Sequence record: SRR31156797_4018
Reading direction: 5' to 3' (one strand)
Length of the DNA: 64,000 bases
Below the pieces are notes generated by a model. That model made no database searches. It was not told the DNA's origin and saw nothing but the letters and a program-made list of their open reading frames with translations. Below are positions 1 to 64,000 of this stretch, piece by piece. Numbering within the stretch: position 1 is the stretch's first letter; each line of letters opens with the position of its first letter. Both the position numbers and the translations under genes were made by a program.

Positions 1-2
1 TC

Positions 3-43
3 CGCTAAAAACTTTCCAAAACTGCGTTTTGGAAAGTTAAGCG
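3..43 (-). terminator. Inverted repeat directly after the cydB stop; terminator or REP-like hairpin
   Basis: AACTTTCCAAAAC (10-22) / GTTTTGGAAAGTT (26-38) perfect 13-bp stem with 3-nt loop. Confidence 0.55.
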
Positions 44-1201
44 TCAATACACATGGCTTTCAGATTCAATCTCTTCCTTGTCGATCTTTTTATTATTGAT
101 TGACCTCCATGCATAAATGATGTATGCCAAAACAAATGGTACAAGGAATGAAACGTAAGTCATTACTTTCAGTGTATAAGGACTTGATGAACTATTAAAA
201 ATAGTCAAAGAACTTTGTAAATCTTTAGCAGGATAATAGGCTGTATTATTATATCCAGCTATTAGAAACAATCCTAAAACTACAAATACAGTTCCCACGC
301 CTGCTGGCCAAATAGCTTTATCACAATCTTTCTTAAATAGTCCTCCTACCAAACCTAGCAATACAAGCAATACACCTACAACAAAAACTACAGCAACAAG
401 TGGCATCTGAAGTAAGTTTGTAAGATATTTATTCGCTTCCATAAATACTTCACCTGTATCCGGATTAACAGCAAAACCGTCTCGAACTAGCAACCAAATT
501 GTAAAAGTTAGGAATAACACTACAAAAGGTATCCCGTTTATCCACAATTGTTTTACAATGCGTGGCTTCATCTCCTCATTATCTATCGTATTCTGGAAAT
601 ATAATAAACCAAGTACTCTTGCAAGGAAAAACACAGTTAGACCCAACACCACATTATGAATACAAAGTACCGCTTCCAATCCATGAGCAGGCCCAGTCCA
701 ACGACTAATTACCGGTGAAACTTCACCAATAATATTAGTAATATTCATTTTATTTACTTCAAACTCTGATCCTGTAAAAAATGTAGCAACAGCAGTACCT
801 AACAATATAGTTCCCAGTGCTCCATTTATCCACAAGAAAATTTCAAAAGTCCTTTTACCAAGAAAATTATCAGGCTTTGTTCTAAATTCATAAGCAATTG
901 CCTGAATTACGAAAGCTAACAATATAGCCATCCAAACCCAGTAGGCTCCTCCAAAACTTGTGGAGTAAAACAAAGGGAAAGAGGCAAAGAAAGCTCCCCC
1001 AAATGTTACCAAAGTAGTAAATGTAAATTCCCACTTTCTACCCAGGGAGTTAACGAGCATGGTACGTTCCATCTCATTTTTTCCAAGTGTGTAAATCAAT
1101 GTTTGACCGCCTTGCACAAATAATAAAAACACAAGCAATCCGCCCAATAAGGCTATGATAAACCACCAATAATGTTGTAAAAATTCATATGATTCAAACA
1201 T
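44..1201 (-). CDS. cydB: Cytochrome bd ubiquinol oxidase subunit II
   Basis: Multi-TM; LGRKWEFTFTTLVTFGGAFFASFP motif; directly downstream of cydA. Confidence 0.95.
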   Translation of the reverse strand: MFESYEFLQHYWWFIIALLGGLLVFLLFVQGGQTLIYTLGKNEMERTMLVNSLGRKWEFTFTTLVTFGGAFFASFPLFYSTSFGGAYWVWMAILLAFVIQAIAYEFRTKPDNFLGKRTFEIFLWINGALGTILLGTAVATFFTGSEFEVNKMNITNIIGEVSPVISRWTGPAHGLEAVLCIHNVVLGLTVFFLARVLGLLYFQNTIDNEEMKPRIVKQLWINGIPFVVLFLTFTIWLLVRDGFAVNPDTGEVFMEANKYLTNLLQMPLVAVVFVVGVLLVLLGLVGGLFKKDCDKAIWPAGVGTVFVVLGLFLIAGYNNTAYYPAKDLQSSLTIFNSSSSPYTLKVMTYVSFLVPFVLAYIIYAWRSINNKKIDKEEIESESHVY

Positions 1202-1203
1202 GG

Positions 1204-2772
1204 CTATTTCCCTCCTTCCAGGTCTTTAGGACCTATTTTAATTTGACGAAGTAAAATTTTAACCTCAGCAACTGCTAATCCGGTAAATATAATAGCAAAT
1301 AACCAGAAAGTAATTTGCACAGAACTAGCATCTATCTGAGATACAGCAGCAACCGTTGGTAGAATATCTTGAATAACCCAAGGCTGTCTACCAAGCTCGG
1401 CAACTATCCAGCCTGCCTGAGAGGCGATATAGGCTAATGGAATGCTAAATAAACTGAGCCATAAGAACCATTTTCGTTTCTCCAAACTGTTCTTTGAAAC
1501 AAAAAATAAGGCTAATACAAATATTAATATGAAAAGGAAACCTAATGCAACCATGATATGGAAACTATAAAAAGTTAGTGGCACATTTGGAACAACACTT
1601 GCTGGATCATTTAAATATCCGTAACCGAAATATTGAAAGTTCTCTTCCAAAGTAGCTCTGTGCATTTCGGCAGCTGCATCATCTCCTGCATCTTTAGCAT
1701 TCCTGAAATCAGCCAGAGCGCCAATTGCAATTTTCCCTTTCTTTATTTTTTCTTCAACTGATATGTCAGAGAAGGTAACACCATCTTTATTGGTATACTC
1801 ATACCCTTCAACCAGATCTTTCACACCTGGAACAAATGCATTTGCATCTCTATATCCAAGAAGGGATAGTAACTTAGGTATCTCTACCTTAAATAGATAA
1901 GGATCTTTATCATCATTATATTCTTTACCTGGAGTTAAAGCACCTATTGCAACCAAACCAGCTCCTTCCTGACCTTCATACAATCCTTCCATAGCAGCAA
2001 GCTTCATAGGCTGCTTTTGTGTAACATGATAAGCACTTCCGTCACCAGTCATTACAAGGAATAGACTAGTTATAAGACCAAACACCGCAGCAACTACAAT
2101 GCTTCTTTTAGCCATCAATTTATGACGTCCTTTTAAAATAAACCATGCGCTAATACCCAAAACAAATATGGAAGCCAGCACATAGCCAGAAGAAATTGTA
2201 TGCAAGAATTTGTTAATGGCAACTGGCGATAAGAATACCTCCCAGAAGTTTTCCATTTCATTACGTGCTGTTTCCGGATTGAATTTCATTCCTGCAGGGA
2301 ATTGCATCCAACCGTTGGCAACCAGAATCCACAGTGCAGATAGATTAGCACCAAAAGCCACAAGCCATGTTGATAACAAATGGAACTTTTTACTGATTTT
2401 GTTCCAACCAAAGAACATCACTGCAATAAAGGTCGATTCGAGGAAAAAGGCCATAATTCCCTCAATGGCAAGCGGAGCTCCAAAAATGTCACCCACAAAC
2501 CAGGAATAATTTGACCAGTTAGTTCCGAACTCAAACTCAAGTATAAGTCCGGTTGCCACACCAATGGCAAAGTTAATTCCAAACAGCGTCATCCAAAACT
2601 TTGTAATTTTTTTCCATTCCGGATTTCCTGTTTTCACATAGATTGTCTCCATTATAGCCATAATGAACGCCAGTCCCAAAGTAAGTGGAACAAACACCCA
2701 GTGGAACATGGCAGTTAACGCGAACTGCGCCCGAGACCAATCTACCAAGGATAAGTCTACATTTTCAATCAT
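1204..2772 (-). CDS. cydA: Cytochrome bd ubiquinol oxidase subunit I
   Basis: SRAQFALTAMFHWVFVPLTLG, EFEFGTNW, QPMKLAAMEG and ELGRQPW motifs. Confidence 0.97.
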   Translation of the reverse strand: MIENVDLSLVDWSRAQFALTAMFHWVFVPLTLGLAFIMAIMETIYVKTGNPEWKKITKFWMTLFGINFAIGVATGLILEFEFGTNWSNYSWFVGDIFGAPLAIEGIMAFFLESTFIAVMFFGWNKISKKFHLLSTWLVAFGANLSALWILVANGWMQFPAGMKFNPETARNEMENFWEVFLSPVAINKFLHTISSGYVLASIFVLGISAWFILKGRHKLMAKRSIVVAAVFGLITSLFLVMTGDGSAYHVTQKQPMKLAAMEGLYEGQEGAGLVAIGALTPGKEYNDDKDPYLFKVEIPKLLSLLGYRDANAFVPGVKDLVEGYEYTNKDGVTFSDISVEEKIKKGKIAIGALADFRNAKDAGDDAAAEMHRATLEENFQYFGYGYLNDPASVVPNVPLTFYSFHIMVALGFLFILIFVLALFFVSKNSLEKRKWFLWLSLFSIPLAYIASQAGWIVAELGRQPWVIQDILPTVAAVSQIDASSVQITFWLFAIIFTGLAVAEVKILLRQIKIGPKDLEGGK

Positions 2773-2775
2773 ATC

Positions 2776-3012
2776 TTATTGATTAGGTTTAGTTAATTGC
2801 TCAATAACAAATTTACTTTTTTCCTCGTCTGTATCAAACTTCGTCTCAAGAATATCAGGGAAGAAAAAGATTTTAAGTATGGCAAACATGATGAATAATT
2901 TCAAAAGAATTAAAATCCATAACTGTACTCCGTACTTAGGCATATTTTTAAAACCGTTGTAATAGAAATTAAATATGCGAATAAAAATATTTGAATGTCT
3001 TTTTTGCTCCAT
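2776..3012 (-). CDS. DUF4492-family small membrane protein upstream of cydAB
   Basis: FYYNGFKNM...LWILILLKLFIMFAILKIFFFPD; typical position in Bacteroidota cyd operons. Confidence 0.85.
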   Translation of the reverse strand: MEQKRHSNIFIRIFNFYYNGFKNMPKYGVQLWILILLKLFIMFAILKIFFFPDILETKFDTDEEKSKFVIEQLTKPNQ

Positions 3013-3181
3013 TTAGAATTAATAAAACCATTTAACAGCAATATGTTTAAACGAATTGTTAATTTGTAATTAGACTAAATAAGAATCTAATCTGAATACT
3101 CAACAACAACTATAAAGATATGAAAATCTTTAGATAATTTAAAATAACTGAATAATAAGCTCTTATGGTAAAAATAAAGGA

Positions 3182-4531
3182 TTAAATCTCAACAGCTTGC
3201 CTTACTAATTTTATTCGCTTATCAATAAAATATATAGTAAATAATGCAGCAACATAAAAGGGTAATAAAGGAATTTTATAACGAACCAGGGCTCCAAAAT
3301 TTGCTGTGGTAAGTCCTACAGAGAATGCAAACAAAAGGGTAAAACCAAAAGCAAAAAGCAATACTGGCTTCTCAAACATAATAGCTATAAATCTTCTGAT
3401 GCCAACTTTAATTAAAACCCAAAACAATAAAATCAACAGGGCTGTATTCTCTATTGCCGAAAGCAACATCACCGGATTTCTAACTTCAAAAATAAATGGC
3501 CGATATAGCCCGGCCGTGGTAGCTGCAGGAAACTTTGAGATGATACTACCCAAATCTGGAGTTAATTCGCCAATATCAAAACTATTTCCTCCATAATAAG
3601 CTCGTGTCAGGTCATCCTGCGTAATTATTGCTTTTTCAAGCAAAGCATCCATAGAAGTGTAATAAGAGCCTACAAATTCACCAATATTAAATATAATATA
3701 CTGACCTAATCCATAAAGCATTAGCGCTACTATAGGTAATACAAGTATGCGTAAAAAAGGACTGCTAAGCTTATTAATATAATGAAATCCCATCCAAATG
3801 AGAATTCCACCCAGAATGGCAAAAAAGATATAGGCTTTAATTGAAATTAATACGTAAACACTTACTACAAGAAAAAATGAATGTACAAGTATTCGTCTCT
3901 TTTTAAAAATAATAAAATAAAAGCAATAAACCGTCCAGCCTGCTGCCGCCATTGTATAAGAGTCTTTCAGCACCCCACTACCCCAAAATGCAACTGAAGG
4001 AATAAAAAGTACAGCAATTGCCAATAACTTATCATTTTTAGGATACATATCCACAAACATCAGATATAATCGCCAAATACCGCTAAAAGTTACTATTGCC
4101 GTCAAAATAGATACTTGCAGAAAACTTCCGGTTGTAAAAAATAAAAGTACAGAAGTAAACCTCGGAACAGTAAATGAATTTGGATCGTGATAGTACCATG
4201 GCCAACCAGTATTATCATTGAATGCACTGAAATTCTCAGGAGTTAGATTATTGGCCAGAATACTAAAATACGCTCGTGTATCTTCAAAAAACAAATTATT
4301 TAAAGCTACTGCGCTATTATAATAACCGGTTGTATCTCCTCCTCCATAATAAAACAGGTAAATCAAGCATAACGCAATTGCTCCTGAAATTTTATATAAT
4401 AAACCATAGTGATAAAAGCGATAAGCTGGATTTTCTTTACGCTTTTTATGACTAATTCTTCTGGCAAAGTACCAGGCAAGAAGTATATAAAATGGAACAA
4501 TAAAAATATCCCAAAACGAGAAATATTCCAT
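3182..4531 (-). CDS. Polytopic membrane protein, possible GT-C-fold glycosyltransferase or polysaccharide polymerase
   Basis: Many TM helices, YYGGGDTTGY loop, GVLKDSY motif, LVRYK near C-terminus; divergent from two GT4 genes. Confidence 0.55.
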   Translation of the reverse strand: MEYFSFWDIFIVPFYILLAWYFARRISHKKRKENPAYRFYHYGLLYKISGAIALCLIYLFYYGGGDTTGYYNSAVALNNLFFEDTRAYFSILANNLTPENFSAFNDNTGWPWYYHDPNSFTVPRFTSVLLFFTTGSFLQVSILTAIVTFSGIWRLYLMFVDMYPKNDKLLAIAVLFIPSVAFWGSGVLKDSYTMAAAGWTVYCFYFIIFKKRRILVHSFFLVVSVYVLISIKAYIFFAILGGILIWMGFHYINKLSSPFLRILVLPIVALMLYGLGQYIIFNIGEFVGSYYTSMDALLEKAIITQDDLTRAYYGGNSFDIGELTPDLGSIISKFPAATTAGLYRPFIFEVRNPVMLLSAIENTALLILLFWVLIKVGIRRFIAIMFEKPVLLFAFGFTLLFAFSVGLTTANFGALVRYKIPLLPFYVAALFTIYFIDKRIKLVRQAVEI

Positions 4532-4679
4532 ATCAGCTAATTAATGTCATATTCAATGCGAAGATAATGAATACTATTTAAAACAATCACGCTTTATAGA
4601 TGGGAACAACTGTTTATCAAATAGACTTGCTACAAAAGAAGGGTTTTTGTAATTTGCCGCTGATTTACCGTAAATAATA

Positions 4680-5903
4680 TTGAAAAAGGTTTTATACATA
4701 TCTTATGATGGAATGACTGACCCCCTTGGACAATCCCAGGTTATTCCATATTTATCAGGATTGGTGAAAAAAGGCCATCAAATTTCATTACTCTCTTTTG
4801 AAAAACCTGATAGGTTTAATAAGTTCAAAAACCATATTAAAAACGAATTAGAAGAAAAGAATATTCAATGGCATCCACTACCATACACCGCTACACCTCC
4901 TATTATTTCTTCTATTAAGGATTTTCGACAAATGAAGAAAAAGGCAGTGGAGTTACATAAACAAAATCAGTTTGACATTGCCCACTGCCGAGGCTATTTG
5001 CCAGCCATGGCCGGAAATCATTTAAGAAATAAACATGGCGTTAAATTGCTTTTTGATATGCGCGGTTTTTGGCCGGATGAAAGAGTTGAAGGAGGAATAT
5101 GGAACAAATCAAATCCAATATTACGAGTAGTATACAACTATTTTAAAAAACAGGAGAAAAAATTATTAAGGTCAGCTGATGCTGTAGTAAGTTTAACGAA
5201 CGCCGGCAAAAACATCATAGAAACATGGCCTTTCATGGAAAAAATTAATACCGATATTAATGTTATTCCTTGTTGTACAGATTTCGATCATTTTAGTCCA
5301 AATAAAATCAATATTGCAGAACGAGATCAGATAAAATTTGAATTAGGAATTAAGGAAGAAGATACCATTATTAGTTATTTAGGTTCTATTGGTTCGTGGT
5401 ACATGCTACCGGAGATGTATGATTTTTTCAAAACTTTTATAGATGAAAAACCCGAAGCTAAAATGCTTTTCATATCCCGCGATGATCCCAATATGATTTT
5501 AAAAACAGCAAAAGAAAAAGGCATTCCGGAGCACAAAATATTAATTAAGGGAGCACAAAGAGATCTGGTTCCTACCATACTATCTCTTAGCGATTTATCT
5601 CTATTCTTCATAAAGCCGGTATTTTCAAAACAGGCTTCTTCTCCAACCAAACTGGCTGAAATACTAAGCATGGAAATTCCGGTTATTGCCAATGCGGGTG
5701 TAGGTGATGTGGATGACCTATTCCTGGAACATTTCCCTAATTATCTTGTAAAGGAATTCAATGAAGAAAATTATAGGTCAGTGATCAAAAACTATTTATC
5801 GGATCAAAACATCGACAAACAAAATTTGAGAAAAGTTTCAGAAAAGTACTTCTCACTTGAAGAAGGTATTAAAAAATATGATCAAATTTACACCCAATTG
5901 TGA
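4680..5903 (+). CDS. GT4-family glycosyltransferase
   Basis: FDMRGFWPDER; SSPTKLAEILSMEIPVI GT-B C-terminal motif; TTG start. Confidence 0.85.
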   Translation: MKKVLYISYDGMTDPLGQSQVIPYLSGLVKKGHQISLLSFEKPDRFNKFKNHIKNELEEKNIQWHPLPYTATPPIISSIKDFRQMKKKAVELHKQNQFDIAHCRGYLPAMAGNHLRNKHGVKLLFDMRGFWPDERVEGGIWNKSNPILRVVYNYFKKQEKKLLRSADAVVSLTNAGKNIIETWPFMEKINTDINVIPCCTDFDHFSPNKINIAERDQIKFELGIKEEDTIISYLGSIGSWYMLPEMYDFFKTFIDEKPEAKMLFISRDDPNMILKTAKEKGIPEHKILIKGAQRDLVPTILSLSDLSLFFIKPVFSKQASSPTKLAEILSMEIPVIANAGVGDVDDLFLEHFPNYLVKEFNEENYRSVIKNYLSDQNIDKQNLRKVSEKYFSLEEGIKKYDQIYTQL

Positions 5904-6994
5904 AAAAGCGCATTTTATATATTGTCCCCCATCGTTTTGATCGCTCTCCGGGCCAGCGTTTTCGATGTGAACATTTTATACCATGGCTTCGAGAAAATAA
6001 TTATGAAATAACTTATGCCAACCTGATCACAGCCTGGGATGATAAATTCTTTTACCGAAAAGGCAGCTATTTGCTTAAATTATTTATCGTAATAAAATCA
6101 TTTCTAAGAAGAGCCAAACATGTAAGTCAAGCTAAAAAGTTTGATGCTGTTTTTATTTATAGAGAAGCCTTTATGCTGGGGACTACACACTTTGAAAAAA
6201 AAATCAATAAAAAAGGTATTCCAATAATATATGACTTTGACGATGCCATTTGGCTCAACGATGTGTCAGATGCCAATAAAGAACTACGATGGCTCAAAAA
6301 GCCCGAAAAAACCAATGAAATTTGCAAATTATCTACTTTAGTAATCACCGGAAATAGTTTCTTGGCCGAACATGCAAAACAGTTCAATAATAATGTAGCA
6401 ATAATCCCAACTACCATTGATACAAATTATCATGTTTCAAAAGAAAAAAGTAAAGATGATGAATTTGTGCGAATTGGATGGACAGGAAGCAGCACCACAG
6501 TTAAGCATTTCAGGTTGCTTTTACATGTGCTGGAAAAGCTCAAAAATAAGTATGGTGACAAGCTAAAAATCAGATTAATTTCAGACAATGGTTTAGGAAA
6601 AAGTCCCATTAAGATTGAAAACATACCGTGGACCGCACAAGACGAGATTGCGCGACTAGACGAAATTGATATTGGCATAATGCCTTTACCAGATGATGAA
6701 TGGTCAAAAGGGAAATGTGGATTCAAAGGACTTCAATATATGTCGATGGGTAAACCTTCGGTAATGTCGCCTGTAGGAGTTAATAATGAGATTATTGAGC
6801 ATGGTGTAAACGGGTATTTAGCTAAAACCGATGAAGATTGGGAGCAAATTTTAACCGATCTTATTGAAAACAAAGAACTCAGAGAAAAAATTGGAAAAGC
6901 AGGTCGCTTGACTATTGAGCAACGCTATTCTATCGAAGCTAACAAACAAAAATATCTGGAATTGTTTGACAAAATTGTTTCAAGAAATACCTGA
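5900..6994 (+). CDS. GT4-family glycosyltransferase
   Basis: YDFDDAIW, IGWTGS, KCGFKGLQYMSMGKPSV; GTGA overlap with upstream gene. Confidence 0.85.
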   Translation: MKKRILYIVPHRFDRSPGQRFRCEHFIPWLRENNYEITYANLITAWDDKFFYRKGSYLLKLFIVIKSFLRRAKHVSQAKKFDAVFIYREAFMLGTTHFEKKINKKGIPIIYDFDDAIWLNDVSDANKELRWLKKPEKTNEICKLSTLVITGNSFLAEHAKQFNNNVAIIPTTIDTNYHVSKEKSKDDEFVRIGWTGSSTTVKHFRLLLHVLEKLKNKYGDKLKIRLISDNGLGKSPIKIENIPWTAQDEIARLDEIDIGIMPLPDDEWSKGKCGFKGLQYMSMGKPSVMSPVGVNNEIIEHGVNGYLAKTDEDWEQILTDLIENKELREKIGKAGRLTIEQRYSIEANKQKYLELFDKIVSRNT

Positions 6995-7064
6995 AAATCC
7001 AAAATCAGGAAATATATATTTCCAAAAACTTTTATTTTCACTATCTTTTCTATTTCAAGACAAA

Positions 7065-8717
7065 ATGTTGATGCAAGAAAGTATAGATACAATGCTTAAT
7101 TGGTGGAACCTCTCATTCTCACTTGCCGGAGGACTGGCCCTGTTTCTTTTCGGTATGATGCTTATGACCAATGCATTAAAGTCTGTTGCGGGCAGCAATT
7201 TGAACACATTTTTGGGTAAAATGACCAAAAACCGGGTTACATCGCTAATGGCCGGAACAGGAATAACAGCCATTATTCAATCATCATCAATTACAACTGT
7301 ACTGATTGTTGGGTTTGTATCGGCAGGATTAATGGAATTTTCGAAAACCCTGGGCATAATTCTCGGTGCTAATATCGGCACCACCATTACAGCACAAATC
7401 ATTGCTTTTAAAGTAACAGATGCGGCTCTGCTAATTGTAGCTATTGGTTACCTGATTACTGTCATCAGCAAGAAGAAAAAAATCAAAGACCTCGGAACGA
7501 TTTTTCTCGGACTTGGTCTCATATTTCTTGGAATGAGCATCATGACTGAGGCAACTATGCCACTGAGAAATTACGAGCCTTTCATTAAACTTATGAAGAA
7601 TACGAGCCTTCCGGTTTACGGCATACTTACGGGCGCCATATTTACAGCACTGGTTCAAAGTTCATCTGCAACTACCGGAGTGGTTATAGTCCTTGCAAGC
7701 CAGGGTTTAATCAACATTGAAAACAGTATCGCCATTATCATAGGAGCAAATATTGGTACTTGTGTAACAGCATTTCTGGCAGCCATTGGAAAACCAAGGG
7801 CAGCTCTACAGGTAGCCACAGCACACATTTTTTTTAAAACCTTTGCAGCTTTGGTATTCATCTTTCTGATTCCGCAACTCAGTTATATTGTAAAAAGCAT
7901 TTCGCCTGCTGAAGTGGGACGACAAGTAGCCAATGCGCATAGTATTTTCAATATCAGCAGTGCCTTTGTACTTATTTTCTTCACACGAAGCATTTCCAAA
8001 GGCATAAAAATTTTACTCCCCGACAAAAAGCCGCAGGGAGACAAAATACCACTGCTGGACAATTATTATCTACAACATCCAAACCTTGCCCTCGATATGG
8101 TAGACAAAACCATCGATGAAATGGGACAAAAACTACTTGACATTGCTAACAAAGGCATTTCAACGGCCATATCAGGAAATATAAACGACCTGCATGACCT
8201 GCGAAACCAAGACAAAGTAATTGATACCGAACATGAAAAAATATTGCAATACATCAGTCAAATACAAAAATTGGAACTATCTGAATATGAGCTAAAAAGA
8301 ATTAGAAGACAAACAGACATTGCCAACCTTTTTGAAAATGCAGGCGACTTATACACGACTAATATAGTTGAAGCAGCAGAACACAGGTTGGAGAAAAACT
8401 TTCAAGTGAGCCCGGCAACACGTCAATTGCTTATTGATTTATTCTCAAAAGCAAACAATATGATGGCGAAAGCCGTTGTATCATATCAAAACCGCAAAAA
8501 AAACATTGCCGTATCTGTTTTGGAAAGTAAAGAGAGCTTTGCCAAACAACACGCTCAGGTTTATCGACATATTTACCAAAGACTTTCGGAAGCTGATGAC
8601 AACCGTGTTGCCATCATTCGTTTCGAAATAGAACTTTTGGAAGTAGCTAGAAGGTTGCACAGCTTAACGCGGCGTATTGCCCGGAGAGCTCTCTCCAGTG
8701 CTAAATCCGACAAATAA
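7065..8717 (+). CDS. Na/Pi cotransporter family protein with PhoU-like C-terminus; start more likely at 7065/7071/7092 than the 6915 TTG
   Basis: Duplicated QSSS and GANIGT motifs; helical cytoplasmic tail. Confidence 0.9.
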   Translation: MLMQESIDTMLNWWNLSFSLAGGLALFLFGMMLMTNALKSVAGSNLNTFLGKMTKNRVTSLMAGTGITAIIQSSSITTVLIVGFVSAGLMEFSKTLGIILGANIGTTITAQIIAFKVTDAALLIVAIGYLITVISKKKKIKDLGTIFLGLGLIFLGMSIMTEATMPLRNYEPFIKLMKNTSLPVYGILTGAIFTALVQSSSATTGVVIVLASQGLINIENSIAIIIGANIGTCVTAFLAAIGKPRAALQVATAHIFFKTFAALVFIFLIPQLSYIVKSISPAEVGRQVANAHSIFNISSAFVLIFFTRSISKGIKILLPDKKPQGDKIPLLDNYYLQHPNLALDMVDKTIDEMGQKLLDIANKGISTAISGNINDLHDLRNQDKVIDTEHEKILQYISQIQKLELSEYELKRIRRQTDIANLFENAGDLYTTNIVEAAEHRLEKNFQVSPATRQLLIDLFSKANNMMAKAVVSYQNRKKNIAVSVLESKESFAKQHAQVYRHIYQRLSEADDNRVAIIRFEIELLEVARRLHSLTRRIARRALSSAKSDK

Positions 8718-9545
8718 CTATTTTTGAAGCAATACCTCACTTTTTGGAATTGGAATACGAATTCCTTCTTCATCCAACGCGACTTTAATTGCCTCAAGTT
8801 GTTCCCAATAAACCGGCCAATACTCATTTGGCCTAACCCAACAGCGGGCAGCAATCTTCATATCATACTCGCCAAAAGCATCCAGCCAAAAGTCAGGCTC
8901 CGGTTCTTTCAGCACTCTTGGGTGTTTCTTCATGGCGCCCACTACAATTTCCCGAACCTCTTTTAAATTTGCATCATAAGGTAACTTTAAATTTAAATCA
9001 ACACGGCGTTTCTCCTGCATTGTCCAGTTAATCACGTCAGCATTGGCCATGGTTCCGTTTGAAATAGTAATTAACCTATTGTCAAATGTAATAAGTCGGG
9101 TATACAGAATATCAATTTTAGTTACAGTACCCATTTTACCATTTACCTCAATAAGATCATTAACGGTAAAAGGTTTAAACACCAAAATTAAAACTCCTCC
9201 GGCAAAATTTGCCAAACTACCCTGCAAAGCCAAGCCAATAGCCAAACCTGCAGCACCAATGATAGCCACAAAAGAGGATGTTTTAATTCCGAGGGTGGAA
9301 CCAATTGTTACAATCAAAATGGCATATAATAAAAAACTGGTGAGACTTACCACAAATGTAGCCAAAGAGGGTTCTATCTTAAACTTATTGAAAGATTTAC
9401 GTATTAATCTTTTAACCAATCTGATCACAAAAATACCTATAACCAGAATAAAAATAGCAATGAGTAAATCCAGGCCAAAATCAATCAAAAAATTTAAAAT
9501 TTTATCTTGTAATGCTTCGTAATTATAGTCTTTAAAAAATTCCAT
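8718..9545 (-). CDS. mscS: Small-conductance mechanosensitive channel
   Basis: GAAGLAIGLALQGSLANFAGGVLIL signature. Confidence 0.92.
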   Translation of the reverse strand: MEFFKDYNYEALQDKILNFLIDFGLDLLIAIFILVIGIFVIRLVKRLIRKSFNKFKIEPSLATFVVSLTSFLLYAILIVTIGSTLGIKTSSFVAIIGAAGLAIGLALQGSLANFAGGVLILVFKPFTVNDLIEVNGKMGTVTKIDILYTRLITFDNRLITISNGTMANADVINWTMQEKRRVDLNLKLPYDANLKEVREIVVGAMKKHPRVLKEPEPDFWLDAFGEYDMKIAARCWVRPNEYWPVYWEQLEAIKVALDEEGIRIPIPKSEVLLQK

Positions 9546-9615
9546 GAAGAAAAATTTTACACATTTATATGTTAAGCGTATTTGAGAGCAGTATTGTTTA
9601 AGAAAAAATACCTTT

Positions 9616-10353
9616 TCAGGCGATCAGCTCCCCGTTTCTGATTTTATCAGATGCCAATAAATTTTGAAGGTGTTTGTTTCGAATAGCCATTTTCATCACT
9701 TCTATGTGCTGAGGCCTATGAAAGTCAGAACCAATTAGATCAACCATATCTTCTTTCACTAACCTTTCAGCTAACTTGCGGGTGGGTACCCCATATTCAT
9801 CAGCAAAAGAATTGATATTCAACTGAAACCACACTCCACGATCTTTCAATTCTCGAAAAATATCAAAATTTCGAAACCAATAGCTGTAGCGTTCAGGATG
9901 GGCCATAATGGGAATAAGCCCGGCAGTTTGCATCTGAAAAATAATATCTTTTAAAATCTCAGGAGGATTCAAAAATGATAATTCAAATAGAATAAACCGA
10001 TTGTTAATGGCTAATATTTTATCTTTATCAAAGTTTTTATAGAACTGATAATCAATATAATATTCAGCTGCTGCATCAATTTTAACGGGTATACCTTCTT
10101 TTTGAACTGCCAACCTCACTTTTTCTAACCCATCTAAAATTACTTCAGGAGTATTTGGGTAATAATCACTCATAATGTGAGGTGTTGTAATCAAATGATT
10201 ATATCCAGCTTCATGCAATAATTTAATTGATTGCAAGCTTTCCTCAATAGTTTTTACACCATCATCAATACCGGGAATGAGGTGTGAATGCATATCCACA
10301 CCTACTGATTTAAGGTCTAAGTTGGTTTTATTTGATCGGAAAATACCGAACAT
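9616..10353 (-). CDS. CpsB/CapC PHP-family tyrosine phosphatase (capsule regulation)
   Basis: DMHSHLIPGIDDG, TPH, AHPERY, GSDFH motifs. Confidence 0.9.
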   Translation of the reverse strand: MFGIFRSNKTNLDLKSVGVDMHSHLIPGIDDGVKTIEESLQSIKLLHEAGYNHLITTPHIMSDYYPNTPEVILDGLEKVRLAVQKEGIPVKIDAAAEYYIDYQFYKNFDKDKILAINNRFILFELSFLNPPEILKDIIFQMQTAGLIPIMAHPERYSYWFRNFDIFRELKDRGVWFQLNINSFADEYGVPTRKLAERLVKEDMVDLIGSDFHRPQHIEVMKMAIRNKHLQNLLASDKIRNGELIA

Positions 10354-10355
10354 GT

Positions 10356-11411
10356 TTATCTCCCTTTATACATTTGATCATAATAGGCTTGATAATCGCC
10401 TGAAATCACACTATTTAGCCAATCTTCATTGGCCAGGTACCAGTCTACAGTTTTTTCTAATCCTTCACTGAATTGCAAAGATGGCTCCCATCCTAGCTCT
10501 TTCATTATTTTAGAGCTATCAATGGCATATCGCATATCATGTCCTGCCCTATCCTTAACGAACGTAATAAGTGAGGCAGATGTTCCGGCATCTCGCCCTA
10601 ATTTTTTATCCATGATGGCACAAAGTTCCTTAATCAGGTCAATATTGGTCCATTCGTTATTCCCTCCAATATTGTATGTTTCTCCATTCTGGCCCTTATG
10701 GTAAACCAAATCGATAGCCGATGCATGATCTTCTACAAAAAGCCAATCCCTTATATTTTCTCCTTTACCATAAATTGGAATTTGCTTCATGTTTTTGATG
10801 TTGTTAAAGGCTAATGGAATAAGCTTTTCAGGGAATTGATTAGGACCATAATTATTTGAGCAATTGGTAATTACAATTGGTAATTTATAGGTGTTATGAT
10901 ACGCTCTCACAAAATGATCAGAGCTGGCTTTTGCTGAAGAATAAGGACTTTTTGGATCATAACTTGTTGTTTCTGTAAATAATCCTGTTTGACCTAATGA
11001 TCCGTATACCTCATCGGTAGAAATATGATAAAATAATTTGCCTTCCATATTATCTTTCCAATAAGTACGCGCTGCATTGAGTAAAGCCACAGTTCCAAAA
11101 ACATTGGTGCGAATAAATGCCATTGGATCTTCGATGGAACGATCCACATGAGATTCAGCAGCCAGGTGGATAACACCATCAAATTGATATTTCTCAAATA
11201 ATTTGTTTACAGCATCCTCATCAGTGATATCTGCTTTTTCGAAAATATAATTTGGTTTACCATCAATATCTTTAAGATTTTCAAGATTTCCGGCGTAGGT
11301 CAGTACATCCATATTCACAATTTTGTATTGCGGGTAACGATTTACAAATCTGCGTATCACATGTGAACCAATAAAACCTGCACCTCCTGTAATCAATATT
11401 GTCTTTTCCAT
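10356..11411 (-). CDS. rfbB: dTDP-glucose 4,6-dehydratase
   Basis: GGAGFIG, LAAESHVDRSI, STDEVYG, YSSAK, NNYGP motifs. Confidence 0.96.
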   Translation of the reverse strand: MEKTILITGGAGFIGSHVIRRFVNRYPQYKIVNMDVLTYAGNLENLKDIDGKPNYIFEKADITDEDAVNKLFEKYQFDGVIHLAAESHVDRSIEDPMAFIRTNVFGTVALLNAARTYWKDNMEGKLFYHISTDEVYGSLGQTGLFTETTSYDPKSPYSSAKASSDHFVRAYHNTYKLPIVITNCSNNYGPNQFPEKLIPLAFNNIKNMKQIPIYGKGENIRDWLFVEDHASAIDLVYHKGQNGETYNIGGNNEWTNIDLIKELCAIMDKKLGRDAGTSASLITFVKDRAGHDMRYAIDSSKIMKELGWEPSLQFSEGLEKTVDWYLANEDWLNSVISGDYQAYYDQMYKGR

Positions 11412-11474
11412 TATTTTAGTTTTTATCTTATCTCTATTTTAAAATTTGCACCAAAGTAACTGACTTATGATGAA

Positions 11475-12506
11475 TTACTCAATATTTCTGATCTTTTTTT
11501 CCCAAGCCCATGCTGAAGCCAATGTCTCCTCCAATGTTTTCTCAGCTTTCCAGTTCAATTCTTTCTCAGCAAATGAAGCATCAGCATATATTTGTTCCAC
11601 ATCACCTGCACGTCGAGGTGCCATCGCATAGTTTAACTTTTTACCTGTAGCCTTTTCAAAACCTTTCACCACATCTAAAACTGAAGCACCTTTTCCAGTA
11701 CCCAGATTAAACACTTCAAACCGGGTTTTCATTTTTGAATCCACTTGCCTTTGGATGGCAGCCACATGTGCTTTGGCCAAATCAACCACGTTGATATAAT
11801 CTCTAATGCATGTTCCATCTGGTGTGTTATAATCATCACCAAATATTTTCAATTGATCGCGTAATCCGGCTGCAGTTTGTGTTACAAATGGCACCAAATT
11901 ATTGGGTACTCCTTTAGGCGACTCTCCAATCAAAGCGCTTGGATGGGCACCTATTGGATTAAAATACCGCAAAGCAATAGACTTAAAAGTATTATTTGCA
12001 TCAGCAAATTCCTGCATTATTTCTTCGCTAATACGCTTGGTATTTCCGTAAGGTGATTCAGGGCGAATAACAGGAGTTTGTTCTGTAACTGGCAGCTTCT
12101 CAGGCTGGCCATAAACAGTACATGAACTGGAGAACACAAGATGTTTAATACTAAACTTGGCTGATAACTCTAAAAGATTAATCAACGAATTCAAATTATT
12201 GCGATAATACATCAAAGGTTTCTCAACCGACTCACCAACAGCCTTATAAGCGGCAAAGTGAATAGATGCAAAAATATTCTGCTCATTTTTTAGTACTTCC
12301 TGAAGTGCTGAAAAATCCGTCATATCGACTTCATAAAAAACAGGTTTTTGACCGGTAATCTCCCCAATTCTATCAACAACAGCTTTTTCTGAATTAGAGA
12401 GGTTATCAATTATAACCACATCAAATCCAGCTTGCTGCAATTCAACAACTGTATGGGAGCCAATATATCCGGTACCTCCGGTAACCAATATCTTTTTATT
12501 CTGCAT
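11475..12506 (-). CDS. galE: UDP-glucose 4-epimerase
   Basis: GGTGYIGSHT, KAVGES, YGNTK, LRYFNPIGAH, DGTCIRDY motifs. Confidence 0.95.
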   Translation of the reverse strand: MQNKKILVTGGTGYIGSHTVVELQQAGFDVVIIDNLSNSEKAVVDRIGEITGQKPVFYEVDMTDFSALQEVLKNEQNIFASIHFAAYKAVGESVEKPLMYYRNNLNSLINLLELSAKFSIKHLVFSSSCTVYGQPEKLPVTEQTPVIRPESPYGNTKRISEEIMQEFADANNTFKSIALRYFNPIGAHPSALIGESPKGVPNNLVPFVTQTAAGLRDQLKIFGDDYNTPDGTCIRDYINVVDLAKAHVAAIQRQVDSKMKTRFEVFNLGTGKGASVLDVVKGFEKATGKKLNYAMAPRRAGDVEQIYADASFAEKELNWKAEKTLEETLASAWAWEKKIRNIE

Positions 12507-12578
12507 AAATCACAATTTGAGCAACGAAGATACTAAGAAAAACTCAGCTTCAATAAAACTTAAACCTGAGATAATTAT

Positions 12579-12586
12579 TAAATTTG
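12579..12586 (+). promoter_or_regulatory. Bacteroidota -7 promoter element for the leader-TBDT operon
   Basis: TAAATTTG fits TAnnTTTG, about 70 nt upstream of the GTG at 12657. Confidence 0.5.
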
Positions 12587-12656
12587 TAAGATAAAAAAAC
12601 CTGGTTTACATAAACAAAGTAAAACTTATACTGTTAAGCAATCTGAATCTAACCTG

Positions 12657-13040
12657 GTGAAAAGTTCAACATTAACATATATTGCAATCTTCTTGTTATT
12701 GGTATTTCTAATACCAATGCAATATAGATTTTTGCATGTGCTTGAACATCACTTTGCCGGTAATCCTATAAATCATCATTCTCATAATCATCATAATCAT
12801 GAGGACCATCACAATTGTAACCATAATGATGAACCCAAAGGTGATTACAACCTAAATGAAACTATAGATATTTGCCCGGTTGTAGAATATGAGTTTGCGG
12901 TATCCGATGAACCAGCAATTGAAAACACAACTTCAAAACCAGATTTTAGAGCGAATACTGAAAATAATTTTCATTTAACTTTCATAAATTCCTATTCAGG
13001 AACTCAAAAGCAACTTAGAGCCCCACCTGTAACTACTTAA
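12657..13040 (+). CDS. His-rich leader protein with N-terminal hydrophobic segment and C-terminal RAPP ribosome-arrest-type motif (CruR/CutF/DUF2946-like)
   Basis: Hydrophobic N-terminus, 12 His within about 30 residues, ends KQLRAPPVTT; 43 nt before a TonB-dependent receptor. Confidence 0.75.
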   Translation: MKSSTLTYIAIFLLLVFLIPMQYRFLHVLEHHFAGNPINHHSHNHHNHEDHHNCNHNDEPKGDYNLNETIDICPVVEYEFAVSDEPAIENTTSKPDFRANTENNFHLTFINSYSGTQKQLRAPPVTT

Positions 13041-13070
13041 AAAATACAAAAACCAAAAAGTAGTTTTTTT
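13031..13070 (+). terminator. Possible attenuator hairpin with U-tract between leader ORF and TBDT
   Basis: AACTACTT (13031-38) pairs with AAGTAGTT (13058-65); T7 run at 13064-70; weak AT-rich stem with long loop. Confidence 0.35.
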
Positions 13071-13083
13071 CAAATATTATGGC

Positions 13084-15480
13084 ATGAAAAACATAATTCT
13101 AACAGCAATTATGTTGCTGTTATCGAACCTTGTTTTTAGCCAACAATATGAAATACACGGCAAAATCATTAATGATAAAGGTAGGCCAGTTTCCGGAGCT
13201 GTTATTCATACAACACCTGGAAATCTAGATGCATTAAGTACTCAAAAGGGCGCTTTTAAAATCACTGGACTTGTACGCGGCAATTATAAGATCGTTGTTT
13301 CATATGTTGGTTATGAAATTGAGGAGTACAACATTAAAGTTCCAAATAAATCGCCACTGATTGTAACTCTTAAGCCCGGTGTAGAGCATTTGCAAGAGGT
13401 TATCGTAGAAGATCACCATGCAAGTAAAAGGCGGCGGGAAGAATCTCAGAATATTGAAATAGTTAACAATCAGTTTATCGAGCAAAACATGGGTGGTAGT
13501 TTAATGCAATCATTACGCAGATTACCCGGTGTTTCATCAATGGATATTGGTGCTGGCATATCAAAGCCTGTGCTACGCGGTTTAAGTTTTAATCGGGTTG
13601 TAGTGGCTGAAAATGGCATTAAACATGAAGCCCAGCAATGGGGTGCCGATCATGGACTGGAGATCAATCAGCATAGTATTTCCGAAGCTGAAGTTATAAA
13701 AGGCGCAGCATCACTCATGTATGGTTCTGATGCTATAGGAGGTGTAATTAATCTCAAGAATTCATTTTTACCATCGCAAAACAGTTTTGGTGGTGATTTC
13801 AACTTATTAGGTGAAAGTATCAATGATAAAATTGGAACATCTCTGAATTTATTTGGAAGAAAAGAGAAATCATATTTTAATGCCAAAGTAAATTGGTCTG
13901 ACTACGGAGATTACAAAGTACCAACAGATGTAGTGTATATTTATGATGCACCTGCCTACTTAAAGGATAACATGATGAGAAATACTGCTGGTGAAGAGGC
14001 AAGTCTTAATGTTATTTTGGGAGTTAAAACAGACAGTTTACATTCCCTGGTAAACTTAAGTGTTTACCACGCTAAATCAGGTTTTTTTGCTAATGCGCAC
14101 GGATTAGAACCAAGAAATGTGGATACTGCCATATACGATAGAAAAAGCAGAGACATTCAGCTACCTTACCAACAAGTTCAGCATTTAAAAGCCTCTTATT
14201 TTTTATCAATTCAAAAACAAAGACACCATTTTGAAATAAATGTAGGATGGCAAAACAACCTACGTGAAGAGCGCGGGCCATATACAAATCATGGTTACAT
14301 GCCAGACAGTTTGCCTACTGAATTGGGAATCCCTGAAACAAGAGAGCGCTGGTTTGATAAACACACAGCAACACTTCATATATCAGATAAAATTAAAACT
14401 AGAAAACATGAGATAAACATTGGATTACAATCTCAATTTCAGATAAATGAAATAGGTGGCTGGAATTTCATCATTCCTGCATATAACCAATTAACCAGTG
14501 GATTATTTATATATGACAAATGGACTTTAAATGAAAAACTGATTGCCCATGCAGGCATACGCTACGATATTGGTTTTTTGAATACAAAGAATTATCAGGA
14601 TTGGTTTAGAACTCCCATTGAAAATGATTTTGGAGGTACAGATTCCATTTACCTCGAAAGGGCTGCCAAATTGAACAAACAATTTGACAACATCAGTTAT
14701 TCTGCTGGCATAAATTGCAACTTAACACATTTCGAGTTTAAAGCTAATGCAGGTAGAAGCTTCAGAATGCCAACTGCCAAAGAATTAGCTGCCAACGGTG
14801 TTAATTACCACCTATACAGTTATGACTTGGGCAATGATGAATTAAGTCCGGAAATATCTTATCAGTTGGATTTTTCCGGTGAGGTTCATTATCCTTTATG
14901 GGCATTTCAGGTAAGTCCTTTTGTAAATTACTTTCCAAATTATATTTATTTGAACCCAACACCTTTTTTTGATTTTGACCATGGTGCAGGGAATCAAAAA
15001 TTTGAATATCGTGAAAGTGAAGTATTTAGGTTTGGTGGGGAAATTCACGGACATTACAAATTAATGGAATCTCTTAAGCTGGGCGTGATTGGTGAGTATA
15101 TTTTTGCCAGGCAACTTTCAGGAGCTAAAAAAGGCTATTCTTTGCCATTTTCAGCACCTGCCACGTTACTGGTCAATTTAAAATACACGCCTGATTGGTC
15201 GAACAATCTAAATGGATCCTTTTTCTCAGTTGATTATAAACTTACAGCAGAACAAAACCGTACTGTTCCGCCCATAAAAACCACACCGGGGTATGCATTA
15301 GTAAATCTATCGATGGGAACTAAAATTAAATGGAACCAACAATGGGTGCATTTTACATTTAGAGTCAATAACCTACTGGATAAGAAATACTTAAACCATA
15401 CCAGCTATTACAGATTAATAAGCTTACCGGAACCGGGAATCAACTTCTCAGCTTCGGTAAAAATTCCTTTTACTTTTTAA
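13084..15480 (+). CDS. TonB-dependent outer-membrane receptor, probably for a transition metal
   Basis: Signal peptide, carboxypeptidase-regulatory-like N-domain, plug motifs KPVLRGL, QQWGADHG, KGAASLMYGSDAIGGVIN; C-terminal Phe. Confidence 0.93.
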   Translation: MKNIILTAIMLLLSNLVFSQQYEIHGKIINDKGRPVSGAVIHTTPGNLDALSTQKGAFKITGLVRGNYKIVVSYVGYEIEEYNIKVPNKSPLIVTLKPGVEHLQEVIVEDHHASKRRREESQNIEIVNNQFIEQNMGGSLMQSLRRLPGVSSMDIGAGISKPVLRGLSFNRVVVAENGIKHEAQQWGADHGLEINQHSISEAEVIKGAASLMYGSDAIGGVINLKNSFLPSQNSFGGDFNLLGESINDKIGTSLNLFGRKEKSYFNAKVNWSDYGDYKVPTDVVYIYDAPAYLKDNMMRNTAGEEASLNVILGVKTDSLHSLVNLSVYHAKSGFFANAHGLEPRNVDTAIYDRKSRDIQLPYQQVQHLKASYFLSIQKQRHHFEINVGWQNNLREERGPYTNHGYMPDSLPTELGIPETRERWFDKHTATLHISDKIKTRKHEINIGLQSQFQINEIGGWNFIIPAYNQLTSGLFIYDKWTLNEKLIAHAGIRYDIGFLNTKNYQDWFRTPIENDFGGTDSIYLERAAKLNKQFDNISYSAGINCNLTHFEFKANAGRSFRMPTAKELAANGVNYHLYSYDLGNDELSPEISYQLDFSGEVHYPLWAFQVSPFVNYFPNYIYLNPTPFFDFDHGAGNQKFEYRESEVFRFGGEIHGHYKLMESLKLGVIGEYIFARQLSGAKKGYSLPFSAPATLLVNLKYTPDWSNNLNGSFFSVDYKLTAEQNRTVPPIKTTPGYALVNLSMGTKIKWNQQWVHFTFRVNNLLDKKYLNHTSYYRLISLPEPGINFSASVKIPFTF

Positions 15481-15498
15481 AAATTAAATTTTATACGT

Positions 15499-16350
15499 AT
15501 GAAAACTTTAAAAATTTTAATACTATTAATTATTGGATTAGCAATTTTAAGCAGCTGTAAGAAAGACGATGATGATAACAAAAAAAATCTACCCGCAATT
15601 CTCTCATGGGAATTTGGCTATGAAAATTCAGGTATTGCCTATGCCGGTTCTGATCTACATATGGAAGCAGAAATTGAAGCAGAAAACAAGGTAAGTACTA
15701 TTCAAGTCACCATTCACCCTGAGGGAGAACACAAAAGCCTGATGCACGAAGAGTGGGAAGTTGATACTACATATACAAAATTTTCAGGAATTATTAACCC
15801 AACTTTCCATGAACACCTGGAAGTGCCTGCAGTAGCAGATACAGGACATTATCATTTTCATTTCATTATTACTGATATGGAAGGCTATGTAACAGAAAGA
15901 GAAGAAGAGTTAGAAGTATTATACCCAACAGATACTGAAGCTCCAACGATCACAGTTTCAACTGCTCCACAGACAGATGAAGAATTTGCTAACGGAGCAA
16001 CCATTAGTATCTCAGGTACTGTAACTGACAACATTGCCTTAGGTGGAATCTATATTTGTTTGGTTAGAGTAAATCAAAATCTTGAGGATGCTGACGTTAA
16101 TGCTATGAATACCATCACTTTACTCCACGCTCATGAATTTGACAATCACATGGAATACAATTTCGATGCTTCTATTGTAGTGGGTGCAACCAGTGATAAT
16201 AATCCAGATCCAACCGACCTTACAGGAGACTTAGATGGTGGTGCGGCATGGCAATCCGGTGCTTATTATCTTGTGGTAAAATCACCTGATGCATTTGGTG
16301 GTGGCGTAGCATTTTCGCAACATTATCCTATTTTACTTAATCTTGAATAA
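15499..16350 (+). CDS. DUF4625-like His-rich lipoprotein with two Ig-like repeats
   Basis: Lipobox LSSC; HPEGEH, FHEHLEVP, GHYHFHF, HAHEFDNH. Confidence 0.8.
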   Translation: MKTLKILILLIIGLAILSSCKKDDDDNKKNLPAILSWEFGYENSGIAYAGSDLHMEAEIEAENKVSTIQVTIHPEGEHKSLMHEEWEVDTTYTKFSGIINPTFHEHLEVPAVADTGHYHFHFIITDMEGYVTEREEELEVLYPTDTEAPTITVSTAPQTDEEFANGATISISGTVTDNIALGGIYICLVRVNQNLEDADVNAMNTITLLHAHEFDNHMEYNFDASIVVGATSDNNPDPTDLTGDLDGGAAWQSGAYYLVVKSPDAFGGGVAFSQHYPILLNLE

Positions 16351-16822
16351 TATGAAAATCCCAAAATTAATTTTGATAATTATGCTCTTTGCAGTTGCAT
16401 TTAGCAGCTGTAAAGAGGATGAAGATGTAGACCAAACTGCTCCAACCATTGACATAAGTGCAATAGAAGCATTTCCAAAACAATGCGATACGCTATATCG
16501 TGGAGAAACCTTCACTTTTATTGCCACTTTTTCTGACAATGAAGCATTGGGTTCATACAGTTTGGATATCCACAATAATTTTGATCACCATTCACACACA
16601 ACTGAATGGGAAGAGTGTGAATTATGGCCGGTTCAAACGCCTGTAAATCCATATTTATTGATTGAAGGATATGAAATTCCCGATTCGCCTCAAACATTCA
16701 CCACACATTTGGAAATAACTATTCCTAATGATGTGGATCAAGGCGATTATCATTTTATGATTCGGGTTGTGGATGTAAATGGATGGCAGACCTTACGAGG
16801 GCTTAGCATCAAAATTCTTTAG
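16343..16822 (+). CDS. DUF4625-like lipoprotein (ATG at 16352 is an alternative start)
   Basis: Lipobox FSSC; DNEALGSYSLDIHNNFDHHSH; GDYHFMIRVVD. Confidence 0.85.
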   Translation: MNNMKIPKLILIIMLFAVAFSSCKEDEDVDQTAPTIDISAIEAFPKQCDTLYRGETFTFIATFSDNEALGSYSLDIHNNFDHHSHTTEWEECELWPVQTPVNPYLLIEGYEIPDSPQTFTTHLEITIPNDVDQGDYHFMIRVVDVNGWQTLRGLSIKIL

Positions 16823-16838
16823 TTCATAACACACTTAT

Positions 16839-16889
16839 AAATGAAAGGCAGGGTTGAAAATAATTCTTCAGCCCTGCTTTTTCATTTTT
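16839..16889 (+). terminator. Rho-independent terminator ending the TBDT-DUF4625 operon
   Basis: GCAGGGTTGAA...TTCAGCCCTGC stem followed by T-rich tail. Confidence 0.8.
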
Positions 16890-16989
16890 AATTATCAAAA
16901 CAGATTTTTTATCATTTAGAAATTTCATAAAAAATGAAATTATATTAAATTCGTAACCAATTGACTATATTCATTATAATCCTACTCAA

Positions 16990-18549
16990 ATGAAATATCT
17001 TATTTTATTTGCGCTTATACTGTCATTTGGATTAGCGCATGCCCAAAAGGGTGAATATTGGGTTTTCTTTACGGATAAAAAGGATGTCCAATTTGATCCA
17101 TACACTTATTTCGATGCAAAAGCTATTGAAAGACGCTTAAAATCAAACATCCCATTGGATCATTTAACTGATTACCCTATCAATTCAAACTACAAAAAAT
17201 CTGTTTTAGATAATGCGGAAGGTTTAACAGGAGAAACACGCTGGTTTAACGCCATTGCTGTTTGGGCCTATTCAGATCAAATTGAGATAATACAAAAACT
17301 TCCTTTTGTTAAAAACACAGAACTCATAAGAAGCGAGTCTCAATTGGCTGAGAAAAAGTTCAGTATGGATTTAGGGAATAAAAATGAATTTATTCTAAAA
17401 AAGCAAATAGAAGGCATGCAGGGAGCCAAATTCAAAGAAGCTGGTTTTACAGCTAAAGGAATAAGAATTGCAGTTTTTGATGGTGGATTCCCTACAGTGG
17501 ATGTTAATCCGGTTTTTAGTCATTTACATGAAAACAATCGCATTATTGACACCTGGGATTTCGTGAAAGAAAAGCCTTATGTGTACGATTATAACAGCCA
17601 TGGCCTTGCAACACTTTCCTGCATTGCCGGAATAACAAAAGAAAAACAAATGGGATTGGCAATTGAAGCAGAGTTTTTACTGGCACGCACAGAAAAAAAC
17701 ACCGAACCATTTTCAGAAGAAGTAAACTGGATGCAAGCTATGGAATGGGCTGACAAAAAAGGAGCTGACATTATTAGTAGTTCATTGGGCTATACACATA
17801 ACCGGTACTTCATTAATGACATGGATGGTAAAAAAAGCCTTGTAACACGCGCAGCTAATATGGCCGCTGCAAAAGGAATGATAGTAGTGAACTCCATGGG
17901 AAATGAGGGAGACGGAAAATGGAAATATATGGGTGCTCCTGCTGACGCAGACAGTATTTTATCAATAGGTGGCTTAGATCCGTTTACAGATTATCACATT
18001 AAATTCAGTTCTTTTGGCCCCACGGCTGACAAAAGACTTAAACCAAATGTTTGTGGCTATGGACATGCAATTACTGCCGGAAAAGGTAAACTAAAAGATA
18101 GCTATGGGACTTCATTCTCTGCACCATTAGTTGCTGGATTTGTTGCCTGCGTATGGCAAGCTAATCCTAATTTGACCAACATGGAGCTTATGCGTGAAAT
18201 AGAAAAATCTGGTCATTTATATCCATTTTTCGATTATGCGCATGGCTACGGAATGCCTCAGGCAGGGTACTTTACAGATCAAAAACAAAAACCGGTAACT
18301 CCACTATTCAATTTTGTTGAAAAAGAAAATGTTGTGGCCGTTGTCTTAAATAATGCTCAACAAAGCTATTTCTCAATAGGTGCAAATAAAGTATACTATC
18401 ACATTCGTAAGCCGGATGGTGTTTTACAAGAATATGCCCTGGTAGTACCTTACCAGGAAGAAGTGTTACTTATATCAAAAGATAAATTACAGGATGGAAA
18501 CAAACTGGCTGTATTCTACAATGGACATTATGCAGAATTTGGCAACTAA
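16990..18549 (+). CDS. Secreted S8 (subtilisin-family) serine peptidase
   Basis: Signal peptide; triad motifs AVFDGGF, SHGLATL, GTSFSAP; oxyanion NSMGNEG. Confidence 0.92.
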   Translation: MKYLILFALILSFGLAHAQKGEYWVFFTDKKDVQFDPYTYFDAKAIERRLKSNIPLDHLTDYPINSNYKKSVLDNAEGLTGETRWFNAIAVWAYSDQIEIIQKLPFVKNTELIRSESQLAEKKFSMDLGNKNEFILKKQIEGMQGAKFKEAGFTAKGIRIAVFDGGFPTVDVNPVFSHLHENNRIIDTWDFVKEKPYVYDYNSHGLATLSCIAGITKEKQMGLAIEAEFLLARTEKNTEPFSEEVNWMQAMEWADKKGADIISSSLGYTHNRYFINDMDGKKSLVTRAANMAAAKGMIVVNSMGNEGDGKWKYMGAPADADSILSIGGLDPFTDYHIKFSSFGPTADKRLKPNVCGYGHAITAGKGKLKDSYGTSFSAPLVAGFVACVWQANPNLTNMELMREIEKSGHLYPFFDYAHGYGMPQAGYFTDQKQKPVTPLFNFVEKENVVAVVLNNAQQSYFSIGANKVYYHIRKPDGVLQEYALVVPYQEEVLLISKDKLQDGNKLAVFYNGHYAEFGN

Positions 18550-18567
18550 TCTTAAAAACTGACATCA

Positions 18568-19278
18568 ATGAAAAAACTCATCATATTATCACTGCTATTT
18601 TTAGCCATATCTACCGGATTTAGTCAACGATACTTACTGTTTGAAAATGTTGACCGAGAATGGGATGTAAGAAACACCAATTTTGGCCCCAATAAAAAAC
18701 ACTTCGTACACTCGTGGATTACTGCAGGGCAGGTTCTAGGAACTTCAGCAGACAGTCTGCCTGCAAAATACTGGGGGAGCGGTAGTTTAGGATTTGGGGT
18801 ACGTTATAAGCACAAACTAACCTCATGGTGGTCGCACGGATTTGATTTAGGCTATAATTACCAATCGTATAGCATTGCCCAAAAAGATGAAAAAATGCTG
18901 CTTGACAATAACCAATATGAAAAAGAAAGACTGAACTTTCATCAGATTACTGGGGATTATTACTGGCGTTTTAGATTGGGAAGGGCTGGAAATTATATTG
19001 GTAAATTTCTAGATATTGGTGGTTATGGAGCATGGAACTTCAGTAAAAACCATGTGATAAAAGCCAATGATGACATTCAGAACGCAAAAAAACAAAAAAC
19101 CAAATTTAAAAATGTGAATTATCTAGAAGATATAGAGTATGGTGCTATTGCGCGACTGGGATTTAACAGAGTAACATTATTTGGCAAATATCGGCTTAGC
19201 AATTTACTAAAAGACGTTCCTGAAAATTCCGATCAACTTCCGGCAATAACTGTGGGGTTGGAAATTAGATTGAACTAG
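18568..19278 (+). CDS. Outer-membrane beta-barrel (porin-family) protein
   Basis: Signal peptide, alternating amphipathic strands, terminal strand ITVGLEIRLN. Confidence 0.6.
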   Translation: MKKLIILSLLFLAISTGFSQRYLLFENVDREWDVRNTNFGPNKKHFVHSWITAGQVLGTSADSLPAKYWGSGSLGFGVRYKHKLTSWWSHGFDLGYNYQSYSIAQKDEKMLLDNNQYEKERLNFHQITGDYYWRFRLGRAGNYIGKFLDIGGYGAWNFSKNHVIKANDDIQNAKKQKTKFKNVNYLEDIEYGAIARLGFNRVTLFGKYRLSNLLKDVPENSDQLPAITVGLEIRLN

Positions 19279-19284
19279 TTTTCT

Positions 19285-20016
19285 TTATTTTTCAACTAAA
19301 CAAAAAGTATTCAAAGCGCCTTTGCCCTCTTTGAGGTCACCATTTTCATAGGAATAGAATTCATATCCGAATGGTTGAAGGAATGCCATTACTTCATCAC
19401 TTATGGATTCAATAAGCATAATTGGTTTATGGGCCTCAATGGTATTAACAGCTCCTTTTAAAACCTCTAATTCAAAACCCTGAACATCAATTTTTACAAA
19501 TCCAGGATTCAGGTTAAAGCTGTCCATGGTTTTAATATCGCATCTAACCTCTTTGATCGTTAAACGCTTTTCTTTAAATCCACTAAGCCGCGTTTTAAGC
19601 CAGTCGGCAGCTTCTGTTTTTTTAAATGAAGATAGTCCGTCGAACATCCATTTTCGATAGAAGGGTACATACAAAGTATTGGATTGTTCATTAGCTCCTA
19701 AACCGCAATTATAAAGTTCTATACGTTGATGTCCGTTAAAATAATTCGCTAACTTTTCAAACACTAAAGGATTTGGTTCAAAACCAATTATCTTGTTTTT
19801 TCCTTTCATGGTAACCAATGTAGACTGAATGCCCTCTCCTCGATTGGATCCTACGTCGACGAAAACCTTTTCTTGCGGAATATCAAACAGATTTAACGCA
19901 TAAAAGTCATGCTCATGTGGTTTTCCTGATCGTTTGGAGCGATTTAATTTAAATTGAAAACGCACATCATGCAACCACGGAAAATTTGTTTGTACAGCGC
20001 GTAAAAAATTCTTCAT
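19285..20016 (-). CDS. FkbM-family methyltransferase
   Basis: VDVGSNRG, GFEPNP, VKIDVQGFELEVLKG. Confidence 0.88.
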   Translation of the reverse strand: MKNFLRAVQTNFPWLHDVRFQFKLNRSKRSGKPHEHDFYALNLFDIPQEKVFVDVGSNRGEGIQSTLVTMKGKNKIIGFEPNPLVFEKLANYFNGHQRIELYNCGLGANEQSNTLYVPFYRKWMFDGLSSFKKTEAADWLKTRLSGFKEKRLTIKEVRCDIKTMDSFNLNPGFVKIDVQGFELEVLKGAVNTIEAHKPIMLIESISDEVMAFLQPFGYEFYSYENGDLKEGKGALNTFCLVEK

Positions 20017-20039
20017 TCATTGTTTAGTTTGGCGTGCCG

Positions 20040-20148
20040 CAAAGTTATATTATTTGATAAATTCCTCTAACTTTTTTAACTAATATTCTGAAATAGGCAG
20101 GTAAAACCATAGAAATGAAGGCATTTTTTTATGGAAATACTATCTTTG
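20040..20148. promoter_or_regulatory. Divergent pair of -7 promoter elements
   Basis: TAACTTTG on minus (20040-47) before FkbM; TATCTTTG on plus (20141-48) before the GT4, which supports the ATG at 20164. Confidence 0.55.
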
Positions 20149-20163
20149 AACGAAAAATCGGAT

Positions 20164-21300
20164 ATGCGCATTGCTGTAAATGTACGTTTGCTTTTAAAAG
20201 ACAGATTAGAGGGAATTGGATGGTTTACTTTTGAAAATCTCAAAAGAATTACACAAGCACACCCTGAGCATGAGTTTCTGTTCATATTCGATCGACCTTA
20301 CGATAAATCATTCATATTCAGCGAAAATATCACACCAATAGTTGTTGGATTGCCAACGCGACATGCCTTTTTGCACATGTTTTGGTTCGAAATACAAATC
20401 CCGCGCATTCTCAAAAAATACAAAGCTGATATTTTCCTTTCACCAGATGGTTTTTTATCCCTCAAAACCAAAGTGCCTCAAATTGGAGTAATTCATGATA
20501 TCAACTTTGCCCACAGACCACAAGACATTCCTGGATTATATCGCAAATATTACAATTACTATTTTCCACGTTTTGCCAAAATAGCCAAACGTCTGGCCAC
20601 AGTTTCAGAATACTCAAAAAATGATATTGCCACCACATATGGAATCGACAAATCAAAAATAGACGTGGTATACAATGGTGCAAATGAAATGTATGTGCCA
20701 ATAAGTGAGGATGAACAAATAAAAACAAGAACACAATTCAGTGATGGCAAACCCTATTTCCTTTTTGTGGGAGCTTTCAGCGCACGTAAAAACATCCACA
20801 ACCTTCTCAAAGCATTTGACCAATTTAAAGCCAACGACAAGCTAGGATTTAAAATAGTTTTAGTTGGTAAACCACTATTCCGAAACGATGACATCAGCAT
20901 TACTCACCAAAACATGCAGTATAAAAACGATGTGCTGTTTTTAGGACGCCAAAACCCGGAAAACCTACACAGACTTTTAGCATCTGCGCACGCATTAACA
21001 TTTGTTCCATTTTTCGAAGGATTTGGTATCCCCGTAGCAGAAGCTATTCAATGTCACACACCTGCCATTTGCAGTAATGTAACTTCAGTACCCGAAGTTG
21101 GTCTAAAGGCCGCACTCTACGTGGATCCGACTAAAGTTGATGAAATAAGCGAAGCCATGTTGAAAATAAGCACAGACAACACCCTTCGCACTGAATTAAT
21201 CGAACATGCCAAGGCACAATCGGGCATTTTCACATGGGATAAATCAGCAGAGAGGTTGTGGGGAACGATTGAAACGGTGATGAAGGAAATTAATGGTTAA
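20164..21300 (+). CDS. GT4-family glycosyltransferase (mannosyltransferase-like)
   Basis: MRIAVNVRLL start, IHD, RKN, FEGFGIPVAEA. Confidence 0.9.
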   Translation: MRIAVNVRLLLKDRLEGIGWFTFENLKRITQAHPEHEFLFIFDRPYDKSFIFSENITPIVVGLPTRHAFLHMFWFEIQIPRILKKYKADIFLSPDGFLSLKTKVPQIGVIHDINFAHRPQDIPGLYRKYYNYYFPRFAKIAKRLATVSEYSKNDIATTYGIDKSKIDVVYNGANEMYVPISEDEQIKTRTQFSDGKPYFLFVGAFSARKNIHNLLKAFDQFKANDKLGFKIVLVGKPLFRNDDISITHQNMQYKNDVLFLGRQNPENLHRLLASAHALTFVPFFEGFGIPVAEAIQCHTPAICSNVTSVPEVGLKAALYVDPTKVDEISEAMLKISTDNTLRTELIEHAKAQSGIFTWDKSAERLWGTIETVMKEING

Positions 21301-21339
21301 TTGTTAATGTTTAATTATCAATGATTAATTATTAAAGAC
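21291..21339 (+). repeat. Degenerate heptamer tandem array spanning the GT4 stop
   Basis: TAATGGT TAATTGT TAATGTT TAATTAT CAATGAT TAATTAT TAAAGAC. Confidence 0.6.
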
Positions 21340-21558
21340 AAATTCACTTATTAGTAAACACAAATCTAAAAATCTAATAAACCTCTCATAAATATTGATC
21401 CAATAATCACTCAGGTATTAATATTAATACAAGCATTCCTCTGCAATTATTTCCAGACATCTTGATCCTTAATAGTTCCAATAATGGTGAATTCATCCAT
21501 AATAATAGTACTTTTACTTTTCATAAATTACTTTTCAAGATAAATTGAATTGAAATAA

Positions 21559-21822
21559 ATGAGCATATTCACCAACCACCCATATATTACAGCATCGGTT
21601 ATTGCTTTTGTACTCAACATTCCGTTAGGTTACCTTAGAGCAAAATCAAAAAAGTATTCAATACAATGGGTACTGTGGATTCATGCCTCTATTCCAATAA
21701 TAGTATGGTTCAGGGTATCAAATGATCTTGAAAATTGGATAATCGCAGTCAATATTGCACTTGCAATTTTAGGTCAACTCGTGGGTAGCTTTATTCTGCG
21801 CAAAAATATTCAAAAAGGATAA
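21559..21822 (+). CDS. Small hypothetical membrane protein
   Basis: Three hydrophobic segments; NIPLGYLR...KYSIQWVLWIHASIP. Confidence 0.75.
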   Translation: MSIFTNHPYITASVIAFVLNIPLGYLRAKSKKYSIQWVLWIHASIPIIVWFRVSNDLENWIIAVNIALAILGQLVGSFILRKNIQKG

Positions 21823-21927
21823 TCCAATACATATAGAATTCATTCGCACAACTTGTATTTCTTGCTAGAATTTATAGTATTTTTAACAAAACATTCGCAA
21901 TGTAACTTATAAAAAACACAGCAGGCA

Positions 21928-22608
21928 ATGAGAATCCTATTAGTTGAAGATGAAAAAGATTTAGCGGAATCAATTGAAGAGTATCTGGTTAAGAATAAAA
22001 AATATAATTGCGATACGGCCAATAACCTCAATAGTGCCTCTGAATTATGCTCATTGTATGATTATGATTGTGTGCTGGTTGATCTTGGATTACCTGATGG
22101 AAGTGGTCTTGATTTAATAAGGCAACTTAAAAATGAAAACAAAAAAGCGGGCATTATCATCATTTCTGCGCTTGATGAATTAGATAACAGAGTAGAAGGA
22201 TTGGAAATTGGCGCCGATGATTATTTAGTAAAACCATTTCATTTTCCGGAACTCAATGCACGCATTCATAGTTTGATGCGCCGTTTACAATTTGATGGAG
22301 ACAGCCAACTTAAGTTTGGAGACATCACTTTAGACCCTCAAAGTCGGACTGTTAAAGTAAAGGGGGAGCAGGTTGAATTTACAAAAAGCGAATATGATTT
22401 ACTATATTATTTAATCACTAATCGCAACCAGGTAATTTCAAAGACATCAATTGCAGAACATCTTGTGGGAGATCATGTGGATATTTTGATATCATTGGAT
22501 TTTGTATACTTACACATCAAGAACTTACGCAAAAAACTTACGCAGCACGGATGTAATGATTATATTAAAACTGTTTATGGTGTTGGATATAAATTCTCAG
22601 CTGAATAA
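21928..22608 (+). CDS. OmpR/PhoB-family response regulator
   Basis: LLVEDE, DLGLPDGSG, GADDYLVKPF, IKTVYGVGY. Confidence 0.95.
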   Translation: MRILLVEDEKDLAESIEEYLVKNKKYNCDTANNLNSASELCSLYDYDCVLVDLGLPDGSGLDLIRQLKNENKKAGIIIISALDELDNRVEGLEIGADDYLVKPFHFPELNARIHSLMRRLQFDGDSQLKFGDITLDPQSRTVKVKGEQVEFTKSEYDLLYYLITNRNQVISKTSIAEHLVGDHVDILISLDFVYLHIKNLRKKLTQHGCNDYIKTVYGVGYKFSAE

Positions 22609-22641
22609 AGCTCATAACACCAACTAATAATTGCTTAAAAA

Positions 22642-23916
22642 ATGAAACTACTTACCAAAACCAGCCTCATTATTATTACATTAAGCGTTTTCATAATATT
22701 TGGAGGAAATTATCTGTTCTTTCACATTTCAAAGCAAGTTATAAATAACCACATAGACACAGAACTAACAGACCAGATGCATAAAATTCAACATATATTT
22801 GAAACAGAAGGAATACCCAAACACCATATTTTTCTTAACTATGAAGTGCAAATTAAACTTATTGATAAACATAAAGTCTTAAAACCTCATTTCATCGATA
22901 CTGTTTTGCGGAAAGTGGAAAAAGAAGCTTATGTTCCATATCGTGCCCTTAGATTCTCTCATAGTTTAAACCATCAAAATCATCAGGTTACTATATATAA
23001 ATCCTTAGTATCATCTGATAAGTTAGTTCAACAAATCACAATTGCATCTATCATAGTTGTTTTCTTATTTGTGCTTCTAATCTATATTATGAACCGGTAC
23101 ATTTTCGAAAAAGTTTGGTCTGTTTTTTTTAGAAACCTTTCTAAGGTAGAAAACTACGATTTCAAAAATCAAGAGGATATAGAATTGGAAACATCCGAAA
23201 TTGAAGAATTCGACAAGTTGAACAAGGTCCATCAAACGATGGTTAAACGCATTAAAAATGATTTCATAAACTTAAAGGAGCTTACAGCCAATACTTCACA
23301 TGAATTACAAACTCCTTTAGCCATTATTAAAGCTAAATCAGAATTATTACTACAATCAGAAAATCTAAGCGAAAAAGATTTAAAAACAATCAACACAATT
23401 TTAGAAACGATTCAGCGACTTTCAAAGCTAAATCAATCATTGCTATTAGTATCTAAAATTGAAAACAATCAATACGATGAAATTTCCAGTGTGAAAATTC
23501 ATGAAATAATCACGAATTTGATTGAAAACTATGGAATCCTGATCGACGCACGCCAATTTGATCTAAAAGTGGATACAAAAAATATCTGCGTAAACATGAA
23601 TTCTGTGTTAGCGGATGTGTTATTATCAAATTTGATAAAAAATGCAATCGTTCATGGTACTGAAAAGGGAAAAATTAAAATTATTTTAGAGAAAAATACT
23701 TTAAGGATTTATAATAGCGGAAATCCTTTAAACATACCTAAAGATCAAATCTTTAAAAGATTTGTCAAAAGCCCCTCAAACAAGAGTAGTAGCGGAATGG
23801 GACTAGAAATAGTTCATAAAATCTGCTCCCATTATGGTATAAATATTAACTACGAATACCAAAATAATTTACACTGTTTTAGTCTGAATTTCTCTAAAAT
23901 AATGACAGATTGCTAA
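22642..23916 (+). CDS. Sensor histidine kinase
   Basis: Two TM helices; H-box SHELQTPL; N-box NLIKNA; G-box GMGL. Confidence 0.93.
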   Translation: MKLLTKTSLIIITLSVFIIFGGNYLFFHISKQVINNHIDTELTDQMHKIQHIFETEGIPKHHIFLNYEVQIKLIDKHKVLKPHFIDTVLRKVEKEAYVPYRALRFSHSLNHQNHQVTIYKSLVSSDKLVQQITIASIIVVFLFVLLIYIMNRYIFEKVWSVFFRNLSKVENYDFKNQEDIELETSEIEEFDKLNKVHQTMVKRIKNDFINLKELTANTSHELQTPLAIIKAKSELLLQSENLSEKDLKTINTILETIQRLSKLNQSLLLVSKIENNQYDEISSVKIHEIITNLIENYGILIDARQFDLKVDTKNICVNMNSVLADVLLSNLIKNAIVHGTEKGKIKIILEKNTLRIYNSGNPLNIPKDQIFKRFVKSPSNKSSSGMGLEIVHKICSHYGININYEYQNNLHCFSLNFSKIMTDC

Positions 23917-23941
23917 TTTATATTTAGACTAAATTAAAATA

Positions 23942-23974
23942 ACAGATTTTCTACAGAGTTGTAAATTATCTTTA
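23942..23974 (+). promoter_or_regulatory. Candidate OmpR-type direct-repeat site plus -7-like element
   Basis: ACAGA at 23942 and 23953 (11-bp period) followed by TATCTTTA at 23967-74. Confidence 0.4.
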
Positions 23975-23979
23975 CACAA

Positions 23980-24103
23980 GTAAATATTTAAAATAGTTCA
24001 AAACAATTCTGAAGAGATTCAGAATTAAGAAAAAATATAGTTCTTTTCATGAGTCCGTCGATTGTGAGACCCCAAACTCTCTACAAGGCGGGCTTCCTTT
24101 TTT
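23980..24103 (+). ncRNA. Candidate small RNA with two hairpins and a terminator (ends approximate)
   Basis: AATTCTGAA-GAGA-TTCAGAATT hairpin (GNRA loop); long G:U-containing stem 24051-24095 followed by T6; no plus-strand ORF in the track. Confidence 0.5.
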
Positions 24104-24176
24104 ATACAAAACCAACTTCTGTTTATAAATAGTCAATTGATTTTGTTATCTTTTCGGGATAATTAATAATAAGACA

Positions 24177-24620
24177 ATGCAACAATTTTATCCGGCATTT
24201 TTCACATTCCATATCATATTTAGTATTATATTTTTCTCTGTAGCCATTTTTATTTCAATTTATTCATTCAGAGGCTGGAAAAAAAGATTGAAATTTGGTC
24301 GTTTTGAGAATGTTCTACGAAAAACATTTTTGACACTTCTTATTATTGATCTTTTTTTAGGTATTATTCTTTATTTCTTTTTGAAAAAACCTTACGATAC
24401 AATTACTGCACAAGAAGCCATGCGCTATTCAGCCCTCAGGTTTTGGGCAATTCAGCATTTTTCAAATATGGTTTTTGTGGTTATAGTAAGTCTTATTGGT
24501 AATGTTTTCATAAATCGAACCCTATCGCCAGAAAAGAAGCACAAATACGCATTCCTTTATTTTGGCATTTCAACTTTTATCATTCTGGTTTCTGTAGGAG
24601 TATTTGCATTTGGCAAATAA
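24177..24620 (+). CDS. Hypothetical four-TM membrane protein
   Basis: Four hydrophobic helices; LRFWAIQHF motif; 3' end overlaps acr3 by 64 bp. Confidence 0.7.
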
Positions 24621-25651
24621 TAATACTTCTCCTTAAACCTCAAGGCCACACCAACCAATAAAATCAAAACCGGAACTTCAACCAACGGACCAATTACTGC
24701 TGCAAATGCTTCACCTGAGCTTATTCCAAAAACTGCTACAGCTACAGCAATGGCTAATTCAAAGTTGTTACTAGCTGCTGTAAATGATAAAGTGGTTGTT
24801 TTCTTATAATCGGTTCCCATTTTGCGGCTAATGTAGAACGAAACAAAAAACATTACAACAAAATAGATAATTAAAGGGATAGCTACACGAACTACATCCA
24901 TTGGCAATTTCACAATATACTCACCTTTTAATGAGAACATTACAAGAATTGTAAATAAAAGTGCGATTAATGTAAGCGGGCTGATTTTGGGTATAAACTT
25001 TTGTTGATACCACACCTTGCTTTTAATCTTAATCAGTGAATATCGGGTAATCATTCCTGCAAGAAAAGGAATCCCTAAATAAATGAATACACTTTTGGCA
25101 ATCTCACCCATTGTAATATCAACAGCTGTTCCTTTAATTCCGATCGCCTCAGGTAACCATGAAATAAAGAACCAGGCATACACAGAAAAGAATAATACCT
25201 GAAAAATACTGTTAAAGGCTACCAAACCTGCAGCATATTCATTATCACCCTGAGCAAGGTCGTTCCATACAATCACCATTGCAATACATCTGGCCAATCC
25301 AATCAAAATCAAGCCATACATGTAATGAGGATAATCCTGCAAAAAGACAATTGCCAGTATAAACATTAAAACCGGACCAATAACCCAATTCTGAATTAGC
25401 GAAAGAATGAGTACTTTTTTGTTTCTAAACACGTCACCCATCTCTTCGTATTTGACTTTTGCCAAAGGAGGGTACATCATTACAATCAATCCAATAGCAA
25501 TAGGAATATTGGTAGTTCCACTACTCATACTATCCCAAAAGCTGGCCACATCCGGGAAAAAATGACCTGCGCCTACTCCAATGAGCATAGCGGCAAAGAT
25601 CCAAACAGTTAAATAACGATCTAAAAATTTAAGTCTTGGTGTTGATGGCAT
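24557..25651 (-). CDS. acr3: Acr3-family arsenite efflux transporter
   Basis: [46 protein letters not shown]. Confidence 0.96.
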
Positions 25652-25667
25652 GATTCAAAATACTTGA

Positions 25668-26474
25668 TTATTTGTTCGCAAAAACAGTTATGCTGAAAAT
25701 TCCTGTATTACTAGACCTGAACTGCACCAATTCATCTGAGTTCAGATAATTGAGTAAAATTTCATCAGGTAATTCTATTCTCTTTTCTTTTTGAATAGAA
25801 ATATTTTTAAATCCTGTTTGTGATATTATTTCAATATATTCTTCTTTCTGAATTGCACCAGAAACGCACCCTGCATACATTTCAGCACTTTCTTTTAAAT
25901 TCTCTGGCAGACCTCCTACAATCACAATATCTGATACTGAAAAATGCGCATCATTTTTAAGCACGCGGTAAATCTCGCTAAAAGCTTTCTTTTTATCAGG
26001 CACCAAATTCAATACGCAATTACTAACCACAACATCAACAGATTCAGAATCAATAGGCATTTCCTCGATATCTCCTTTTATAAATTCAACATTATCAAAC
26101 CCTAGTTTTGAAACATTTTCATTAGCTTTTAACAGCATTTCATTTGAAAAATCTAATCCAATCACTTTTCCATTTTCTCCGGTTTCTGCTCTGGCAACAA
26201 AGCAATCATTTCCGGCTCCTGATCCTAAATCTAACACTGTATCACCTTGATTTATTTGTGCAAACTCTGTTGGCAATCCACAACCTAAACTTAAATCTGC
26301 ATCTGCGCTATAACCTTTCAAATTATCATAATTATCGCTCATTATGGTGTAATCCACATCACCACAACATCCAGTGCTTCCACAACATGAACCCTGATTT
26401 TGTTCTTTAGATTGATTTGCAATTTTGTCGTATTTCTCTTTTACGATATCTTTTATATTCTTTTCTATTTTCAT
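25668..26474 (-). CDS. arsM: Arsenite S-adenosylmethionine methyltransferase
   Basis: SCCG, LGCGLP, LDLGSGAGND, SNCVLNL, YAGCVSGA. Confidence 0.93.
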   Translation of the reverse strand: MKIEKNIKDIVKEKYDKIANQSKEQNQGSCCGSTGCCGDVDYTIMSDNYDNLKGYSADADLSLGCGLPTEFAQINQGDTVLDLGSGAGNDCFVARAETGENGKVIGLDFSNEMLLKANENVSKLGFDNVEFIKGDIEEMPIDSESVDVVVSNCVLNLVPDKKKAFSEIYRVLKNDAHFSVSDIVIVGGLPENLKESAEMYAGCVSGAIQKEEYIEIISQTGFKNISIQKEKRIELPDEILLNYLNSDELVQFRSSNTGIFSITVFANK

Positions 26475-26509
26475 AATGATATAGATATTTATCGTTAATA
26501 AGCTTTCTG

Positions 26510-26926
26510 TTATTTCAATTTATCACTGTAAAGTTTGAAGAATGCTTCTTTAATCTCATCTCTTACTCTTCTGAATTCATTCCAAATAAATTCATCTGTT
26601 CCTTCGGCAAAAGAAGGATCATCAAAACCAATATGTAATCTGTTCTTAACTTTACCAATAAAAGCTGGACAAACTTCATTTGCCCCTCCACAAACTGTAA
26701 TAACATAATCCCATTCATCATTCAAATACTTTTCTACAGAGTCGGAAGTATGATGACTAATATCTATGCCTATTTCACTCATTACTTTAACAGCTTTTTG
26801 GTTAAGTTTACCTGAAGCTTCAGTTCCAGCTGAATGAACAATTAGTTTTTCATCGTAAGACTGTAAAAAACCGTGCGCCATCTGGCTGCGACATGAATTT
26901 CCCGTACAAAGGATAAGAACTTTCAT
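26510..26926 (-). CDS. arsC: Thioredoxin-dependent arsenate reductase (LMW-PTP fold)
   Basis: CTGNSCRSQMA; VITVC...CP; FDDP. Confidence 0.93.
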   Translation of the reverse strand: MKVLILCTGNSCRSQMAHGFLQSYDEKLIVHSAGTEASGKLNQKAVKVMSEIGIDISHHTSDSVEKYLNDEWDYVITVCGGANEVCPAFIGKVKNRLHIGFDDPSFAEGTDEFIWNEFRRVRDEIKEAFFKLYSDKLK

Positions 26927-26971
26927 TTTTATTTGAATTATGGTTAATCTCTAATCTTTTTTTCTTGGCAC

Positions 26972-27388
26972 TTAACAATTCGAGCAATCTCCATTACAAC
27001 TATGGCAACCACTTCCTGTTCCAATTATACTTTCATATGGTAATCCCTTCTTTTTCCATGCAAACATACCTCCATCAATATTGTAAGCCCGCTCAAAACC
27101 CTGACGGTTAAGCATATTTACAATCTGAGAACTTCGAATTCCTTCTTTGCAAATCACTACCAATATTTTATCTTTTGGTATTTTATTCAAATTCGTCATA
27201 ATGTTTGACAAGGGTTGAAAAACTACATTTTCAGTATCTACTGATTCAATAGCAAATTCATGATCTTCACGCACATCAAGCAAAATAGCTTCTTTTGATT
27301 CAATAATTTTCCATGCATCTTCTGGTAAAATATGCTCAACACCTGCTAAATGAAACTGCTGGATTTTGGGTTTGTTTAGTATCTCCAT
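26972..27388 (-). CDS. Rhodanese-like protein with Cys-rich tail
   Basis: LLDVRE, active loop CKEGIRS, DGGMFAW; C-terminal CHSCNGDCSNC. Confidence 0.88.
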   Translation of the reverse strand: MEILNKPKIQQFHLAGVEHILPEDAWKIIESKEAILLDVREDHEFAIESVDTENVVFQPLSNIMTNLNKIPKDKILVVICKEGIRSSQIVNMLNRQGFERAYNIDGGMFAWKKKGLPYESIIGTGSGCHSCNGDCSNC

Positions 27389-27413
27389 TTTATAAAATTA
27401 TTAATCCTTTAGG

Positions 27414-28733
27414 TTAAAAAAAGTAACCATAAATAAATCCTGATACAGTTGCCATAACTACCACTAAAAGTACATATACAATTGTTTTTTGAGTACCCAT
27501 AACACCACGAATTACAAGCATATTGGGTAGTGACAGTGAAGGGCCAGCTAACAATAAAGCTAATGCAGGACCTTTACCCATCCCGGCTGCCATCAACCCC
27601 TGCAAAATAGGCACTTCAGTAAGTGTAGCAAAATACATGAATGCCCCTACAATTGAGGCATAAAAATTAGATAGTACAGAGTTTCCTCCAACTAAATCAG
27701 CAATCCAATTTTCCGGTATTATACCTGCCATAGCCACATCATCATGCGTAGAACCCAATAAGAAACCGGCAATTAGAACTCCTATGGCTAAAAGAGGCAT
27801 TATTTGCTTTGTAAAATCCCAAGAAGATAGTGTCCATTCGCGATTATCCTCATCATTTTTATCTGTGAGGGTGATTATACTCAATGATGCAATGGCTACC
27901 AAAACAGGCACCAATGGAGATGTAGACAAAAATGCAGATACTGCAGTTGCAACTGCTCCTAGCATCACATATTTCCAATCGAGCTTAAGTATGCTAATCA
28001 ATGAAAACACCAACATTGCACCAAATGCAGAAGTGATGTACCACTTGTTACTCCATATCCAAAACCAGGTACCGCTTTCAATACCTTCAGCAGGTTTACC
28101 CCAATTAGCAAATACAAGTATTAGCACTAAGGTGAAAAAATGAAAAGAGGTTTGCCATAATGGTCTTTTCTCCGGCATTTGAGGAAAATTCATTTGCTCC
28201 TCACGCTTCTCTTTCTCTTCTTTTCTGTAGATCAATGACATTGCTGAACCAATAACAATAGCAAACATTACAGCTCCAATTATTCGGGCTATTCCCATTT
28301 CAATTCCCAGGATACGGGCAGTAAGTATGATTGCTAATATATTTATGGCCGGGCCGGAATATAAAAATGCAACGGCTGGTCCTAAGCCTGCTCCGCGCTT
28401 ATGAATACTTGAGAAAAGTGGTAAAATTGTACAGCTGCACACTGCGAGTATGGTACCAGAAACTGAAGCAACAGTATAAGATAACCACTTCTTAGCCGAA
28501 GCCCCAAAATACTTCATCACTGCTCCCTGACTTACAAACACTGCAATAACTCCAGCAATAAAAAATGCAGGTAGCAAACACAAAATCACATGTTCTTGTG
28601 CGTACCACTTTGCTAAATCAAGCATAGACATTACTGCTTCTTCAAATCGCAGATTCTCTAACGGTAGGAAATACGCAGCAGTAAAAAATGTTATGATCCA
28701 TGCGAGTATTTTAAATTCTTTTTTGTTCTCCAT
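27414..28733 (-). CDS. arsP: ArsP/DUF318-family permease (organoarsenical efflux)
   Basis: VCSCTILP, AFLYSGPAIN, MYFATLTEVP, GPSLSLP; located in an ars cluster. Confidence 0.8.
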   Translation of the reverse strand: MENKKEFKILAWIITFFTAAYFLPLENLRFEEAVMSMLDLAKWYAQEHVILCLLPAFFIAGVIAVFVSQGAVMKYFGASAKKWLSYTVASVSGTILAVCSCTILPLFSSIHKRGAGLGPAVAFLYSGPAINILAIILTARILGIEMGIARIIGAVMFAIVIGSAMSLIYRKEEKEKREEQMNFPQMPEKRPLWQTSFHFFTLVLILVFANWGKPAEGIESGTWFWIWSNKWYITSAFGAMLVFSLISILKLDWKYVMLGAVATAVSAFLSTSPLVPVLVAIASLSIITLTDKNDEDNREWTLSSWDFTKQIMPLLAIGVLIAGFLLGSTHDDVAMAGIIPENWIADLVGGNSVLSNFYASIVGAFMYFATLTEVPILQGLMAAGMGKGPALALLLAGPSLSLPNMLVIRGVMGTQKTIVYVLLVVVMATVSGFIYGYFF

Positions 28734-28751
28734 TATTGTTTTATTTGAACC

Positions 28752-28803
28752 ATTAAGATTAGTTAATAAGTTAATTGAGTTAATTTGTTGATTTGGTTAA
28801 TTA
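28752..28803. repeat. Short-repeat array (GTTAATTGAG type) downstream of the four-helix-bundle gene
   Basis: TAAGTTAATTGAGTT (28767-81) is the exact reverse complement of 29319-33. Confidence 0.75.
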
Positions 28804-29175
28804 AGTTCTGTTTATTTCTTTCTGTTTTTTCAAATAAGAAATATACCCATTTAATAATCTCAAACATTGATTATACAATGTTCGATATTCTCCAAGTTTA
28901 TGCTCAGTGATGTAATTTTCGTCAAATGCACAAATCAAATGATCCAGAGTCTCCATTAGCGATCCTCTTGATTGTCGACAAAACTGGATATTCTCCTGAT
29001 AATGAAACCGTCCATGTCCTTCAGCAATATTTGCTGTTACAGATCTGCTACTTCGGAGAATTTGATCAACTAATTTATACTTCTCCTCCTTTGGAAAGGA
29101 TTTTACCAAATTAGAAATCTCTTTTCTGAATAATCGACAATGCTTATAAAGCTCTAAATCTTCAAAACTTTTCAT
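28801..29175 (-). CDS. Four-helix-bundle protein (23S rRNA intervening-sequence protein / Avd-like family)
   Basis: SFEDLELY, FPKEEKYKLVDQILRSSRSVTANIAEG, SRGSLMET motifs. Confidence 0.93.
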   Translation of the reverse strand: MKSFEDLELYKHCRLFRKEISNLVKSFPKEEKYKLVDQILRSSRSVTANIAEGHGRFHYQENIQFCRQSRGSLMETLDHLICAFDENYITEHKLGEYRTLYNQCLRLLNGYISYLKKQKEINRT

Positions 29176-29317
29176 ACTTGTTTTTTATAAATATTAGTAA
29201 TTAAGTTGAATAAGTAATATATTGACTAGGGTTTCGAAAAACAATCCAAACACAAGTCATCTTCATTCTAAAAAAGAAATTTATATCTTAAATCATTGAA
29301 AATACTTAATACACAGA

Positions 29318-29385
29318 CAACTCAATTAACTTAATTACCTAATAACTCAATTAACTCACTCAACTCAATACTCTCAATTACTAAA
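29318..29385. repeat. Degenerate 8-9-mer array (AACTCAATT) upstream of the four-helix-bundle gene
   Basis: AACTCAATT AACTTAATT ACCTAAT AACTCAATT AACTCACT CAACTCAAT...; abuts the upstream gene stop at 29386. Confidence 0.8.
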
Positions 29386-30087
29386 TCAAAAATTAATAAT
29401 TATCACATAGTAAATTCCTACACCAATAAACACAACCGCAATTACACGCCTAAACCATTTCTCAAAAATTTTAAGACGGTTATAGAAACCTCCAACTCCC
29501 GAAACGGCAAATGCAATTAACCATGCAAAAATAATAACCGGTATCCCTGTAGCAATTGCAAAAACAATGGGTAAATATAATCCTGAAGCGCTGGCAACAG
29601 TCATGGGAATCAACATTCCAAAGTAGACAACTCCACTGTATGGACAAAACGCCAGAGCGAAAATAATTCCCAGCAAAAAGGCATCCAGATATGATTTAGA
29701 TTTTTTCTCCTCAATTCTCTTACCCAGGTTTCCGATGCCAGGTAAATTAAACTTGATTACATCAAGCATAAAAATACCAATCAATATAAGCAATGGACCT
29801 AAAACCTTTTCTCCATATTTTGAAAACCAACCAGATAACTCTAACTGATCAGCACCAAAATAGATAATTAAAGCTAAAACAGTATATGAAAAAGCTCGCC
29901 CAAGTGTGTAGATCAATCCATTTATAAACACCCGCTTCTTATTTTCCACATCTTTGCTAATAAACCCAATGGCTGTAATATTGGTTGCCATAGGACATGG
30001 ACTAATTGCTGTTAAAAGTCCGAGCAAAAAAGCCGTAAAAAGTGGAAAAGAGCTATTACTGACCAGATCAGTTAAAAAAGCCTCCAT
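29386..30087 (-). CDS. CcdA/DsbD-like membrane protein (ArsG-family permease)
   Basis: LLTAISPCPMATN and ALAFCPYSG Cys motifs; ars context. Confidence 0.82.
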   Translation of the reverse strand: MEAFLTDLVSNSSFPLFTAFLLGLLTAISPCPMATNITAIGFISKDVENKKRVFINGLIYTLGRAFSYTVLALIIYFGADQLELSGWFSKYGEKVLGPLLILIGIFMLDVIKFNLPGIGNLGKRIEEKKSKSYLDAFLLGIIFALAFCPYSGVVYFGMLIPMTVASASGLYLPIVFAIATGIPVIIFAWLIAFAVSGVGGFYNRLKIFEKWFRRVIAVVFIGVGIYYVIIINF

Positions 30088-30092
30088 AGTAA

Positions 30093-30524
30093 TTACAGAT
30101 TCTTAACAGGTTCTATTTTAGATTTAATAAGCTCTCTCAGCTTATCACCTTGTTCACGACCATACATAAACGCTTCTGGTGTAATATCAATTCTCTGATC
30201 GCCTCTTTGAATAATTAAGGCTGAATTACTCACGCCCAATTCTTCGGCTTTCTTTTTGCCATCTTCTTCCTCAAGATTAAGTGAAGTGAAATTTATAGAT
30301 CCATTATAAAAATCTTTAATAGCTTTAGATGAAACACCTTCAACAGCTAAGCAAGTTTCGCAGCGACGAGTTGAATGAAAATAATACACAGCAACTTTGC
30401 TGGCATCTATTGGAGCTTGTTCAACTGATTCTTTATCGGCTTTTTTATCTGAAGTATTAGTATTGCCACAAGCCATAAAAAATGCCATTAAAGCAATGAT
30501 AATAAGACTATTTACAATTTTCAT
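30093..30524 (-). CDS. Thioredoxin-fold lipoprotein (ArsF-like)
   Basis: Lipobox FMAC; YYFHSTRRCETC. Confidence 0.78.
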   Translation of the reverse strand: MKIVNSLIIIALMAFFMACGNTNTSDKKADKESVEQAPIDASKVAVYYFHSTRRCETCLAVEGVSSKAIKDFYNGSINFTSLNLEEEDGKKKAEELGVSNSALIIQRGDQRIDITPEAFMYGREQGDKLRELIKSKIEPVKNL

Positions 30525-30526
30525 AA

Positions 30527-30766
30527 TTATTGATTTTGAGTGATTATTTTTTTCATTTCTTCCATAGATGGCGCTTTACCAGCTACTACAATTTTATTAT
30601 CAATTATAATTGCTGGAGTGCGGGAAACTCCATAACTCATAATATCCATAATGTCTTCAACTTTTATAACATCAGCATCAACTCCAAGCTCTGCAACTGC
30701 ATCGCGTGTGTTTTGCTCTAATGTTTTACATTTAGCACAACCTGTTCCTAGTACTTTAATTTCCAT
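30527..30766 (-). CDS. Small redox-active disulfide protein (thioredoxin family)
   Basis: MEIKVLGTGCAKC; YGVSRTPA. Confidence 0.9.
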   Translation of the reverse strand: MEIKVLGTGCAKCKTLEQNTRDAVAELGVDADVIKVEDIMDIMSYGVSRTPAIIIDNKIVVAGKAPSMEEMKKIITQNQ

Positions 30767-30794
30767 GATGATAAATATTTAATTAATTTCGTAT

Positions 30795-30811
30795 TTCGCA
30801 AAACTACGAAC
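30795..30811 (-). promoter_or_regulatory. ArsR-type operator palindrome overlapping an internal -7 promoter
   Basis: TTCGCAAAACTACGAAC, near-identical to 31140-56; minus strand contains TAGTTTTG. Confidence 0.7.
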
Positions 30812-30829
30812 ATCAAATGCAAAAAAATA

Positions 30830-31138
30830 TTACAATCCTAAATGCTTCTTAAACAAGCGCTGAGCTTCTTCCCAATTTTCTCGATTGACACAATATTTAA
30901 TCTTAGGAGCTTCCGTTTGCCCCTGAATTAGCCCAGCATCCTTAAGCTCTTTCAAATGTTGTGACAAAGTTGATTTAGCTATAGGCAGTACTTCTGTGAG
31001 ATCTCCACTATAACAGCAACTTTGATTGGCTAATAATTCCAACACATATGCTCTTACCGGATGTCCCATTGCTTTGGCATAACGAGCAAGTTTTTTTTGC
31101 TCATCTGTAATAGGATCTGCTTGCATTTTAAGTTTCAT
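30830..31138 (-). CDS. arsR: ArsR/SmtB-family repressor (alternative start 31126)
   Basis: AKAMGHPVR, CCYSGDL, STLSQHLKELKDAGLI. Confidence 0.92.
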   Translation of the reverse strand: MKLKMQADPITDEQKKLARYAKAMGHPVRAYVLELLANQSCCYSGDLTEVLPIAKSTLSQHLKELKDAGLIQGQTEAPKIKYCVNRENWEEAQRLFKKHLGL

Positions 31139-31156
31139 GTTCGCAAAATTACGAAC
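31139..31156 (-). promoter_or_regulatory. ArsR-type operator palindrome overlapping the arsR -7 promoter
   Basis: GTTCG-CAAAATTA-CGAAC; minus strand contains TAATTTTG 5 nt before the ATG. Confidence 0.75.
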
Positions 31157-31190
31157 AATATTTTAGTTTCAAAACTTTTTTGATTTTATT

Positions 31191-31751
31191 TCAATAAGTC
31201 GATAGATTAAAAATATAGGTATCTCGTGAACTACTACCTGCAGCCAACAGAAACCAATTTCCTGTATTCACATATTTATATTCAATTGCGATTCGATCAT
31301 CCTCCTGCAATCCAATTCGAATACGTCTAATATTTACATTACTATAAATTATAGGAATAATTGGAGGAATTTCAATTCGTTTCTTCTCATGATAAATTTC
31401 AAATATTCCACTTTTTAAAAGACTACCCTCAAAACGATGCTTAACAATTTTATTTGCATTTATGGAAGCACTATCGAAATATTCTATGATGAGTGAAGAC
31501 TTAGATTCAATATTAAGCGTACACAATTTTACATCAGGAGTGTTATATTTAAAAAATCCTAAAAAGGTTATTTCTATTTTAGCATCTTCATCATCCATCA
31601 TATTCTTTACAACTAGCTTATCGCCCACTGAAAAAGGCTTCACTGAATTATGGTGTATCTTCTTTAATGGAAAACAAGAAGAAACAATTACGATAAGCAA
31701 AAGTAAATAAGAACTCAGCTTCATATGTAACTTACTTATAATTAACAACAA
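31191..31751 (-). CDS. Hypothetical lipoprotein (true start probably the internal MKLSSYL)
   Basis: Lipobox-like VSSC; no recognisable domain. Confidence 0.55.
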   Translation of the reverse strand: MLLIISKLHMKLSSYLLLLIVIVSSCFPLKKIHHNSVKPFSVGDKLVVKNMMDDEDAKIEITFLGFFKYNTPDVKLCTLNIESKSSLIIEYFDSASINANKIVKHRFEGSLLKSGIFEIYHEKKRIEIPPIIPIIYSNVNIRRIRIGLQEDDRIAIEYKYVNTGNWFLLAAGSSSRDTYIFNLSTY

Positions 31752-31868
31752 AACACCTGTTAATCATTTCAAAATCAAATGAAAACAAGATGTTAAAGAT
31801 TGAGTTTTTAAACTAAATTATAAAAATATACTACATATTTGCTCCTGAATTTTAAAAACCCTTTTACT

Positions 31869-32240
31869 ATGAGAAAATTAATTGTAATCTTATCGATCGT
31901 AGGATTTGCTTTTTTGGCAAGTTCTTGTGGTGTTAACTATGCGTATGTAGTTAATCACAACCAAAATGCAACCACAGTAGAATTAGCTGAGAAAAACTTC
32001 AATGTTGTTGAAAGAGTATCTGGCAGTGCAGATGTGAGCTACGTATTTATGATCGGTGGACATAAAAAGAAGCAAACATATGCCAATGCTTATGCAAAAA
32101 TGCTTGAAGCAGCTAAACTTGAAGGTAGCTCAAAGGCTGTTATTAATGTAGTTACTGAAGAGCATTTCGGTGGTTTCCCACCATTTTTTGTAAAAAGAAC
32201 CATTACCGTTAGCGGGCATGTTGTAGAATTTACGAAGTAA
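31869..32240 (+). CDS. DUF6567-like lipoprotein
   Basis: Lipobox ASSC; TTVELAEKNF, YVFMIGG, VSGHVVEF. Confidence 0.7.
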   Translation: MRKLIVILSIVGFAFLASSCGVNYAYVVNHNQNATTVELAEKNFNVVERVSGSADVSYVFMIGGHKKKQTYANAYAKMLEAAKLEGSSKAVINVVTEEHFGGFPPFFVKRTITVSGHVVEFTK

Positions 32241-32261
32241 CTTTTTTCTAAATAATAGATT

Positions 32262-32295
32262 GGCGTGTTTTCTATGAAAGCACGCCTTCTTTTTT
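32262..32295 (+). terminator. Terminator between convergent genes
   Basis: GGCGTGTTTT / AAAGCACGCC stem followed by TTCTTTTTT. Confidence 0.65.
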
Positions 32296-34341
32296 CAACC
32301 ATTTTTTTGTATTGGCTTTTTTAGTATCAAAGTTTTCAATCATTTGATCGAAATACAGATTAAATTCCGGATCTTTCTTTATTAAATCCAATAACGGATC
32401 ATCTTTTAAAAACAAAACCGTCCAATAATGGAAACTATCTTCGGATGAGAAATTCTTAAAATGGCTCAATGCTTTCTTAATGTCCTTTTTATGAATCCAA
32501 TAGATTGCAGTATGAATCTCTTTATAAATTGATTCATCACCATCCATCATTAATTTAAAATCAGCCCACAAACTATCTGCTATTTCTAGTTCCCCAACTT
32601 GTTCAAAAGTGTGTGCTATTTTAGCATTTTCATGACGAAATACGGCTAGATTATATTTCTTCTTAAGCTTTAAATAATTATTGTAATGGAAATATGCACT
32701 GTCAAATTCACGTAAATAATAAAAGCTTTTAGCAAATTCCTGCATAACATCCAGTCGATATGGGTCAATTCTAAGTATTCTCCTTAACTCTGTGTTCAGC
32801 CTTTTAAAATTTTTATCCTTTGCCACTTGAATATATGCCTTCACATACATCGAGAAAATATTATTCTTATCAAAGCTCAAAGAAGTTTCAATATGCTTCT
32901 CGGCCTCATCAATAAAACCGTTCTGAATAAATGCATTAGAAATGTGTAAATATGAGATACTTATTGATGCTGAATCTTTTGATCCAATATCTATTTGTAA
33001 AGCTTTTAAAGCATATTTTAAGTATTCTAATGTATTAGGATTATAATTCACATAGTAATCAGACAACTGATTAACAACCATGATAGAATTGGGATTATAT
33101 TTTAATGCTTTTTTCAAATAAGGAACTGCCAAATCATATTTTCCTACATTCATATAATAATGGGCCTTTGCAATGAGGGTTTGAGCTAGCTCATTGTCAA
33201 ACAACATGGCTTTATCTGCATAATAATTAATTGAATCGGAATACTGTTTTTGCATTTGATAAATATCCAGGTAATAATATGAAATAGCCACGGCAGCATA
33301 TGCTCTGGCAAATGAAGTATCAAGTGCTATGGCTTTTCGCAATAAAGGCAATGCATTGTATAGTCCCTCAGCACTATATTTATTCATTTCAACCATAGCT
33401 TTCAAAAAAAAGTCATACGCTTCTACATTGGAGCTTGGCTTTTTCTCTATGCGAGCCTTCTCGTCAGGTGTAACAATTACCTGCACATGTGAAGCAATGT
33501 TTTTAGCTACCTCAATTTGCAAATCAAAAATATCAGCAACTTCTTTTCTATATTGTGACGACCAAATGCGCTTATCTGTTGTTCCATCAACCAGGTGTAC
33601 ATTTAACAAAAGCTGATTTCCTATTTTTTGACCACTTCCCTCCACAAAATAACGAACATTCAATTCTTGTCCAATTTCTGAAATAGACTTATTTGTATTC
33701 CGATATTTCTCAACTGACCTTCTGCTAACCACTTTCAAATCACTAATTTTCTGTAAGTTCCCTAACACCGCTTCCATGAGTCCGTTTACAAAGTATAAGT
33801 TTGCAGAATCATTGCTATCGTTTATAAACGGTAAAACTGCAATGGACTTTCCTGGTAATTCAATTTGGGTATCACTTTGAGATTGCTGTACTAAAACATA
33901 TATCAAAACACTTATAATCATCAGTACTAACATATAAAACCTCAATCTTTTCATACCCCTTTTCACAGGTGGCTTTTCAACATTTTCCTTTGATAATTCT
34001 ACAGGCTGATTACCCATCTCACCCGGAGGGAAACCATACTGCTCCCTAAAGCACTTGATAAAATATGAAGTACTATTAAATCCTACTCTGTAAGAAATTT
34101 CTGAAATAGTTAGTTCGCCCTCTTTAACCAGTCCCATTCCTTTCTCAAGCCTAATTTTTCTGATAAACTGACTGGCAGAATCATTAGTGATTTTCTTAAT
34201 CTTTCGAAGTAGATTGGAACGACTCATCCCAGCTTTATCAGCTAACTCTGAAACACCAAATTGCTCATTTTCTATATTTCCCTCTACTATTGAAGTAAGA
34301 TCTGCAATAAATTTCTGATCCTTTGGGGCTAGTTCATTCAT
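32272..34341 (-). CDS. Membrane-anchored AraC-family regulator: N-terminal HTH, TM helix, TolB-N-like domain and TPRs
   Basis: GMSRSNLLRKIK...ISEISYRVGFNSTSYFIKCFREQYG; one TM; KSIAVLPF; TPR helices; ATG 34341 preferred over GTG 34368. Confidence 0.88.
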   Translation of the reverse strand: MNELAPKDQKFIADLTSIVEGNIENEQFGVSELADKAGMSRSNLLRKIKKITNDSASQFIRKIRLEKGMGLVKEGELTISEISYRVGFNSTSYFIKCFREQYGFPPGEMGNQPVELSKENVEKPPVKRGMKRLRFYMLVLMIISVLIYVLVQQSQSDTQIELPGKSIAVLPFINDSNDSANLYFVNGLMEAVLGNLQKISDLKVVSRRSVEKYRNTNKSISEIGQELNVRYFVEGSGQKIGNQLLLNVHLVDGTTDKRIWSSQYRKEVADIFDLQIEVAKNIASHVQVIVTPDEKARIEKKPSSNVEAYDFFLKAMVEMNKYSAEGLYNALPLLRKAIALDTSFARAYAAVAISYYYLDIYQMQKQYSDSINYYADKAMLFDNELAQTLIAKAHYYMNVGKYDLAVPYLKKALKYNPNSIMVVNQLSDYYVNYNPNTLEYLKYALKALQIDIGSKDSASISISYLHISNAFIQNGFIDEAEKHIETSLSFDKNNIFSMYVKAYIQVAKDKNFKRLNTELRRILRIDPYRLDVMQEFAKSFYYLREFDSAYFHYNNYLKLKKKYNLAVFRHENAKIAHTFEQVGELEIADSLWADFKLMMDGDESIYKEIHTAIYWIHKKDIKKALSHFKNFSSEDSFHYWTVLFLKDDPLLDLIKKDPEFNLYFDQMIENFDTKKANTKKWLKKEGVLS

Positions 34342-34429
34342 AGTAATGCAAGTTAGTGAAATTACCAATAAAAGGTCTTGAATTATTATTTAGATTTTAT
34401 TCATTTTTCAAGACTTCAAAATCACCACT

Positions 34430-34465
34430 TGCATCATAAATTACATGGCTGCATCATATTTTACA
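34430..34465 (+). promoter_or_regulatory. Tandem 16-bp direct repeats, candidate AraC-type binding site
   Basis: TGCATCATAAATTACA (34430-45) and TGCATCATATTTTACA (34450-65), 20-bp period. Confidence 0.55.
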
Positions 34466-34650
34466 CACACGCTCAATACTTGATATATAAAGGCTCGCAG
34501 TTTATTGACTATGCGCCATTAAAAATCCCAATTTTACATCAGAAACATTTTATGCTCTTTGTAATAAAACATTGACAACTGCGTTTCACTCACATTTTTC
34601 TTATCAAAGACTTAAAAAAAGAATTTTTATAAACTTTAAAATTTAATATT

Positions 34651-35241
34651 ATGAAATCAATTAAACTATTCGTAAAAAAATCAGCAGCCGTATTATTCGC
34701 GACCACAATAATTATAGGATGCAACACCAACGAAGCAAAAGAAAACACTACTCAATCGAATTCAGAAGTATCAGTTGAAGCTCCTAAAATGCCAATTCAC
34801 ACTGCCGCGTACCTTGGAGATGTTAAAGTAATTAATGCGCACATCGCAGCTGGAACTGACCTCAACAAAAAAGACGAGTATGGCTCAACACCTCTTACAG
34901 TTTCCATAACTTTTGGGAAAACTTATGCTGCTTTAGCTTTAATTAAAGGTGGCGCAGACTTATCAGTAAAAAACAACGATGGTTCAACACCTTTGCATAC
35001 TGCAGCATTTTTCTGCAGAAAAGAAATTGTAGAAGCACTATTAAAAAAAGGAGCTAATCCTGACTTAGTAAATAATTATGGTGCAACCCCATTACTTTCT
35101 GTTTCTGGAAAATTCTCAGATGTATTGCCCATATATGCTGACTTAAATAAGAATCTCGGACCGTTAGGACTAAAACTCGATTATAAAAGATTAGAAAAAA
35201 TGAGACCCATTATTGCTGACTTATTAAGAGCAGCAGAATAA
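34651..35241 (+). CDS. Ankyrin-repeat lipoprotein
   Basis: Lipobox IIGC; GSTPL, GSTPLHTAA, GATPL repeats. Confidence 0.88.
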   Translation: MKSIKLFVKKSAAVLFATTIIIGCNTNEAKENTTQSNSEVSVEAPKMPIHTAAYLGDVKVINAHIAAGTDLNKKDEYGSTPLTVSITFGKTYAALALIKGGADLSVKNNDGSTPLHTAAFFCRKEIVEALLKKGANPDLVNNYGATPLLSVSGKFSDVLPIYADLNKNLGPLGLKLDYKRLEKMRPIIADLLRAAE

Positions 35242-35264
35242 TCCAAATACCCTTAAAACCCTTT

Positions 35265-35380
35265 CGTCATTGCGATCTCGTTACAATCAGGAGAAGAAAT
35301 CTTCGACCTATTAATTTTAGCAGATTGCTTCGGCGTTTCCGCCTTCGCTGCGCTCTGGCGATAAACACCTCGCAATGACG
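35265..35380. repeat. REP/MITE-like palindromic element
   Basis: Terminal IR CGTCATTGCGA / TCGCAATGACG; inner GAAGAAATCT / AGATTGCTTC; GC-rich relative to flanks. Confidence 0.75.
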
Positions 35381-35417
35381 GAATAATTAAATTCCAGACA
35401 ACCAACAAATTAAAACT

Positions 35418-36512
35418 ATGAAAACTTACAATAGAAGATACGATATAGACTGGTTAAGAGTAATCGCCATTGGTTTCTTAATCATTTACCATGTAGCCAT
35501 TATTTTCCAACCCTGGGCTGTTTTAATTCAGTTCATCCAAAGCCAGGATTCATTACCAAAATTATGGATTCCAATGTCGATGCTCAACGTTTGGCGCATT
35601 CCAATTTTATTTTTTGTATCGGGTATGGGTGTTGCTTTTTCCATGCGTAAAAGAAATACTATTCAATTATTAAAAGAGCGCTCTCTTCGCATTCTTTTAC
35701 CATTTATAATTGGAATATTAATTATAGTACCTGTTCATGTTTTCTTATGGCAAAGTTATTATAGTCAAGATCTTACCTATTCATTTACAAGAGGACATTT
35801 ATGGTTTTTGGGAAATATATTCGTGTATGTGATTTTATTAGTTTCAGCGAAACAATTTTTTACTTCTGGGAAAGTTAAACGTATTATAAGCCGACTCCAC
35901 AAAACAAGGTTTGGCCTATTGACATTACCTGTTTTAATACTTTCTGAAACAATAATTGTTAATCCCGAGTCATTTGAGCTGTATGCAATGACATGGCATG
36001 GATTCTTTCTTGGGTATATCGCATTTCTTTATGGATTTCTAATTACAAATTCAAAATCCAATTTCTTACAAATCGTTAAAAAAGATAAATATTGGACCTT
36101 ATTGGTTGCATCAATACTTTTTATGGTAAGACTATTTGTATTTGACCTTGAAACACCAGCATTACTAAAAGGAATCGAATCAGGATTTTGGATACTTACA
36201 GTCACTGGTTTTAGTGCAAGTTTCTTTAACAAATCAAATAAAGCTCTTAAATACCTTAGCCAGGCTGCATATCCTGTTTACATACTACACATGATTTTTA
36301 TGTTTTTGGGAGCAACAATCATTTTACCTATGCCTATTGGAACTTTTGCCAAGTTTTTAATGATTACTTCATTCACATTTGGAGGTAGTATATTAAGCTT
36401 TGAAATTATAAGAAGAGTGTCATTTTTAAGACCACTTTTTGGACTTAAAATGAAAAACAAAATTACTTTTCAGCCTGATAAATCGTTGGAAATGAAACCT
36501 TGTAATACATGA
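35418..36512 (+). CDS. Acyltransferase-3 (OpgC/MdoC-like) membrane acyltransferase
   Basis: RRYDIDWLRV, FFVSG, HLWFL, YPVYILH. Confidence 0.9.
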   Translation: MKTYNRRYDIDWLRVIAIGFLIIYHVAIIFQPWAVLIQFIQSQDSLPKLWIPMSMLNVWRIPILFFVSGMGVAFSMRKRNTIQLLKERSLRILLPFIIGILIIVPVHVFLWQSYYSQDLTYSFTRGHLWFLGNIFVYVILLVSAKQFFTSGKVKRIISRLHKTRFGLLTLPVLILSETIIVNPESFELYAMTWHGFFLGYIAFLYGFLITNSKSNFLQIVKKDKYWTLLVASILFMVRLFVFDLETPALLKGIESGFWILTVTGFSASFFNKSNKALKYLSQAAYPVYILHMIFMFLGATIILPMPIGTFAKFLMITSFTFGGSILSFEIIRRVSFLRPLFGLKMKNKITFQPDKSLEMKPCNT

Positions 36513-37080
36513 TTAAAATACGTGCAACAATCATTAGCAAAATAGGAATGATCTGTACAAGTATATTGGGAACATCTAATTGAACAAGACCCCAATAAAT
36601 GATTCCTCCGGCTATACTAACTGTAGCATAAATCTCTTTTTTGAATATCACAGGAACTTCATTTACAAGTATGTCACGCAATACGCCACCAAAAGCACCT
36701 GTGAGTGTTCCCATAATGATACAATTGATGAATGATAATTCGAAATCAATACCAATTTGTACGCCCATAATAGTATATAAGGCTAGCCCGATGGCATCAA
36801 AAAACAAAAGCGTCTTATGGAAATAGGCCAATCTCTTTCTAAAAATAATAGCGATTACTGCACCAGCAATTATAAAATAAATGTAAGAAACCTCTGTTAA
36901 CCAAAATACTGTGCGGTCTTCGAGCAATACATCACGTAAAGTACCACCACCCACAGCCGTTACAAAAGCAATAATCAGCACGCCAAAAGGGTCAAACTTC
37001 TGAGCCATTGCTTTCAATGCACCTGACATAGCCAATGCGAGCGCACCCCCAACTCCTATATAGTTGATAATTTCTTCCAT
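36463..37080 (-). CDS. TRIC/UPF0126-family membrane protein
   Basis: Duplicated TAVGGGTLRD / TGAFGGVLRD; DAIGL. Confidence 0.9.
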   Translation of the reverse strand: MEEIINYIGVGGALALAMSGALKAMAQKFDPFGVLIIAFVTAVGGGTLRDVLLEDRTVFWLTEVSYIYFIIAGAVIAIIFRKRLAYFHKTLLFFDAIGLALYTIMGVQIGIDFELSFINCIIMGTLTGAFGGVLRDILVNEVPVIFKKEIYATVSIAGGIIYWGLVQLDVPNILVQIIPILLMIVARILIMYYKVSFPTIYQAEK

Positions 37081-37217
37081 TTGATTAAATCAAAATACTC
37101 GAAATGGTTATCAATATTTGTGCCTATTATAACTGCGTAAAACTACTAATCAAAAATCTAACAATCAGAAATAACACTATAAATAAAAATTATATTCGTC
37201 TGTGCTAAATTGAAATT

Positions 37218-37242
37218 GAGACGAACGGCCGTTCGTCTCTAC
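37218..37242 (-). repeat. GTAG-type REP element
   Basis: Perfect 22-bp palindrome GAGACGAACGGCCGTTCGTCTC followed by TAC, reading GTAG on the minus strand. Confidence 0.75.
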
Positions 37243-37277
37243 GGAGCGTTTTCAAATTATGCTGGTAATAAATATTT

Positions 37278-37312
37278 GACTCTGTACTCCAGACTCTATA
37301 CTCAAAACTGTC
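37278..37312 (-). repeat. Degenerate heptamer array abutting the comM stop
   Basis: GACTCTG TACTCCA GACTCTA TACTCAA AACTGTC. Confidence 0.6.
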
Positions 37313-38848
37313 CTACCCTGCCCAATTCTCCCGATCCAACGTCCTGTATGTAATAGCTTCAGCCAAATGATGCGTTAGCACTTTTTCACTCGTCTCTAAA
37401 TCGGCTATGGTACGAGAAACTTTTAGAATGCGATCATAGGCTCGGGCACTCAAACCTAATTTGTCTGTTGCTGTTTTAAGAATTTGCTTTCCTCCTTCAT
37501 CAATTTCCACATGTCGGCGAAGTAAACGTGAAGACATTTGTGCATTGGCATGAATATCTGTTCCCTCGAAACGTTTTTGCTGGATTTCGCGCGCTTTTAT
37601 AACACGTTCTCTAATTTTTTGAGATGTTTCTCCCGGTGGTTGACTGGCCAAATCATCGAATGGTACAGGCGTAATTTCAATATGGATGTCAATTCTATCC
37701 AAAAGAGGCCCACTGATTTTATTTAAGTAACGCTGACGAACAGGAACAGGACATACACAATCTTTTGTAGGATGATTAAAATAACCACAAGGACATGGAT
37801 TCATAGATGAAACCAACATAAAACTTGCCGGATAATCAACTGTGAACTTTGCCCGGGAAATATTGATTTTTCTATCTTCCAAAGGCTGGCGAAGCACCTC
37901 TAAAACAGAGCGTTGAAATTCAGGCAATTCATCTAAAAACAACACCCCATTATGAGCTAAAGAGATTTCACCAGGTTGAGGATAAGCCCCGCCCCCGACA
38001 AGTGCAACGTCAGAAATTGTATGATGCGGACTACGATAAGGCCTATGGGTCATTAGTGAAGTCTCTTTATCGAGTTTACCAACCACCGAATGAATTTTAG
38101 TAGTTTCCAATGCTTCGTGCAAAGTCAATGGAGGTAAAATAGCAGGCAAACGCTTTGCCATCATAGTTTTTCCTGCTCCGGGAGGTCCTACCATAATTAC
38201 ATTATGACCACCAGCAGCTGCAATTTCCAGTGCACGCTTTACTTTTTCCTGACCTTTCACATCTGAAAAATCCATATCGTTTAGCTCAACAGCGCTGTAG
38301 AATTCAGCGCGTGTATCAACTTCTGTGGGTTCCATATTTCTATTACCATTAAAGAAATCAATAACTTCCCGAATATGGGACACACCATACACATCCAGAT
38401 TATTCACTACAGCACCTTCACGGGCATTGGATTTGGGAACTATCAATCCTTTGAATCCTTCTTTTCTGGCTTGAATGGCAATCGGCAATGTACCTTTGAT
38501 TGGCATAATAGAACCATCTAATGATAATTCGCCCATTATCACATATTCCCCCACATCGGCACCTTCAATTTGCTCATCAGCAGCTAATATTCCAATTGCT
38601 AAAGGCAAATCATAGGCTGATCCTTCTTTACGAATATCGGCCGGAGCCATATTAATGACCAATTTGCGGCCTGGCATTTTAAAATTATTGTTTCTGAGTG
38701 CGGAATCAATGCGTTGCTGACTCTCTTTTACTGCGCTGTCGGGTAATCCTACTAAACTGAATGTATAGCCTTGCGAGATACTAACCTCAATAGTTATAGT
38801 AGTGGCTTCAATACCAAATACAGCTGATCCGTACGTTTTTACTAACAT
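37313..38848 (-). CDS. comM: ComM/YifB Mg-chelatase-like AAA+ ATPase
   Basis: VGLPD, GSAYDLP, GPPGAGKT, PGEISLAHNGVLFLDE, NPCPCG, ISGPLLDRID; TATATTTG -7 element at 38868-75. Confidence 0.93.
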   Translation of the reverse strand: MLVKTYGSAVFGIEATTITIEVSISQGYTFSLVGLPDSAVKESQQRIDSALRNNNFKMPGRKLVINMAPADIRKEGSAYDLPLAIGILAADEQIEGADVGEYVIMGELSLDGSIMPIKGTLPIAIQARKEGFKGLIVPKSNAREGAVVNNLDVYGVSHIREVIDFFNGNRNMEPTEVDTRAEFYSAVELNDMDFSDVKGQEKVKRALEIAAAGGHNVIMVGPPGAGKTMMAKRLPAILPPLTLHEALETTKIHSVVGKLDKETSLMTHRPYRSPHHTISDVALVGGGAYPQPGEISLAHNGVLFLDELPEFQRSVLEVLRQPLEDRKINISRAKFTVDYPASFMLVSSMNPCPCGYFNHPTKDCVCPVPVRQRYLNKISGPLLDRIDIHIEITPVPFDDLASQPPGETSQKIRERVIKAREIQQKRFEGTDIHANAQMSSRLLRRHVEIDEGGKQILKTATDKLGLSARAYDRILKVSRTIADLETSEKVLTHHLAEAITYRTLDRENWAG

Positions 38849-38958
38849 GACTTGTCTTGATTTTGCACAAATATAAAAATGAAAAACTTAATTTGATGAA
38901 TCTTTCAGTTAAATTAAAAATACATTATGTAAATTTACCTAAAGTAAGATCAGTAAGC

Positions 38959-39675
38959 ATGAAGCAAAACTTCGACTTAACAGAAAAACATATCATTGTT
39001 TGTGGATACGGACGTGTTGGAAAGCAAGCATCAGCAGATTTATTGAATCATTTTGAGAAGTTTGTCATACTTGAACGAGATGAGAAAGTAATTGATAAGT
39101 TAAGCGAGAACCAACAATTACAATACATTAATGGCGATGCTACAGAAGATGAAGTTTTAGAGAAAGCAAATATTGACCAGGCAAGAGCACTCATCACTAC
39201 TTTTCCAAACGATGCTGATAATTTATTTGTCATCGTTACAGCAAGAGCTTTAAATCCAACCATGAAAATTGTAAGTCGCGTATCTAAAGAAGTAAATATT
39301 GACAAACTAATTGAGGCAGGAGCCAACGATGTAATAATGCCTGATAAAGTTGGTGGCAATCATATGGCTCAGTTGGTTACCAGACCTGACTTAATTGAGT
39401 TTTTAGATACACTTTTGCTGCAATCAACTGATGATGTAAACCTGGATGAAATTCAATGCATTGCTATTCCTGATAGTCAGGAAAATACCATTGCTTCATT
39501 AAGTTTAAGACAAAAAACCGGGGTTAATGTGGTTGGTGTAAAAAGGGAAAATGGGGAGCTTATACATAACCCCAAACCAGATACATCTATTTCTAAAAAT
39601 GATATACTTTTGGTTCTGGGTACACCGGAACAAATTCTTGCTATGCGCGAATTAATTCAAAATTGTAATGATTAA
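38959..39675 (+). CDS. Stand-alone TrkA-N/TrkA-C (RCK) protein without pore domain
   Basis: HIIVCGYGRVG, GDAT, DADNL, C-terminal RCK_C; ATG 38959 preferred over TTG 38857. Confidence 0.85.
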   Translation: MKQNFDLTEKHIIVCGYGRVGKQASADLLNHFEKFVILERDEKVIDKLSENQQLQYINGDATEDEVLEKANIDQARALITTFPNDADNLFVIVTARALNPTMKIVSRVSKEVNIDKLIEAGANDVIMPDKVGGNHMAQLVTRPDLIEFLDTLLLQSTDDVNLDEIQCIAIPDSQENTIASLSLRQKTGVNVVGVKRENGELIHNPKPDTSISKNDILLVLGTPEQILAMRELIQNCND

Positions 39676-40546
39676 AATCCTTTTGACAGGCAGCAATGGT
39701 TTTCTAGGGCAACACATCGCCAAACTAGGTCAGTTAGATAAAAAAATTCACATTACCGGTTGGTCAAGAAACTCTGCTATTCATGATTATTGCGATGATT
39801 TTGAGCAACATAATCTTGCGAAAATTCAAATTACTGCTGAAATGATTTCTTCTTTTGATGTGGTTATTCATACAGCAGCCCTTTCCCATGTTGATTATTG
39901 TGAAGAAAACCGACAAGAAGCTTTTCTAATTAACACAGAAGCAACACGTCAATTAGCCCTAGCTTGTGAGCTTAGTCACACTCATCTTGTTCATATCAGC
40001 ACTGATTTTGTATTTCCTGGAGAAGACAAATTAGTCAATGAAACAGATGCAACCAACCCTGTTAATTATTATGGACGCACCAAAGAAATGGCAGAAATAT
40101 ATGTGCAAAATATATTGCCGACAGGAACTATAATTAGACCTGTATTAATTTTCGGAGATATTCTTACAGGAACAAGATCTAATCTAATATTGTGGGTTAA
40201 AAAATCGCTGGAATTTAAAAAATCAATCAATGTAACTAGTGATCATTTCAGAACGGCCACCTATGTTGAAGACTTGGCAGATCTTTGCATAAAAGCAGCT
40301 AAAAATCCACATCCAGGTATTTTTCATGCTGCAGGAAGCAGTTACCTGGGAGTTCATGAAATGGCACTTAAAGTCGCAGATTACTTTAATCTAAATAAGG
40401 ACTTAATTACACCTATTCACTCATCAGAGCTTGATGCTCCTGGAGTAAGGCCACCATGTACTCATTTCAATACCCAAAAAGCCATTGATATTTATGGCTT
40501 TAAATCTAAAAGTTTCGAAAATGCACTCAAAGAAATGAGCAAATAG
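39668..40546 (+). CDS. RmlD-like SDR (dTDP-4-dehydrorhamnose reductase family)
   Basis: TGSNGFLG, HISTDFVF, YGRTK. Confidence 0.85.
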   Translation: MIKILLTGSNGFLGQHIAKLGQLDKKIHITGWSRNSAIHDYCDDFEQHNLAKIQITAEMISSFDVVIHTAALSHVDYCEENRQEAFLINTEATRQLALACELSHTHLVHISTDFVFPGEDKLVNETDATNPVNYYGRTKEMAEIYVQNILPTGTIIRPVLIFGDILTGTRSNLILWVKKSLEFKKSINVTSDHFRTATYVEDLADLCIKAAKNPHPGIFHAAGSSYLGVHEMALKVADYFNLNKDLITPIHSSELDAPGVRPPCTHFNTQKAIDIYGFKSKSFENALKEMSK

Positions 40547-40604
40547 ACAATGCAATTCAACAAACTTTTATCCAATTTCATTTAATTTCTGTAATTTCGC
40601 CTTT

Positions 40605-41912
40605 ATGGGTAAACCATGGCAACGATTTTCAGATAAATTAAAAGGTCTCTTAAAAGATCCTTTTTGGAGAAATGCAGGGAATTTATTTTCTGGAGCAGCT
40701 ATTGGGCAAGCTCTTCCTATTCTCATTTTTCCATTACTAACCCGCCTTTACCCAAAAGTTATGTTTGATGTTTATTTTATCTATTCAGGCATAATTTTAC
40801 TCACAAAAATCATTTCTACCCTTCAATATCAATTTGCCTTACTTATTCCTAAAAAAGATGATGATGCGAGAACTTTACTGGTTATTAATACAGGAATCAG
40901 TTTTATTGTTTCTTTACTTTTAACTATTATAATCTTCTCTATCACTCCCCTTGTTGAGCCGCTCATTGAAAATAAGGAGCTAATAGACTGGCTATATTTC
41001 ATACCATTGAGCACATTCTTCCTGGGTATTTATGAATGTTTTATGTATTACCTCAACAGGTTAAAAAAATACAGTTTTATAACCTATGCCAGAGTAAGCA
41101 AAGGTCTTATTATGGTGATCACGCAAAGCGCTTTTGGCTTTATGGGGTTTTCTGTTGATGGATTGCTATATGGATTATTAATAGCCCAGGGAATTAGCGC
41201 GCTTTTAATGGTTACTTTCACTTTACGTAGTGATCGAAATTGCTTTGTATTCACCAGAAGAGAAATAGGTAACCTTTTGAAAAAGTATAAGGACATGCCA
41301 CTTTACAATACGTTGATCAGTTTCATCAACAATCTTTCTAACCAATTACCAGTTTTTATGTTATCAAACTTTTATGGAAGTGGTGCTTCTGGTGATTTTG
41401 GAATGGCCAATAAAATTGTAAATACACCCATGGGGATGATTGCCAATTCAGTAGGTCAGGTATTTTACAAAGAAATAAATGAAATAATGCATTCTGGGCG
41501 CGATTTAAAGGCATTTGTGAACAGGTTGTATAGAAATATGTTTAGAATAGGATTATCTCCTTTTATGGTGCTTATTTTTGCTGCTCCATGGATTTTTGGA
41601 TGGTTATTGAGCGACGACTATGTTTCATCGGGTTATATGACTCAAATATTGGTTCCTTTTTACTTCATAAGTTTTATGAATAACCCTGCAACAGGTTTAC
41701 TTACGATGCTAAACCGACAAAAAATTGGAGCTATTTATCAATTCGCATTATTAGCAGGTAGAATTGCAGCCCTAGGTGCTGGTGTTTTCTGGTTCGATAA
41801 TGTTCTATTTACCATTGGTCTTTTCAGCGCTGTTAGTTTACTATTCAATGCATGGTTATACTTTTATCTAATGAAATTGGCCGGCAATCCACCTAAGACT
41901 TATCATAGCTGA
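40605..41912 (+). CDS. Wzx-type oligosaccharide flippase
   Basis: Multi-TM MOP-family pattern; PLLTRLY; PMGMIANSVGQVF. Confidence 0.85.
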   Translation: MGKPWQRFSDKLKGLLKDPFWRNAGNLFSGAAIGQALPILIFPLLTRLYPKVMFDVYFIYSGIILLTKIISTLQYQFALLIPKKDDDARTLLVINTGISFIVSLLLTIIIFSITPLVEPLIENKELIDWLYFIPLSTFFLGIYECFMYYLNRLKKYSFITYARVSKGLIMVITQSAFGFMGFSVDGLLYGLLIAQGISALLMVTFTLRSDRNCFVFTRREIGNLLKKYKDMPLYNTLISFINNLSNQLPVFMLSNFYGSGASGDFGMANKIVNTPMGMIANSVGQVFYKEINEIMHSGRDLKAFVNRLYRNMFRIGLSPFMVLIFAAPWIFGWLLSDDYVSSGYMTQILVPFYFISFMNNPATGLLTMLNRQKIGAIYQFALLAGRIAALGAGVFWFDNVLFTIGLFSAVSLLFNAWLYFYLMKLAGNPPKTYHS

Positions 41913-41944
41913 AAAAACCGGCCAAATACCCTAATTAATTCACA

Positions 41945-44900
41945 TTAATTAATAATAACCTTTTGCGACAGTATCTTATTATCTTTTAATACTTTAATTA
42001 AATAAACTCCAACTTCCCAATTACCTACATCTATATTGTATGCATCATTCAAAACACTTCCTGATTTAATTAACTTACCATACATATCAAAAATGCGATA
42101 TTGACCATTATCAAGTCCTTTTATTACAATATGCTCTTTTGCAGGGTTTGGATATACAAATTTCTGCTTTTCTGGCAATTCAGATACTCCATTTGGGTCC
42201 ACCGTCATAAATATTTCCAGACTAGTTTCAGTAGGGATATCAACCGTGCCAGTTTCAGCAAAATAACCTGATCGGGTTACCGTATAATTTAAAGTTCCAC
42301 TTTCAACAGTAAACCAGGCTGCTCCATCTATTCCAGTAATACCAGTACCTGATCCTGTTAAGGTAATATTTGCGTTAGAAAGTGGTTCTTGGGTATCAAT
42401 ATCTTTAACGGAAACATCAAGGTAATGAAATGGCTGTTCTAATTGTATTGAAGTAAATACTTTGTATTCACCCGGACCTAAATTGACTGTATGGCCTCCT
42501 GCATCGGATACATCAAATGAAGTTCCTTCAAAATAATCATACCAGGTACCTGTATTTTGAAATCCGGGAGTGATATCCATTCCATCGACATCCATATTAC
42601 CCACAATAACTACATTCATGCTAGTATGAGTAATCCACATTCTTTTACCTAAACCACTTAGATCAGATGTAAAAGTACCACTTCTAAATGCTTCACTTTT
42701 TTGCAATTCATTCATTGCAGAAACAACACGATAAATACGCTGTCTGTGTGGGTTATCATAATAATCCCATCGTGGTGGCTTAGGCGCTGTGCGATCACCA
42801 CCGTAAAATATAGAATAATCATAACCCAGTTCGCCAAACTGCCACATCATTTTTGGTCCTGGAACACCTAGCATGAGTACATGTGCCAACTCCATTCTTC
42901 TAAGCGCTGTAAGCGTATCTGTAATCTGATAATCACCTGACCCATTACCATAATTCACGGCTTCATGCATTTGCCGTTCTTCATCATGACTTTCCATAAA
43001 TGCCACAGCATTCGGATAATCCCAACCTCTATTTACATGATAGGTCCAGCTGTAATCTGAATTACTTTCGTATCCCAAAACAACTTGTTTAAACTCACTA
43101 TCCATGTTTCCCCAAAGCATCATACCTGTATTTGCCAACACGGTTTCTTCACTATTATCAGCAAAATGCTCCAAAATAAAATATGCATTTGGGTTTACTG
43201 TCTTCACGTGATTGTAATAGTCTGTCAGAATGTTTATTCGACTCTGATCATAAGAGCTCCATGCTCCCACATCATCACCTGAATTAGTTTGTGTTAATCC
43301 TTTTGATAAATCAACACGGAATCCATCAATTTTATATTCTGTTAACCAATGCTCCAACACATCTTTGAAAAACTGACGTGTATAAGGACTTTCATGGTTA
43401 AAATCATATCCCACACTGTATGGGTGAGTAGCAACGGTATTAAACCAGGGGTTTTGTGGAGCAGGTTGGCCATGTTCTCCTGCATCCTCATCAAAATACA
43501 TTTGAACCAATGGGCTTTGTCCAAACGCATGATTCGGCACCACATCAAATATCACTGCGATATTTCTCTGATGACAGGCATCAATAAATGCCTTATAATC
43601 ATCTTCTCTACCGTAAAACTTATCGGGAGCAAAAAAGAAATTAGGTGCATAACCCCAACTGTTGTTTCCATCAAATTCCATGATTGGCATTAATTCAATG
43701 GCATTTACTCCAAGATTTTCAAGATACTCAAGTGAATCCATTACATCGGCTATTCGCTGAGACGCTACAAAATCACGAATCAATAATTCATACACGATTA
43801 AATCCTGCTGTGTTTCATCCAATGCTGGTGGTATAAAGTTTTCAACTTGCCAATCATACTCAACCTGATCAGTTTGAAAAACAGATACAATTCCGATGGT
43901 TGAATCAAATGGATAGTCTTTCAAATTAGGATAAGATGCACCCGGAATCCAGCCATCATTCCATGGATCTAAAATTTTCTCTGAATAAGGGTCAGCCAAT
44001 TTTATAGTTCCATCCAAATAATACTGATAAGCATATTCTTTCCCTGGCGTCAAATTATCAATAGTAATCCAATAATATTGTCCATCAGGAGTACGCTTCA
44101 TGTAATTATCATCATTGGGAAGCCAATTTGAGTATTCTCCTATGGCAAAGGCAAACTGTTTTTGAACTGCAGGATCATGTAGAACCAGGGTTACCGTATT
44201 TTCATCAATATAATTAACACCTGGGTTTACTCCATCAGGCAACTCTTCTTCCACAATTTCGCCTCGCATATAAATAGAAACAGAATCATAAACCTCATTG
44301 CCATCTCCGTCTGAAGCAGTTGTTTTAATCCAGTTTAATCCGGGATTTAAATCAGTTGGTATTAATGGGTAAGTAACCGAACTAGTAGCATCGGAATATA
44401 TCTCCAGGCCATTTAATGATACTGTAATAGTCTCATTTTCCATTGCTTCCACACATACAGGTATTACCTGATTAGCAGGAGCCAAATTATCTCTTCGTGA
44501 AGGACTTAATATTTTAACATTGAGTTCCAGCTCATAAACATCCACGAAAATATCACTACCATCGGCATTTTTACCTTCATAATAGTTATTACCACTATAG
44601 GGTTCATCACTTCGAAAAACCATTGCTACTTGCAAAACTTCTTCTCCTTCTGGCACTCCAAAATAATCAATAATAGAATTAATCTGAAGTTGATACAAAT
44701 TATCATCAATACTATCCATTAAAGTTTCAGGTGTATTCTCACCCCATTCAGTTTTTACATACTTCCAATCAGATGAATTTGTGCTTTCTGTAGTAATTAC
44801 TCCTGTATGTATGTAAACATCGCCAGGATAATTTACTAACCCACCATTACCCATAGCTGCATTGAAATAAATTGTAACCGGACCATCAGGTAATGGGAAC

Positions 44901-45712
44901 GCTGGTTGTGATGTTACCACTCCGGCTTGCGAACCACATTCTACGGGCTCTCCTGTTACATAACCATAATTGCTTCCGAAATTATCATCCAACCTAAGTG
45001 TCAAATAATCCACATCTGCTTCATCAAAACCTGTTTCAATAGTAGTTCTTATACGGTATTGCACCTCTGTTTCATCAGGAGTTCCAGGAATTGTAGCTGT
45101 ATAAAAATTTCCACTTAAATGAGTTAAGGCAATCAATTCAGATGTTGCCCAATCATCAATTGAATATTCCAACCAACCATACTCGTTCATATTTAAAAAC
45201 CCCGTTAGCTCAACAGAAATTTCAACAGCTTGGTTTGCTTCAACAATGAAAGGATCTTGCTGGATGCTTTCAATCTTATTTGGAAAGAAACTGGTTTCCA
45301 AAATTGCAATATCATTGTTGTCATCAGCAATTTGACCAGAAATAAAAGTATAATACCTACCCTGCACCACCGAAACTTCTAAATCATGATCCCAATCTCC
45401 GGAAGTAAAGTAAAATGCTGCATCAGCTCCGGTTAGTCTGTTGTTCACAGTCCTTGTGAAGTTAGTTGTACTTCCAACCCATTTGGGATTGAAAACATTA
45501 GGTGATGTTGTAAATAAGAATTTAGCATCAGTCTTAGTAATATTTGCATGCATAGGATCAGTGGCGGCGACTTCCCCTCTTAGTTGCATAGTAGCATTCA
45601 CAAACTCAGAGTTATCTGAAGTACTAATATCACCAAACCAATTTCGCGGCTGTGCATATAATGCACTTAAACAAACTAGCCATAACCCCAACAAACTTAA
45701 AACTCTTCTCAT
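41945..45712 (-). CDS. Multidomain GH13 alpha-amylase-family enzyme with T9SS type-A C-terminal domain
   Basis: YELLIRDF, IELMP, DVVPNH, DGFRVDLSKG (nucleophile), ILEH (acid/base), ESHDEER; CTD YPNPAKE...GVYLIK...KVII. Confidence 0.93.
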   Translation of the reverse strand: MRRVLSLLGLWLVCLSALYAQPRNWFGDISTSDNSEFVNATMQLRGEVAATDPMHANITKTDAKFLFTTSPNVFNPKWVGSTTNFTRTVNNRLTGADAAFYFTSGDWDHDLEVSVVQGRYYTFISGQIADDNNDIAILETSFFPNKIESIQQDPFIVEANQAVEISVELTGFLNMNEYGWLEYSIDDWATSELIALTHLSGNFYTATIPGTPDETEVQYRIRTTIETGFDEADVDYLTLRLDDNFGSNYGYVTGEPVECGSQAGVVTSQPAFPLPDGPVTIYFNAAMGNGGLVNYPGDVYIHTGVITTESTNSSDWKYVKTEWGENTPETLMDSIDDNLYQLQINSIIDYFGVPEGEEVLQVAMVFRSDEPYSGNNYYEGKNADGSDIFVDVYELELNVKILSPSRRDNLAPANQVIPVCVEAMENETITVSLNGLEIYSDATSSVTYPLIPTDLNPGLNWIKTTASDGDGNEVYDSVSIYMRGEIVEEELPDGVNPGVNYIDENTVTLVLHDPAVQKQFAFAIGEYSNWLPNDDNYMKRTPDGQYYWITIDNLTPGKEYAYQYYLDGTIKLADPYSEKILDPWNDGWIPGASYPNLKDYPFDSTIGIVSVFQTDQVEYDWQVENFIPPALDETQQDLIVYELLIRDFVASQRIADVMDSLEYLENLGVNAIELMPIMEFDGNNSWGYAPNFFFAPDKFYGREDDYKAFIDACHQRNIAVIFDVVPNHAFGQSPLVQMYFDEDAGEHGQPAPQNPWFNTVATHPYSVGYDFNHESPYTRQFFKDVLEHWLTEYKIDGFRVDLSKGLTQTNSGDDVGAWSSYDQSRINILTDYYNHVKTVNPNAYFILEHFADNSEETVLANTGMMLWGNMDSEFKQVVLGYESNSDYSWTYHVNRGWDYPNAVAFMESHDEERQMHEAVNYGNGSGDYQITDTLTALRRMELAHVLMLGVPGPKMMWQFGELGYDYSIFYGGDRTAPKPPRWDYYDNPHRQRIYRVVSAMNELQKSEAFRSGTFTSDLSGLGKRMWITHTSMNVVIVGNMDVDGMDITPGFQNTGTWYDYFEGTSFDVSDAGGHTVNLGPGEYKVFTSIQLEQPFHYLDVSVKDIDTQEPLSNANITLTGSGTGITGIDGAAWFTVESGTLNYTVTRSGYFAETGTVDIPTETSLEIFMTVDPNGVSELPEKQKFVYPNPAKEHIVIKGLDNGQYRIFDMYGKLIKSGSVLNDAYNIDVGNWEVGVYLIKVLKDNKILSQKVIIN

Positions 45713-45730
45713 ATTATTTATTCTCTATCA

Positions 45731-48424
45731 TTATTCAACAATTACTTTTCTTGAAACATGTTTATTATCTCCTGCTAGCCTAATAAAATATAATCCAGCA
45801 GAAAATTCAGAAACATCTATTCCAATTTGATTTTGACCGAACAACTCCTTCTCCATAATTAACATACCATTGGATGAATAAATTGAAATTGTCCTATATT
45901 TTCCATTATTATTCCAAATGATATTCAAGTTATTGGTTGCAGGATTCGGATAAACTTGCAACTCATCATCTTCCACTTTACTCAATCCTATTCCATCATC
46001 AAAATTGAAAATGGCTACATAATTATCGCCAGCATTATCTTTCACTATTGTAATTGTATCGCCACCTACTTCGGTTACATATTTAGCTTCAAAATAAATT
46101 TCAAAGTTGTAATCACCATCATCAAGACCAGAAGTTAAGTTCATATCCTGTGACAATGTCTCCCAAACTTCTTCACCCGGGGTTGGTAATTCTTCAACAA
46201 AAGGCAAATCAATTGACTCAAAAGTGCCAGGTATCATAGAAGACTCATAAACGCGATAATACATTGTAGCATTGATGAAATCATAGTCGCCTGACTGGAA
46301 AGTTTGAATTCCCCCGCCATATAGCCACAAGCCGGTTGTTGGTGTAAGATCACCAATATCAAGACCATCAAACATACCAGCCGCAAGTGATTGTTGCGCA
46401 TCATTTATACCGAAAGAAATATATTGCTCATCAATTTGTGCAATATTATTTGATGCTTGCAGGGTAAATGATTGGGAATAAGGTCCATCCTCAGTTGTAC
46501 CGGGACTCCCTGTCCCTGAGATACTAAACAGCACCTTGATATTATAATCGCCCGGTTCCAAACCTGAAGTTATATCAATTATATCACCGAAATCAGACCA
46601 TGTTTGATTTCCCTCGCCATCATCTGAAGTCCAGTTAACATTGCGAACTGAATATGTGGCTGGCTCAAGACTATCTACAGACCAAACTTTATAATTAAAC
46701 TGTGCTCCTGTAACATCTCCACCTTCTGCCTTCCATGTTTTAATAGTTGATCCTTTTAAAAAGTAAGTTTCAATTGCTACAAGATCTTGTCCATCAAAAC
46801 CAGCTCCTTGTTCTGTAACATCATCAGCTTGTCCGGTATACCAATAAGTTAAATCGGGTAAGTTCACACCGCCATCATCTCGAATACCATAATTAGGTGG
46901 TGCTACAGTAACAGTAACAGTCCATTCTTTTGTTGTCGTTTCATCTTCTGCGGTTACGATATAAACTACCGGGTTTGTAAAGTCCTGAGCTATTCCACTT
47001 TCAGGATCAATAGTGGCATCTTCAGAAATAGTTATGGTTGGAGTTAAATCTGTGATATCAGTTCCATTAATCACTTCAATATCAACAGTTCCTTCAGCGC
47101 TATTAATATCTGCTGGAGCCATTTCACCTGGCAATTCAAATGAAATAATCTCAGCCGCAGAGCTTATTCCCGGAATTTCAAATGTTGCTGAATAAGGTCC
47201 ATCCTCTGTTTTTCCTCCTACACCTGTTCCGCTAATTGAAAACAGCACTTTCACATTGTAAATCCCGGCATCTAATCCGTTACTTACATCAATAGCAGAT
47301 CCAAATCCGGCCCATGTTTGGTATCCTGTACTATCATTAGCTGTCCAACCCACATCATGTGTTGTATAATCTGCTGGCTCCGAATCCCCATCAGCCCAAA
47401 CTTTATAGTTAAAATGTGTATTATAAACATCCCCTGAACCGGACTTCCAAATTTTAATGGCAGCGCCGGTAAAACTAAATGTACTCACTTCACCAAAATC
47501 AGATCCGTCAAAATCAACTCCTTGCTCAGTTACAGGATCAGTAATTCCCGAATGTAAATATGATAATGTAGGTAAGTTAACACCACCATCATCCCTTATT
47601 CCATAATTAGGAGTATAATAGGCCACAGAAACTGTCCAGGTTTTTGTTGTTGTATTATCCTCGGCAGTAACTACATAGGTTACATCAGTTGAAAAGTTTT
47701 GAGCAACACCACTGGCAGGATCAATAGTTGCACCATCTGATATTGTAATAGTAGGAACAAGAGCTGTTACATCTGTTCCATCGAGTACTCCAATCTCCAC
47801 AGTTCCTTCTGCACTGCTAATATTAGCAGATACTGCTTCTTCAGGTACCGTAAATGATATAATTTCAGCCGCTGAACTTACTGATGGTATTTCAAAAGTT
47901 GCTGAATAAGGTCCATCTTCAGTAATTCCAGGCTCGCCAGTTCCGCTAATGCTAAAAAGAATTTTTACATTATAAACACCTGCACTTAAACCTGAAGCCA
48001 CATCAATCTGATCTCCAAATGATCCCCAAATTTGATTTCCATTACCCTCATCAACTGACCATCCTATATTACGTACAGTATAAGAGGCTGGCTCTGTTTC
48101 TCCACTTTCCCACACTTTATAATTAAACTGAGCACCTGTTACATCACCTCCAGCAGACTTCCATGTTTTGATGTCAGCATCTTTAAAAATAAATGCACTC
48201 ACAACACCAAAACTTTGGCCTTCAAAATCAACACCCTGTACTGTTGAATCAATAGTTGATCCAGTATACCAATAAGTAACTGTAGGAAGGTTTACACCAT
48301 CATCATCTCTAATTCCGTAGTTTTGAGCATTTAAGTCAGCATGGAATGTCATAATTAAAAAAATGCTTAAAACGAATAGAGCTAAAATCTTTCTTAAATC
48401 TTTTGTAGAAATTGTTTTCATCAT
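45731..48424 (-). CDS. T9SS-secreted repeat protein: unnamed domain x3 plus one divergent copy, interleaved with two DUF5018-like Ig domains
   Basis: NYGIRDD.GVNLP starts recur every 238 aa; Y.VTAED.TT..W Ig motif x2; CTD YPNPA...GLYFI...KVIV. Confidence 0.85.
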   Translation of the reverse strand: MMKTISTKDLRKILALFVLSIFLIMTFHADLNAQNYGIRDDDGVNLPTVTYWYTGSTIDSTVQGVDFEGQSFGVVSAFIFKDADIKTWKSAGGDVTGAQFNYKVWESGETEPASYTVRNIGWSVDEGNGNQIWGSFGDQIDVASGLSAGVYNVKILFSISGTGEPGITEDGPYSATFEIPSVSSAAEIISFTVPEEAVSANISSAEGTVEIGVLDGTDVTALVPTITISDGATIDPASGVAQNFSTDVTYVVTAEDNTTTKTWTVSVAYYTPNYGIRDDGGVNLPTLSYLHSGITDPVTEQGVDFDGSDFGEVSTFSFTGAAIKIWKSGSGDVYNTHFNYKVWADGDSEPADYTTHDVGWTANDSTGYQTWAGFGSAIDVSNGLDAGIYNVKVLFSISGTGVGGKTEDGPYSATFEIPGISSAAEIISFELPGEMAPADINSAEGTVDIEVINGTDITDLTPTITISEDATIDPESGIAQDFTNPVVYIVTAEDETTTKEWTVTVTVAPPNYGIRDDGGVNLPDLTYWYTGQADDVTEQGAGFDGQDLVAIETYFLKGSTIKTWKAEGGDVTGAQFNYKVWSVDSLEPATYSVRNVNWTSDDGEGNQTWSDFGDIIDITSGLEPGDYNIKVLFSISGTGSPGTTEDGPYSQSFTLQASNNIAQIDEQYISFGINDAQQSLAAGMFDGLDIGDLTPTTGLWLYGGGIQTFQSGDYDFINATMYYRVYESSMIPGTFESIDLPFVEELPTPGEEVWETLSQDMNLTSGLDDGDYNFEIYFEAKYVTEVGGDTITIVKDNAGDNYVAIFNFDDGIGLSKVEDDELQVYPNPATNNLNIIWNNNGKYRTISIYSSNGMLIMEKELFGQNQIGIDVSEFSAGLYFIRLAGDNKHVSRKVIVE

Positions 48425-48555
48425 ATTTAATATTTTAATTCTTTAACAAATCATGTGTCAGAATAAAGACTTCTATAATCTCCTGTAAATAAAAATAGCT
48501 ATTTAAATTACAACATTGCCGGTTTAAAATCAAGCACTTGCCAGACAATATTCAC

Positions 48556-48579
48556 GCAATCGTTTGCGCAATCGTTTGC
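48556..48579. promoter_or_regulatory. Tandem LacI-family-type operator
   Basis: GCAATCGTTTGC repeated exactly twice head-to-tail; each copy is a near-palindrome with central CG. Confidence 0.7.
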
Positions 48580-48662
48580 AAAATACATATCCTTTAAAAG
48601 TCTGAAAAGGAAAATTGCCTAAAACGATTATAAACATTAAATTTGTTATAAATTGAACGAAT

Positions 48663-49157
48663 ATGAGACACCTCCTTCTATTAATACTTCTATCAGTTTC
48701 TATATCTCTTGCAGGCCAAAAAATATTCGAAAAAAAGCTAGATGGCTGCTCTCCAAAGTTTAATCTTGAAAATGAAAAAATCACCCTGACCTATAAAATC
48801 GGTGATAGTCTTATGATTCAAGACATTGTAAAAGGTGCCGATGACGAGCAAATTTACAAGCTGAAAGGGGCATTAGCCGCTCAACTAATTATTGATTCTG
48901 CAGGTAATGCATGCCTTGCCAGCTATGATACTAAATTTAATACAATCAGAAAACCTTTTGATGTTGTTGAAAACTTTAATACTATGCCCCATTGGCAAGG
49001 CACTGGAAATAGATCATTCACAAGCATTATTATGAGATTATACTTTGAGCGCAGACAAATTACAGTTCAAAGACTTGGGTACGATCGTAATTCAGGATGG
49101 AACCTATTATCAACAGAAACATTTAATAAAAAGGAGCCTGAAGAAAAGAAAAAATAA
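48663..49157 (+). CDS. Hypothetical secreted protein
   Basis: Signal peptide; TAAATTTG -7 element at 48638-45. Confidence 0.7.
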   Translation: MRHLLLLILLSVSISLAGQKIFEKKLDGCSPKFNLENEKITLTYKIGDSLMIQDIVKGADDEQIYKLKGALAAQLIIDSAGNACLASYDTKFNTIRKPFDVVENFNTMPHWQGTGNRSFTSIIMRLYFERRQITVQRLGYDRNSGWNLLSTETFNKKEPEEKKK

Positions 49158-49165
49158 TAGCATAT

Positions 49166-50245
49166 ATGAAAAATCGATATTGCATAATCATGGCTGGTGG
49201 AATGGGCATGCACTTCTGGCCTATAAGTCGGGAAAAAGCACCTAAACAGTTTTTAGATCTTTTGGGAACAGGGAAAACACTTATACAAGACACTTATGAC
49301 CGTATGAGTCAAATCTGCCCTAAAGAAAATATTTTTGTAGTTACAGTTAACACCTATTTAGAAATTACAAAAGAGCAGCTTCCTGAATTATCAATTGATA
49401 GAATTTTAACAGAACCAGCAAGAAGAAATACGGCACCATGTATAGCATATGCTAATGAGAAAATACGAGGCATTAACCAAGAAGCCCAAATTTTAGTAAC
49501 ACCTTCTGACCATATAATTCAAAATGAGCAACGATTTTTTGAGGTTATAAATAATGGCTTTGCATTTATTAAACAAAATGATGCCCTTTTAACAATTGGG
49601 GTCAAACCATCCAGACCTGAGACTTCATTTGGATATATTCAAATCGAAGACTCTTCTTGTACGCAGGACATAATGAAGGTTAAAAACTTCACAGAAAAGC
49701 CAAATTTGGAATTAGCTGAGTTTTTCATCGAAAGCGAGGAGTTTTTATGGAACTCCGGTATTTTCTTATGGTCATTAAAGTCTATTACTACTGCTTTTGA
49801 CAGTAATTTACCTGAATTATCAGAATTATTTGAAGAATATAAATCAAAATTTAACACTCCTGAAGAGCTTGAAGCAATACAATCCATTTATGCCGGTTGT
49901 AAAAATATATCTATTGATTATGGTATAATGGAGAAAGCAGATAATGTATTCGTTTATTGCGCTAATTTTGGCTGGTCTGATTTGGGAACATGGAATACTT
50001 TATATGACAGTCAAAACAAAGATGAAAACAACAATATAAAGGACCATGAAAACATATTACTTTATGATAGCCAAAACTCAATTATAAAAGCACCTAAAAA
50101 CAAAATAACAGCAATTCAGGGATTAAATGGATATATTATAGTTGACACTCCTGATGCTTTGCTTATTTGCCCAAAAGAAAATGAAAACAAAATAAGGCAG
50201 ATATTAAATGATATCAAATTTAAAAAAGGAGATGAATACATATAA
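49166..50245 (+). CDS. manC: Mannose-1-phosphate guanylyltransferase (no PMI domain)
   Basis: IMAGG...FWP.SR...PKQF, EPARRNTAP, PSDH, F.EKP, WNSGIF, SIDYGIME, WSDLG. Confidence 0.88.
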   Translation: MKNRYCIIMAGGMGMHFWPISREKAPKQFLDLLGTGKTLIQDTYDRMSQICPKENIFVVTVNTYLEITKEQLPELSIDRILTEPARRNTAPCIAYANEKIRGINQEAQILVTPSDHIIQNEQRFFEVINNGFAFIKQNDALLTIGVKPSRPETSFGYIQIEDSSCTQDIMKVKNFTEKPNLELAEFFIESEEFLWNSGIFLWSLKSITTAFDSNLPELSELFEEYKSKFNTPEELEAIQSIYAGCKNISIDYGIMEKADNVFVYCANFGWSDLGTWNTLYDSQNKDENNNIKDHENILLYDSQNSIIKAPKNKITAIQGLNGYIIVDTPDALLICPKENENKIRQILNDIKFKKGDEYI

Positions 50246-50275
50246 AAAAAGAGGCTTTAAAAGCCTCTTTTTTTT
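50244..50275. terminator. Bidirectional Rho-independent terminator (manC / gldN)
   Basis: A7-GAGGCTT-TAA-AAGCCTC-T8. Confidence 0.9.
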
Positions 50276-50288
50276 GATTCATAATATC

Positions 50289-51131
50289 TTAATATGACCA
50301 AAGGTCTTGCTCTCTATCAAAAATTTCTCCTTTAATTTTTTGTGATTCCCATAATGCCATTCTACCATCTCTGAACTGATCAACATTACGATCATAAATA
50401 TTAGATTCTTTTACAATATAACTATCAAAGAATCTTTTAAAGAAAATATCATCATAAGTTCTTCTTTGAGCATCATTATATCTGTTAAAAACTTCATGAT
50501 TTGCCAAAATTGGTCGGATTGCAGGGAAATATGCCCAAAAAGCTCTTCCATACCTAATCTCGTCAGTATTTTTGTCTCTATACATACGAATCGGCATAAT
50601 ACCTAATATTCTGACCTCCATCTTTGAGCGCTGCTTGTCAAAGAACCATTCTTCTTTCAACCAGATTTGTTTAACTTCACCATAGTCAATAGGTTTGTTA
50701 ATCATCTTCTTAATATAATTACCCTGTCCATCAGGAATACTATCTTCAATCATTCCAGCTTCAAAGTTTTTTTCTATTTCTGTTGAAGTCAAAATTGATG
50801 TAAACCTATCATTTTCAGATGCATCATAAAGAACAACTCCTTCATGGGTTTGACCATAAACCAAAAGGTTTGTTAGGTTCATTCTTTCATTAATGCGTTC
50901 AATTGGGTAATAAAAATGAAAGTTCATTTTTTGTCTGAGGTCAATACTTCTCCAAACCCGTTTTTTCCACATCACATCTGCTTCACGAAGCTGTGAATAA
51001 GGGATTGGCCTTCTACTAGGTACATGTTCTTTTTCATATATTCCATCAAGAACTTGTGCAGATGCTTTTTCTTGTGGTGCAATCACAAATAAGAAAGCTA
51101 ATGCTAAACCAAACGAAATAAGTTTTTTCAT
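50289..51131 (-). CDS. gldN: T9SS/gliding motility protein GldN (PorN)
   Basis: READVMWKKRVWRSIDL; KEEWFFDKQRSKMEVRILG; operon position. Confidence 0.92.
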   Translation of the reverse strand: MKKLISFGLALAFLFVIAPQEKASAQVLDGIYEKEHVPSRRPIPYSQLREADVMWKKRVWRSIDLRQKMNFHFYYPIERINERMNLTNLLVYGQTHEGVVLYDASENDRFTSILTSTEIEKNFEAGMIEDSIPDGQGNYIKKMINKPIDYGEVKQIWLKEEWFFDKQRSKMEVRILGIMPIRMYRDKNTDEIRYGRAFWAYFPAIRPILANHEVFNRYNDAQRRTYDDIFFKRFFDSYIVKESNIYDRNVDQFRDGRMALWESQKIKGEIFDREQDLWSY

Positions 51132-51146
51132 ATGATTAAATTTAAT

Positions 51147-52754
51147 CTAATTAATATCAAAAATTAATGGACTCAATTGTTTAGTCCCGTCAGGCCCCTT
51201 GGCCTTAATATCTGTAATAATAAGTTTTTGTCCTCTACCAAGTTTTTTAATTTTATTCAATGCGCGTGTACTAAACTGACTACCTTTTACATCAATCTGC
51301 TCTGTAAATTTTCCTTCCTGTACAAGCACCCTAAATTCGGTTACATTATATTTTATATTCTCCATAATAAATCCTTCCAATACGGCACTAATACCAGAGA
51401 TAAAATTCAAGCGGCCTTCTAAAATTTCACCACTAGATATTTTAAAAGGTTCTAGTTTTGGAGTTGGAGGTGGAATCATTTTAACACTAAACTCGCTACT
51501 TCCAATTCTTTTAATGTTACCATCGATTTCTGCACTTAAGCTAACTACAATTTTTCCACCTCTTTTTTGTGGCTTAATTGCTTTTCCTCCTTGATAATTT
51601 ATAATATCAGCATTAGATGCATTCACACGAAGCTTATCTCTTGTTAGACCAGGAACAGAATATTCTAATGGATTAGGGACACCATAATAAAACACTCTAT
51701 TAGCGCTAGCACTGATAATAGCAGTAGGTCTTTCAACGCGGTATTCAGATTCGAAAGGATAATACTTTGTCTCACCAGTTGGGTCTTGCATCGAAATTAA
51801 CCCTCCCCATTTAACATCCTGAGGTGAATTAAGCACTTTACTATATATACCCTTTCCTTCTTCAATTTCAAGTGTTTCAAAATCACCTACCATTTGATAT
51901 TTGCCATCGCCTAATGATTCATATTCGCCAACATGAATTGTAGGGAACTGCGTTGTATCTTGCGCTGCAATAAAAACCTCGGCAGAATATTCACTACCGG
52001 TTAATACATAATTACTTTTCATTTTTACAACAGGCTCAAGTTTATTAAACTTAAAGTCCTGAGCACTAATTTGGCCATAAAAGTAGCGAACAATATCAGC
52101 TTCAGAGTTTCTAATATCGGTTTGCATTTTTGTGAGCATAGTAACAACTCCAACTAATGGAATATGTTCAAAGTTCTGAGAAACCCATGTTTGATCTGTT
52201 CCATCTGGTAAGGGTGGAGGATTTTCTGTGTTAAGGTTCTTTTCAATGGCAGCTACCAATGTAGGGTGATCTTCATCAACATTACTCAGGAGGAAATCGC
52301 GAAAATTATCAATTTTTTCCTTTAGTTCTTTACCTCGACCTTGAGTTACCATTACCTGCGCGCCAATATTTGAGTCATCCTTGGCTTTAATTTCCATGGC
52401 AACAACCTTTCCGTCAACAATAGCTTCAGCATCTTCACCGTCGGAAGTTTTAACAACTTCAATTTTACAGTCATTAATAAAATCACTTATATCGTCAGCT
52501 CTTTTACGAACCTCTTTTGCTAAATTGTTCCATTTACCAACTTTAGCTTCATTAAGGGCTGCCTGACTTTCCAACTCAGCATAAATGTTTTTGTTTTTCT
52601 CATTGAAGTTTTCAACAGTGGTAGTAAGACTATCATTAACTAAGACAAAAGAGTCCAATACCTCCTTGGATACGTTCAATGCCAGCATTGCCGTAAGGAA
52701 TAAGTACATCATTCCAATCATCTTCTGCCTGGGGGTTTCTTTGCCGCCTGCCAT
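51147..52754 (-). CDS. gldM: T9SS/gliding motor protein GldM (PorM)
   Basis: MAGGKETPRQKMIGMMYLFLTAMLALNVS. Confidence 0.95.
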   Translation of the reverse strand: MAGGKETPRQKMIGMMYLFLTAMLALNVSKEVLDSFVLVNDSLTTTVENFNEKNKNIYAELESQAALNEAKVGKWNNLAKEVRKRADDISDFINDCKIEVVKTSDGEDAEAIVDGKVVAMEIKAKDDSNIGAQVMVTQGRGKELKEKIDNFRDFLLSNVDEDHPTLVAAIEKNLNTENPPPLPDGTDQTWVSQNFEHIPLVGVVTMLTKMQTDIRNSEADIVRYFYGQISAQDFKFNKLEPVVKMKSNYVLTGSEYSAEVFIAAQDTTQFPTIHVGEYESLGDGKYQMVGDFETLEIEEGKGIYSKVLNSPQDVKWGGLISMQDPTGETKYYPFESEYRVERPTAIISASANRVFYYGVPNPLEYSVPGLTRDKLRVNASNADIINYQGGKAIKPQKRGGKIVVSLSAEIDGNIKRIGSSEFSVKMIPPPTPKLEPFKISSGEILEGRLNFISGISAVLEGFIMENIKYNVTEFRVLVQEGKFTEQIDVKGSQFSTRALNKIKKLGRGQKLIITDIKAKGPDGTKQLSPLIFDIN

Positions 52755-52765
52755 AATATATCAGC

Positions 52766-53998
52766 TTAATCGTTTACATTCAAGTTGAATGAAGAAAGCA
52801 TATTGCCATAAACATTATTCAATGATGCTAAATTATCATTCAATTTATTCAATTGCTCTTTATATTTTTGAGTATCATCAACAGCAGCACTCATATTTTC
52901 AATCGCCTCATTTGCTTTAGCATATAACTGTTGTGACTGTTCATTTTGTTGATTCAGGTTGTCTCTTTGCAACTCATATATTGAATTAAGGGCAGTAAGA
53001 TGTTTATTTTGAATATCTAATTGTTCAATATATGACTCATTGCCACCTTTCATGGTTTCCATGTTCTTATTCATTTCGTTAACCATTTCTTGATAGCTTT
53101 GTCCAAGTTGCTCTCCAGTTGACCTTACTGATTCAATAATTTGCTGTCCGGCACTAGTGGCAGCTTCCATCAATGATTCTGAACTCTTTCTGGCTAAACC
53201 AGCTATTTCATCACCAGATTCAGCTAGTCTAGTTGCTGCAGCTTGACTAGCATCGGTTATTTGCTGAGCCATGTCAGCACCACCTTGCTCAATCTTTTCA
53301 GCAGCCTTCAAAGTAGCTTCACTTAATGATCCGGTTGAAGATTGAATAACTTCATTCGATGAATTGTAAGTATCCGTAAGCTGTTTAGCTGATTCAGAAG
53401 CTGCCTGCATATTTACAGCATAATTGTCAGTTGCAATGACAGCATCTTGCATCTTATTTAAATCCTGAGCAGTATTGGCGAGTCGCTCAATACCTTCACC
53501 CATTTTAACAAAAAGTTCTGGACCTAATTCAGCCTTTTCTAATAACTCATCAAAACGCTCCAGAGCGGTAGAACGATGACCAGCAGCCATTCCAGCAGCA
53601 GCACCTGCTGCAACCATACCGGATTCAACACCTGCTCCAGCAGCAATACCTGCTCCACCTGATGACTCTGGCAAAGGTTGCTGCGATACATTGAATAATC
53701 GACTATCTCTTTGCGGTGAATAATCTTGTTGAGGCAGATCATCATCTAACTCATTAGTCATACCTGCTAATTCAGGATAAACTAGAGTCCAATCTGGCTC
53801 TTCATGTAGTGGCTCAAATGCAGACAAGAAGAAAATTAGCACCTCTGTGCCCATTCCAGCTACAAGCATGGGACCTGCTCCAGGAAAGTGCATAATTTTA
53901 AATAGTGCTCCGGCAAGTACCACTGAGGCACCCCAACCGTACACATATTTCATTATTGTCTTATACGTTTTACTTTCAACAAATTCTGAGAGCGTCAT
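52766..53998 (-). CDS. gldL: T9SS/gliding motor protein GldL (PorL), long form
   Basis: YGWGASVVLAGALFKIMH, TEVLIFFLSAFEP, WTLVYPEL; C-terminal LNNVYGNML. Confidence 0.93.
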   Translation of the reverse strand: MTLSEFVESKTYKTIMKYVYGWGASVVLAGALFKIMHFPGAGPMLVAGMGTEVLIFFLSAFEPLHEEPDWTLVYPELAGMTNELDDDLPQQDYSPQRDSRLFNVSQQPLPESSGGAGIAAGAGVESGMVAAGAAAGMAAGHRSTALERFDELLEKAELGPELFVKMGEGIERLANTAQDLNKMQDAVIATDNYAVNMQAASESAKQLTDTYNSSNEVIQSSTGSLSEATLKAAEKIEQGGADMAQQITDASQAAATRLAESGDEIAGLARKSSESLMEAATSAGQQIIESVRSTGEQLGQSYQEMVNEMNKNMETMKGGNESYIEQLDIQNKHLTALNSIYELQRDNLNQQNEQSQQLYAKANEAIENMSAAVDDTQKYKEQLNKLNDNLASLNNVYGNMLSSFNLNVND

Positions 53999-54009
53999 AT
54001 ATCAAAGTT

Positions 54010-55395
54010 TTAGTAAATATTAGAACTTAGTTCATTCTCTTCGGCTCCAAGGAATGAGCGTACACATCTAAATCCAATGTAAGACTTAGCAGAGTCTTGA
54101 TATTCATAGGAGCGAGTTCCATTTTGCAAATAATAGCCAATATCTTTCCATGAACCACCACGCACGACCTTACGCTTCAATACTGGTGGATCATCAGCTA
54201 ATGCTTTATATTCGTATTCAGGATCCATGTCGTGGGTAAATGTATAAGCAGACTCATCATAGGCATTTCTAGTCCACTCTGCAACATTACCTGCCATATC
54301 ATATAAGTTAAAGTCATTAGGATTGTATGCTCCCACTTCATAAGTTCTTAATGCTCCATCTTCAGTATAATCACCGCGAAGCGGCTTAAAGTTTGCAAGG
54401 AAACATCCCTGATCATCACGTGTATAGTAACCTCCCCATGGATATGGTACTAGGTCTAAACCACCTCTTGCTGCTCTTTCCCATTGCGCTTCTGTTGGTA
54501 ATTGATAATCCTGAATATTTGGGCTTCCATTACGTGATAAAGCTGCATTTAGCAAGTTGGTCCTCCAAACAGCAAATGCTTTTGCTTGAATCCAATCTAC
54601 TCCTACAACAGGATAATTATCATATGATGGGTGGAAGAAATAGGATTTAGCCATTGGCTCATTGTAAGAATAAGAGAAATCGCTTATCCAAACCAAGGTA
54701 TCAGGATAAATAGGTGTATTCTCTTCCATAATGAAAGAAGAACGATCCTGAACTTCCTCTTTTATACCTTCTTCGTTGTATAATTCACCGTCATACTGAC
54801 CAGTTTTGTAGTTGTAACGACGACGAACCTGATTTTCAAAAGTGAATTTTTGAGCTGCTTGTTTTAAATCAACCCAATAATAATGATAAACCAGTTTTCT
54901 TGTATCAATTGTCTTTTTTCTGAAGAATCTTTCGTTTTCAGGATAGTAAAGATCAGTTAAAATTTCCTGCTCTTCCTGACCATCCCAAATAATAGGCTCT
55001 TCCCAATTGATATAAGGCGGATCAATTTCTTCCCCAAATTCATTTTCTCTAATTAGATACTCGTCAATTTGTTCTCCAAGCATTCTGTACGCCAGTGAAT
55101 CTCTAACCCAATATACAAATTGGCGATATTCATTATTAGTAATCTCAGTTTCATCCATCCAGAAACTTGAAACCGAAACCGTTTTAGATTGTGCATTTAA
55201 TGCCCAGGGCACATCGTTGTCCGATGGACCCATTGTAAAGCTACCTTGAGAAACAAACGCCATTCCATATGGAGTTTGATCATACCATGGAGCGCGGTCA
55301 CCTACACCGACTAATTCTCCATTATCGCCACCACCACAAGCACTAAAAAGTACTGCTGCGGTAATAAATACTAGTAATTTCTTCATATTGCCCAT
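54010..55395 (-). CDS. gldK: T9SS/gliding lipoprotein GldK (PorK)
   Basis: Lipobox FSAC, GELVG, DETEITNNEYRQFV, LPTEAQWE, LYDMAGNVAEW, GFRC. Confidence 0.95.
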   Translation of the reverse strand: MGNMKKLLVFITAAVLFSACGGGDNGELVGVGDRAPWYDQTPYGMAFVSQGSFTMGPSDNDVPWALNAQSKTVSVSSFWMDETEITNNEYRQFVYWVRDSLAYRMLGEQIDEYLIRENEFGEEIDPPYINWEEPIIWDGQEEQEILTDLYYPENERFFRKKTIDTRKLVYHYYWVDLKQAAQKFTFENQVRRRYNYKTGQYDGELYNEEGIKEEVQDRSSFIMEENTPIYPDTLVWISDFSYSYNEPMAKSYFFHPSYDNYPVVGVDWIQAKAFAVWRTNLLNAALSRNGSPNIQDYQLPTEAQWERAARGGLDLVPYPWGGYYTRDDQGCFLANFKPLRGDYTEDGALRTYEVGAYNPNDFNLYDMAGNVAEWTRNAYDESAYTFTHDMDPEYEYKALADDPPVLKRKVVRGGSWKDIGYYLQNGTRSYEYQDSAKSYIGFRCVRSFLGAEENELSSNIY

Positions 55396-55412
55396 ATTTA
55401 GATATCATAAAA

Positions 55413-56372
55413 TTACAAAAATCTCACACTTTTAAACACTCTATCGTCTTTTTCTACATCAACTTTAAAAACATATTGCACTGTAAATTCGAATGAACCG
55501 CTTGTGCTATATACCATTTGAGAGGTTGGAATATCATATGCCAACCCCACATTTAATCCTTCAATTAATTCTGCTCCAGCCATAATTGAAACTGCATCAA
55601 TTATTCTGTAACCTACACCACCCCAAAACCTGTTCTTAAAATGCAACACACTGTTAAACGCCAATTGCGGCGAAGAACCAGAGGTGTAAACCATCACAGA
55701 GGGTTCAATTTCAAATAGCGGATTTGCTAGTTGGTAATTGTATCCAAAAGTAAGAAAAGAACCTATCTTGTAAAAAGGATAGCCAATCTCTTCACCATTG
55801 TTTAGCTGAAAATCACTGCCATCCGTATCTTTATATTTTAGTTTTGGTTGTGTCATATGACTAAACGATAGTCCAAAATATAAATTATCTGTTTTATAAA
55901 AAGCACCCAGGCTTAAATCAAAATAAATGGGTTGGTCATCGGCATTTGGCCCAGTCCATTCTCCTGTTTGGGTTTGCCAATCAGGTGAGTTTAATGACTG
56001 ACTTGCAAATCCAAACCCAGCTCCTACGCCCAATTTTCCTTCGGCTATCTCTTTTTGAAATGCATAATTTAAGCCTATTGCTATATTGTTTTCAAAACCT
56101 GCTTCGTCGTTCATCAAGGTTAACCCAACTCCGTGTTTTTGTCCAAAAAGCTTAAATGGCATGTGCGCATTAAAATTCTGTGTATTCGGAGCTCCTTCAA
56201 ATCCCATCCATTGATTCCTCACAACAGTATTTACTGTAATTCCGTCATTCATACCAGCATAACCCGGATTAACCATCATGTGATTAAACTGAAACAATGT
56301 AGTGTGGGGAATATTTTGCCCCATCATACATATCGGTATAATCGCTATCACAACTAAAAATAGTTTTCTCAT
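55413..56372 (-). CDS. porP: PorP/SprF-family T9SS beta-barrel
   Basis: NPGYAG, RNQWMGFEGAP, GLAYD, SGSFE; upstream of gldK. Confidence 0.88.
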   Translation of the reverse strand: MRKLFLVVIAIIPICMMGQNIPHTTLFQFNHMMVNPGYAGMNDGITVNTVVRNQWMGFEGAPNTQNFNAHMPFKLFGQKHGVGLTLMNDEAGFENNIAIGLNYAFQKEIAEGKLGVGAGFGFASQSLNSPDWQTQTGEWTGPNADDQPIYFDLSLGAFYKTDNLYFGLSFSHMTQPKLKYKDTDGSDFQLNNGEEIGYPFYKIGSFLTFGYNYQLANPLFEIEPSVMVYTSGSSPQLAFNSVLHFKNRFWGGVGYRIIDAVSIMAGAELIEGLNVGLAYDIPTSQMVYSTSGSFEFTVQYVFKVDVEKDDRVFKSVRFL

Positions 56373-56654
56373 TCTCGCTAATTCTAGCTTTTTGCCTTTG
56401 TCAAGGCCTTTAAACAGGTAAAATAAATAAAAAACATCATACGAAACAAATTAATTAACTGTTTAAGGGATCAACTTACCTCTCTTTTAAGCATGAATTG
56501 ATTTACGTAAAAAATCAATTCAGGTTATATTTGTTATGTCTTTTTTATTCAAAAAGGTTGAAATGTTAATTATACTCTGACATACAGACATTGTTACTTT
56601 AAGTAAAAATATATACGTCATCTCAAACTGCAACAAAAAATCTGTTATGTTAAA

Positions 56655-57713
56655 CTAATGTTTTTTTTGATGAACAGCTATTCTTTTCAATAATCTAGAA
56701 GGAAAATTCCCCTCTAAAACAACATTCATATCTTTTTTTGAACAAGGTATAAATACATTTCCCTTACCATATTTCACCCAAAACTTATTACTATTTATAC
56801 TCTTGTAAAAAACTACTTCATCGGGTGTTTTATTGTTTTCGATATAATATTCCTTAAAGTTACGGGTATTTTTACTTGGATTTTCACTGTGCCTTTGGAC
56901 AATACCGGTTAAAATATACCATAAAACCTGTGCAGACATCATCAAGTCAGGAGAGTCTTGTGCAGTATTCAAGGGTATTTCAGCTATATGATAAGCATTT
57001 ATGCTATCACTATTACCTGCAAACCAGGCCATTTGACAAACTTCTTCGGCATACAATCCATTGGGAGAGTTTCGGTGGCTGAAACTAAAATCACTTTTTC
57101 GAATAGCAGACATATTTACACTTAAAGCATCAACCATTCGGAAATAAGGTTCAGCATCCATAATATCATCCCTGACTTGACCCAGAGTAACTAATTCAAT
57201 TTGTGAATTATTAAGAGCTTTTTCAGTGTTTGAAAAATGAGATTGCACGGCTAATAGGTTGACATTATTTACCAATCTTTCCTGAACTAACTCTTGATAT
57301 GAATCATTAAAGCATGGAGTAATAAATGCAATTGATTTTTCATTTTTACGTTGCGAATCTAACAAAATCTGAATTGATTCTTTTTCAGCAGAAAGTACAA
57401 TTAATATAGACTTGCTACGCTTTACTTCACCAAGTAATATCTTAAAAGCGTCTGACCTATCATCCTGACTGAGTGAAACAATATTACCTAAATCAACCAA
57501 AGACCGATTCGATTTAAATCCAGCAAGTTGATAGAAAATATTTCTTAAATCATTAAGATGTTTTGTTCTACCTGAAAGGTCACTTAATCCACATAACAAA
57601 ACACTATTCGGTGGTATTTTTTTATTATTCCAAAATTTAAAATTAGAACCTAATCCATCGGATTTTACACCATTAGGTAATCGATAAGGTTCGAGAAATT
57701 CATTTAATTTCAT
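56655..57713 (-). CDS. Degenerate arginase/formiminoglutamase-like protein
   Basis: DLGN, SPNGLYAEEVCQMAWFAG, FYKS...KFW, IPCS; canonical metal-binding motifs not seen. Confidence 0.7.
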   Translation of the reverse strand: MKLNEFLEPYRLPNGVKSDGLGSNFKFWNNKKIPPNSVLLCGLSDLSGRTKHLNDLRNIFYQLAGFKSNRSLVDLGNIVSLSQDDRSDAFKILLGEVKRSKSILIVLSAEKESIQILLDSQRKNEKSIAFITPCFNDSYQELVQERLVNNVNLLAVQSHFSNTEKALNNSQIELVTLGQVRDDIMDAEPYFRMVDALSVNMSAIRKSDFSFSHRNSPNGLYAEEVCQMAWFAGNSDSINAYHIAEIPLNTAQDSPDLMMSAQVLWYILTGIVQRHSENPSKNTRNFKEYYIENNKTPDEVVFYKSINSNKFWVKYGKGNVFIPCSKKDMNVVLEGNFPSRLLKRIAVHQKKH

Positions 57714-57738
57714 CTATAATTTTTTGGAATAGAATATA

Positions 57739-60054
57739 CTATTTTTTCTTTTTTGAGCCTTTTTTATTTTGTCCTTTTTCGATGATTTCAATACACTGCT
57801 CATATGTCAATGTTTTTGGATCTATTGATTTTGGTACACGGTAATTCTTTCTCTTATGTGTGATATATGGACCATATTTCCCGTTTTGAACTTTTATCTT
57901 CTCCTTTTCATCAAAAACTTTAATTAGTTTTTTAGCATCTGCTTCGCGCTTTTGTTCAATAAGTTCAATTGCTCTTTCTAAGTTAATAGAATAAGGGTCA
58001 TCCTCTTTACTCAAACTTGCAAATAAGCTGTCGTATCTAACATAAGGACCAAATCGACCTATTGCTACACTCACTTTTTTACCATCTAATTCACCTAACT
58101 GACGTGGTAATTTAAATAACTCCAATGCCTCTTCTAATGAGATAGTTTCAATATGCTGATCGCGGCGTAATGAGGCAAATTGTGGCTTTTCTTCATCTTC
58201 TGCTGTTCCAATTTGTGCAATTGGTCCATATTTCCCAATTCTAACCAACACAGGACGGCCAGACTCTGGATCATCGCCTAATATCCTCTCACCAGATTTT
58301 CTTTCAGAGTGCTCTTCAGCAAATTCAACTGTTTGATGAAATGGCTTATAGAATTCATCAATCATTGCGCTCCACTGTCTTTTACCCTCAGCGATGCTAT
58401 CAAATTCTTTCTCCACGTTTGCTGTAAAGCTATAATCCATAACATGATCAAAATGCTCAATTAAATAGTCGTTAACAACCATGCCTACATCTGTTGGGAA
58501 AAGCTTACTTTTTTCACTTCCATACGTTTCAGTTTTCTTAGTGGCTTTGATTTCATCATTTTTAAAAACTATCTCCTGAATATTTCGCTCTTTTCCTGGT
58601 CGATCTTCTTTTACCACATAATTTCTTTTCTGAATAGTAGAAATTGTTGGCGCATATGTTGATGGACGGCCAATTCCAAGTTCTTCTAATTTCTTAACAA
58701 GTGTAGCTTCAGTATAACGAGCAGGTTGGTTTGAAAACCTCTCAGTTGCCCTAGATGACAATAAACTTAATGTATCACCCTCTTTTAAAGGAGGCAATAA
58801 CCCTCTCACATCTTCCGCATTATCGTCATCGGTTGATTCAATGTAAACTTTTAAGAAACCATCAAAAAGCAATACTTCTCCCTGAGCATTAAACTTAAAC
58901 TCCGGATTATTCTGAACCGGTATCGTAATAGTTGTTTTTTCCAATTTAGCATCGGCCATTTGAGAGGCAATTGTCCTTTTCCAGATTAATGAATAAAGCT
59001 TTTGTTCTCCACTTTGAGCATCAACCATTTGATTTTGCATATAAGTTGGTCGAATTGCCTCGTGAGCTTCTTGCGCCCCTTTTGCTTTAGTTGAATATCT
59101 TCTTGCTTTATGGTAATTCTCTCCAAAATTGGATTTAATTTCTTTTTCAGCAGCTGCAATAGCATCGTTTGAGAGGTTTACAGAATCGGTACGCATATAG
59201 GTAATATGACCAGCCTCATATAGCCGTTGAGCTAACGACATGGTTTGGGATACCGAAAACCCAAATTTACGTGCAGCCTCCTGTTGCAATGTTGAAGTAG
59301 TAAATGGAGCAGCAGGGCTCTTTTTACCGGGTTTTTTCAGAACACTTGAAACTTTGTAATCTAATCCTTTTATGTTCTCATAAAACTCATTTACTTGCTT
59401 AGCTGTTTTTAATCGTTTATTTAACTCTGCAGAAAGCTTAATTTTCCCAGATTGTTTTTCTTCAAATTCTCCAACAACCTTAAATGCTGAAACTGGCTCA
59501 AAACCAATAATTTCACGTTCACGCTCAACCAATAGCCGAACAGCTACAGATTGCACTCGCCCAGCAGAAAGAGATGGTTTAACCTTTTTCCATAATAGTG
59601 GTGATAACTCAAAACCAACTAATCTATCAAGTACTCTTCTGGCCTGTTGCGCATTTACTAGATTATAATCAATTTCTCTCGGGTTCTCTATTGCATGCTG
59701 AATAGCTTTTGGTGTAATCTCATGAAAAACAATTCGTTTTGTTTTTCCAGCCTCTAATTTTAAAACCTCGAACAAGTGCCATGCTATAGCTTCTCCTTCA
59801 CGATCTTCATCAGATGCTAACCAAACCATCTCAGCATTCTTACTGGCATCTCTCAATTCTTTGATAACATTTTTCTTATCAGAAGATTGAATGTATTTAG
59901 GTTTATATCCTTTTTCTTTATCTATTCCAAGATCCTTTTTTGCTAAGTCCCGAATGTGTCCATAACTTGACATTACAGTATAATCCTTACCCAAAAACTT
60001 TTCTATTGTTTTTGCTTTGGCCGGTGACTCAACTATTACCAGGTTTTTTATCAT
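57739..60054 (-). CDS. topA: DNA topoisomerase I
   Basis: LVIVESPAKAKTI, ASDEDREGE, SAGRVQS, ITYMRTDS; ATG 60054; TAGCTTTG -7 element at 60092-99. Confidence 0.97.
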   Translation of the reverse strand: MIKNLVIVESPAKAKTIEKFLGKDYTVMSSYGHIRDLAKKDLGIDKEKGYKPKYIQSSDKKNVIKELRDASKNAEMVWLASDEDREGEAIAWHLFEVLKLEAGKTKRIVFHEITPKAIQHAIENPREIDYNLVNAQQARRVLDRLVGFELSPLLWKKVKPSLSAGRVQSVAVRLLVEREREIIGFEPVSAFKVVGEFEEKQSGKIKLSAELNKRLKTAKQVNEFYENIKGLDYKVSSVLKKPGKKSPAAPFTTSTLQQEAARKFGFSVSQTMSLAQRLYEAGHITYMRTDSVNLSNDAIAAAEKEIKSNFGENYHKARRYSTKAKGAQEAHEAIRPTYMQNQMVDAQSGEQKLYSLIWKRTIASQMADAKLEKTTITIPVQNNPEFKFNAQGEVLLFDGFLKVYIESTDDDNAEDVRGLLPPLKEGDTLSLLSSRATERFSNQPARYTEATLVKKLEELGIGRPSTYAPTISTIQKRNYVVKEDRPGKERNIQEIVFKNDEIKATKKTETYGSEKSKLFPTDVGMVVNDYLIEHFDHVMDYSFTANVEKEFDSIAEGKRQWSAMIDEFYKPFHQTVEFAEEHSERKSGERILGDDPESGRPVLVRIGKYGPIAQIGTAEDEEKPQFASLRRDQHIETISLEEALELFKLPRQLGELDGKKVSVAIGRFGPYVRYDSLFASLSKEDDPYSINLERAIELIEQKREADAKKLIKVFDEKEKIKVQNGKYGPYITHKRKNYRVPKSIDPKTLTYEQCIEIIEKGQNKKGSKKKK

Positions 60055-60377
60055 ATAATCAGAGATTTTTATCAGCAATTAATCTAAAGTGCAAAGCTAA
60101 CAGATTTAAAATTCAATATGTTTAATTTGAATAAATCTAATTTGCCAAACTTGGGCACAAAAATAACAGAAAAGTATTAAGCAATGCAAAAATTGTATTT
60201 TTTCACAATTTATTAAGGATCATTTTAGTTAAGTAAAACAATAAATAAACCAGTAATAAATAATTATATTAAGCAAAATCAATCGTCCTTTTTTTGCCCA
60301 ATATTTATAATAATAAGTTTTTACCCTTATTTTTGCAGATAAAATTGAGCCAATATTAAGCTTCTCAATCATAAATT

Positions 60378-62747
60378 ATGGAACAAACTGAAAATACAAA
60401 GCCAAAAAGAAAATATAAAAAGTTCGTAATAATCTTTTGGTCTATACTAATTCTCCCGGTTCTAAGCTTCCTAATTCTATTTTCTCTTATTGCTGGAGGT
60501 AAAATGGGATTTATGCCAACTTTTGAAGACTTAGAAAATCCAGACAACAATGTACCTTCACAGGTATATTCTGCTGATAAAGTGCATATTGCCAATTACT
60601 TTAGGGAAAACAGAACATATGTAACATTTGATGAATTATCTCCAAATGTAATTAATGCACTTATTGCAACTGAAGATTATCGTTTTGAAAAACATGCTGG
60701 CATTGATGGTATTGCATTACTACGTGTGCTTTATGGAGTTGTTACAGGAAATCACAAAGGAGGTGGAAGTACAATCACCCAACAGTTGGCAAAAAACCTA
60801 TTTCCAAGGGATACAACTAATTATGGGTCAAAAATGTCCTATTATGCCAATTTAACCCTAACAAAATTCAAAGAATGGGTGACTGCTGTTAAATTAGAAC
60901 GAAATTATACCAAAGAAGAAATTCTTGTTATGTACCTAAATGAGGTTTACTTTGGTTATCATTCTTTTGGAATTAAAATAGCAGCTAAAACTTTTTTTAA
61001 CACAACACCAAATAAACTTACAGTAAATCAGGCAGCTACACTAATAGGCTTACTTAGAGCACCCTCTTACTATAACCCTGTAAGACATCCTGAAAGATCG
61101 AAACACAGAAGAAATGTAGTGTTAAATCAAATGAAGAAATATAATTTTTTAACACAAGAAGCTTTTGATACTTTATCACAAAAACCTGTGGAATTAAATT
61201 TCATGGTTCAGGATCATAATGTAGGTCTAGCCACTTACTTGAGAGAGCATTTAAGGTTAAAACTCAATAGGGATAATCCATTTGAGAAAGAATATAGAAA
61301 TAAAAAACAATTTGAAATTGATTCAGCAAACTGGGTTGATGACCCTTTGTATGGTTGGTGTAAGAAAAATTTCAAACCCAATGGAGAACCTTATGATCTA
61401 TACAAAGATGGCTTAAAAATATACACTACTATTGATTCTCGCATGCAAAAATATGCTGAAGAGGCCATGGTTGAGCATTTAAGCAAAGATCTTCAGGTTG
61501 CCTTTATGAATGAAAAAAAATACAGTAAAAAAGGGCCTTTTAGTGATGAATTAGAAAAAGAGCAAATAGAGCAAATCCTAAAAAACACAAAAAGACGAAG
61601 TGCAAGATACTGGAACATGAATAAATCAGGAAAGTCTGCTGAAGAAATTGAAAAGGCTTTCAATACGCCAACTGAAATGTCAGTCTTTAGTTACAATGGT
61701 GAAATAGATACTGTTATGACACCATGGGATTCAATTATGTATTATAAATACTTCTTACACAGCGGATTTATGGCTGTTGACCCACAAAATGGACACGTTA
61801 AAGCTTATGTTGGTGGTATTAATTTCAAACATTTCAAATACGATAATATTTCAGATGGAAAAAGACAGGTAGGGTCAACATTCAAGCCTTTCTTATACAC
61901 ACTTGCCATGCAAGAAGGTTATTCTCCCTGCTATAAAGTACCAAATGTACCCGTGACATTTGCACTTCCGAATGGCGAAACCTGGACTCCTGAAAGTGTA
62001 GGTCCAGAAAGGTTTAAGAGAAAAACCATTACACTTAAAACCGGGCTTGCACACTCTATAAATAACATTTCAGCCTGGCTAATGCAACAATTTAAACCTA
62101 AAGCGGTAATCGATATAACCAGATTAATGGGTGTAGAAAGTTATATTCCTGAAGTGCCTTCAATTGCACTTGGCTCAGCCGACCTTAGTCTTTATGAAAT
62201 GGTAGGTGCTTATACTACTTATGCAAACAAAGGAATACATACAGAACCATTATTTGTAACCCACATCGAAGATAAAAATGGTAATTTATTAGGAAAATTC
62301 CAGGCACGAAAAAACGAAGCTATTTCTGAAAATGCGGCATATTTAATGCTCAACTTACTGGAAGGAGTTGTAAATGCCGGAACAAGTATTAGATTAAGGT
62401 TAACATATGAATTAGAAGGACAAATTGCAGGAAAAACCGGCACAACGAATAATCAATCTGACGGATGGTTTATGGGTATTGTTCCAAAACTTGTGGCCGG
62501 AGTATGGACCGGTGGTGAAGAACGCTCCATTCATTTCGATGGAATCTCGCTGGGACAAGGTGCAAATATGGCCCTTCCTATCTATGCCTTATTCTTGCAA
62601 AAAGTATATAATGATCCAGATCTAAATATTTCTCCAGAAGATGAATTCGAAAAACCTAAAAACTTTTTCATGAACCTTGATTGTGATGAGGAATTCGATG
62701 AAACACAAATTGATAAAGATCAGGATGATGATGAATTTTTTAATTAA
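60378..62747 (+). CDS. mrcA: Class A penicillin-binding protein (PBP1A)
   Basis: TM anchor; EDYRF..H.GID, GGSTITQQLAK; transpeptidase STFK, SIN, KTGT; TATTTTTG -7 element at 60328-35. Confidence 0.9.
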   Translation: MEQTENTKPKRKYKKFVIIFWSILILPVLSFLILFSLIAGGKMGFMPTFEDLENPDNNVPSQVYSADKVHIANYFRENRTYVTFDELSPNVINALIATEDYRFEKHAGIDGIALLRVLYGVVTGNHKGGGSTITQQLAKNLFPRDTTNYGSKMSYYANLTLTKFKEWVTAVKLERNYTKEEILVMYLNEVYFGYHSFGIKIAAKTFFNTTPNKLTVNQAATLIGLLRAPSYYNPVRHPERSKHRRNVVLNQMKKYNFLTQEAFDTLSQKPVELNFMVQDHNVGLATYLREHLRLKLNRDNPFEKEYRNKKQFEIDSANWVDDPLYGWCKKNFKPNGEPYDLYKDGLKIYTTIDSRMQKYAEEAMVEHLSKDLQVAFMNEKKYSKKGPFSDELEKEQIEQILKNTKRRSARYWNMNKSGKSAEEIEKAFNTPTEMSVFSYNGEIDTVMTPWDSIMYYKYFLHSGFMAVDPQNGHVKAYVGGINFKHFKYDNISDGKRQVGSTFKPFLYTLAMQEGYSPCYKVPNVPVTFALPNGETWTPESVGPERFKRKTITLKTGLAHSINNISAWLMQQFKPKAVIDITRLMGVESYIPEVPSIALGSADLSLYEMVGAYTTYANKGIHTEPLFVTHIEDKNGNLLGKFQARKNEAISENAAYLMLNLLEGVVNAGTSIRLRLTYELEGQIAGKTGTTNNQSDGWFMGIVPKLVAGVWTGGEERSIHFDGISLGQGANMALPIYALFLQKVYNDPDLNISPEDEFEKPKNFFMNLDCDEEFDETQIDKDQDDDEFFN

Positions 62748-62759
62748 AATATAAAGTAA

Positions 62760-64000
62760 ATGACAGTAAGAGTAAGATTCGCACCAAGTCCTACAGGACC
62801 ATTACATATAGGAGGAGTAAGAACAGCATTATTTAATTATTTATTTGCTAAAAGAAACAATGGAAAATTCCTTCTTAGAATTGAAGATACAGATCAGAGC
62901 AGATTTGTTGAAGGAGCTGAAGAATATATCATTGAATCATTAAATTGGTGTGGAATTAATATAGATGAAGGGCAATCTGCAGGTGGAGAATATGGCCCTT
63001 ATAAGCAATCCGAAAGAAAAGAGTTGTATAAAAAATATGCTGATGAGTTAATTGAAAATGGTCATGCATATTATGCTTTTGACACTCCGGAAGAAATTGC
63101 AGAACTTCGTCAAAAAGCAGAGGCAGAAGGTGAAAATTTCATTTATAATTTTGAGTCTCGCCAGAAATTAAACAATTCGCTCACGATTAGCGATTCAGAA
63201 GTTAATGAAAAAATTCACAGTGGTACTCCATATGTCATTAGATTTAAAATACCTCAAAATACAATCATTAAAATGAATGATATTGTCAGAGGCACTATTG
63301 AGGTTAACACAAACACATTAGATGACAAAGTTTTGTTTAAATCAGATGGTTTACCAACATATCACCTTGCAAATATTGTGGATGACCATTTAATGAAAAT
63401 TTCACACGTAATTAGAGGCGAAGAATGGTTGCCATCACTCCCACTGCACTACATGCTATATGATGCTTTAGGATGGAAAAATGAAAAACCTGTATTTGCT
63501 CATCTACCCCTATTGCTCAAACCTACAGGTAAAGGAAAACTAAGCAAACGTGATGGAGATAAAATGGGGTTTCCAGTTTTTCCACTTGAATGGAAGGGAG
63601 AAGACGGCGAAATTTCCAGAGGATACCGTGAAGATGGTTACTTTCCTGAGGCTTTCATCAATATGTTGGCGTTGCTAGGTTGGAATCCCGGAACAGAGCA
63701 AGAAATACTCTCAATAGAAGAAATGATTTCTCTATTTGATTTAGAAAAAGTACAAAAAGCAGGAGCCAGATTTGATCCTGAAAAAGCAAAATGGTTCAAT
63801 CATAAATATTTACAAAATAAAACGGCAAACGAACTCTTAAACCCTTTCCAGAACTTAATCCAAGAAAAAGGAATTGAAATCAATACTGAACGGGATTTAA
63901 AAATTATTGAAATGGTAAAAGAGAGGGCTTCATTTATATATGAATTATGGGATCATTCTTATTTCTTTTACGAAACACCCGTTGAATATGATGCCAAGGT
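62760..64000 (+). CDS. gltX: Glutamate--tRNA ligase, truncated by the window end (absent from the ORF track)
   Basis: [19 protein letters not shown] (HIGH), RIEDTD, IRGEEW, KLSKR. Confidence 0.96.

Follow-up and report, generated by a model that had tools for sequence, protein, structure and literature searches.

The leader and its operon

The window, by which we mean the whole 64,000-nucleotide stretch of DNA analysed here, carries an open reading frame of 127 codons (12657-13040; plus strand, as are all features below) that starts with GTG, ends with QLRAPPVTT and a TAA stop codon (13038-13040), and stands at the head of an operon. Its product, hereafter the leader, has the layout MKSSTLTYIAIFLLLVFLIP..HVLEHH..NHHSHNHHNHEDHHNCNH..CPVV..QLRAPPVTT. 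A hydrophobic N-terminal segment (residues 5-20, 12669-12716; Kyte-Doolittle mean 2.76 over 15 residues from residue 5) is a candidate signal-anchor or signal peptide, and a comparable segment occurs in 73 of the 77 family members described below, preceded by Lys or Arg in 72 of those 73. There follow the motif H27-V-L-E-H31-H32 at the end of a helix (12735-12752), a His-rich tract, HHSHNHHNHEDHHNCNH, that spans residues 40-56 and includes C54 (12774-12824), C73-P-V-V (12873-12884), in which the family alignment shows Val replacing the second Cys of a CxxC position, a spacer of 44 residues (12885-13016) and the RAPP codons AGA GCC CCA CCT (13017-13028). An AF2 model built from 77 sequences predicts one helix (residues 4-33), with residues 34-127 as coil (pTM 0.32). 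Homologous leaders are 87, 58 and 56% identical; that of a Salinivirga MAG (L001, 58%) keeps both the GTG start and the hydrophobic N-terminus. The close leader sequences comprise only two distinct ones, L047 being a duplicate of L001.

An intergenic region of 43 nt (13041-13083) separates the leader stop from the ATG of a TonB-dependent receptor of 798 aa (13084-15480) with CarboxypepD_reg, Plug and barrel domains. Two lipoprotein genes come next, the first encoding 283 aa (15499-16350; PF15418, E 1.2e-26) with a DUF4625 domain and a C-terminal extension, and the second about 156 aa (16352-16822; PF15418, E 7.4e-43) if it starts at ATG 16352, where the open reading frame listing gives TTG 16343. 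Both proteins have lipoprotein-type N-termini (..LSSC and ..FSSC). The second, modelled by AF2 as a beta-sandwich, carries the motif DIHNNFDHHSH, and IH and YH are invariant in all eight aligned DUF4625 proteins. An intrinsic-terminator-like hairpin of 16 pairs, six of them G-C, with a T-run (16843-16882) closes the unit, whose anatomy, from the 127-residue frame and its QLRAPPVTT end to the terminator, is thus as the earlier sequence-only reading had described it. The operon holds neither an inner-membrane transporter nor a periplasmic binding protein. The top NCBIfam matches of the receptor, TonB-hemin at 150 bits and ZnuD at 116 bits, all lie below their cut-offs, as do its scores against copper-family models, and its nearest solved relative is the zinc receptor ZnuD (4rdr, E 3.7e-16).

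Upstream, a candidate -7 promoter element, TAAATTTG (12579-12586), fits TAnnTTTG, the -7 promoter consensus of the Bacteroidota type; this is a phylum that does without Shine-Dalgarno use. It is the only plus-strand TAnnTTTG between 12507 and 15026, and it aligns with TACCTTTG in L001 at an equal distance from the GTG start, but it argues for a promoter only weakly, because the window shows no excess of TAnnTTTG (82 occurrences against 96 expected). No TAnnTTTG was found on the plus strand from 12587 to 15026, a scan that takes in the stretch 13041-83 in which the sequence-only reading had allowed for a promoter of the receptor's own.

A leader family with a fixed Cys-to-RAPP spacing

A profile search gave a leader family of 74 representatives, and 77 proteins were examined. 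In the family alignment (A2) the invariant columns are H27, C73, R121, P123 and P124. In 76 of the 77 proteins the distance from this Cys to the Arg of R[AG]PP is exactly 48 residues, without indels; of 31 genomic loci, 24 have a distance of 48, six of 49 and one of 47. The spacer that keeps this length has almost no sequence conservation, its entropy being near-maximal (3.3-4.0 bits at offsets -34 to -4). R[AG]PP stands near the C-terminus of all 77 proteins (70 RAPP, 7 RGPP; Ala to Gly is the sole substitution), within 1-10 residues of the end in 76 of them, and is present in 30 of 31 distinct related loci, so that conservation in orthologous leaders, on which the sequence-only reading had staked its proposal, is what we found. 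Among the window's 66 open frames that reach 100 aa or more, which together encode 21,666 aa, [RA][AG]PP occurs once, in the leader. On this sequence comparison the RAPP is more than chance, since it is both conserved throughout the family and the only occurrence in the window's open frames. RAPP and RGPP are reported as the most robust arrest cores, and RAPP as excluded from bacterial proteomes (PMC12992588).

Of the 401 Bacteroidota genomes sampled, 34 contain leader relatives, with at most four per genome, and the next gene encodes a TonB receptor (CarboxypepD_reg plus Plug) in 28 of 30 loci, the window counted. The full order of leader, receptor and two DUF4625 genes recurs in three other genomes (L033, L034 and L035), with orthologues of the first lipoprotein in L033 and L035. 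Conservation and linkage together bear out the proposal of a RAPP-terminated leader, related to CruR and CutF, at the head of a TonB receptor/DUF4625 operon.

The second Cys, at -45, is present in 55 of the 77 proteins and absent from 22, including the window leader, whose CPVV agrees with the earlier remark that its CxxC is not intact. Kinship with Pfam DUF2946 (PF11162) is faint: 22 of the 77 members match at E<=0.1, all weakly (best 1.4e-6), and three members checked singly span the whole model (5-117 of 117) with scores of 18-21 bits, short of the 23.7-bit cut-off. Of the 30 nearest clusters in the ESM Atlas, four make up a set with PF11162 in 17% of its members. The window leader itself gave no match to PF11162 at E<=1, and a six-frame search with this model of five Bacteroidota genomes that hold family members gave nothing at E<=1. 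By these sequence matches the leader would represent an unannotated, Bacteroidota-wide branch remotely related to DUF2946; the CruR-type principle is known, and the Bacteroidota branch of leaders appears to be new.

Known relatives and a candidate mechanism

The closest parallel is CruR (Bp2923) of Bordetella pertussis, the DUF2946 prototype. As described (PMC9426467), it too is the small first gene of a TonB-receptor operon, has an N-terminal export signal, is poorly structured, as the window leader is predicted to be, and carries a Cys motif separated by a constant number of residues (45 in CruR, 44 in the window) from a C-terminal RAPP that lies three residues from the end in both. The CxxC-to-RAPP spacing of 45 is conserved, give or take one or two residues, across the CruR family, its alteration affects regulation, and a double Cys mutant loses copper control (PMC9426467). 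Both reading frames have a 3' end richer in C than in G, and relatives of the window leader match PF11162 over its full length, if weakly. Unlike CruR, the window leader reads CPVV in place of CxxC, has no PF11162 match of its own, and has an H-x3-HH motif and a His-rich loop; its downstream partners are DUF4625 lipoproteins, where CruR has a PepSY-type membrane protein; and it is known from its sequence, whereas the copper control of CruR was established by experiment.

A survey by Fujiwara et al. (2025) covers small ORFs with RAPP or RGPP upstream of TonB-dependent receptor genes (PMC12992588). These encode small secretory or membrane proteins with the motif near the C-terminus, as here, and the class is reported as universal in Gram-negative bacteria; its Cu-related members are stated to be missing from Bacteroidota, and in the text consulted we found no family definition, spacing rule or Bacteroidota example. 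CutF of Rhodobacter capsulatus, also DUF2946, resembles the window leader as we read it: its nascent chain is exported, senses metal, stalls at a C-terminal Pro-rich site and controls the gene that follows; in CutF, however, the Cu-induced stall melts a stem-loop over the ribosome-binding site and turns on a detoxifying oxidase (bioRxiv 10.1101/2025.02.05.636593), whereas the genes downstream in the window encode an importer and modelling shows no comparable unmasking. ApdA and ApdP have the identical RAPP core, but they monitor Sec/YidC, precede protein-localisation genes and lack metal-ligand motifs (PMC10951233). DUF4625 proteins are described as lid lipoproteins of non-SusC TonB transporters, as with BT1419 and BT1420 (bioRxiv 10.1101/2023.03.17.533168); there too a DUF4625 gene directly follows the gene for a non-SusC TonB receptor, although the window has two such genes.

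We put at roughly two in three the probability that the 127-codon frame acts in cis as a regulatory leader (uORF) akin to CruR and CutF, that is, as a metal-sensing arrest leader. We infer for it the following course of export, arrest, metal binding, polarity and termination. Transcription of the operon would begin at a promoter some 70 nt upstream of the GTG codon, and the hydrophobic segment would target the nascent leader to the inner membrane. The arrested ribosome is predicted to have CCA (13023-13025) in its P site and CCT (13026-13028) in its A site. This placement is drawn by analogy from the CruR toeprint (PMC12992588) and from the structures of ApdA and ApdP (PMC10951233), whose geometry, with RAP occupying the P site and Pro the A site, we assume for the window leader; the literature consulted contained no report of RAPP arrest on Bacteroidota ribosomes. 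At this stall the invariant Cys73 would be 50 residues from the peptidyl-transferase centre, about the length that spans the exit tunnel plus the translocon, and the membrane-proximal His27/31/32 and the His/Cys-rich loop would already be outside. Without metal, the arrested ribosome would remain on the last leader codons and make the C-rich 3' end of the leader and a weak hairpin at its stop codon unavailable, such that RNA polymerase would continue into the receptor gene and those of the two DUF4625 lid lipoproteins. With enough periplasmic metal, chelation by the His cluster and Cys54/Cys73 would compact or pull the nascent chain, the arrest would be released, the ribosome would terminate three codons later, and transcription or translation of the importer would be attenuated, with either Rho (as in CruR) or the hairpin and its T-run as the agent.

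C exceeds G (18 to 6) at 12969-13046, a stretch that runs partly into the intergenic region, and C exceeds G in the leader 3' end plus intergenic region of 27 of 30 loci (mean C-G +0.074, as against +0.002 in the downstream gene), a skew that is partly a product of Pro, Ala, Ser and Thr codons. With an intergenic region of only 43 nt, as against 162 nt in CruR, there would be little room for Rho loading outside the coding sequence. The MFE fold places a weak A/U-rich hairpin with a T-run ending at 13070 across the stop codon (13031-13070), in which 13031-13038 pairs with 13058-13065 (8 bp, two G-C, a 19-nt loop); its 5' arm would lie beneath a RAPP-stalled ribosome. The closest homologue lacks a T-run after its own hairpin.

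Several features sit less well with an arrest leader: the window leader goes without both a PF11162 match and a second Cys, the hairpin is weak, the intergenic region is short, and simulated stalling opens no start in the window. Moreover, Fur-family genes adjoin the orthologous operons in two of the three other genomes, so that regulation may rest mainly with transcriptional control of the ordinary type.

Alternative readings and the nature of the sensor

An arrest leader could also be read out by an RNA-structure switch acting on translation initiation or intrinsic termination, in the manner of SecM, MifM or CutF, and not by Rho; we regard this as unlikely, though with a real chance of being right, and it might even run in the CutF direction, metal then promoting the stall. 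CutF itself acts by melting of a stem-loop (bioRxiv 10.1101/2025.02.05.636593), and across 30 loci the 22 nt that would lie beneath a stalled ribosome show more pairing with downstream RNA than shuffled controls do (mean z 0.74, positive in 24; Wilcoxon p 4.5e-4, an optimistic value because the loci are related). The window value (z = 1.31) is not significant alone, as 7 of 60 shuffles score as high. In L001, GCCAC of the RAPP codons is paired to a GUGGC immediately 5' of the receptor AUG; in L027, GCUCCUCC pairs with GGAGGAG directly before the next AUG; in L031, pairing joins the AUG region to the tail and stop codons; and in the window, L005 and L023 the arm formed by the tail and stop codon makes a hairpin followed by a T-run. 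However, these structures vary from locus to locus, and simulated stalling does not consistently raise the accessibility of the start site: the change is 0.00 for the receptor start region in the window and averages +0.05 over the 30 loci, exceeding 0.1 in nine. Under a CutF-like polarity, moreover, it is abundant metal that would turn on the importer, and physiologically this makes little sense.

It is improbable, in our estimate, that the frame instead encodes a small protein that functions in the periplasm, anchored in the membrane and binding metal (a chaperone or relay, say, that accepts metal from the receptor), with RAPP as a structural or sorting motif and at most a secondary feature. 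Such a protein would suit the lack of an inner-membrane transporter or periplasmic binding protein in the operon, and it fits the conservation of the leader at the sequence level, its candidate ligands (H27, H31/32, C54, H56 and C73), its predicted membrane anchor and weak matches to CzcI-family periplasmic metal proteins in five of the 77 members (best E 3e-5). Yet the AF2 model has no fold past the N-terminal helix, 44 residues fixed in length but free in sequence are unlike a folded domain, and a motif in which R and PP are invariant and position 2 admits only Ala or Gly fits a requirement for ribosomal arrest and not a binding surface; its rarity, both in the window's frames and reportedly in bacterial proteomes, points the same way.

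Very improbable is the version in the sequence-only reading, in which the poly-His tract is the sensor and replaces CxxC for Zn/Ni/Co specificity: the window leader does have 13 His against a family median of 9, with no second Cys, next to a ZnuD-like receptor and with Fur-family genes beside orthologous operons, but the tract lies in the sole part of variable length (27-91 residues from the first post-membrane His to the Cys across the family), members with the second Cys and members without it have the same median of 9 His, the orthologous operons of L033, L034 and L035 have CxxC leaders, every NCBIfam match of the Fur-family neighbours is too far below its cut-off to place them as Zur, Fur or PerR, and no ZnuD, heme or copper score of the receptor reaches its cut-off. 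Both CxxC and CxxV leaders occur at the head of orthologous receptor-DUF4625-DUF4625 operons, so a missing second Cys is no sign of a different operon type. By alignment, the candidates for family-wide invariant ligands are H27 and C73. As for the metal that the arrest leader would sense, zinc is hinted at by the likeness of the receptor to ZnuD and by the Fur-family genes near the operon in two genomes, and is our first guess, one that we would expect to hold roughly one time in three.

Anatomy and genomic linkage of the leader

The leader ORF (12657-13040, + strand) runs for 127 codons from a GTG start to a stop codon at 13038-13040, and the gene for a TonB-dependent receptor of 798 aa with CarboxypepD_reg, Plug and barrel domains begins 43 nt past it. 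Two DUF4625 lipoproteins are encoded 3' of the receptor, both above the gathering score of PF15418 (93.9 and 146.4 bits; gathering score, 27 bits), and a strong terminator-like hairpin lies 3' of their genes (16843-16882). The sequence-only reading was right about the coordinates, the His cluster, the RAPP codons, the 43-nt gap and the terminator. In the leader protein, a Lys-containing N-terminus precedes a hydrophobic segment (residues 5-20) of a kind seen in 73 of the 77 members of its family (the window's protein included), and then come the HVLEHH motif (residues 27-32), a His-rich loop containing C54 (residues 40-56), CPVV (residues 73-76) and the terminal QLRAPPVTT, in which the RAPP codons AGA GCC CCA CCT occupy 13017-13028 (+). 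No obvious AxA cleavage site was seen at the N-terminus, and an AF2 model built from the 77-sequence alignment predicts a single helix over residues 4-33 with the remainder as coil (pTM 0.32).

Three minor features of the unit may be recorded here. Upstream of the leader lies a divergent gene (11475-12506, - strand), which from a reading of its sequence by eye we take to resemble UDP-glucose 4-epimerase. The second DUF4625 ORF has a listed start at TTG 16343 that makes it overlap the preceding gene by 8 nt; ATG 16352 is the more likely start, because it yields a typical lipoprotein signal (MKIPKL...AFSSC). A perfect 9-bp hairpin (TAACAGCAA..TTGCTGTTA) at 13100-13122 falls within the signal-peptide codons of the receptor, 16 nt past its ATG; the scan reports it as terminator-like on the minus strand, and L001, the homologous locus of a Salinivirga MAG, has a weaker one in a similar place.

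Matches to the family occur in 34 of 401 sampled Bacteroidota genomes, with at most four per genome. The distinct related loci number 31 (L001 and L003-L032, L002 being a duplicate of L001). With L024 (no R[AG]PP ORF) and L030 (no ORF above 35 aa in the 400 nt that follow) left out, the proteins encoded downstream were scanned in 29 loci and the window, and CarboxypepD_reg and Plug domains were found in 28 of these 30. The two exceptions, L027 and L028, encode first a lipoprotein of 154-159 aa and then an ORF of about 750 aa; in these loci (L041 and L042 when extended) the lipoprotein belongs to no family and its gene is preceded by a GGAGGA-type sequence, which in L027 pairs with the RAPP codons GCUCCUCC. 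Three other genomes (L004/L033, L005/L034 and L025/L035) encode receptors 41-43% identical to the window's, each followed by two DUF4625 genes, so that the order leader, receptor, DUF4625, DUF4625 is conserved in four genomes. The leaders of these orthologous operons carry CxxC (CAIC, CGIC, CKIC); those of the window and L001 carry CPVV.

Close relatives of the window's leader were returned from one locus in the scan of genome contigs (L001) and one in the metagenome scan (L047, 99.9% identical to L001); the L001 receptor is 69% identical to the window's, and the contig ends early there. The same Salinivirga MAG (G001, contig C153) has in L003 a paralogous CPVV leader of 127 aa, ending HLRAPPFCV, and 221 nt downstream of it another receptor, which shares 25% identity with that of the window; single genomes thus carry several leader-receptor pairs. 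Four RGPP-type, flavobacterial-looking loci (L036, L037, L038 and L043) have intergenic regions of 92-146 nt and, after the receptor, a gene for some 705 aa with an N-terminus that, read by eye, presumably resembles prolyl oligopeptidases; in L043 the two are separated by a lipoprotein gene and an ORF of 124 aa.

The putative arrest motif, the spacer and the relation to CruR

Within the 64-kb window, [RA][AG]PP occurs only once among the 66 open frames that are 100 aa or longer (21,666 aa), and that one copy is the leader's. A word-indexed search returned three close homologues (87, 58 and 56% identity), which end in GTQKQLRAPP plus two residues, the window's protein carrying three. A full HMMER profile search, run over 1.84 billion representatives, returned 74 proteins of 101-185 aa at E<=1e-3, and the family set used here comprises 76 proteins and the window's. 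R[AG]PP is present in all 77 (70 RAPP, 7 RGPP), and in 76 it stands 1-10 residues from the C-terminus, the remaining gene call having a 53-residue tail; the proposed conservation of a terminal R[AG]PP in orthologous leaders thus holds in all of these proteins. In the 77-sequence alignment H27, C73, R121, P123 and P124 are invariant, and P20 and A122 nearly so. In public sources the relatives are labelled hypothetical protein, with no Pfam domain.

The motif is tied to the conserved Cys by a spacer of fixed length. Counting back from the Arg of R[AG]PP, the Cys is found at exactly 48 residues in 76 of the 77 proteins and at 47 in the other, so that 44 residues separate the Cys motif from RAPP in the window, as in 76 of the 77; in leaders read from 31 genomic loci, one of them the window, 24 have a distance of 48, six of 49 and one of 47. 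With the sequences lined up at the Arg, entropy is 3.3-4.0 bits and indels are absent at offsets -34 to -4, which amounts to essentially no apparent sequence conservation despite the constant length, and a segment constant in length and free in sequence looks unlike a folded domain. Between the first His past the membrane segment and the conserved Cys, by contrast, the length varies from 27 to 91 residues across the family. This Cys-48-Arg rule is a simple search criterion by which such genes can be annotated, and also a testable prediction of the reach that the nascent chain needs for sensing.

To our knowledge, metal-sensing arrest leaders have been shown experimentally so far only for copper, in two proteobacteria. 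The present leader resembles one of these, CruR of Bordetella pertussis, the DUF2946 (PF11162) prototype, in the position of RAPP near the stop codon (residues 121-124 of 127), in the fixed spacing between Cys motif and RAPP (44 here, 45 in DUF2946, within 1-2) and in standing first in an operon with a TonB receptor. Unlike CruR, it has no CxxC and no PF11162 match, and unlike ApdA and ApdP, which lie upstream of sec/yidC genes, it is followed by a TonB receptor gene.

How remote the relation is can be judged from the profile searches. The window's leader gave no match to PF11162 at E<=1, and no family in Pfam or NCBIfam was matched by it. PF11162 was matched by 22 of the 77 proteins at E<=0.1 (best, 1.4e-6), and three members taken singly aligned with the full model at 18-21 bits, under the gathering score of 23.7. 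Five Bacteroidota genomes with family members, searched in six frames for PF11162, gave 0 matches, CzcI matched five of the 77 weakly, and the neighbours in the ESM Atlas are Bacteroidota clusters without names, one set of four matches having PF11162 in 17% of members. On these profile results the leader is best described as a remote, effectively unannotated branch of the CruR superfamily and no recognised DUF2946 member; we do not file it under DUF2946 because it lacks CxxC and stays under the Pfam threshold.

Among the DUF2946 papers listed, the titles and abstract openings contained nothing on Bacteroidota. A survey describes small ORFs with RAPP/RGPP as enriched before the genes of TonB receptors in Gram-negatives generally, and the copper-related RAPP class as missing from Bacteroidota (Fujiwara et al. 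2025, PMC12992588). The present ORFs may already be among the lists of that survey. The analysis itself defines an unnamed, Pfam-invisible Bacteroidota branch of putative metal-sensing leaders.

Taken together, the universal R[AG]PP, the spacing and the receptor linkage back the core of the sequence-only reading: on comparative grounds there is good support for taking the ORF as a CruR-type arrest leader, with RAPP as its arrest motif, at the head of a TonB/DUF4625 operon. That it acts as an arrest-based regulator we hold to be probable (about 0.7); that its polarity would be like that of CruR is a less secure part of the reading.

Possible read-outs of the predicted arrest

On the model of ApdA/ApdP and CruR, the stalled ribosome would have CCA (13023-13025) in its P site and CCT (13026-13028) in its A site, and would cover the mRNA to about 13038. 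What such a ribosome does to expression differs between the known copper leaders: with CruR, copper releases the arrest and Rho then terminates (PMC9426467), and with CutF of Rhodobacter capsulatus, stalling is promoted by copper, with melting of a stem-loop (bioRxiv 10.1101/2025.02.05.636593).

Three read-outs were considered, and none proved decisive. The footprint pairs with downstream RNA more than dinucleotide shuffles do (z averages 0.74 and is above zero in 24 of 30 loci; Wilcoxon p 4.5e-4, a value that rests on related loci, the window alone giving z 1.31). The pairing designs vary by locus: in the window as in L005 and L023, the arm made up of tail and stop codon folds into a hairpin that leads into a T-run, and in L001, L027 and L031 it is the RAPP or tail codons that pair, with sequence at the next AUG or immediately 5' of it. 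The hairpin in the window, 13031-13038 with 13058-13065, is a weak one. The leader's final 130 nt together with the intergenic region hold more C than G in 27 of 30 loci, the mean C-G being +0.074 there versus +0.002 in the downstream gene; the window has 18 C and 6 G in 12969-13046, a stretch that resembles the C>G bubble mapped as a rut site in cruR. SecM-like unmasking of the receptor start is not supported for the window, where forcing the footprint to be unpaired changed accessibility of the start by 0.00 (across 30 loci the same simulation gave a mean of +0.05, with more than 0.1 in nine).

Under the less likely scheme sketched in the next section, and in a phylum whose ribosomes ignore Shine-Dalgarno sequences, the read-out would be transcription attenuation or accessibility of an unstructured leader rather than unmasking of a ribosome-binding site. 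Transcription of the whole unit from one promoter is compatible with the occurrence of TAnnTTTG, which on the + strand of 12507-15026 has a single copy (12579-12586), aligning with one in L001; this lone copy agrees with one promoter in front of the leader, though the motif is a common one. No such promoter-like motif was found in the 43-nt gap between leader and receptor. A sigma-70-type promoter scan showed no enrichment (17 found versus 20.6 expected), and Rfam searched at permissive thresholds over 10000-19000 gave no riboswitch or leader RNA, only two matches at chance level.

Candidate ligands, candidate metal and the DUF4625 proteins

The first conserved Cys is present in all 77 proteins within one position. 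The second (-45) is found in 55 and missing in 22, the window being among the latter with C73-P-V-V, as expected from the earlier observation that it has no intact CxxC. That observation had been coupled to the proposal that a poly-His segment senses Zn, Ni or Co in place of the Cys pair. The evidence does not favour poly-His as a replacement sensor, because the median His count is 9 in the members with the second Cys and 9 in those without it (the window has 13), and neither the poly-His tract nor the Zn/Ni/Co specifics are supported. The constant candidate ligands in the alignment are instead H27 (with H31/32), C54 or a nearby Cys or His, and C73. The third of members without the second Cys constitutes a natural experiment as to which ligands matter and whether non-copper metals are sensed.

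The hints as to the metal are weak, and zinc, our first choice, is less likely than not. The best solved relative of the receptor is ZnuD (4rdr; E 3.7e-16, 62 bits), and the NCBIfam scores of the receptor itself all lie far under the cut-offs (hemin 150, ZnuD 116.5, copper 40 bits), the match to the ZnuD-type zinc receptor family (NF038289) being partial and scoring 116.5 against a cut-off of 950 bits; the apparent relation to ZnuD is one of similarity only. In keeping with the earlier failure to recognise a metal-regulator operator upstream, no inverted repeat with a 6-nt seed was found in the 166 nt before the leader. Elsewhere, a Fur-family gene lies directly upstream of a leader, overlapping its open frame (L033:7932-8345, -), and in L034 another lies about 2 kb off, beside MerC-family and GTP cyclohydrolase I genes (2306-2683, -, and 2767-3823, +). 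NCBIfam matches of both proteins are far under the cut-offs, and Zur, Fur and PerR are not separable by them; tblastn found no homologue of these Fur, MerC and FolE neighbours in the window.

A mechanism can nevertheless be sketched. At the moment of arrest, the 48-residue, length-only spacer would bring Cys73 to the translocon mouth, and chelation to the membrane-proximal His27/31/32 would pull on the nascent chain and free the ribosome. The leader would then form a second, translational layer over a Fur-family repressor and gate both the ZnuD-like receptor and its DUF4625 lids. We consider it unlikely that this scheme is correct as a whole, that is, that the leader is a CxxC-less Cys/His variant of CruR which reports a non-copper periplasmic metal, zinc being the most plausible, atop such a repressor.

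DUF4625 proteins, rarely named in the literature, have been proposed as lids of non-SusC TonB transporters (bioRxiv 10.1101/2023.03.17.533168), and the leader branch would connect the arrest mechanism with these poorly understood receptors. IH and YH motifs are present in 8 of 8 aligned DUF4625 proteins, the small paralogue reading DIHxNFDHHSH. The AF2 model is a plain beta-sandwich, for which the PDB neighbours given by Foldseek were Ig-like sandwiches of a generic kind, none of them metal-specific (best TM 0.49). Finally, L035 contains a second RAPP leader (4113-4442, +) of 109 aa, ending EKSRAPPVFNF with its Cys 47 residues before the Arg, which follows the receptor gene and precedes both DUF4625 genes, and the lid genes may thus be gated separately from the receptor.

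What the first reader, a model, noticed from the sequence alone, without database searches (positions are those of the whole stretch)
28752..29385. Avd/23S-IVP-like gene inserted in the ars operon, with complementary repeat flanks that could loop it out of the mRNA
Seen: the four-helix-bundle gene sits co-directionally between the ArsG-like gene and arsP. Its upstream array (29318-85) and downstream array (28752-803) are inverted relative to each other: 29319-33 vs 28767-81 is an exact 15-bp match and 29343-56 vs 28769-82 an exact 14-bp match. A third tract just before its start (29193-207) can pair with 29328-43, which overlaps the first arm, so the pairings may be alternatives. Known: this family was first found in stem-closed, RNase III-excised 23S rRNA intervening sequences and is homologous to the RNA-binding Avd protein of diversity-generating retroelements. 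Inference: a minimal selfish or regulatory cassette that inserts right after stop codons and is looped out, processed or switched at RNA level. No transposase or reverse transcriptase is present in the window.
Basis: partly seen in the sequence, partly recalled or inferred. Interest (0 to 1): 0.75.

Follow-up and report, generated by a model that had tools for sequence, protein, structure and literature searches.

The report
Stem-closed four-helix-bundle gene cassette
A small gene of the "23S rRNA intervening-sequence protein" family sits inside an arsenic-resistance operon, bracketed by two mirror-image arrays of short tandem repeats that can pair and loop it out, and this same layout surrounds most sampled members of the family in several bacterial phyla.

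Summary
The PF05635/TIGR02436 gene (28801-29175, minus strand) lies co-directionally between arsG and arsP. It is flanked by inverted arrays of 8-9-nt units, with exact 15- and 14-nt complementary matches. The predicted closing stem has 61 base pairs (duplex -45 kcal/mol against -21.9±3.8 for shuffles).

It is not a local oddity. In 59 family loci from Bacteroidota, the gene's own flanks were the best complementary partners in 36, against 0 of 45 control genes. The repeat unit differs from locus to locus. The same layout occurs on cyanobacterial and Gemmatimonadota plasmids, and in a true 23S rRNA intervening sequence (Azospirillum).

Cassettes are co-directional with the upstream gene in 54 of 55 cases and fill the spacer from stop codon to next start codon. 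The protein is under purifying selection (dN/dS 0.06-0.23). Most orthologous arsG-arsP junctions lack the gene.

Heptamer arrays were found almost only in genomes that carry the family. Five of five family-rich genomes had no reverse transcriptase match.

Best reading: an intervening-sequence-type cassette, co-transcribed and closed by an RNA stem that RNase III probably cuts. RNA processing could not be tested, because no RNA data exist for this organism.

The parts
29386..30087 (-). arsG-family permease gene. Its stop codon (29386-29388) directly abuts the upstream repeat array.
   Evidence: NF040495 ArsG, 319.2 bits, cut-off 200; DsbD_2, E 6.6e-22
29313..29385 (-). Upstream (5') arm: array of about 7 degenerate 8-9-nt units (TTGAGTTAA-like on the sense strand).
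   Evidence: TRF 29319-29389, period 9, 7.1 copies; inverted repeats I1-I5, I9; 5' side of the 61-bp closing stem
29193..29215 (-). Pre-start tract: one to two units of the downstream-arm type, 18 nt before the ATG. It can pair with the upstream arm instead.
   Evidence: I6, 19 nt at 84%; exact 10-mer shared with 28798-28807 (D7); duplex -24.4 against -15.6±2.9 kcal/mol. A long version of this tract precedes the ATG in L009, L041, L054 and L061.
28801..29175 (-). Four-helix-bundle protein gene (124 aa), PF05635 / TIGR02436.
   Evidence: AF2 model pLDDT 97.3 with four helices; TM 0.88/0.94 to PDB 2GSC; family-conserved Q38, S45, N49, E52 and E75 present
28752..28811 (-). Downstream (3') arm: array of about 5 units complementary to the upstream arm. 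It overlaps the stop codon and ends 18 nt before the arsP start.
   Evidence: TRF 28758-28807, period 8-9; 3' side of the closing stem. A related metagenome contig shows 10- and 8-nt deletions here.
27414..28733 (-). arsP-type permease gene, next gene of the operon.
   Evidence: ArsP_1, E 1e-70; 76-84% identical orthologues in 80 loci
24557..31138 (-). Host operon: arsR, thioredoxin-like gene, arsF-like, arsG, [cassette], arsP, rhodanese, arsC, arsM, ACR3. All on the minus strand.

Best explanation
This is an intervening-sequence-type cassette. A conserved, functional four-helix-bundle gene (PF05635) is bracketed by two inverted arrays of short tandem repeats, and the cassette occupies the whole arsG-arsP spacer.

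It has little or no room for its own promoter, so it is transcribed as part of the ars operon mRNA. In that transcript the two arrays pair into a roughly 60-bp imperfect stem. The stem closes off the gene and brings the arsG stop codon and the arsP start codon back together.

This is the same construction as the PF05635-bearing intervening sequences of 23S rRNA, whose stems RNase III cuts. The most likely fate here is therefore RNase III cleavage in the stem. That would release the small gene's mRNA and leave the operon halves held or capped by the stem remnants.

Shown: the architecture, its statistics, its family-wide and cross-phylum generality, its identity of design with an rRNA IVS, co-orientation, purifying selection, and presence/absence at the orthologous junction.

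Inferred: that pairing happens in RNA in vivo, that RNase III cuts it, and what this does to arsP expression. What the protein does is not known. The most plausible role is binding the repeat-built nucleic acid as a pentamer, by analogy with Avd.
For: - Window stem.
- Locus-specific complementarity: the gene's own flanks rank first among swapped partners in 20 of 30 loci and in 16 of 29 loci sampled across the phylum, against 0 of 45 control genes. Unit sequences differ between loci while the arms stay complementary.
- Tandem arrays: upstream in 49 of 59 loci, downstream in 45 of 59, both in 39 of 59.
- Outside Bacteroidota: 8 of 10 plasmid loci score above the control maximum of 28 (with a slightly longer downstream window than the controls). 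One of these, L148, lies inside a 23S rRNA gene (Rfam LSU, 2125 bits).
- Literature (passages read): the Coxiella IVS has a 28-bp terminal stem cut by RNase III in vitro, ends mapped within the stem, and 2-3 tandem heptamers at the 5' cleavage site (PMC4990558).
- Dependence on host transcription: the upstream neighbour is co-directional in 54 of 55 cases, against a baseline of 128 of 164 (p = 2e-5). The array starts within 15 nt of the upstream stop codon in 36 of 43 cases and ends within 30 nt of the next start codon in 32 of 37.
- RNase III gene present in 5 of 5 relatives.
- Protein under purifying selection: dN/dS 0.057-0.233 in the 6 of 8 pairs that were not saturated.
- Fold like the RNA-binding Avd.
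Against: - There are no RNA data for this organism, so pairing and cleavage are untested.
- Mismatches in the arms show no excess of sense-strand G·U-compatible changes: 35 sense-compatible, 48 antisense-compatible, 82 transversions. Complementarity may therefore be kept at the DNA level.
- Stems are imperfect (74-96% identity in the best arm alignments).
- Some loci break the rule. Four of 59 have no detectable array on either side (L083, L116, L123, L128). L120, L117 and L142 have direct rather than inverted arrays.
- Three of the 8 cyanobacterial plasmid copies lie antisense to their neighbours.
- A stem that sequesters the arsP start region, or a cut that leaves a 5'-monophosphate, could harm arsP expression.
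- In Coxiella the authors concluded that the ORF is probably not expressed (PMC4990558, abstract and passages).
Confidence: 0.55

Rival explanations
1. DNA-level element. The inverted arrays are terminal repeats (or cruciform-forming ends) of a mobile or copy-and-lose cassette, and the four-helix-bundle protein acts in trans on these ends. Gene-less inverted arrays would be its non-autonomous derivatives, as MITEs are to transposons. This is not exclusive of RNA pairing.
For: - Patchy occupancy of the arsG-arsP junction: an IVP gene in 7 of 73 defined junctions plus the window. The IVP-B type needs at least 5 changes on the host tree. The window (type A) is sister to L015 (type B) with SH-aLRT 100.
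- Arms without a gene: L013, L002, L017, L028, L042, L010.
- 4-19 copies per genome, and paralogues share arm type.
- Heptamer arrays were found almost only in genomes that carry the family: 0,0,0,1,0,0,0 against 10,9,3,10,10 per roughly 200 kb, p = 0.0015. Only 5 of 41 arrays lie next to an IVP gene.
- No G·U signature in the arms.
Against: - No nuclease or recombinase domain is recognisable in a 124-aa helical bundle.
- No target-site duplication could be defined.
- Copies within a genome are not near-identical, and each locus has its own unit.
- Within a type, cassette divergence tracks host divergence, with dS above 0.85 or saturated, so there is no sign of recent movement.
- The 54 of 55 co-orientation is not expected for a purely DNA-level element.
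Confidence: 0.2
2. The arrays are periodic binding sites for the cassette's own protein (a pentamer like Avd), used for autoregulation or RNA protection. Complementarity of the two sides would be a by-product of carrying the same sites in mirrored orientation.
For: - Repeat type co-varies with protein subfamily: types A and B, L101/L105, L086/L081, L094/L095/L102, L099/L103.
- A third tract of the same units sits directly before the ATG in several loci; direct-repeat scores reach 53 or more in 8 of 30 loci.
- PDB relatives 2GSC and 2RLD each have 5 chains per entry.
- The fold matches Avd within the DGR ribonucleoprotein.
- Invariant polar residues Q38 and E75.
Against: - Units differ even among proteins that are 75-85% identical (L061, L041, L054, L074), which argues against strict sequence recognition.
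- Most arrays in the genomes are far from any family gene.
- No binding data exist.
Confidence: 0.12
3. An ars-specific regulatory switch. Alternative pairings (upstream arm with the pre-start tract, or with the downstream arm) would tune arsP expression in response to arsenic.
For: Two alternative pairings exist in the window. Filled junctions lack the TTCG-N5-10-CGAA palindrome present in 28 of 46 short junctions, so regulation of arsP must differ there.
Against: The same cassette architecture sits in unrelated operons, including ABC transporters, cas genes, ribonucleotide reductase and 23S rRNA. It is therefore not an ars device.
Confidence: 0.04
4. Chance complementarity of AT-rich low-complexity spacers.
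For: The window is 35% G+C and the arms are AT-rich.
Against: Shuffle and genomic controls; 0 of 45 control genes; recurrence at 36 of 59 independent-unit loci.
Confidence: 0.01

Closest known systems
23S rRNA intervening sequences carrying an S23p/PF05635 ORF (Coxiella, Leptospira; here also Azospirillum L148)
   Same: Same protein family. The ORF is enclosed by terminal inverted repeats that form a closing stem. The arms are built of short tandem units: GACAGAT heptamers in Coxiella (PMC4990558, passages), and GAGGACG/GATGACA-like units in L148. The element is transcribed as part of a host RNA.
   Different: The host RNA is a protein-coding operon mRNA, not rRNA (no Rfam match). Units are 8-9 nt here. 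The protein is clearly under purifying selection, whereas the Coxiella ORF was judged expendable. RNase III cleavage is not shown here.
Avd, accessory protein of diversity-generating retroelements (PDB 4DWL, 8UBE)
   Same: Four-helix-bundle fold: Foldseek E 1.5e-2, TM 0.79/0.91. It is described as related by others (PMC10053308, passage).
   Different: 10% identity, and no sequence-profile hit at E of 1 or below. No reverse transcriptase in the window (54 ORFs) or in 5 of 5 family-rich genomes. No template/variable repeat pair was seen.
Over-represented heptamer tandem repeats of Xanthomonas (GGGAATC) and Nostoc (GGGGAYT), and the tandem heptanucleotides of Calothrix
   Same: Intergenic arrays of roughly 7-nt units, often as convergent inverted pairs (70-75 pairs per Xanthomonas genome), variable in length, function unknown (PMC4692102, passages). 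Both genera carry PF05635 genes (2GSC is from Xanthomonas; Nostoc accounts for 18 of 41 plasmid records).
   Different: That paper does not mention the protein family (0 occurrences of 'S23') and studies G-quadruplex potential. The window's arms have no G-runs. A link between these repeats and PF05635 is my inference, tested only in Bacteroidota and on 10 plasmid loci.
MITEs and other TIR-bounded small elements
   Same: Inverted ends, intergenic location, gene-less derivatives.
   Different: The ends are tandem arrays with locus-specific units rather than conserved transposase-binding TIRs. There are no near-identical copies (the window's 13-mer occurs only in this cassette). No transposase is present, and no target duplication could be defined.
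RNase III-processed stems in polycistronic mRNAs (phage T7 early RNAs; cited in PMC4990558's reference list, otherwise recalled)
   Same: A long stem inside a polycistronic transcript that separates cistrons.
   Different: Here the stem encloses a whole selfish-looking gene, and its arms are tandem repeats.

Membership tests
PF05635 / TIGR02436 four-helix-bundle (23S rRNA IVP, 'S23p') proteins | Profile match above the curated cut-offs over the full length | tested here: met
   PF05635 110.3 bits (cut-off 33.8), profile positions 1-106 of 106; TIGR02436 102.9 bits (cut-off 24)
PF05635 / TIGR02436 four-helix-bundle (23S rRNA IVP, 'S23p') proteins | Four-helix-bundle fold like the solved members | tested here: met
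   AF2 pLDDT 97.3, helices 8-24, 29-54, 59-85, 91-123; 2GSC TM 0.88/0.94; 2RLD TM 0.79/0.86
PF05635 / TIGR02436 four-helix-bundle (23S rRNA IVP, 'S23p') proteins | Conserved polar positions of the family | tested here: met
   Q38 and E75 invariant; S45, N49 and E52 at 90% or more in 53-60 sequences; all present in the window protein
rRNA intervening sequence (IVS) | Inserted in a helix of 23S (or 16S) rRNA | tested here: not met
   Lies between arsG and arsP; no Rfam family within 28300-29800 at E of 1 or below
rRNA intervening sequence (IVS) | Terminal inverted repeats forming a stem that closes the element | tested here: met
   61 long-range pairs, -45.0 kcal/mol against -21.9±3.8
rRNA intervening sequence (IVS) | Excision from the host RNA by RNase III | not testable with these tools
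   No RNA run listed. RNase III gene present in 5 of 5 relatives, which is only permissive.
DGR accessory protein Avd | Encoded beside a DGR reverse transcriptase with template/variable repeats | tested here: not met
   No RVT family in 54 window ORFs; RVT_1 in 0 of 5 family-rich genomes
DGR accessory protein Avd | Avd-like fold | tested here: met
   4DWL_D E 1.5e-2, TM 0.79/0.91, 10% identity
MITE / TIR transposon | Many near-identical copies with conserved terminal inverted repeats | tested here: not met
   The arm 13-mer occurs only in this cassette within the window; arm units differ at nearly every locus
MITE / TIR transposon | Target-site duplication | tested here: inconclusive
   The arrays abut the coding sequences and no unambiguous boundary could be set by comparing empty and filled junctions
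Heptamer tandem-repeat arrays (STRR-like / GGGAATC-like) | Intergenic tandem arrays of 7-nt units, often in convergent pairs | tested here: met
   For the family: periods 7, 14, 21 or 28 in 51 of 94 arrays, and 8, 16 or 24 in 22 of 94. The window itself has 8-9-nt units, so it is a variant.
CRISPR array | Identical repeats separated by unique spacers of similar length | tested here: not met
   Units are head-to-tail without spacers

The most novel reading that the evidence does not exclude
PF05635 cassettes and the gene-less heptamer/octamer hairpins and arrays scattered through the same genomes may be one system. It would be a transposase- and reverse-transcriptase-independent class of selfish element, in which the four-helix-bundle pentamer recognises repeat-built arms and is needed for their spread, upkeep or harmless processing.

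The gene-bearing copies would make themselves invisible to the host operon. They fold out of the mRNA so that the upstream stop codon and the downstream start codon are re-joined at the base of the stem (median 3 nt and 11 nt from the arrays). This would allow RNase III excision or coupling and shunting of ribosomes across the stem.

If true, it would explain three things: the function of the long-unexplained 'S23p' family, the 23S rRNA intervening sequences, and the unexplained heptamer repeats of cyanobacteria and Xanthomonas.
Probability: 0.3. Interest if true: 0.9.

Novelty: new variant of a known kind. Interest (0 to 1): 0.74.

Why it matters
The PF05635 family is very common: 52 of 61 sampled Bacteroidota genomes carry it, with up to 19 matches each, and it is frequent on cyanobacterial plasmids. 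It has two crystal structures but no known function.

The IVS design known from rRNA turns out to be the general habitat of this family inside ordinary operons. This gives the family a concrete, testable molecular context: repeat-built stems, RNase III, and binding of the protein to the arms.

It also ties three separate puzzles together: rRNA intervening sequences, the over-represented heptamer repeats, and the reported association of '23S rRNA IVP' with CRISPR adaptation modules.

Practically, such cassettes can split operon transcripts, and their flanking arrays can be mistaken for CRISPR-like repeats in annotation.

I found no paper describing this layout in the six searches made for it.

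Tried and rejected
- **RNA evidence.** No RNA holder was listed for this stretch. The laid runs were DNA contigs only.
- **Rfam.** No family matched in 28300-29800 at E of 1 or below.
- **G·U wobble test for the transcribed strand.** No signal: 35 sense-compatible, 48 antisense-compatible, 82 transversions.
- **Retroelement or telomerase-like origin of the arrays.** Rejected. RVT_1 was found in 0 of 5 family-rich genomes and in 3 of 5 family-lacking ones.
- **G-quadruplex reading.** The window's arms have no G-runs.
- **CRISPR reading.** The units have no spacers between them.
- **First array metric.** Counting any period that is a multiple of 7 was confounded by long 21/42-nt degenerate arrays in G046. 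It was replaced by unit = 7 with at least 3.5 copies.
- **Extending the genome sample.** G012 and G036 contigs were too short to use. These are not corrected for phylogeny, and two of the five rich pieces (G057, G049) were chosen on contigs known to hold family genes.
- **Promoter scan.** Not run, because the tool's sigma-70 consensus does not cover Bacteroidota promoters.
- **Whole-genome survey of the window's own genome.** Impossible, because no genome is held.
- **Closed or unavailable sources.** Ralph & McClelland 1993 is not held and is cited only through PMC4990558. Supplements of the papers were not seen; those of PMC4692102 (repeat lists with neighbouring genes) could bear on whether the link to PF05635 genes was visible there.
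Full report
**1. The observation**

On the minus strand the window carries an ars operon:
- arsR, 30830-31138
- thioredoxin-like gene, 30527-30766
- arsF-like gene, 30093-30524
- arsG, 29386-30087
- a 124-aa PF05635/TIGR02436 gene, 28801-29175
- arsP, 27414-28733
- rhodanese, arsC, arsM and ACR3

The 210-nt spacer before the small gene begins, directly after the arsG stop codon, with an array of about 7 degenerate 8-9-nt units. The 67-nt spacer after the gene is an array of the complementary units.

An exact inverted match this long arose in 1 of 1000 shuffles and at 1 of 2000 random places with the same geometry. Folded as RNA, the region closes the whole gene with 61 long-range pairs. Mean pair probability is 0.76, and the duplex is -45.0 kcal/mol against -21.9±3.8 for shuffles.

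**2. The orthologous junction**

ArsP orthologues (76-84% identical) brought in 80 loci, mostly from Bacteroidales/Marinilabiliales MAGs and isolates. An adjacent co-directional arsG could be assigned in 73 of them.

- The junction is 135 nt or shorter in 46 of the 73. Of these, 28 hold a TTCG-N5-10-CGAA palindrome.
- A PF05635 gene sits in the junction in 7 of the 73: L003, L009, L015, L041, L054, L061 and L074. All are flanked by inverted arrays and none has the palindrome.
- Two protein types occur. Type A is in the window and L003 (71% identical). Type B is in the other six (28-32% identical to A).

I built a tree of ArsG+ArsP with 65 rows. I left out 7 loci without an adjacent arsG, 5 with gaps over 1 kb and 4 with truncated arsG. 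On this tree the window is sister to L015 (SH-aLRT 100) yet carries the other type, and type B needs at least 5 changes.

Within a type, protein identity tracks host identity, for example 0.85 against 0.86 and 0.71 against 0.79. Synonymous sites are near or at saturation. The cassettes are therefore old residents that are lost or exchanged, not fresh insertions.

Arms without a gene remain in L013 (a 51-nt junction made of A-type units), L002, L017, L028, L042 and L010. A 93%-similar metagenome contig carries the window's cassette with 10- and 8-nt deletions in the downstream array, which suggests the arrays change length in steps of roughly one unit.

**3. The layout is a property of the family**

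PF05635 is present in 5 of 5 relatives' genomes (4-11 matches) and in 52 of 61 genomes sampled across the phylum (up to 19 matches).

I extracted 36 distinct genes from the first set and 31 from the second. I dropped those under 100 aa or with short flanks, which left 30 and 29.

I scored 250 nt upstream against the reverse complement of 150 nt downstream:
- The gene's own pair ranked first among all swapped partners in 20 of 30 and in 16 of 29. Most of the rest ranked 2nd to 5th, because orthologous cassettes share units.
- For 45 other genes of the window the own pair never ranked first. Own mean was 19.0, swapped mean 18.8, maximum 28.
- 35 of the 59 family loci exceed that maximum.

TRF finds tandem arrays upstream in 49 of 59, downstream in 45 of 59 and on both sides in 39 of 59. 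The period is 7, 14, 21 or 28 in 51 of 94 arrays, and 8, 16 or 24 in 22 of 94.

The unit is different at almost every locus while the two sides stay complementary. Examples are GATCATA, CAGAGATC, GACGCGA, GTGGTAA and TTGAGTTA.

The samples are not independent, because they include paralogues and orthologues.

**4. Beyond Bacteroidota, and the link to rRNA**

tblastn of the window protein against plasmids found 41 records, among them Nostoc 18, Calothrix 4 and Riemerella 4. Of 10 loci fetched, 8 score above 28 (this used a 200-nt downstream window). They include heptamer arrays such as GGGAGTA, GACAGGT and AGCTAAA in cyanobacteria, and a Gemmatimonadota plasmid.

L148 (an Azospirillum lipoferum plasmid) lies inside a 23S rRNA gene. 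Its arms are tandem GAGGACG/GATGACA-like units.

For the Coxiella IVS, the passages I read report the following (PMC4990558):
- a 28-bp terminal stem
- cleavage by RNase III in vitro
- ends mapped in the stem
- 2-3 tandem GACAGAT heptamers, with the 5' cut at the first repeat

The rRNA IVS and the operon cassettes are thus one design.

**5. Placement**

- The upstream neighbour is co-directional in 54 of 55 cases and the downstream neighbour in 54 of 59. The baseline for other adjacent pairs in the same loci is 128 of 164 (p = 2e-5 and 0.006).
- The upstream array starts within 15 nt of the upstream stop codon in 36 of 43 cases (median 3 nt; the search began 10 nt inside the gene).
- The downstream array ends within 30 nt of the next start codon in 32 of 37 cases (median 11 nt).
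- In many loci only 20-40 nt separate the array from the ATG, which leaves little room for a promoter.

The cassette therefore fills the spacer, and when the stem forms the host stop and start codons are re-joined. A neutral alternative is that arrays simply expand until they meet constrained sequence.

**6. The protein**

- dN/dS is 0.057-0.233 in the 6 of 8 pairs that were not saturated.
- Q38 and E75 are invariant. S45, N49 and E52 are conserved at 90% or more.
- The AF2 model (pLDDT 97.3) is a four-helix bundle.
- Foldseek matches: 2GSC at TM 0.88/0.94; 2RLD at 0.79/0.86; Avd 4DWL at 0.79/0.91 with 10% identity, E 1.5e-2.
- A sequence profile finds 2GSC and 2RLD, each with 5 chains per entry, but not Avd.

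**7. Arrays genome-wide**

In 877 kb anchored on arsP rather than on the family, 17 of 164 arrays lie within 300 nt of the 10 family genes. That neighbourhood is 1.1% of the sequence.

I counted heptamer arrays (unit 7, at least 3.5 copies) per roughly 200 kb:
- Seven genomes without a PF05635 match gave 0, 0, 0, 1, 0, 0, 0.
- Five genomes with 9-19 matches gave 10, 9, 3, 10, 10 (one-sided Mann-Whitney p = 0.0015).

This is not corrected for phylogeny. The G057 and G049 pieces were chosen on contigs that hold family genes, whereas the G044, G033 and G060 pieces were chosen blind.

In the rich genomes only 5 of 41 arrays are within 120 nt of a family gene. Many others are gene-less hairpins or solo arrays.

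RVT_1 is found in 0 of 5 rich genomes and 3 of 5 lacking ones, so no reverse transcriptase is involved.

Heptamer repeats, often in convergent pairs, are reported as over-represented and unexplained in Xanthomonas and Nostoc (PMC4692102, passages). Both genera carry the family.

**8. Mechanism**

Best reading (0.55): a co-transcribed, stem-closed cassette of the IVS type, cut by RNase III.

- Shown: everything in sections 1-7.
- Inferred: pairing in RNA, cleavage, and the effect on arsP.
- Against: there are no RNA data; the arms show no G·U bias (35, 48, 82); and there are exceptions without arrays or with direct arrays.

Rivals: a DNA-level element whose ends are the arrays (0.2, not exclusive); arrays as binding sites for the protein (0.12); an ars-specific switch (0.04); chance (0.01).

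**9. Novelty**

Six searches found no paper that links this family, outside rRNA, to inverted tandem-repeat flanks. The known parts are:
- the rRNA IVS (PMC4990558)
- the fold relation to Avd (PMC10053308, passage)
- the heptamer repeats (PMC4692102)

[quoted passage not shown] I found the gene between cas6 and cas4 (L144, L147) and between cmr2 and cmr3 (L146). That fits a hitch-hiking cassette.

**10. Limits**

- No genome is held for the window.
- There are no RNA runs.
- Paper supplements were not seen.
- Ralph & McClelland 1993 and Mazel 1990 are known to me only by recall or second-hand citation.

Noticed in passing
L004-L077 arsG-arsP junctions (e.g. L006:2723-2780); absent in window 28734-29385: 28 of 46 short arsG-arsP junctions hold a palindrome TTCG-N5-10-CGAA, usually GTTCGT..ACGAAC, preceded by AAAAATTT. 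It is probably an operator or internal promoter for arsP. None of the 7 cassette-filled junctions has it, and neither does the window.
   Followed up: partly
L001:5604-5869, L019:3712-4022, L039:5691-6000, L040:5704-6000, L044:5713-6000, L022:4890-5199: Six junctions hold a different insert: a roughly 70-aa Cys-rich ORF (CYCK..ACTGN.C..LNP.G.CC motif), apparently interrupted in L022. No family search was run on it.
   Followed up: no
L040:4609-4983: A PF05635 gene sits one junction further upstream (between the arsF-like gene and arsG) in a locus whose arsG-arsP junction holds the Cys-rich ORF. Its flanks are only weakly complementary (score 28).
   Followed up: no
L144:1201-1560, L147:1195-1563, L146:1192-1548: On cyanobacterial plasmids the family gene lies inside cas operons (cas6-gene-cas4/cas1d; cmr2-gene-cmr3), with heptamer arrays around it. 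This may explain the published association of '23S rRNA IVP' with CRISPR adaptation modules.
   Followed up: partly
G005:C56:123564-126550 (L081, L086, L096): Three family cassettes, each with its own arrays, are interleaved with what look like ABC-transporter genes within 3 kb.
   Followed up: no
L041:5367-5539: The spacer upstream of the type-B gene holds a diverged copy of that gene's own 3' end and downstream sequence. It looks like the remnant of a second, tandem cassette.
   Followed up: no
L142:966-1185 and 1597-1800: In Oscillatoria nigro-viridis the gene is flanked by long G-rich arrays (GGGAGAG/TGGGAGA-like) in direct, not inverted, orientation, and it lies antisense to its neighbours.
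   Followed up: no
L009:4215-4260 and 4453-4489; L071:4276-4305 and 4421-4489: Gene-less inverted pairs of 16-nt-period arrays in other spacers of ars loci, for example between the arsF-like gene and arsG in L009.
   Followed up: partly
L198:900-1300 (G046:C25:160900-161300): A genome without a PF05635 match has long degenerate 21/42-nt tandem arrays that open spurious 124-aa ORFs on both strands. This is a different kind of repeat.
   Followed up: partly
window 21289-21335: An AT-rich 7/14-nt tandem repeat (ATTAATG-like, 6.7 copies) starts at the stop codon of the glycosyltransferase gene 20131-21300. No family gene is nearby, and I did not look for a partner array.
   Followed up: no
window 50289-56372: The window's context is chromosomal: gldN, gldM, gldL, a FGE-sulfatase-domain (GldK-like) gene and porP/sprF of the gliding/type IX secretion apparatus. 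Elsewhere it holds cytochrome bd oxidase and polysaccharide synthesis genes.
   Followed up: no
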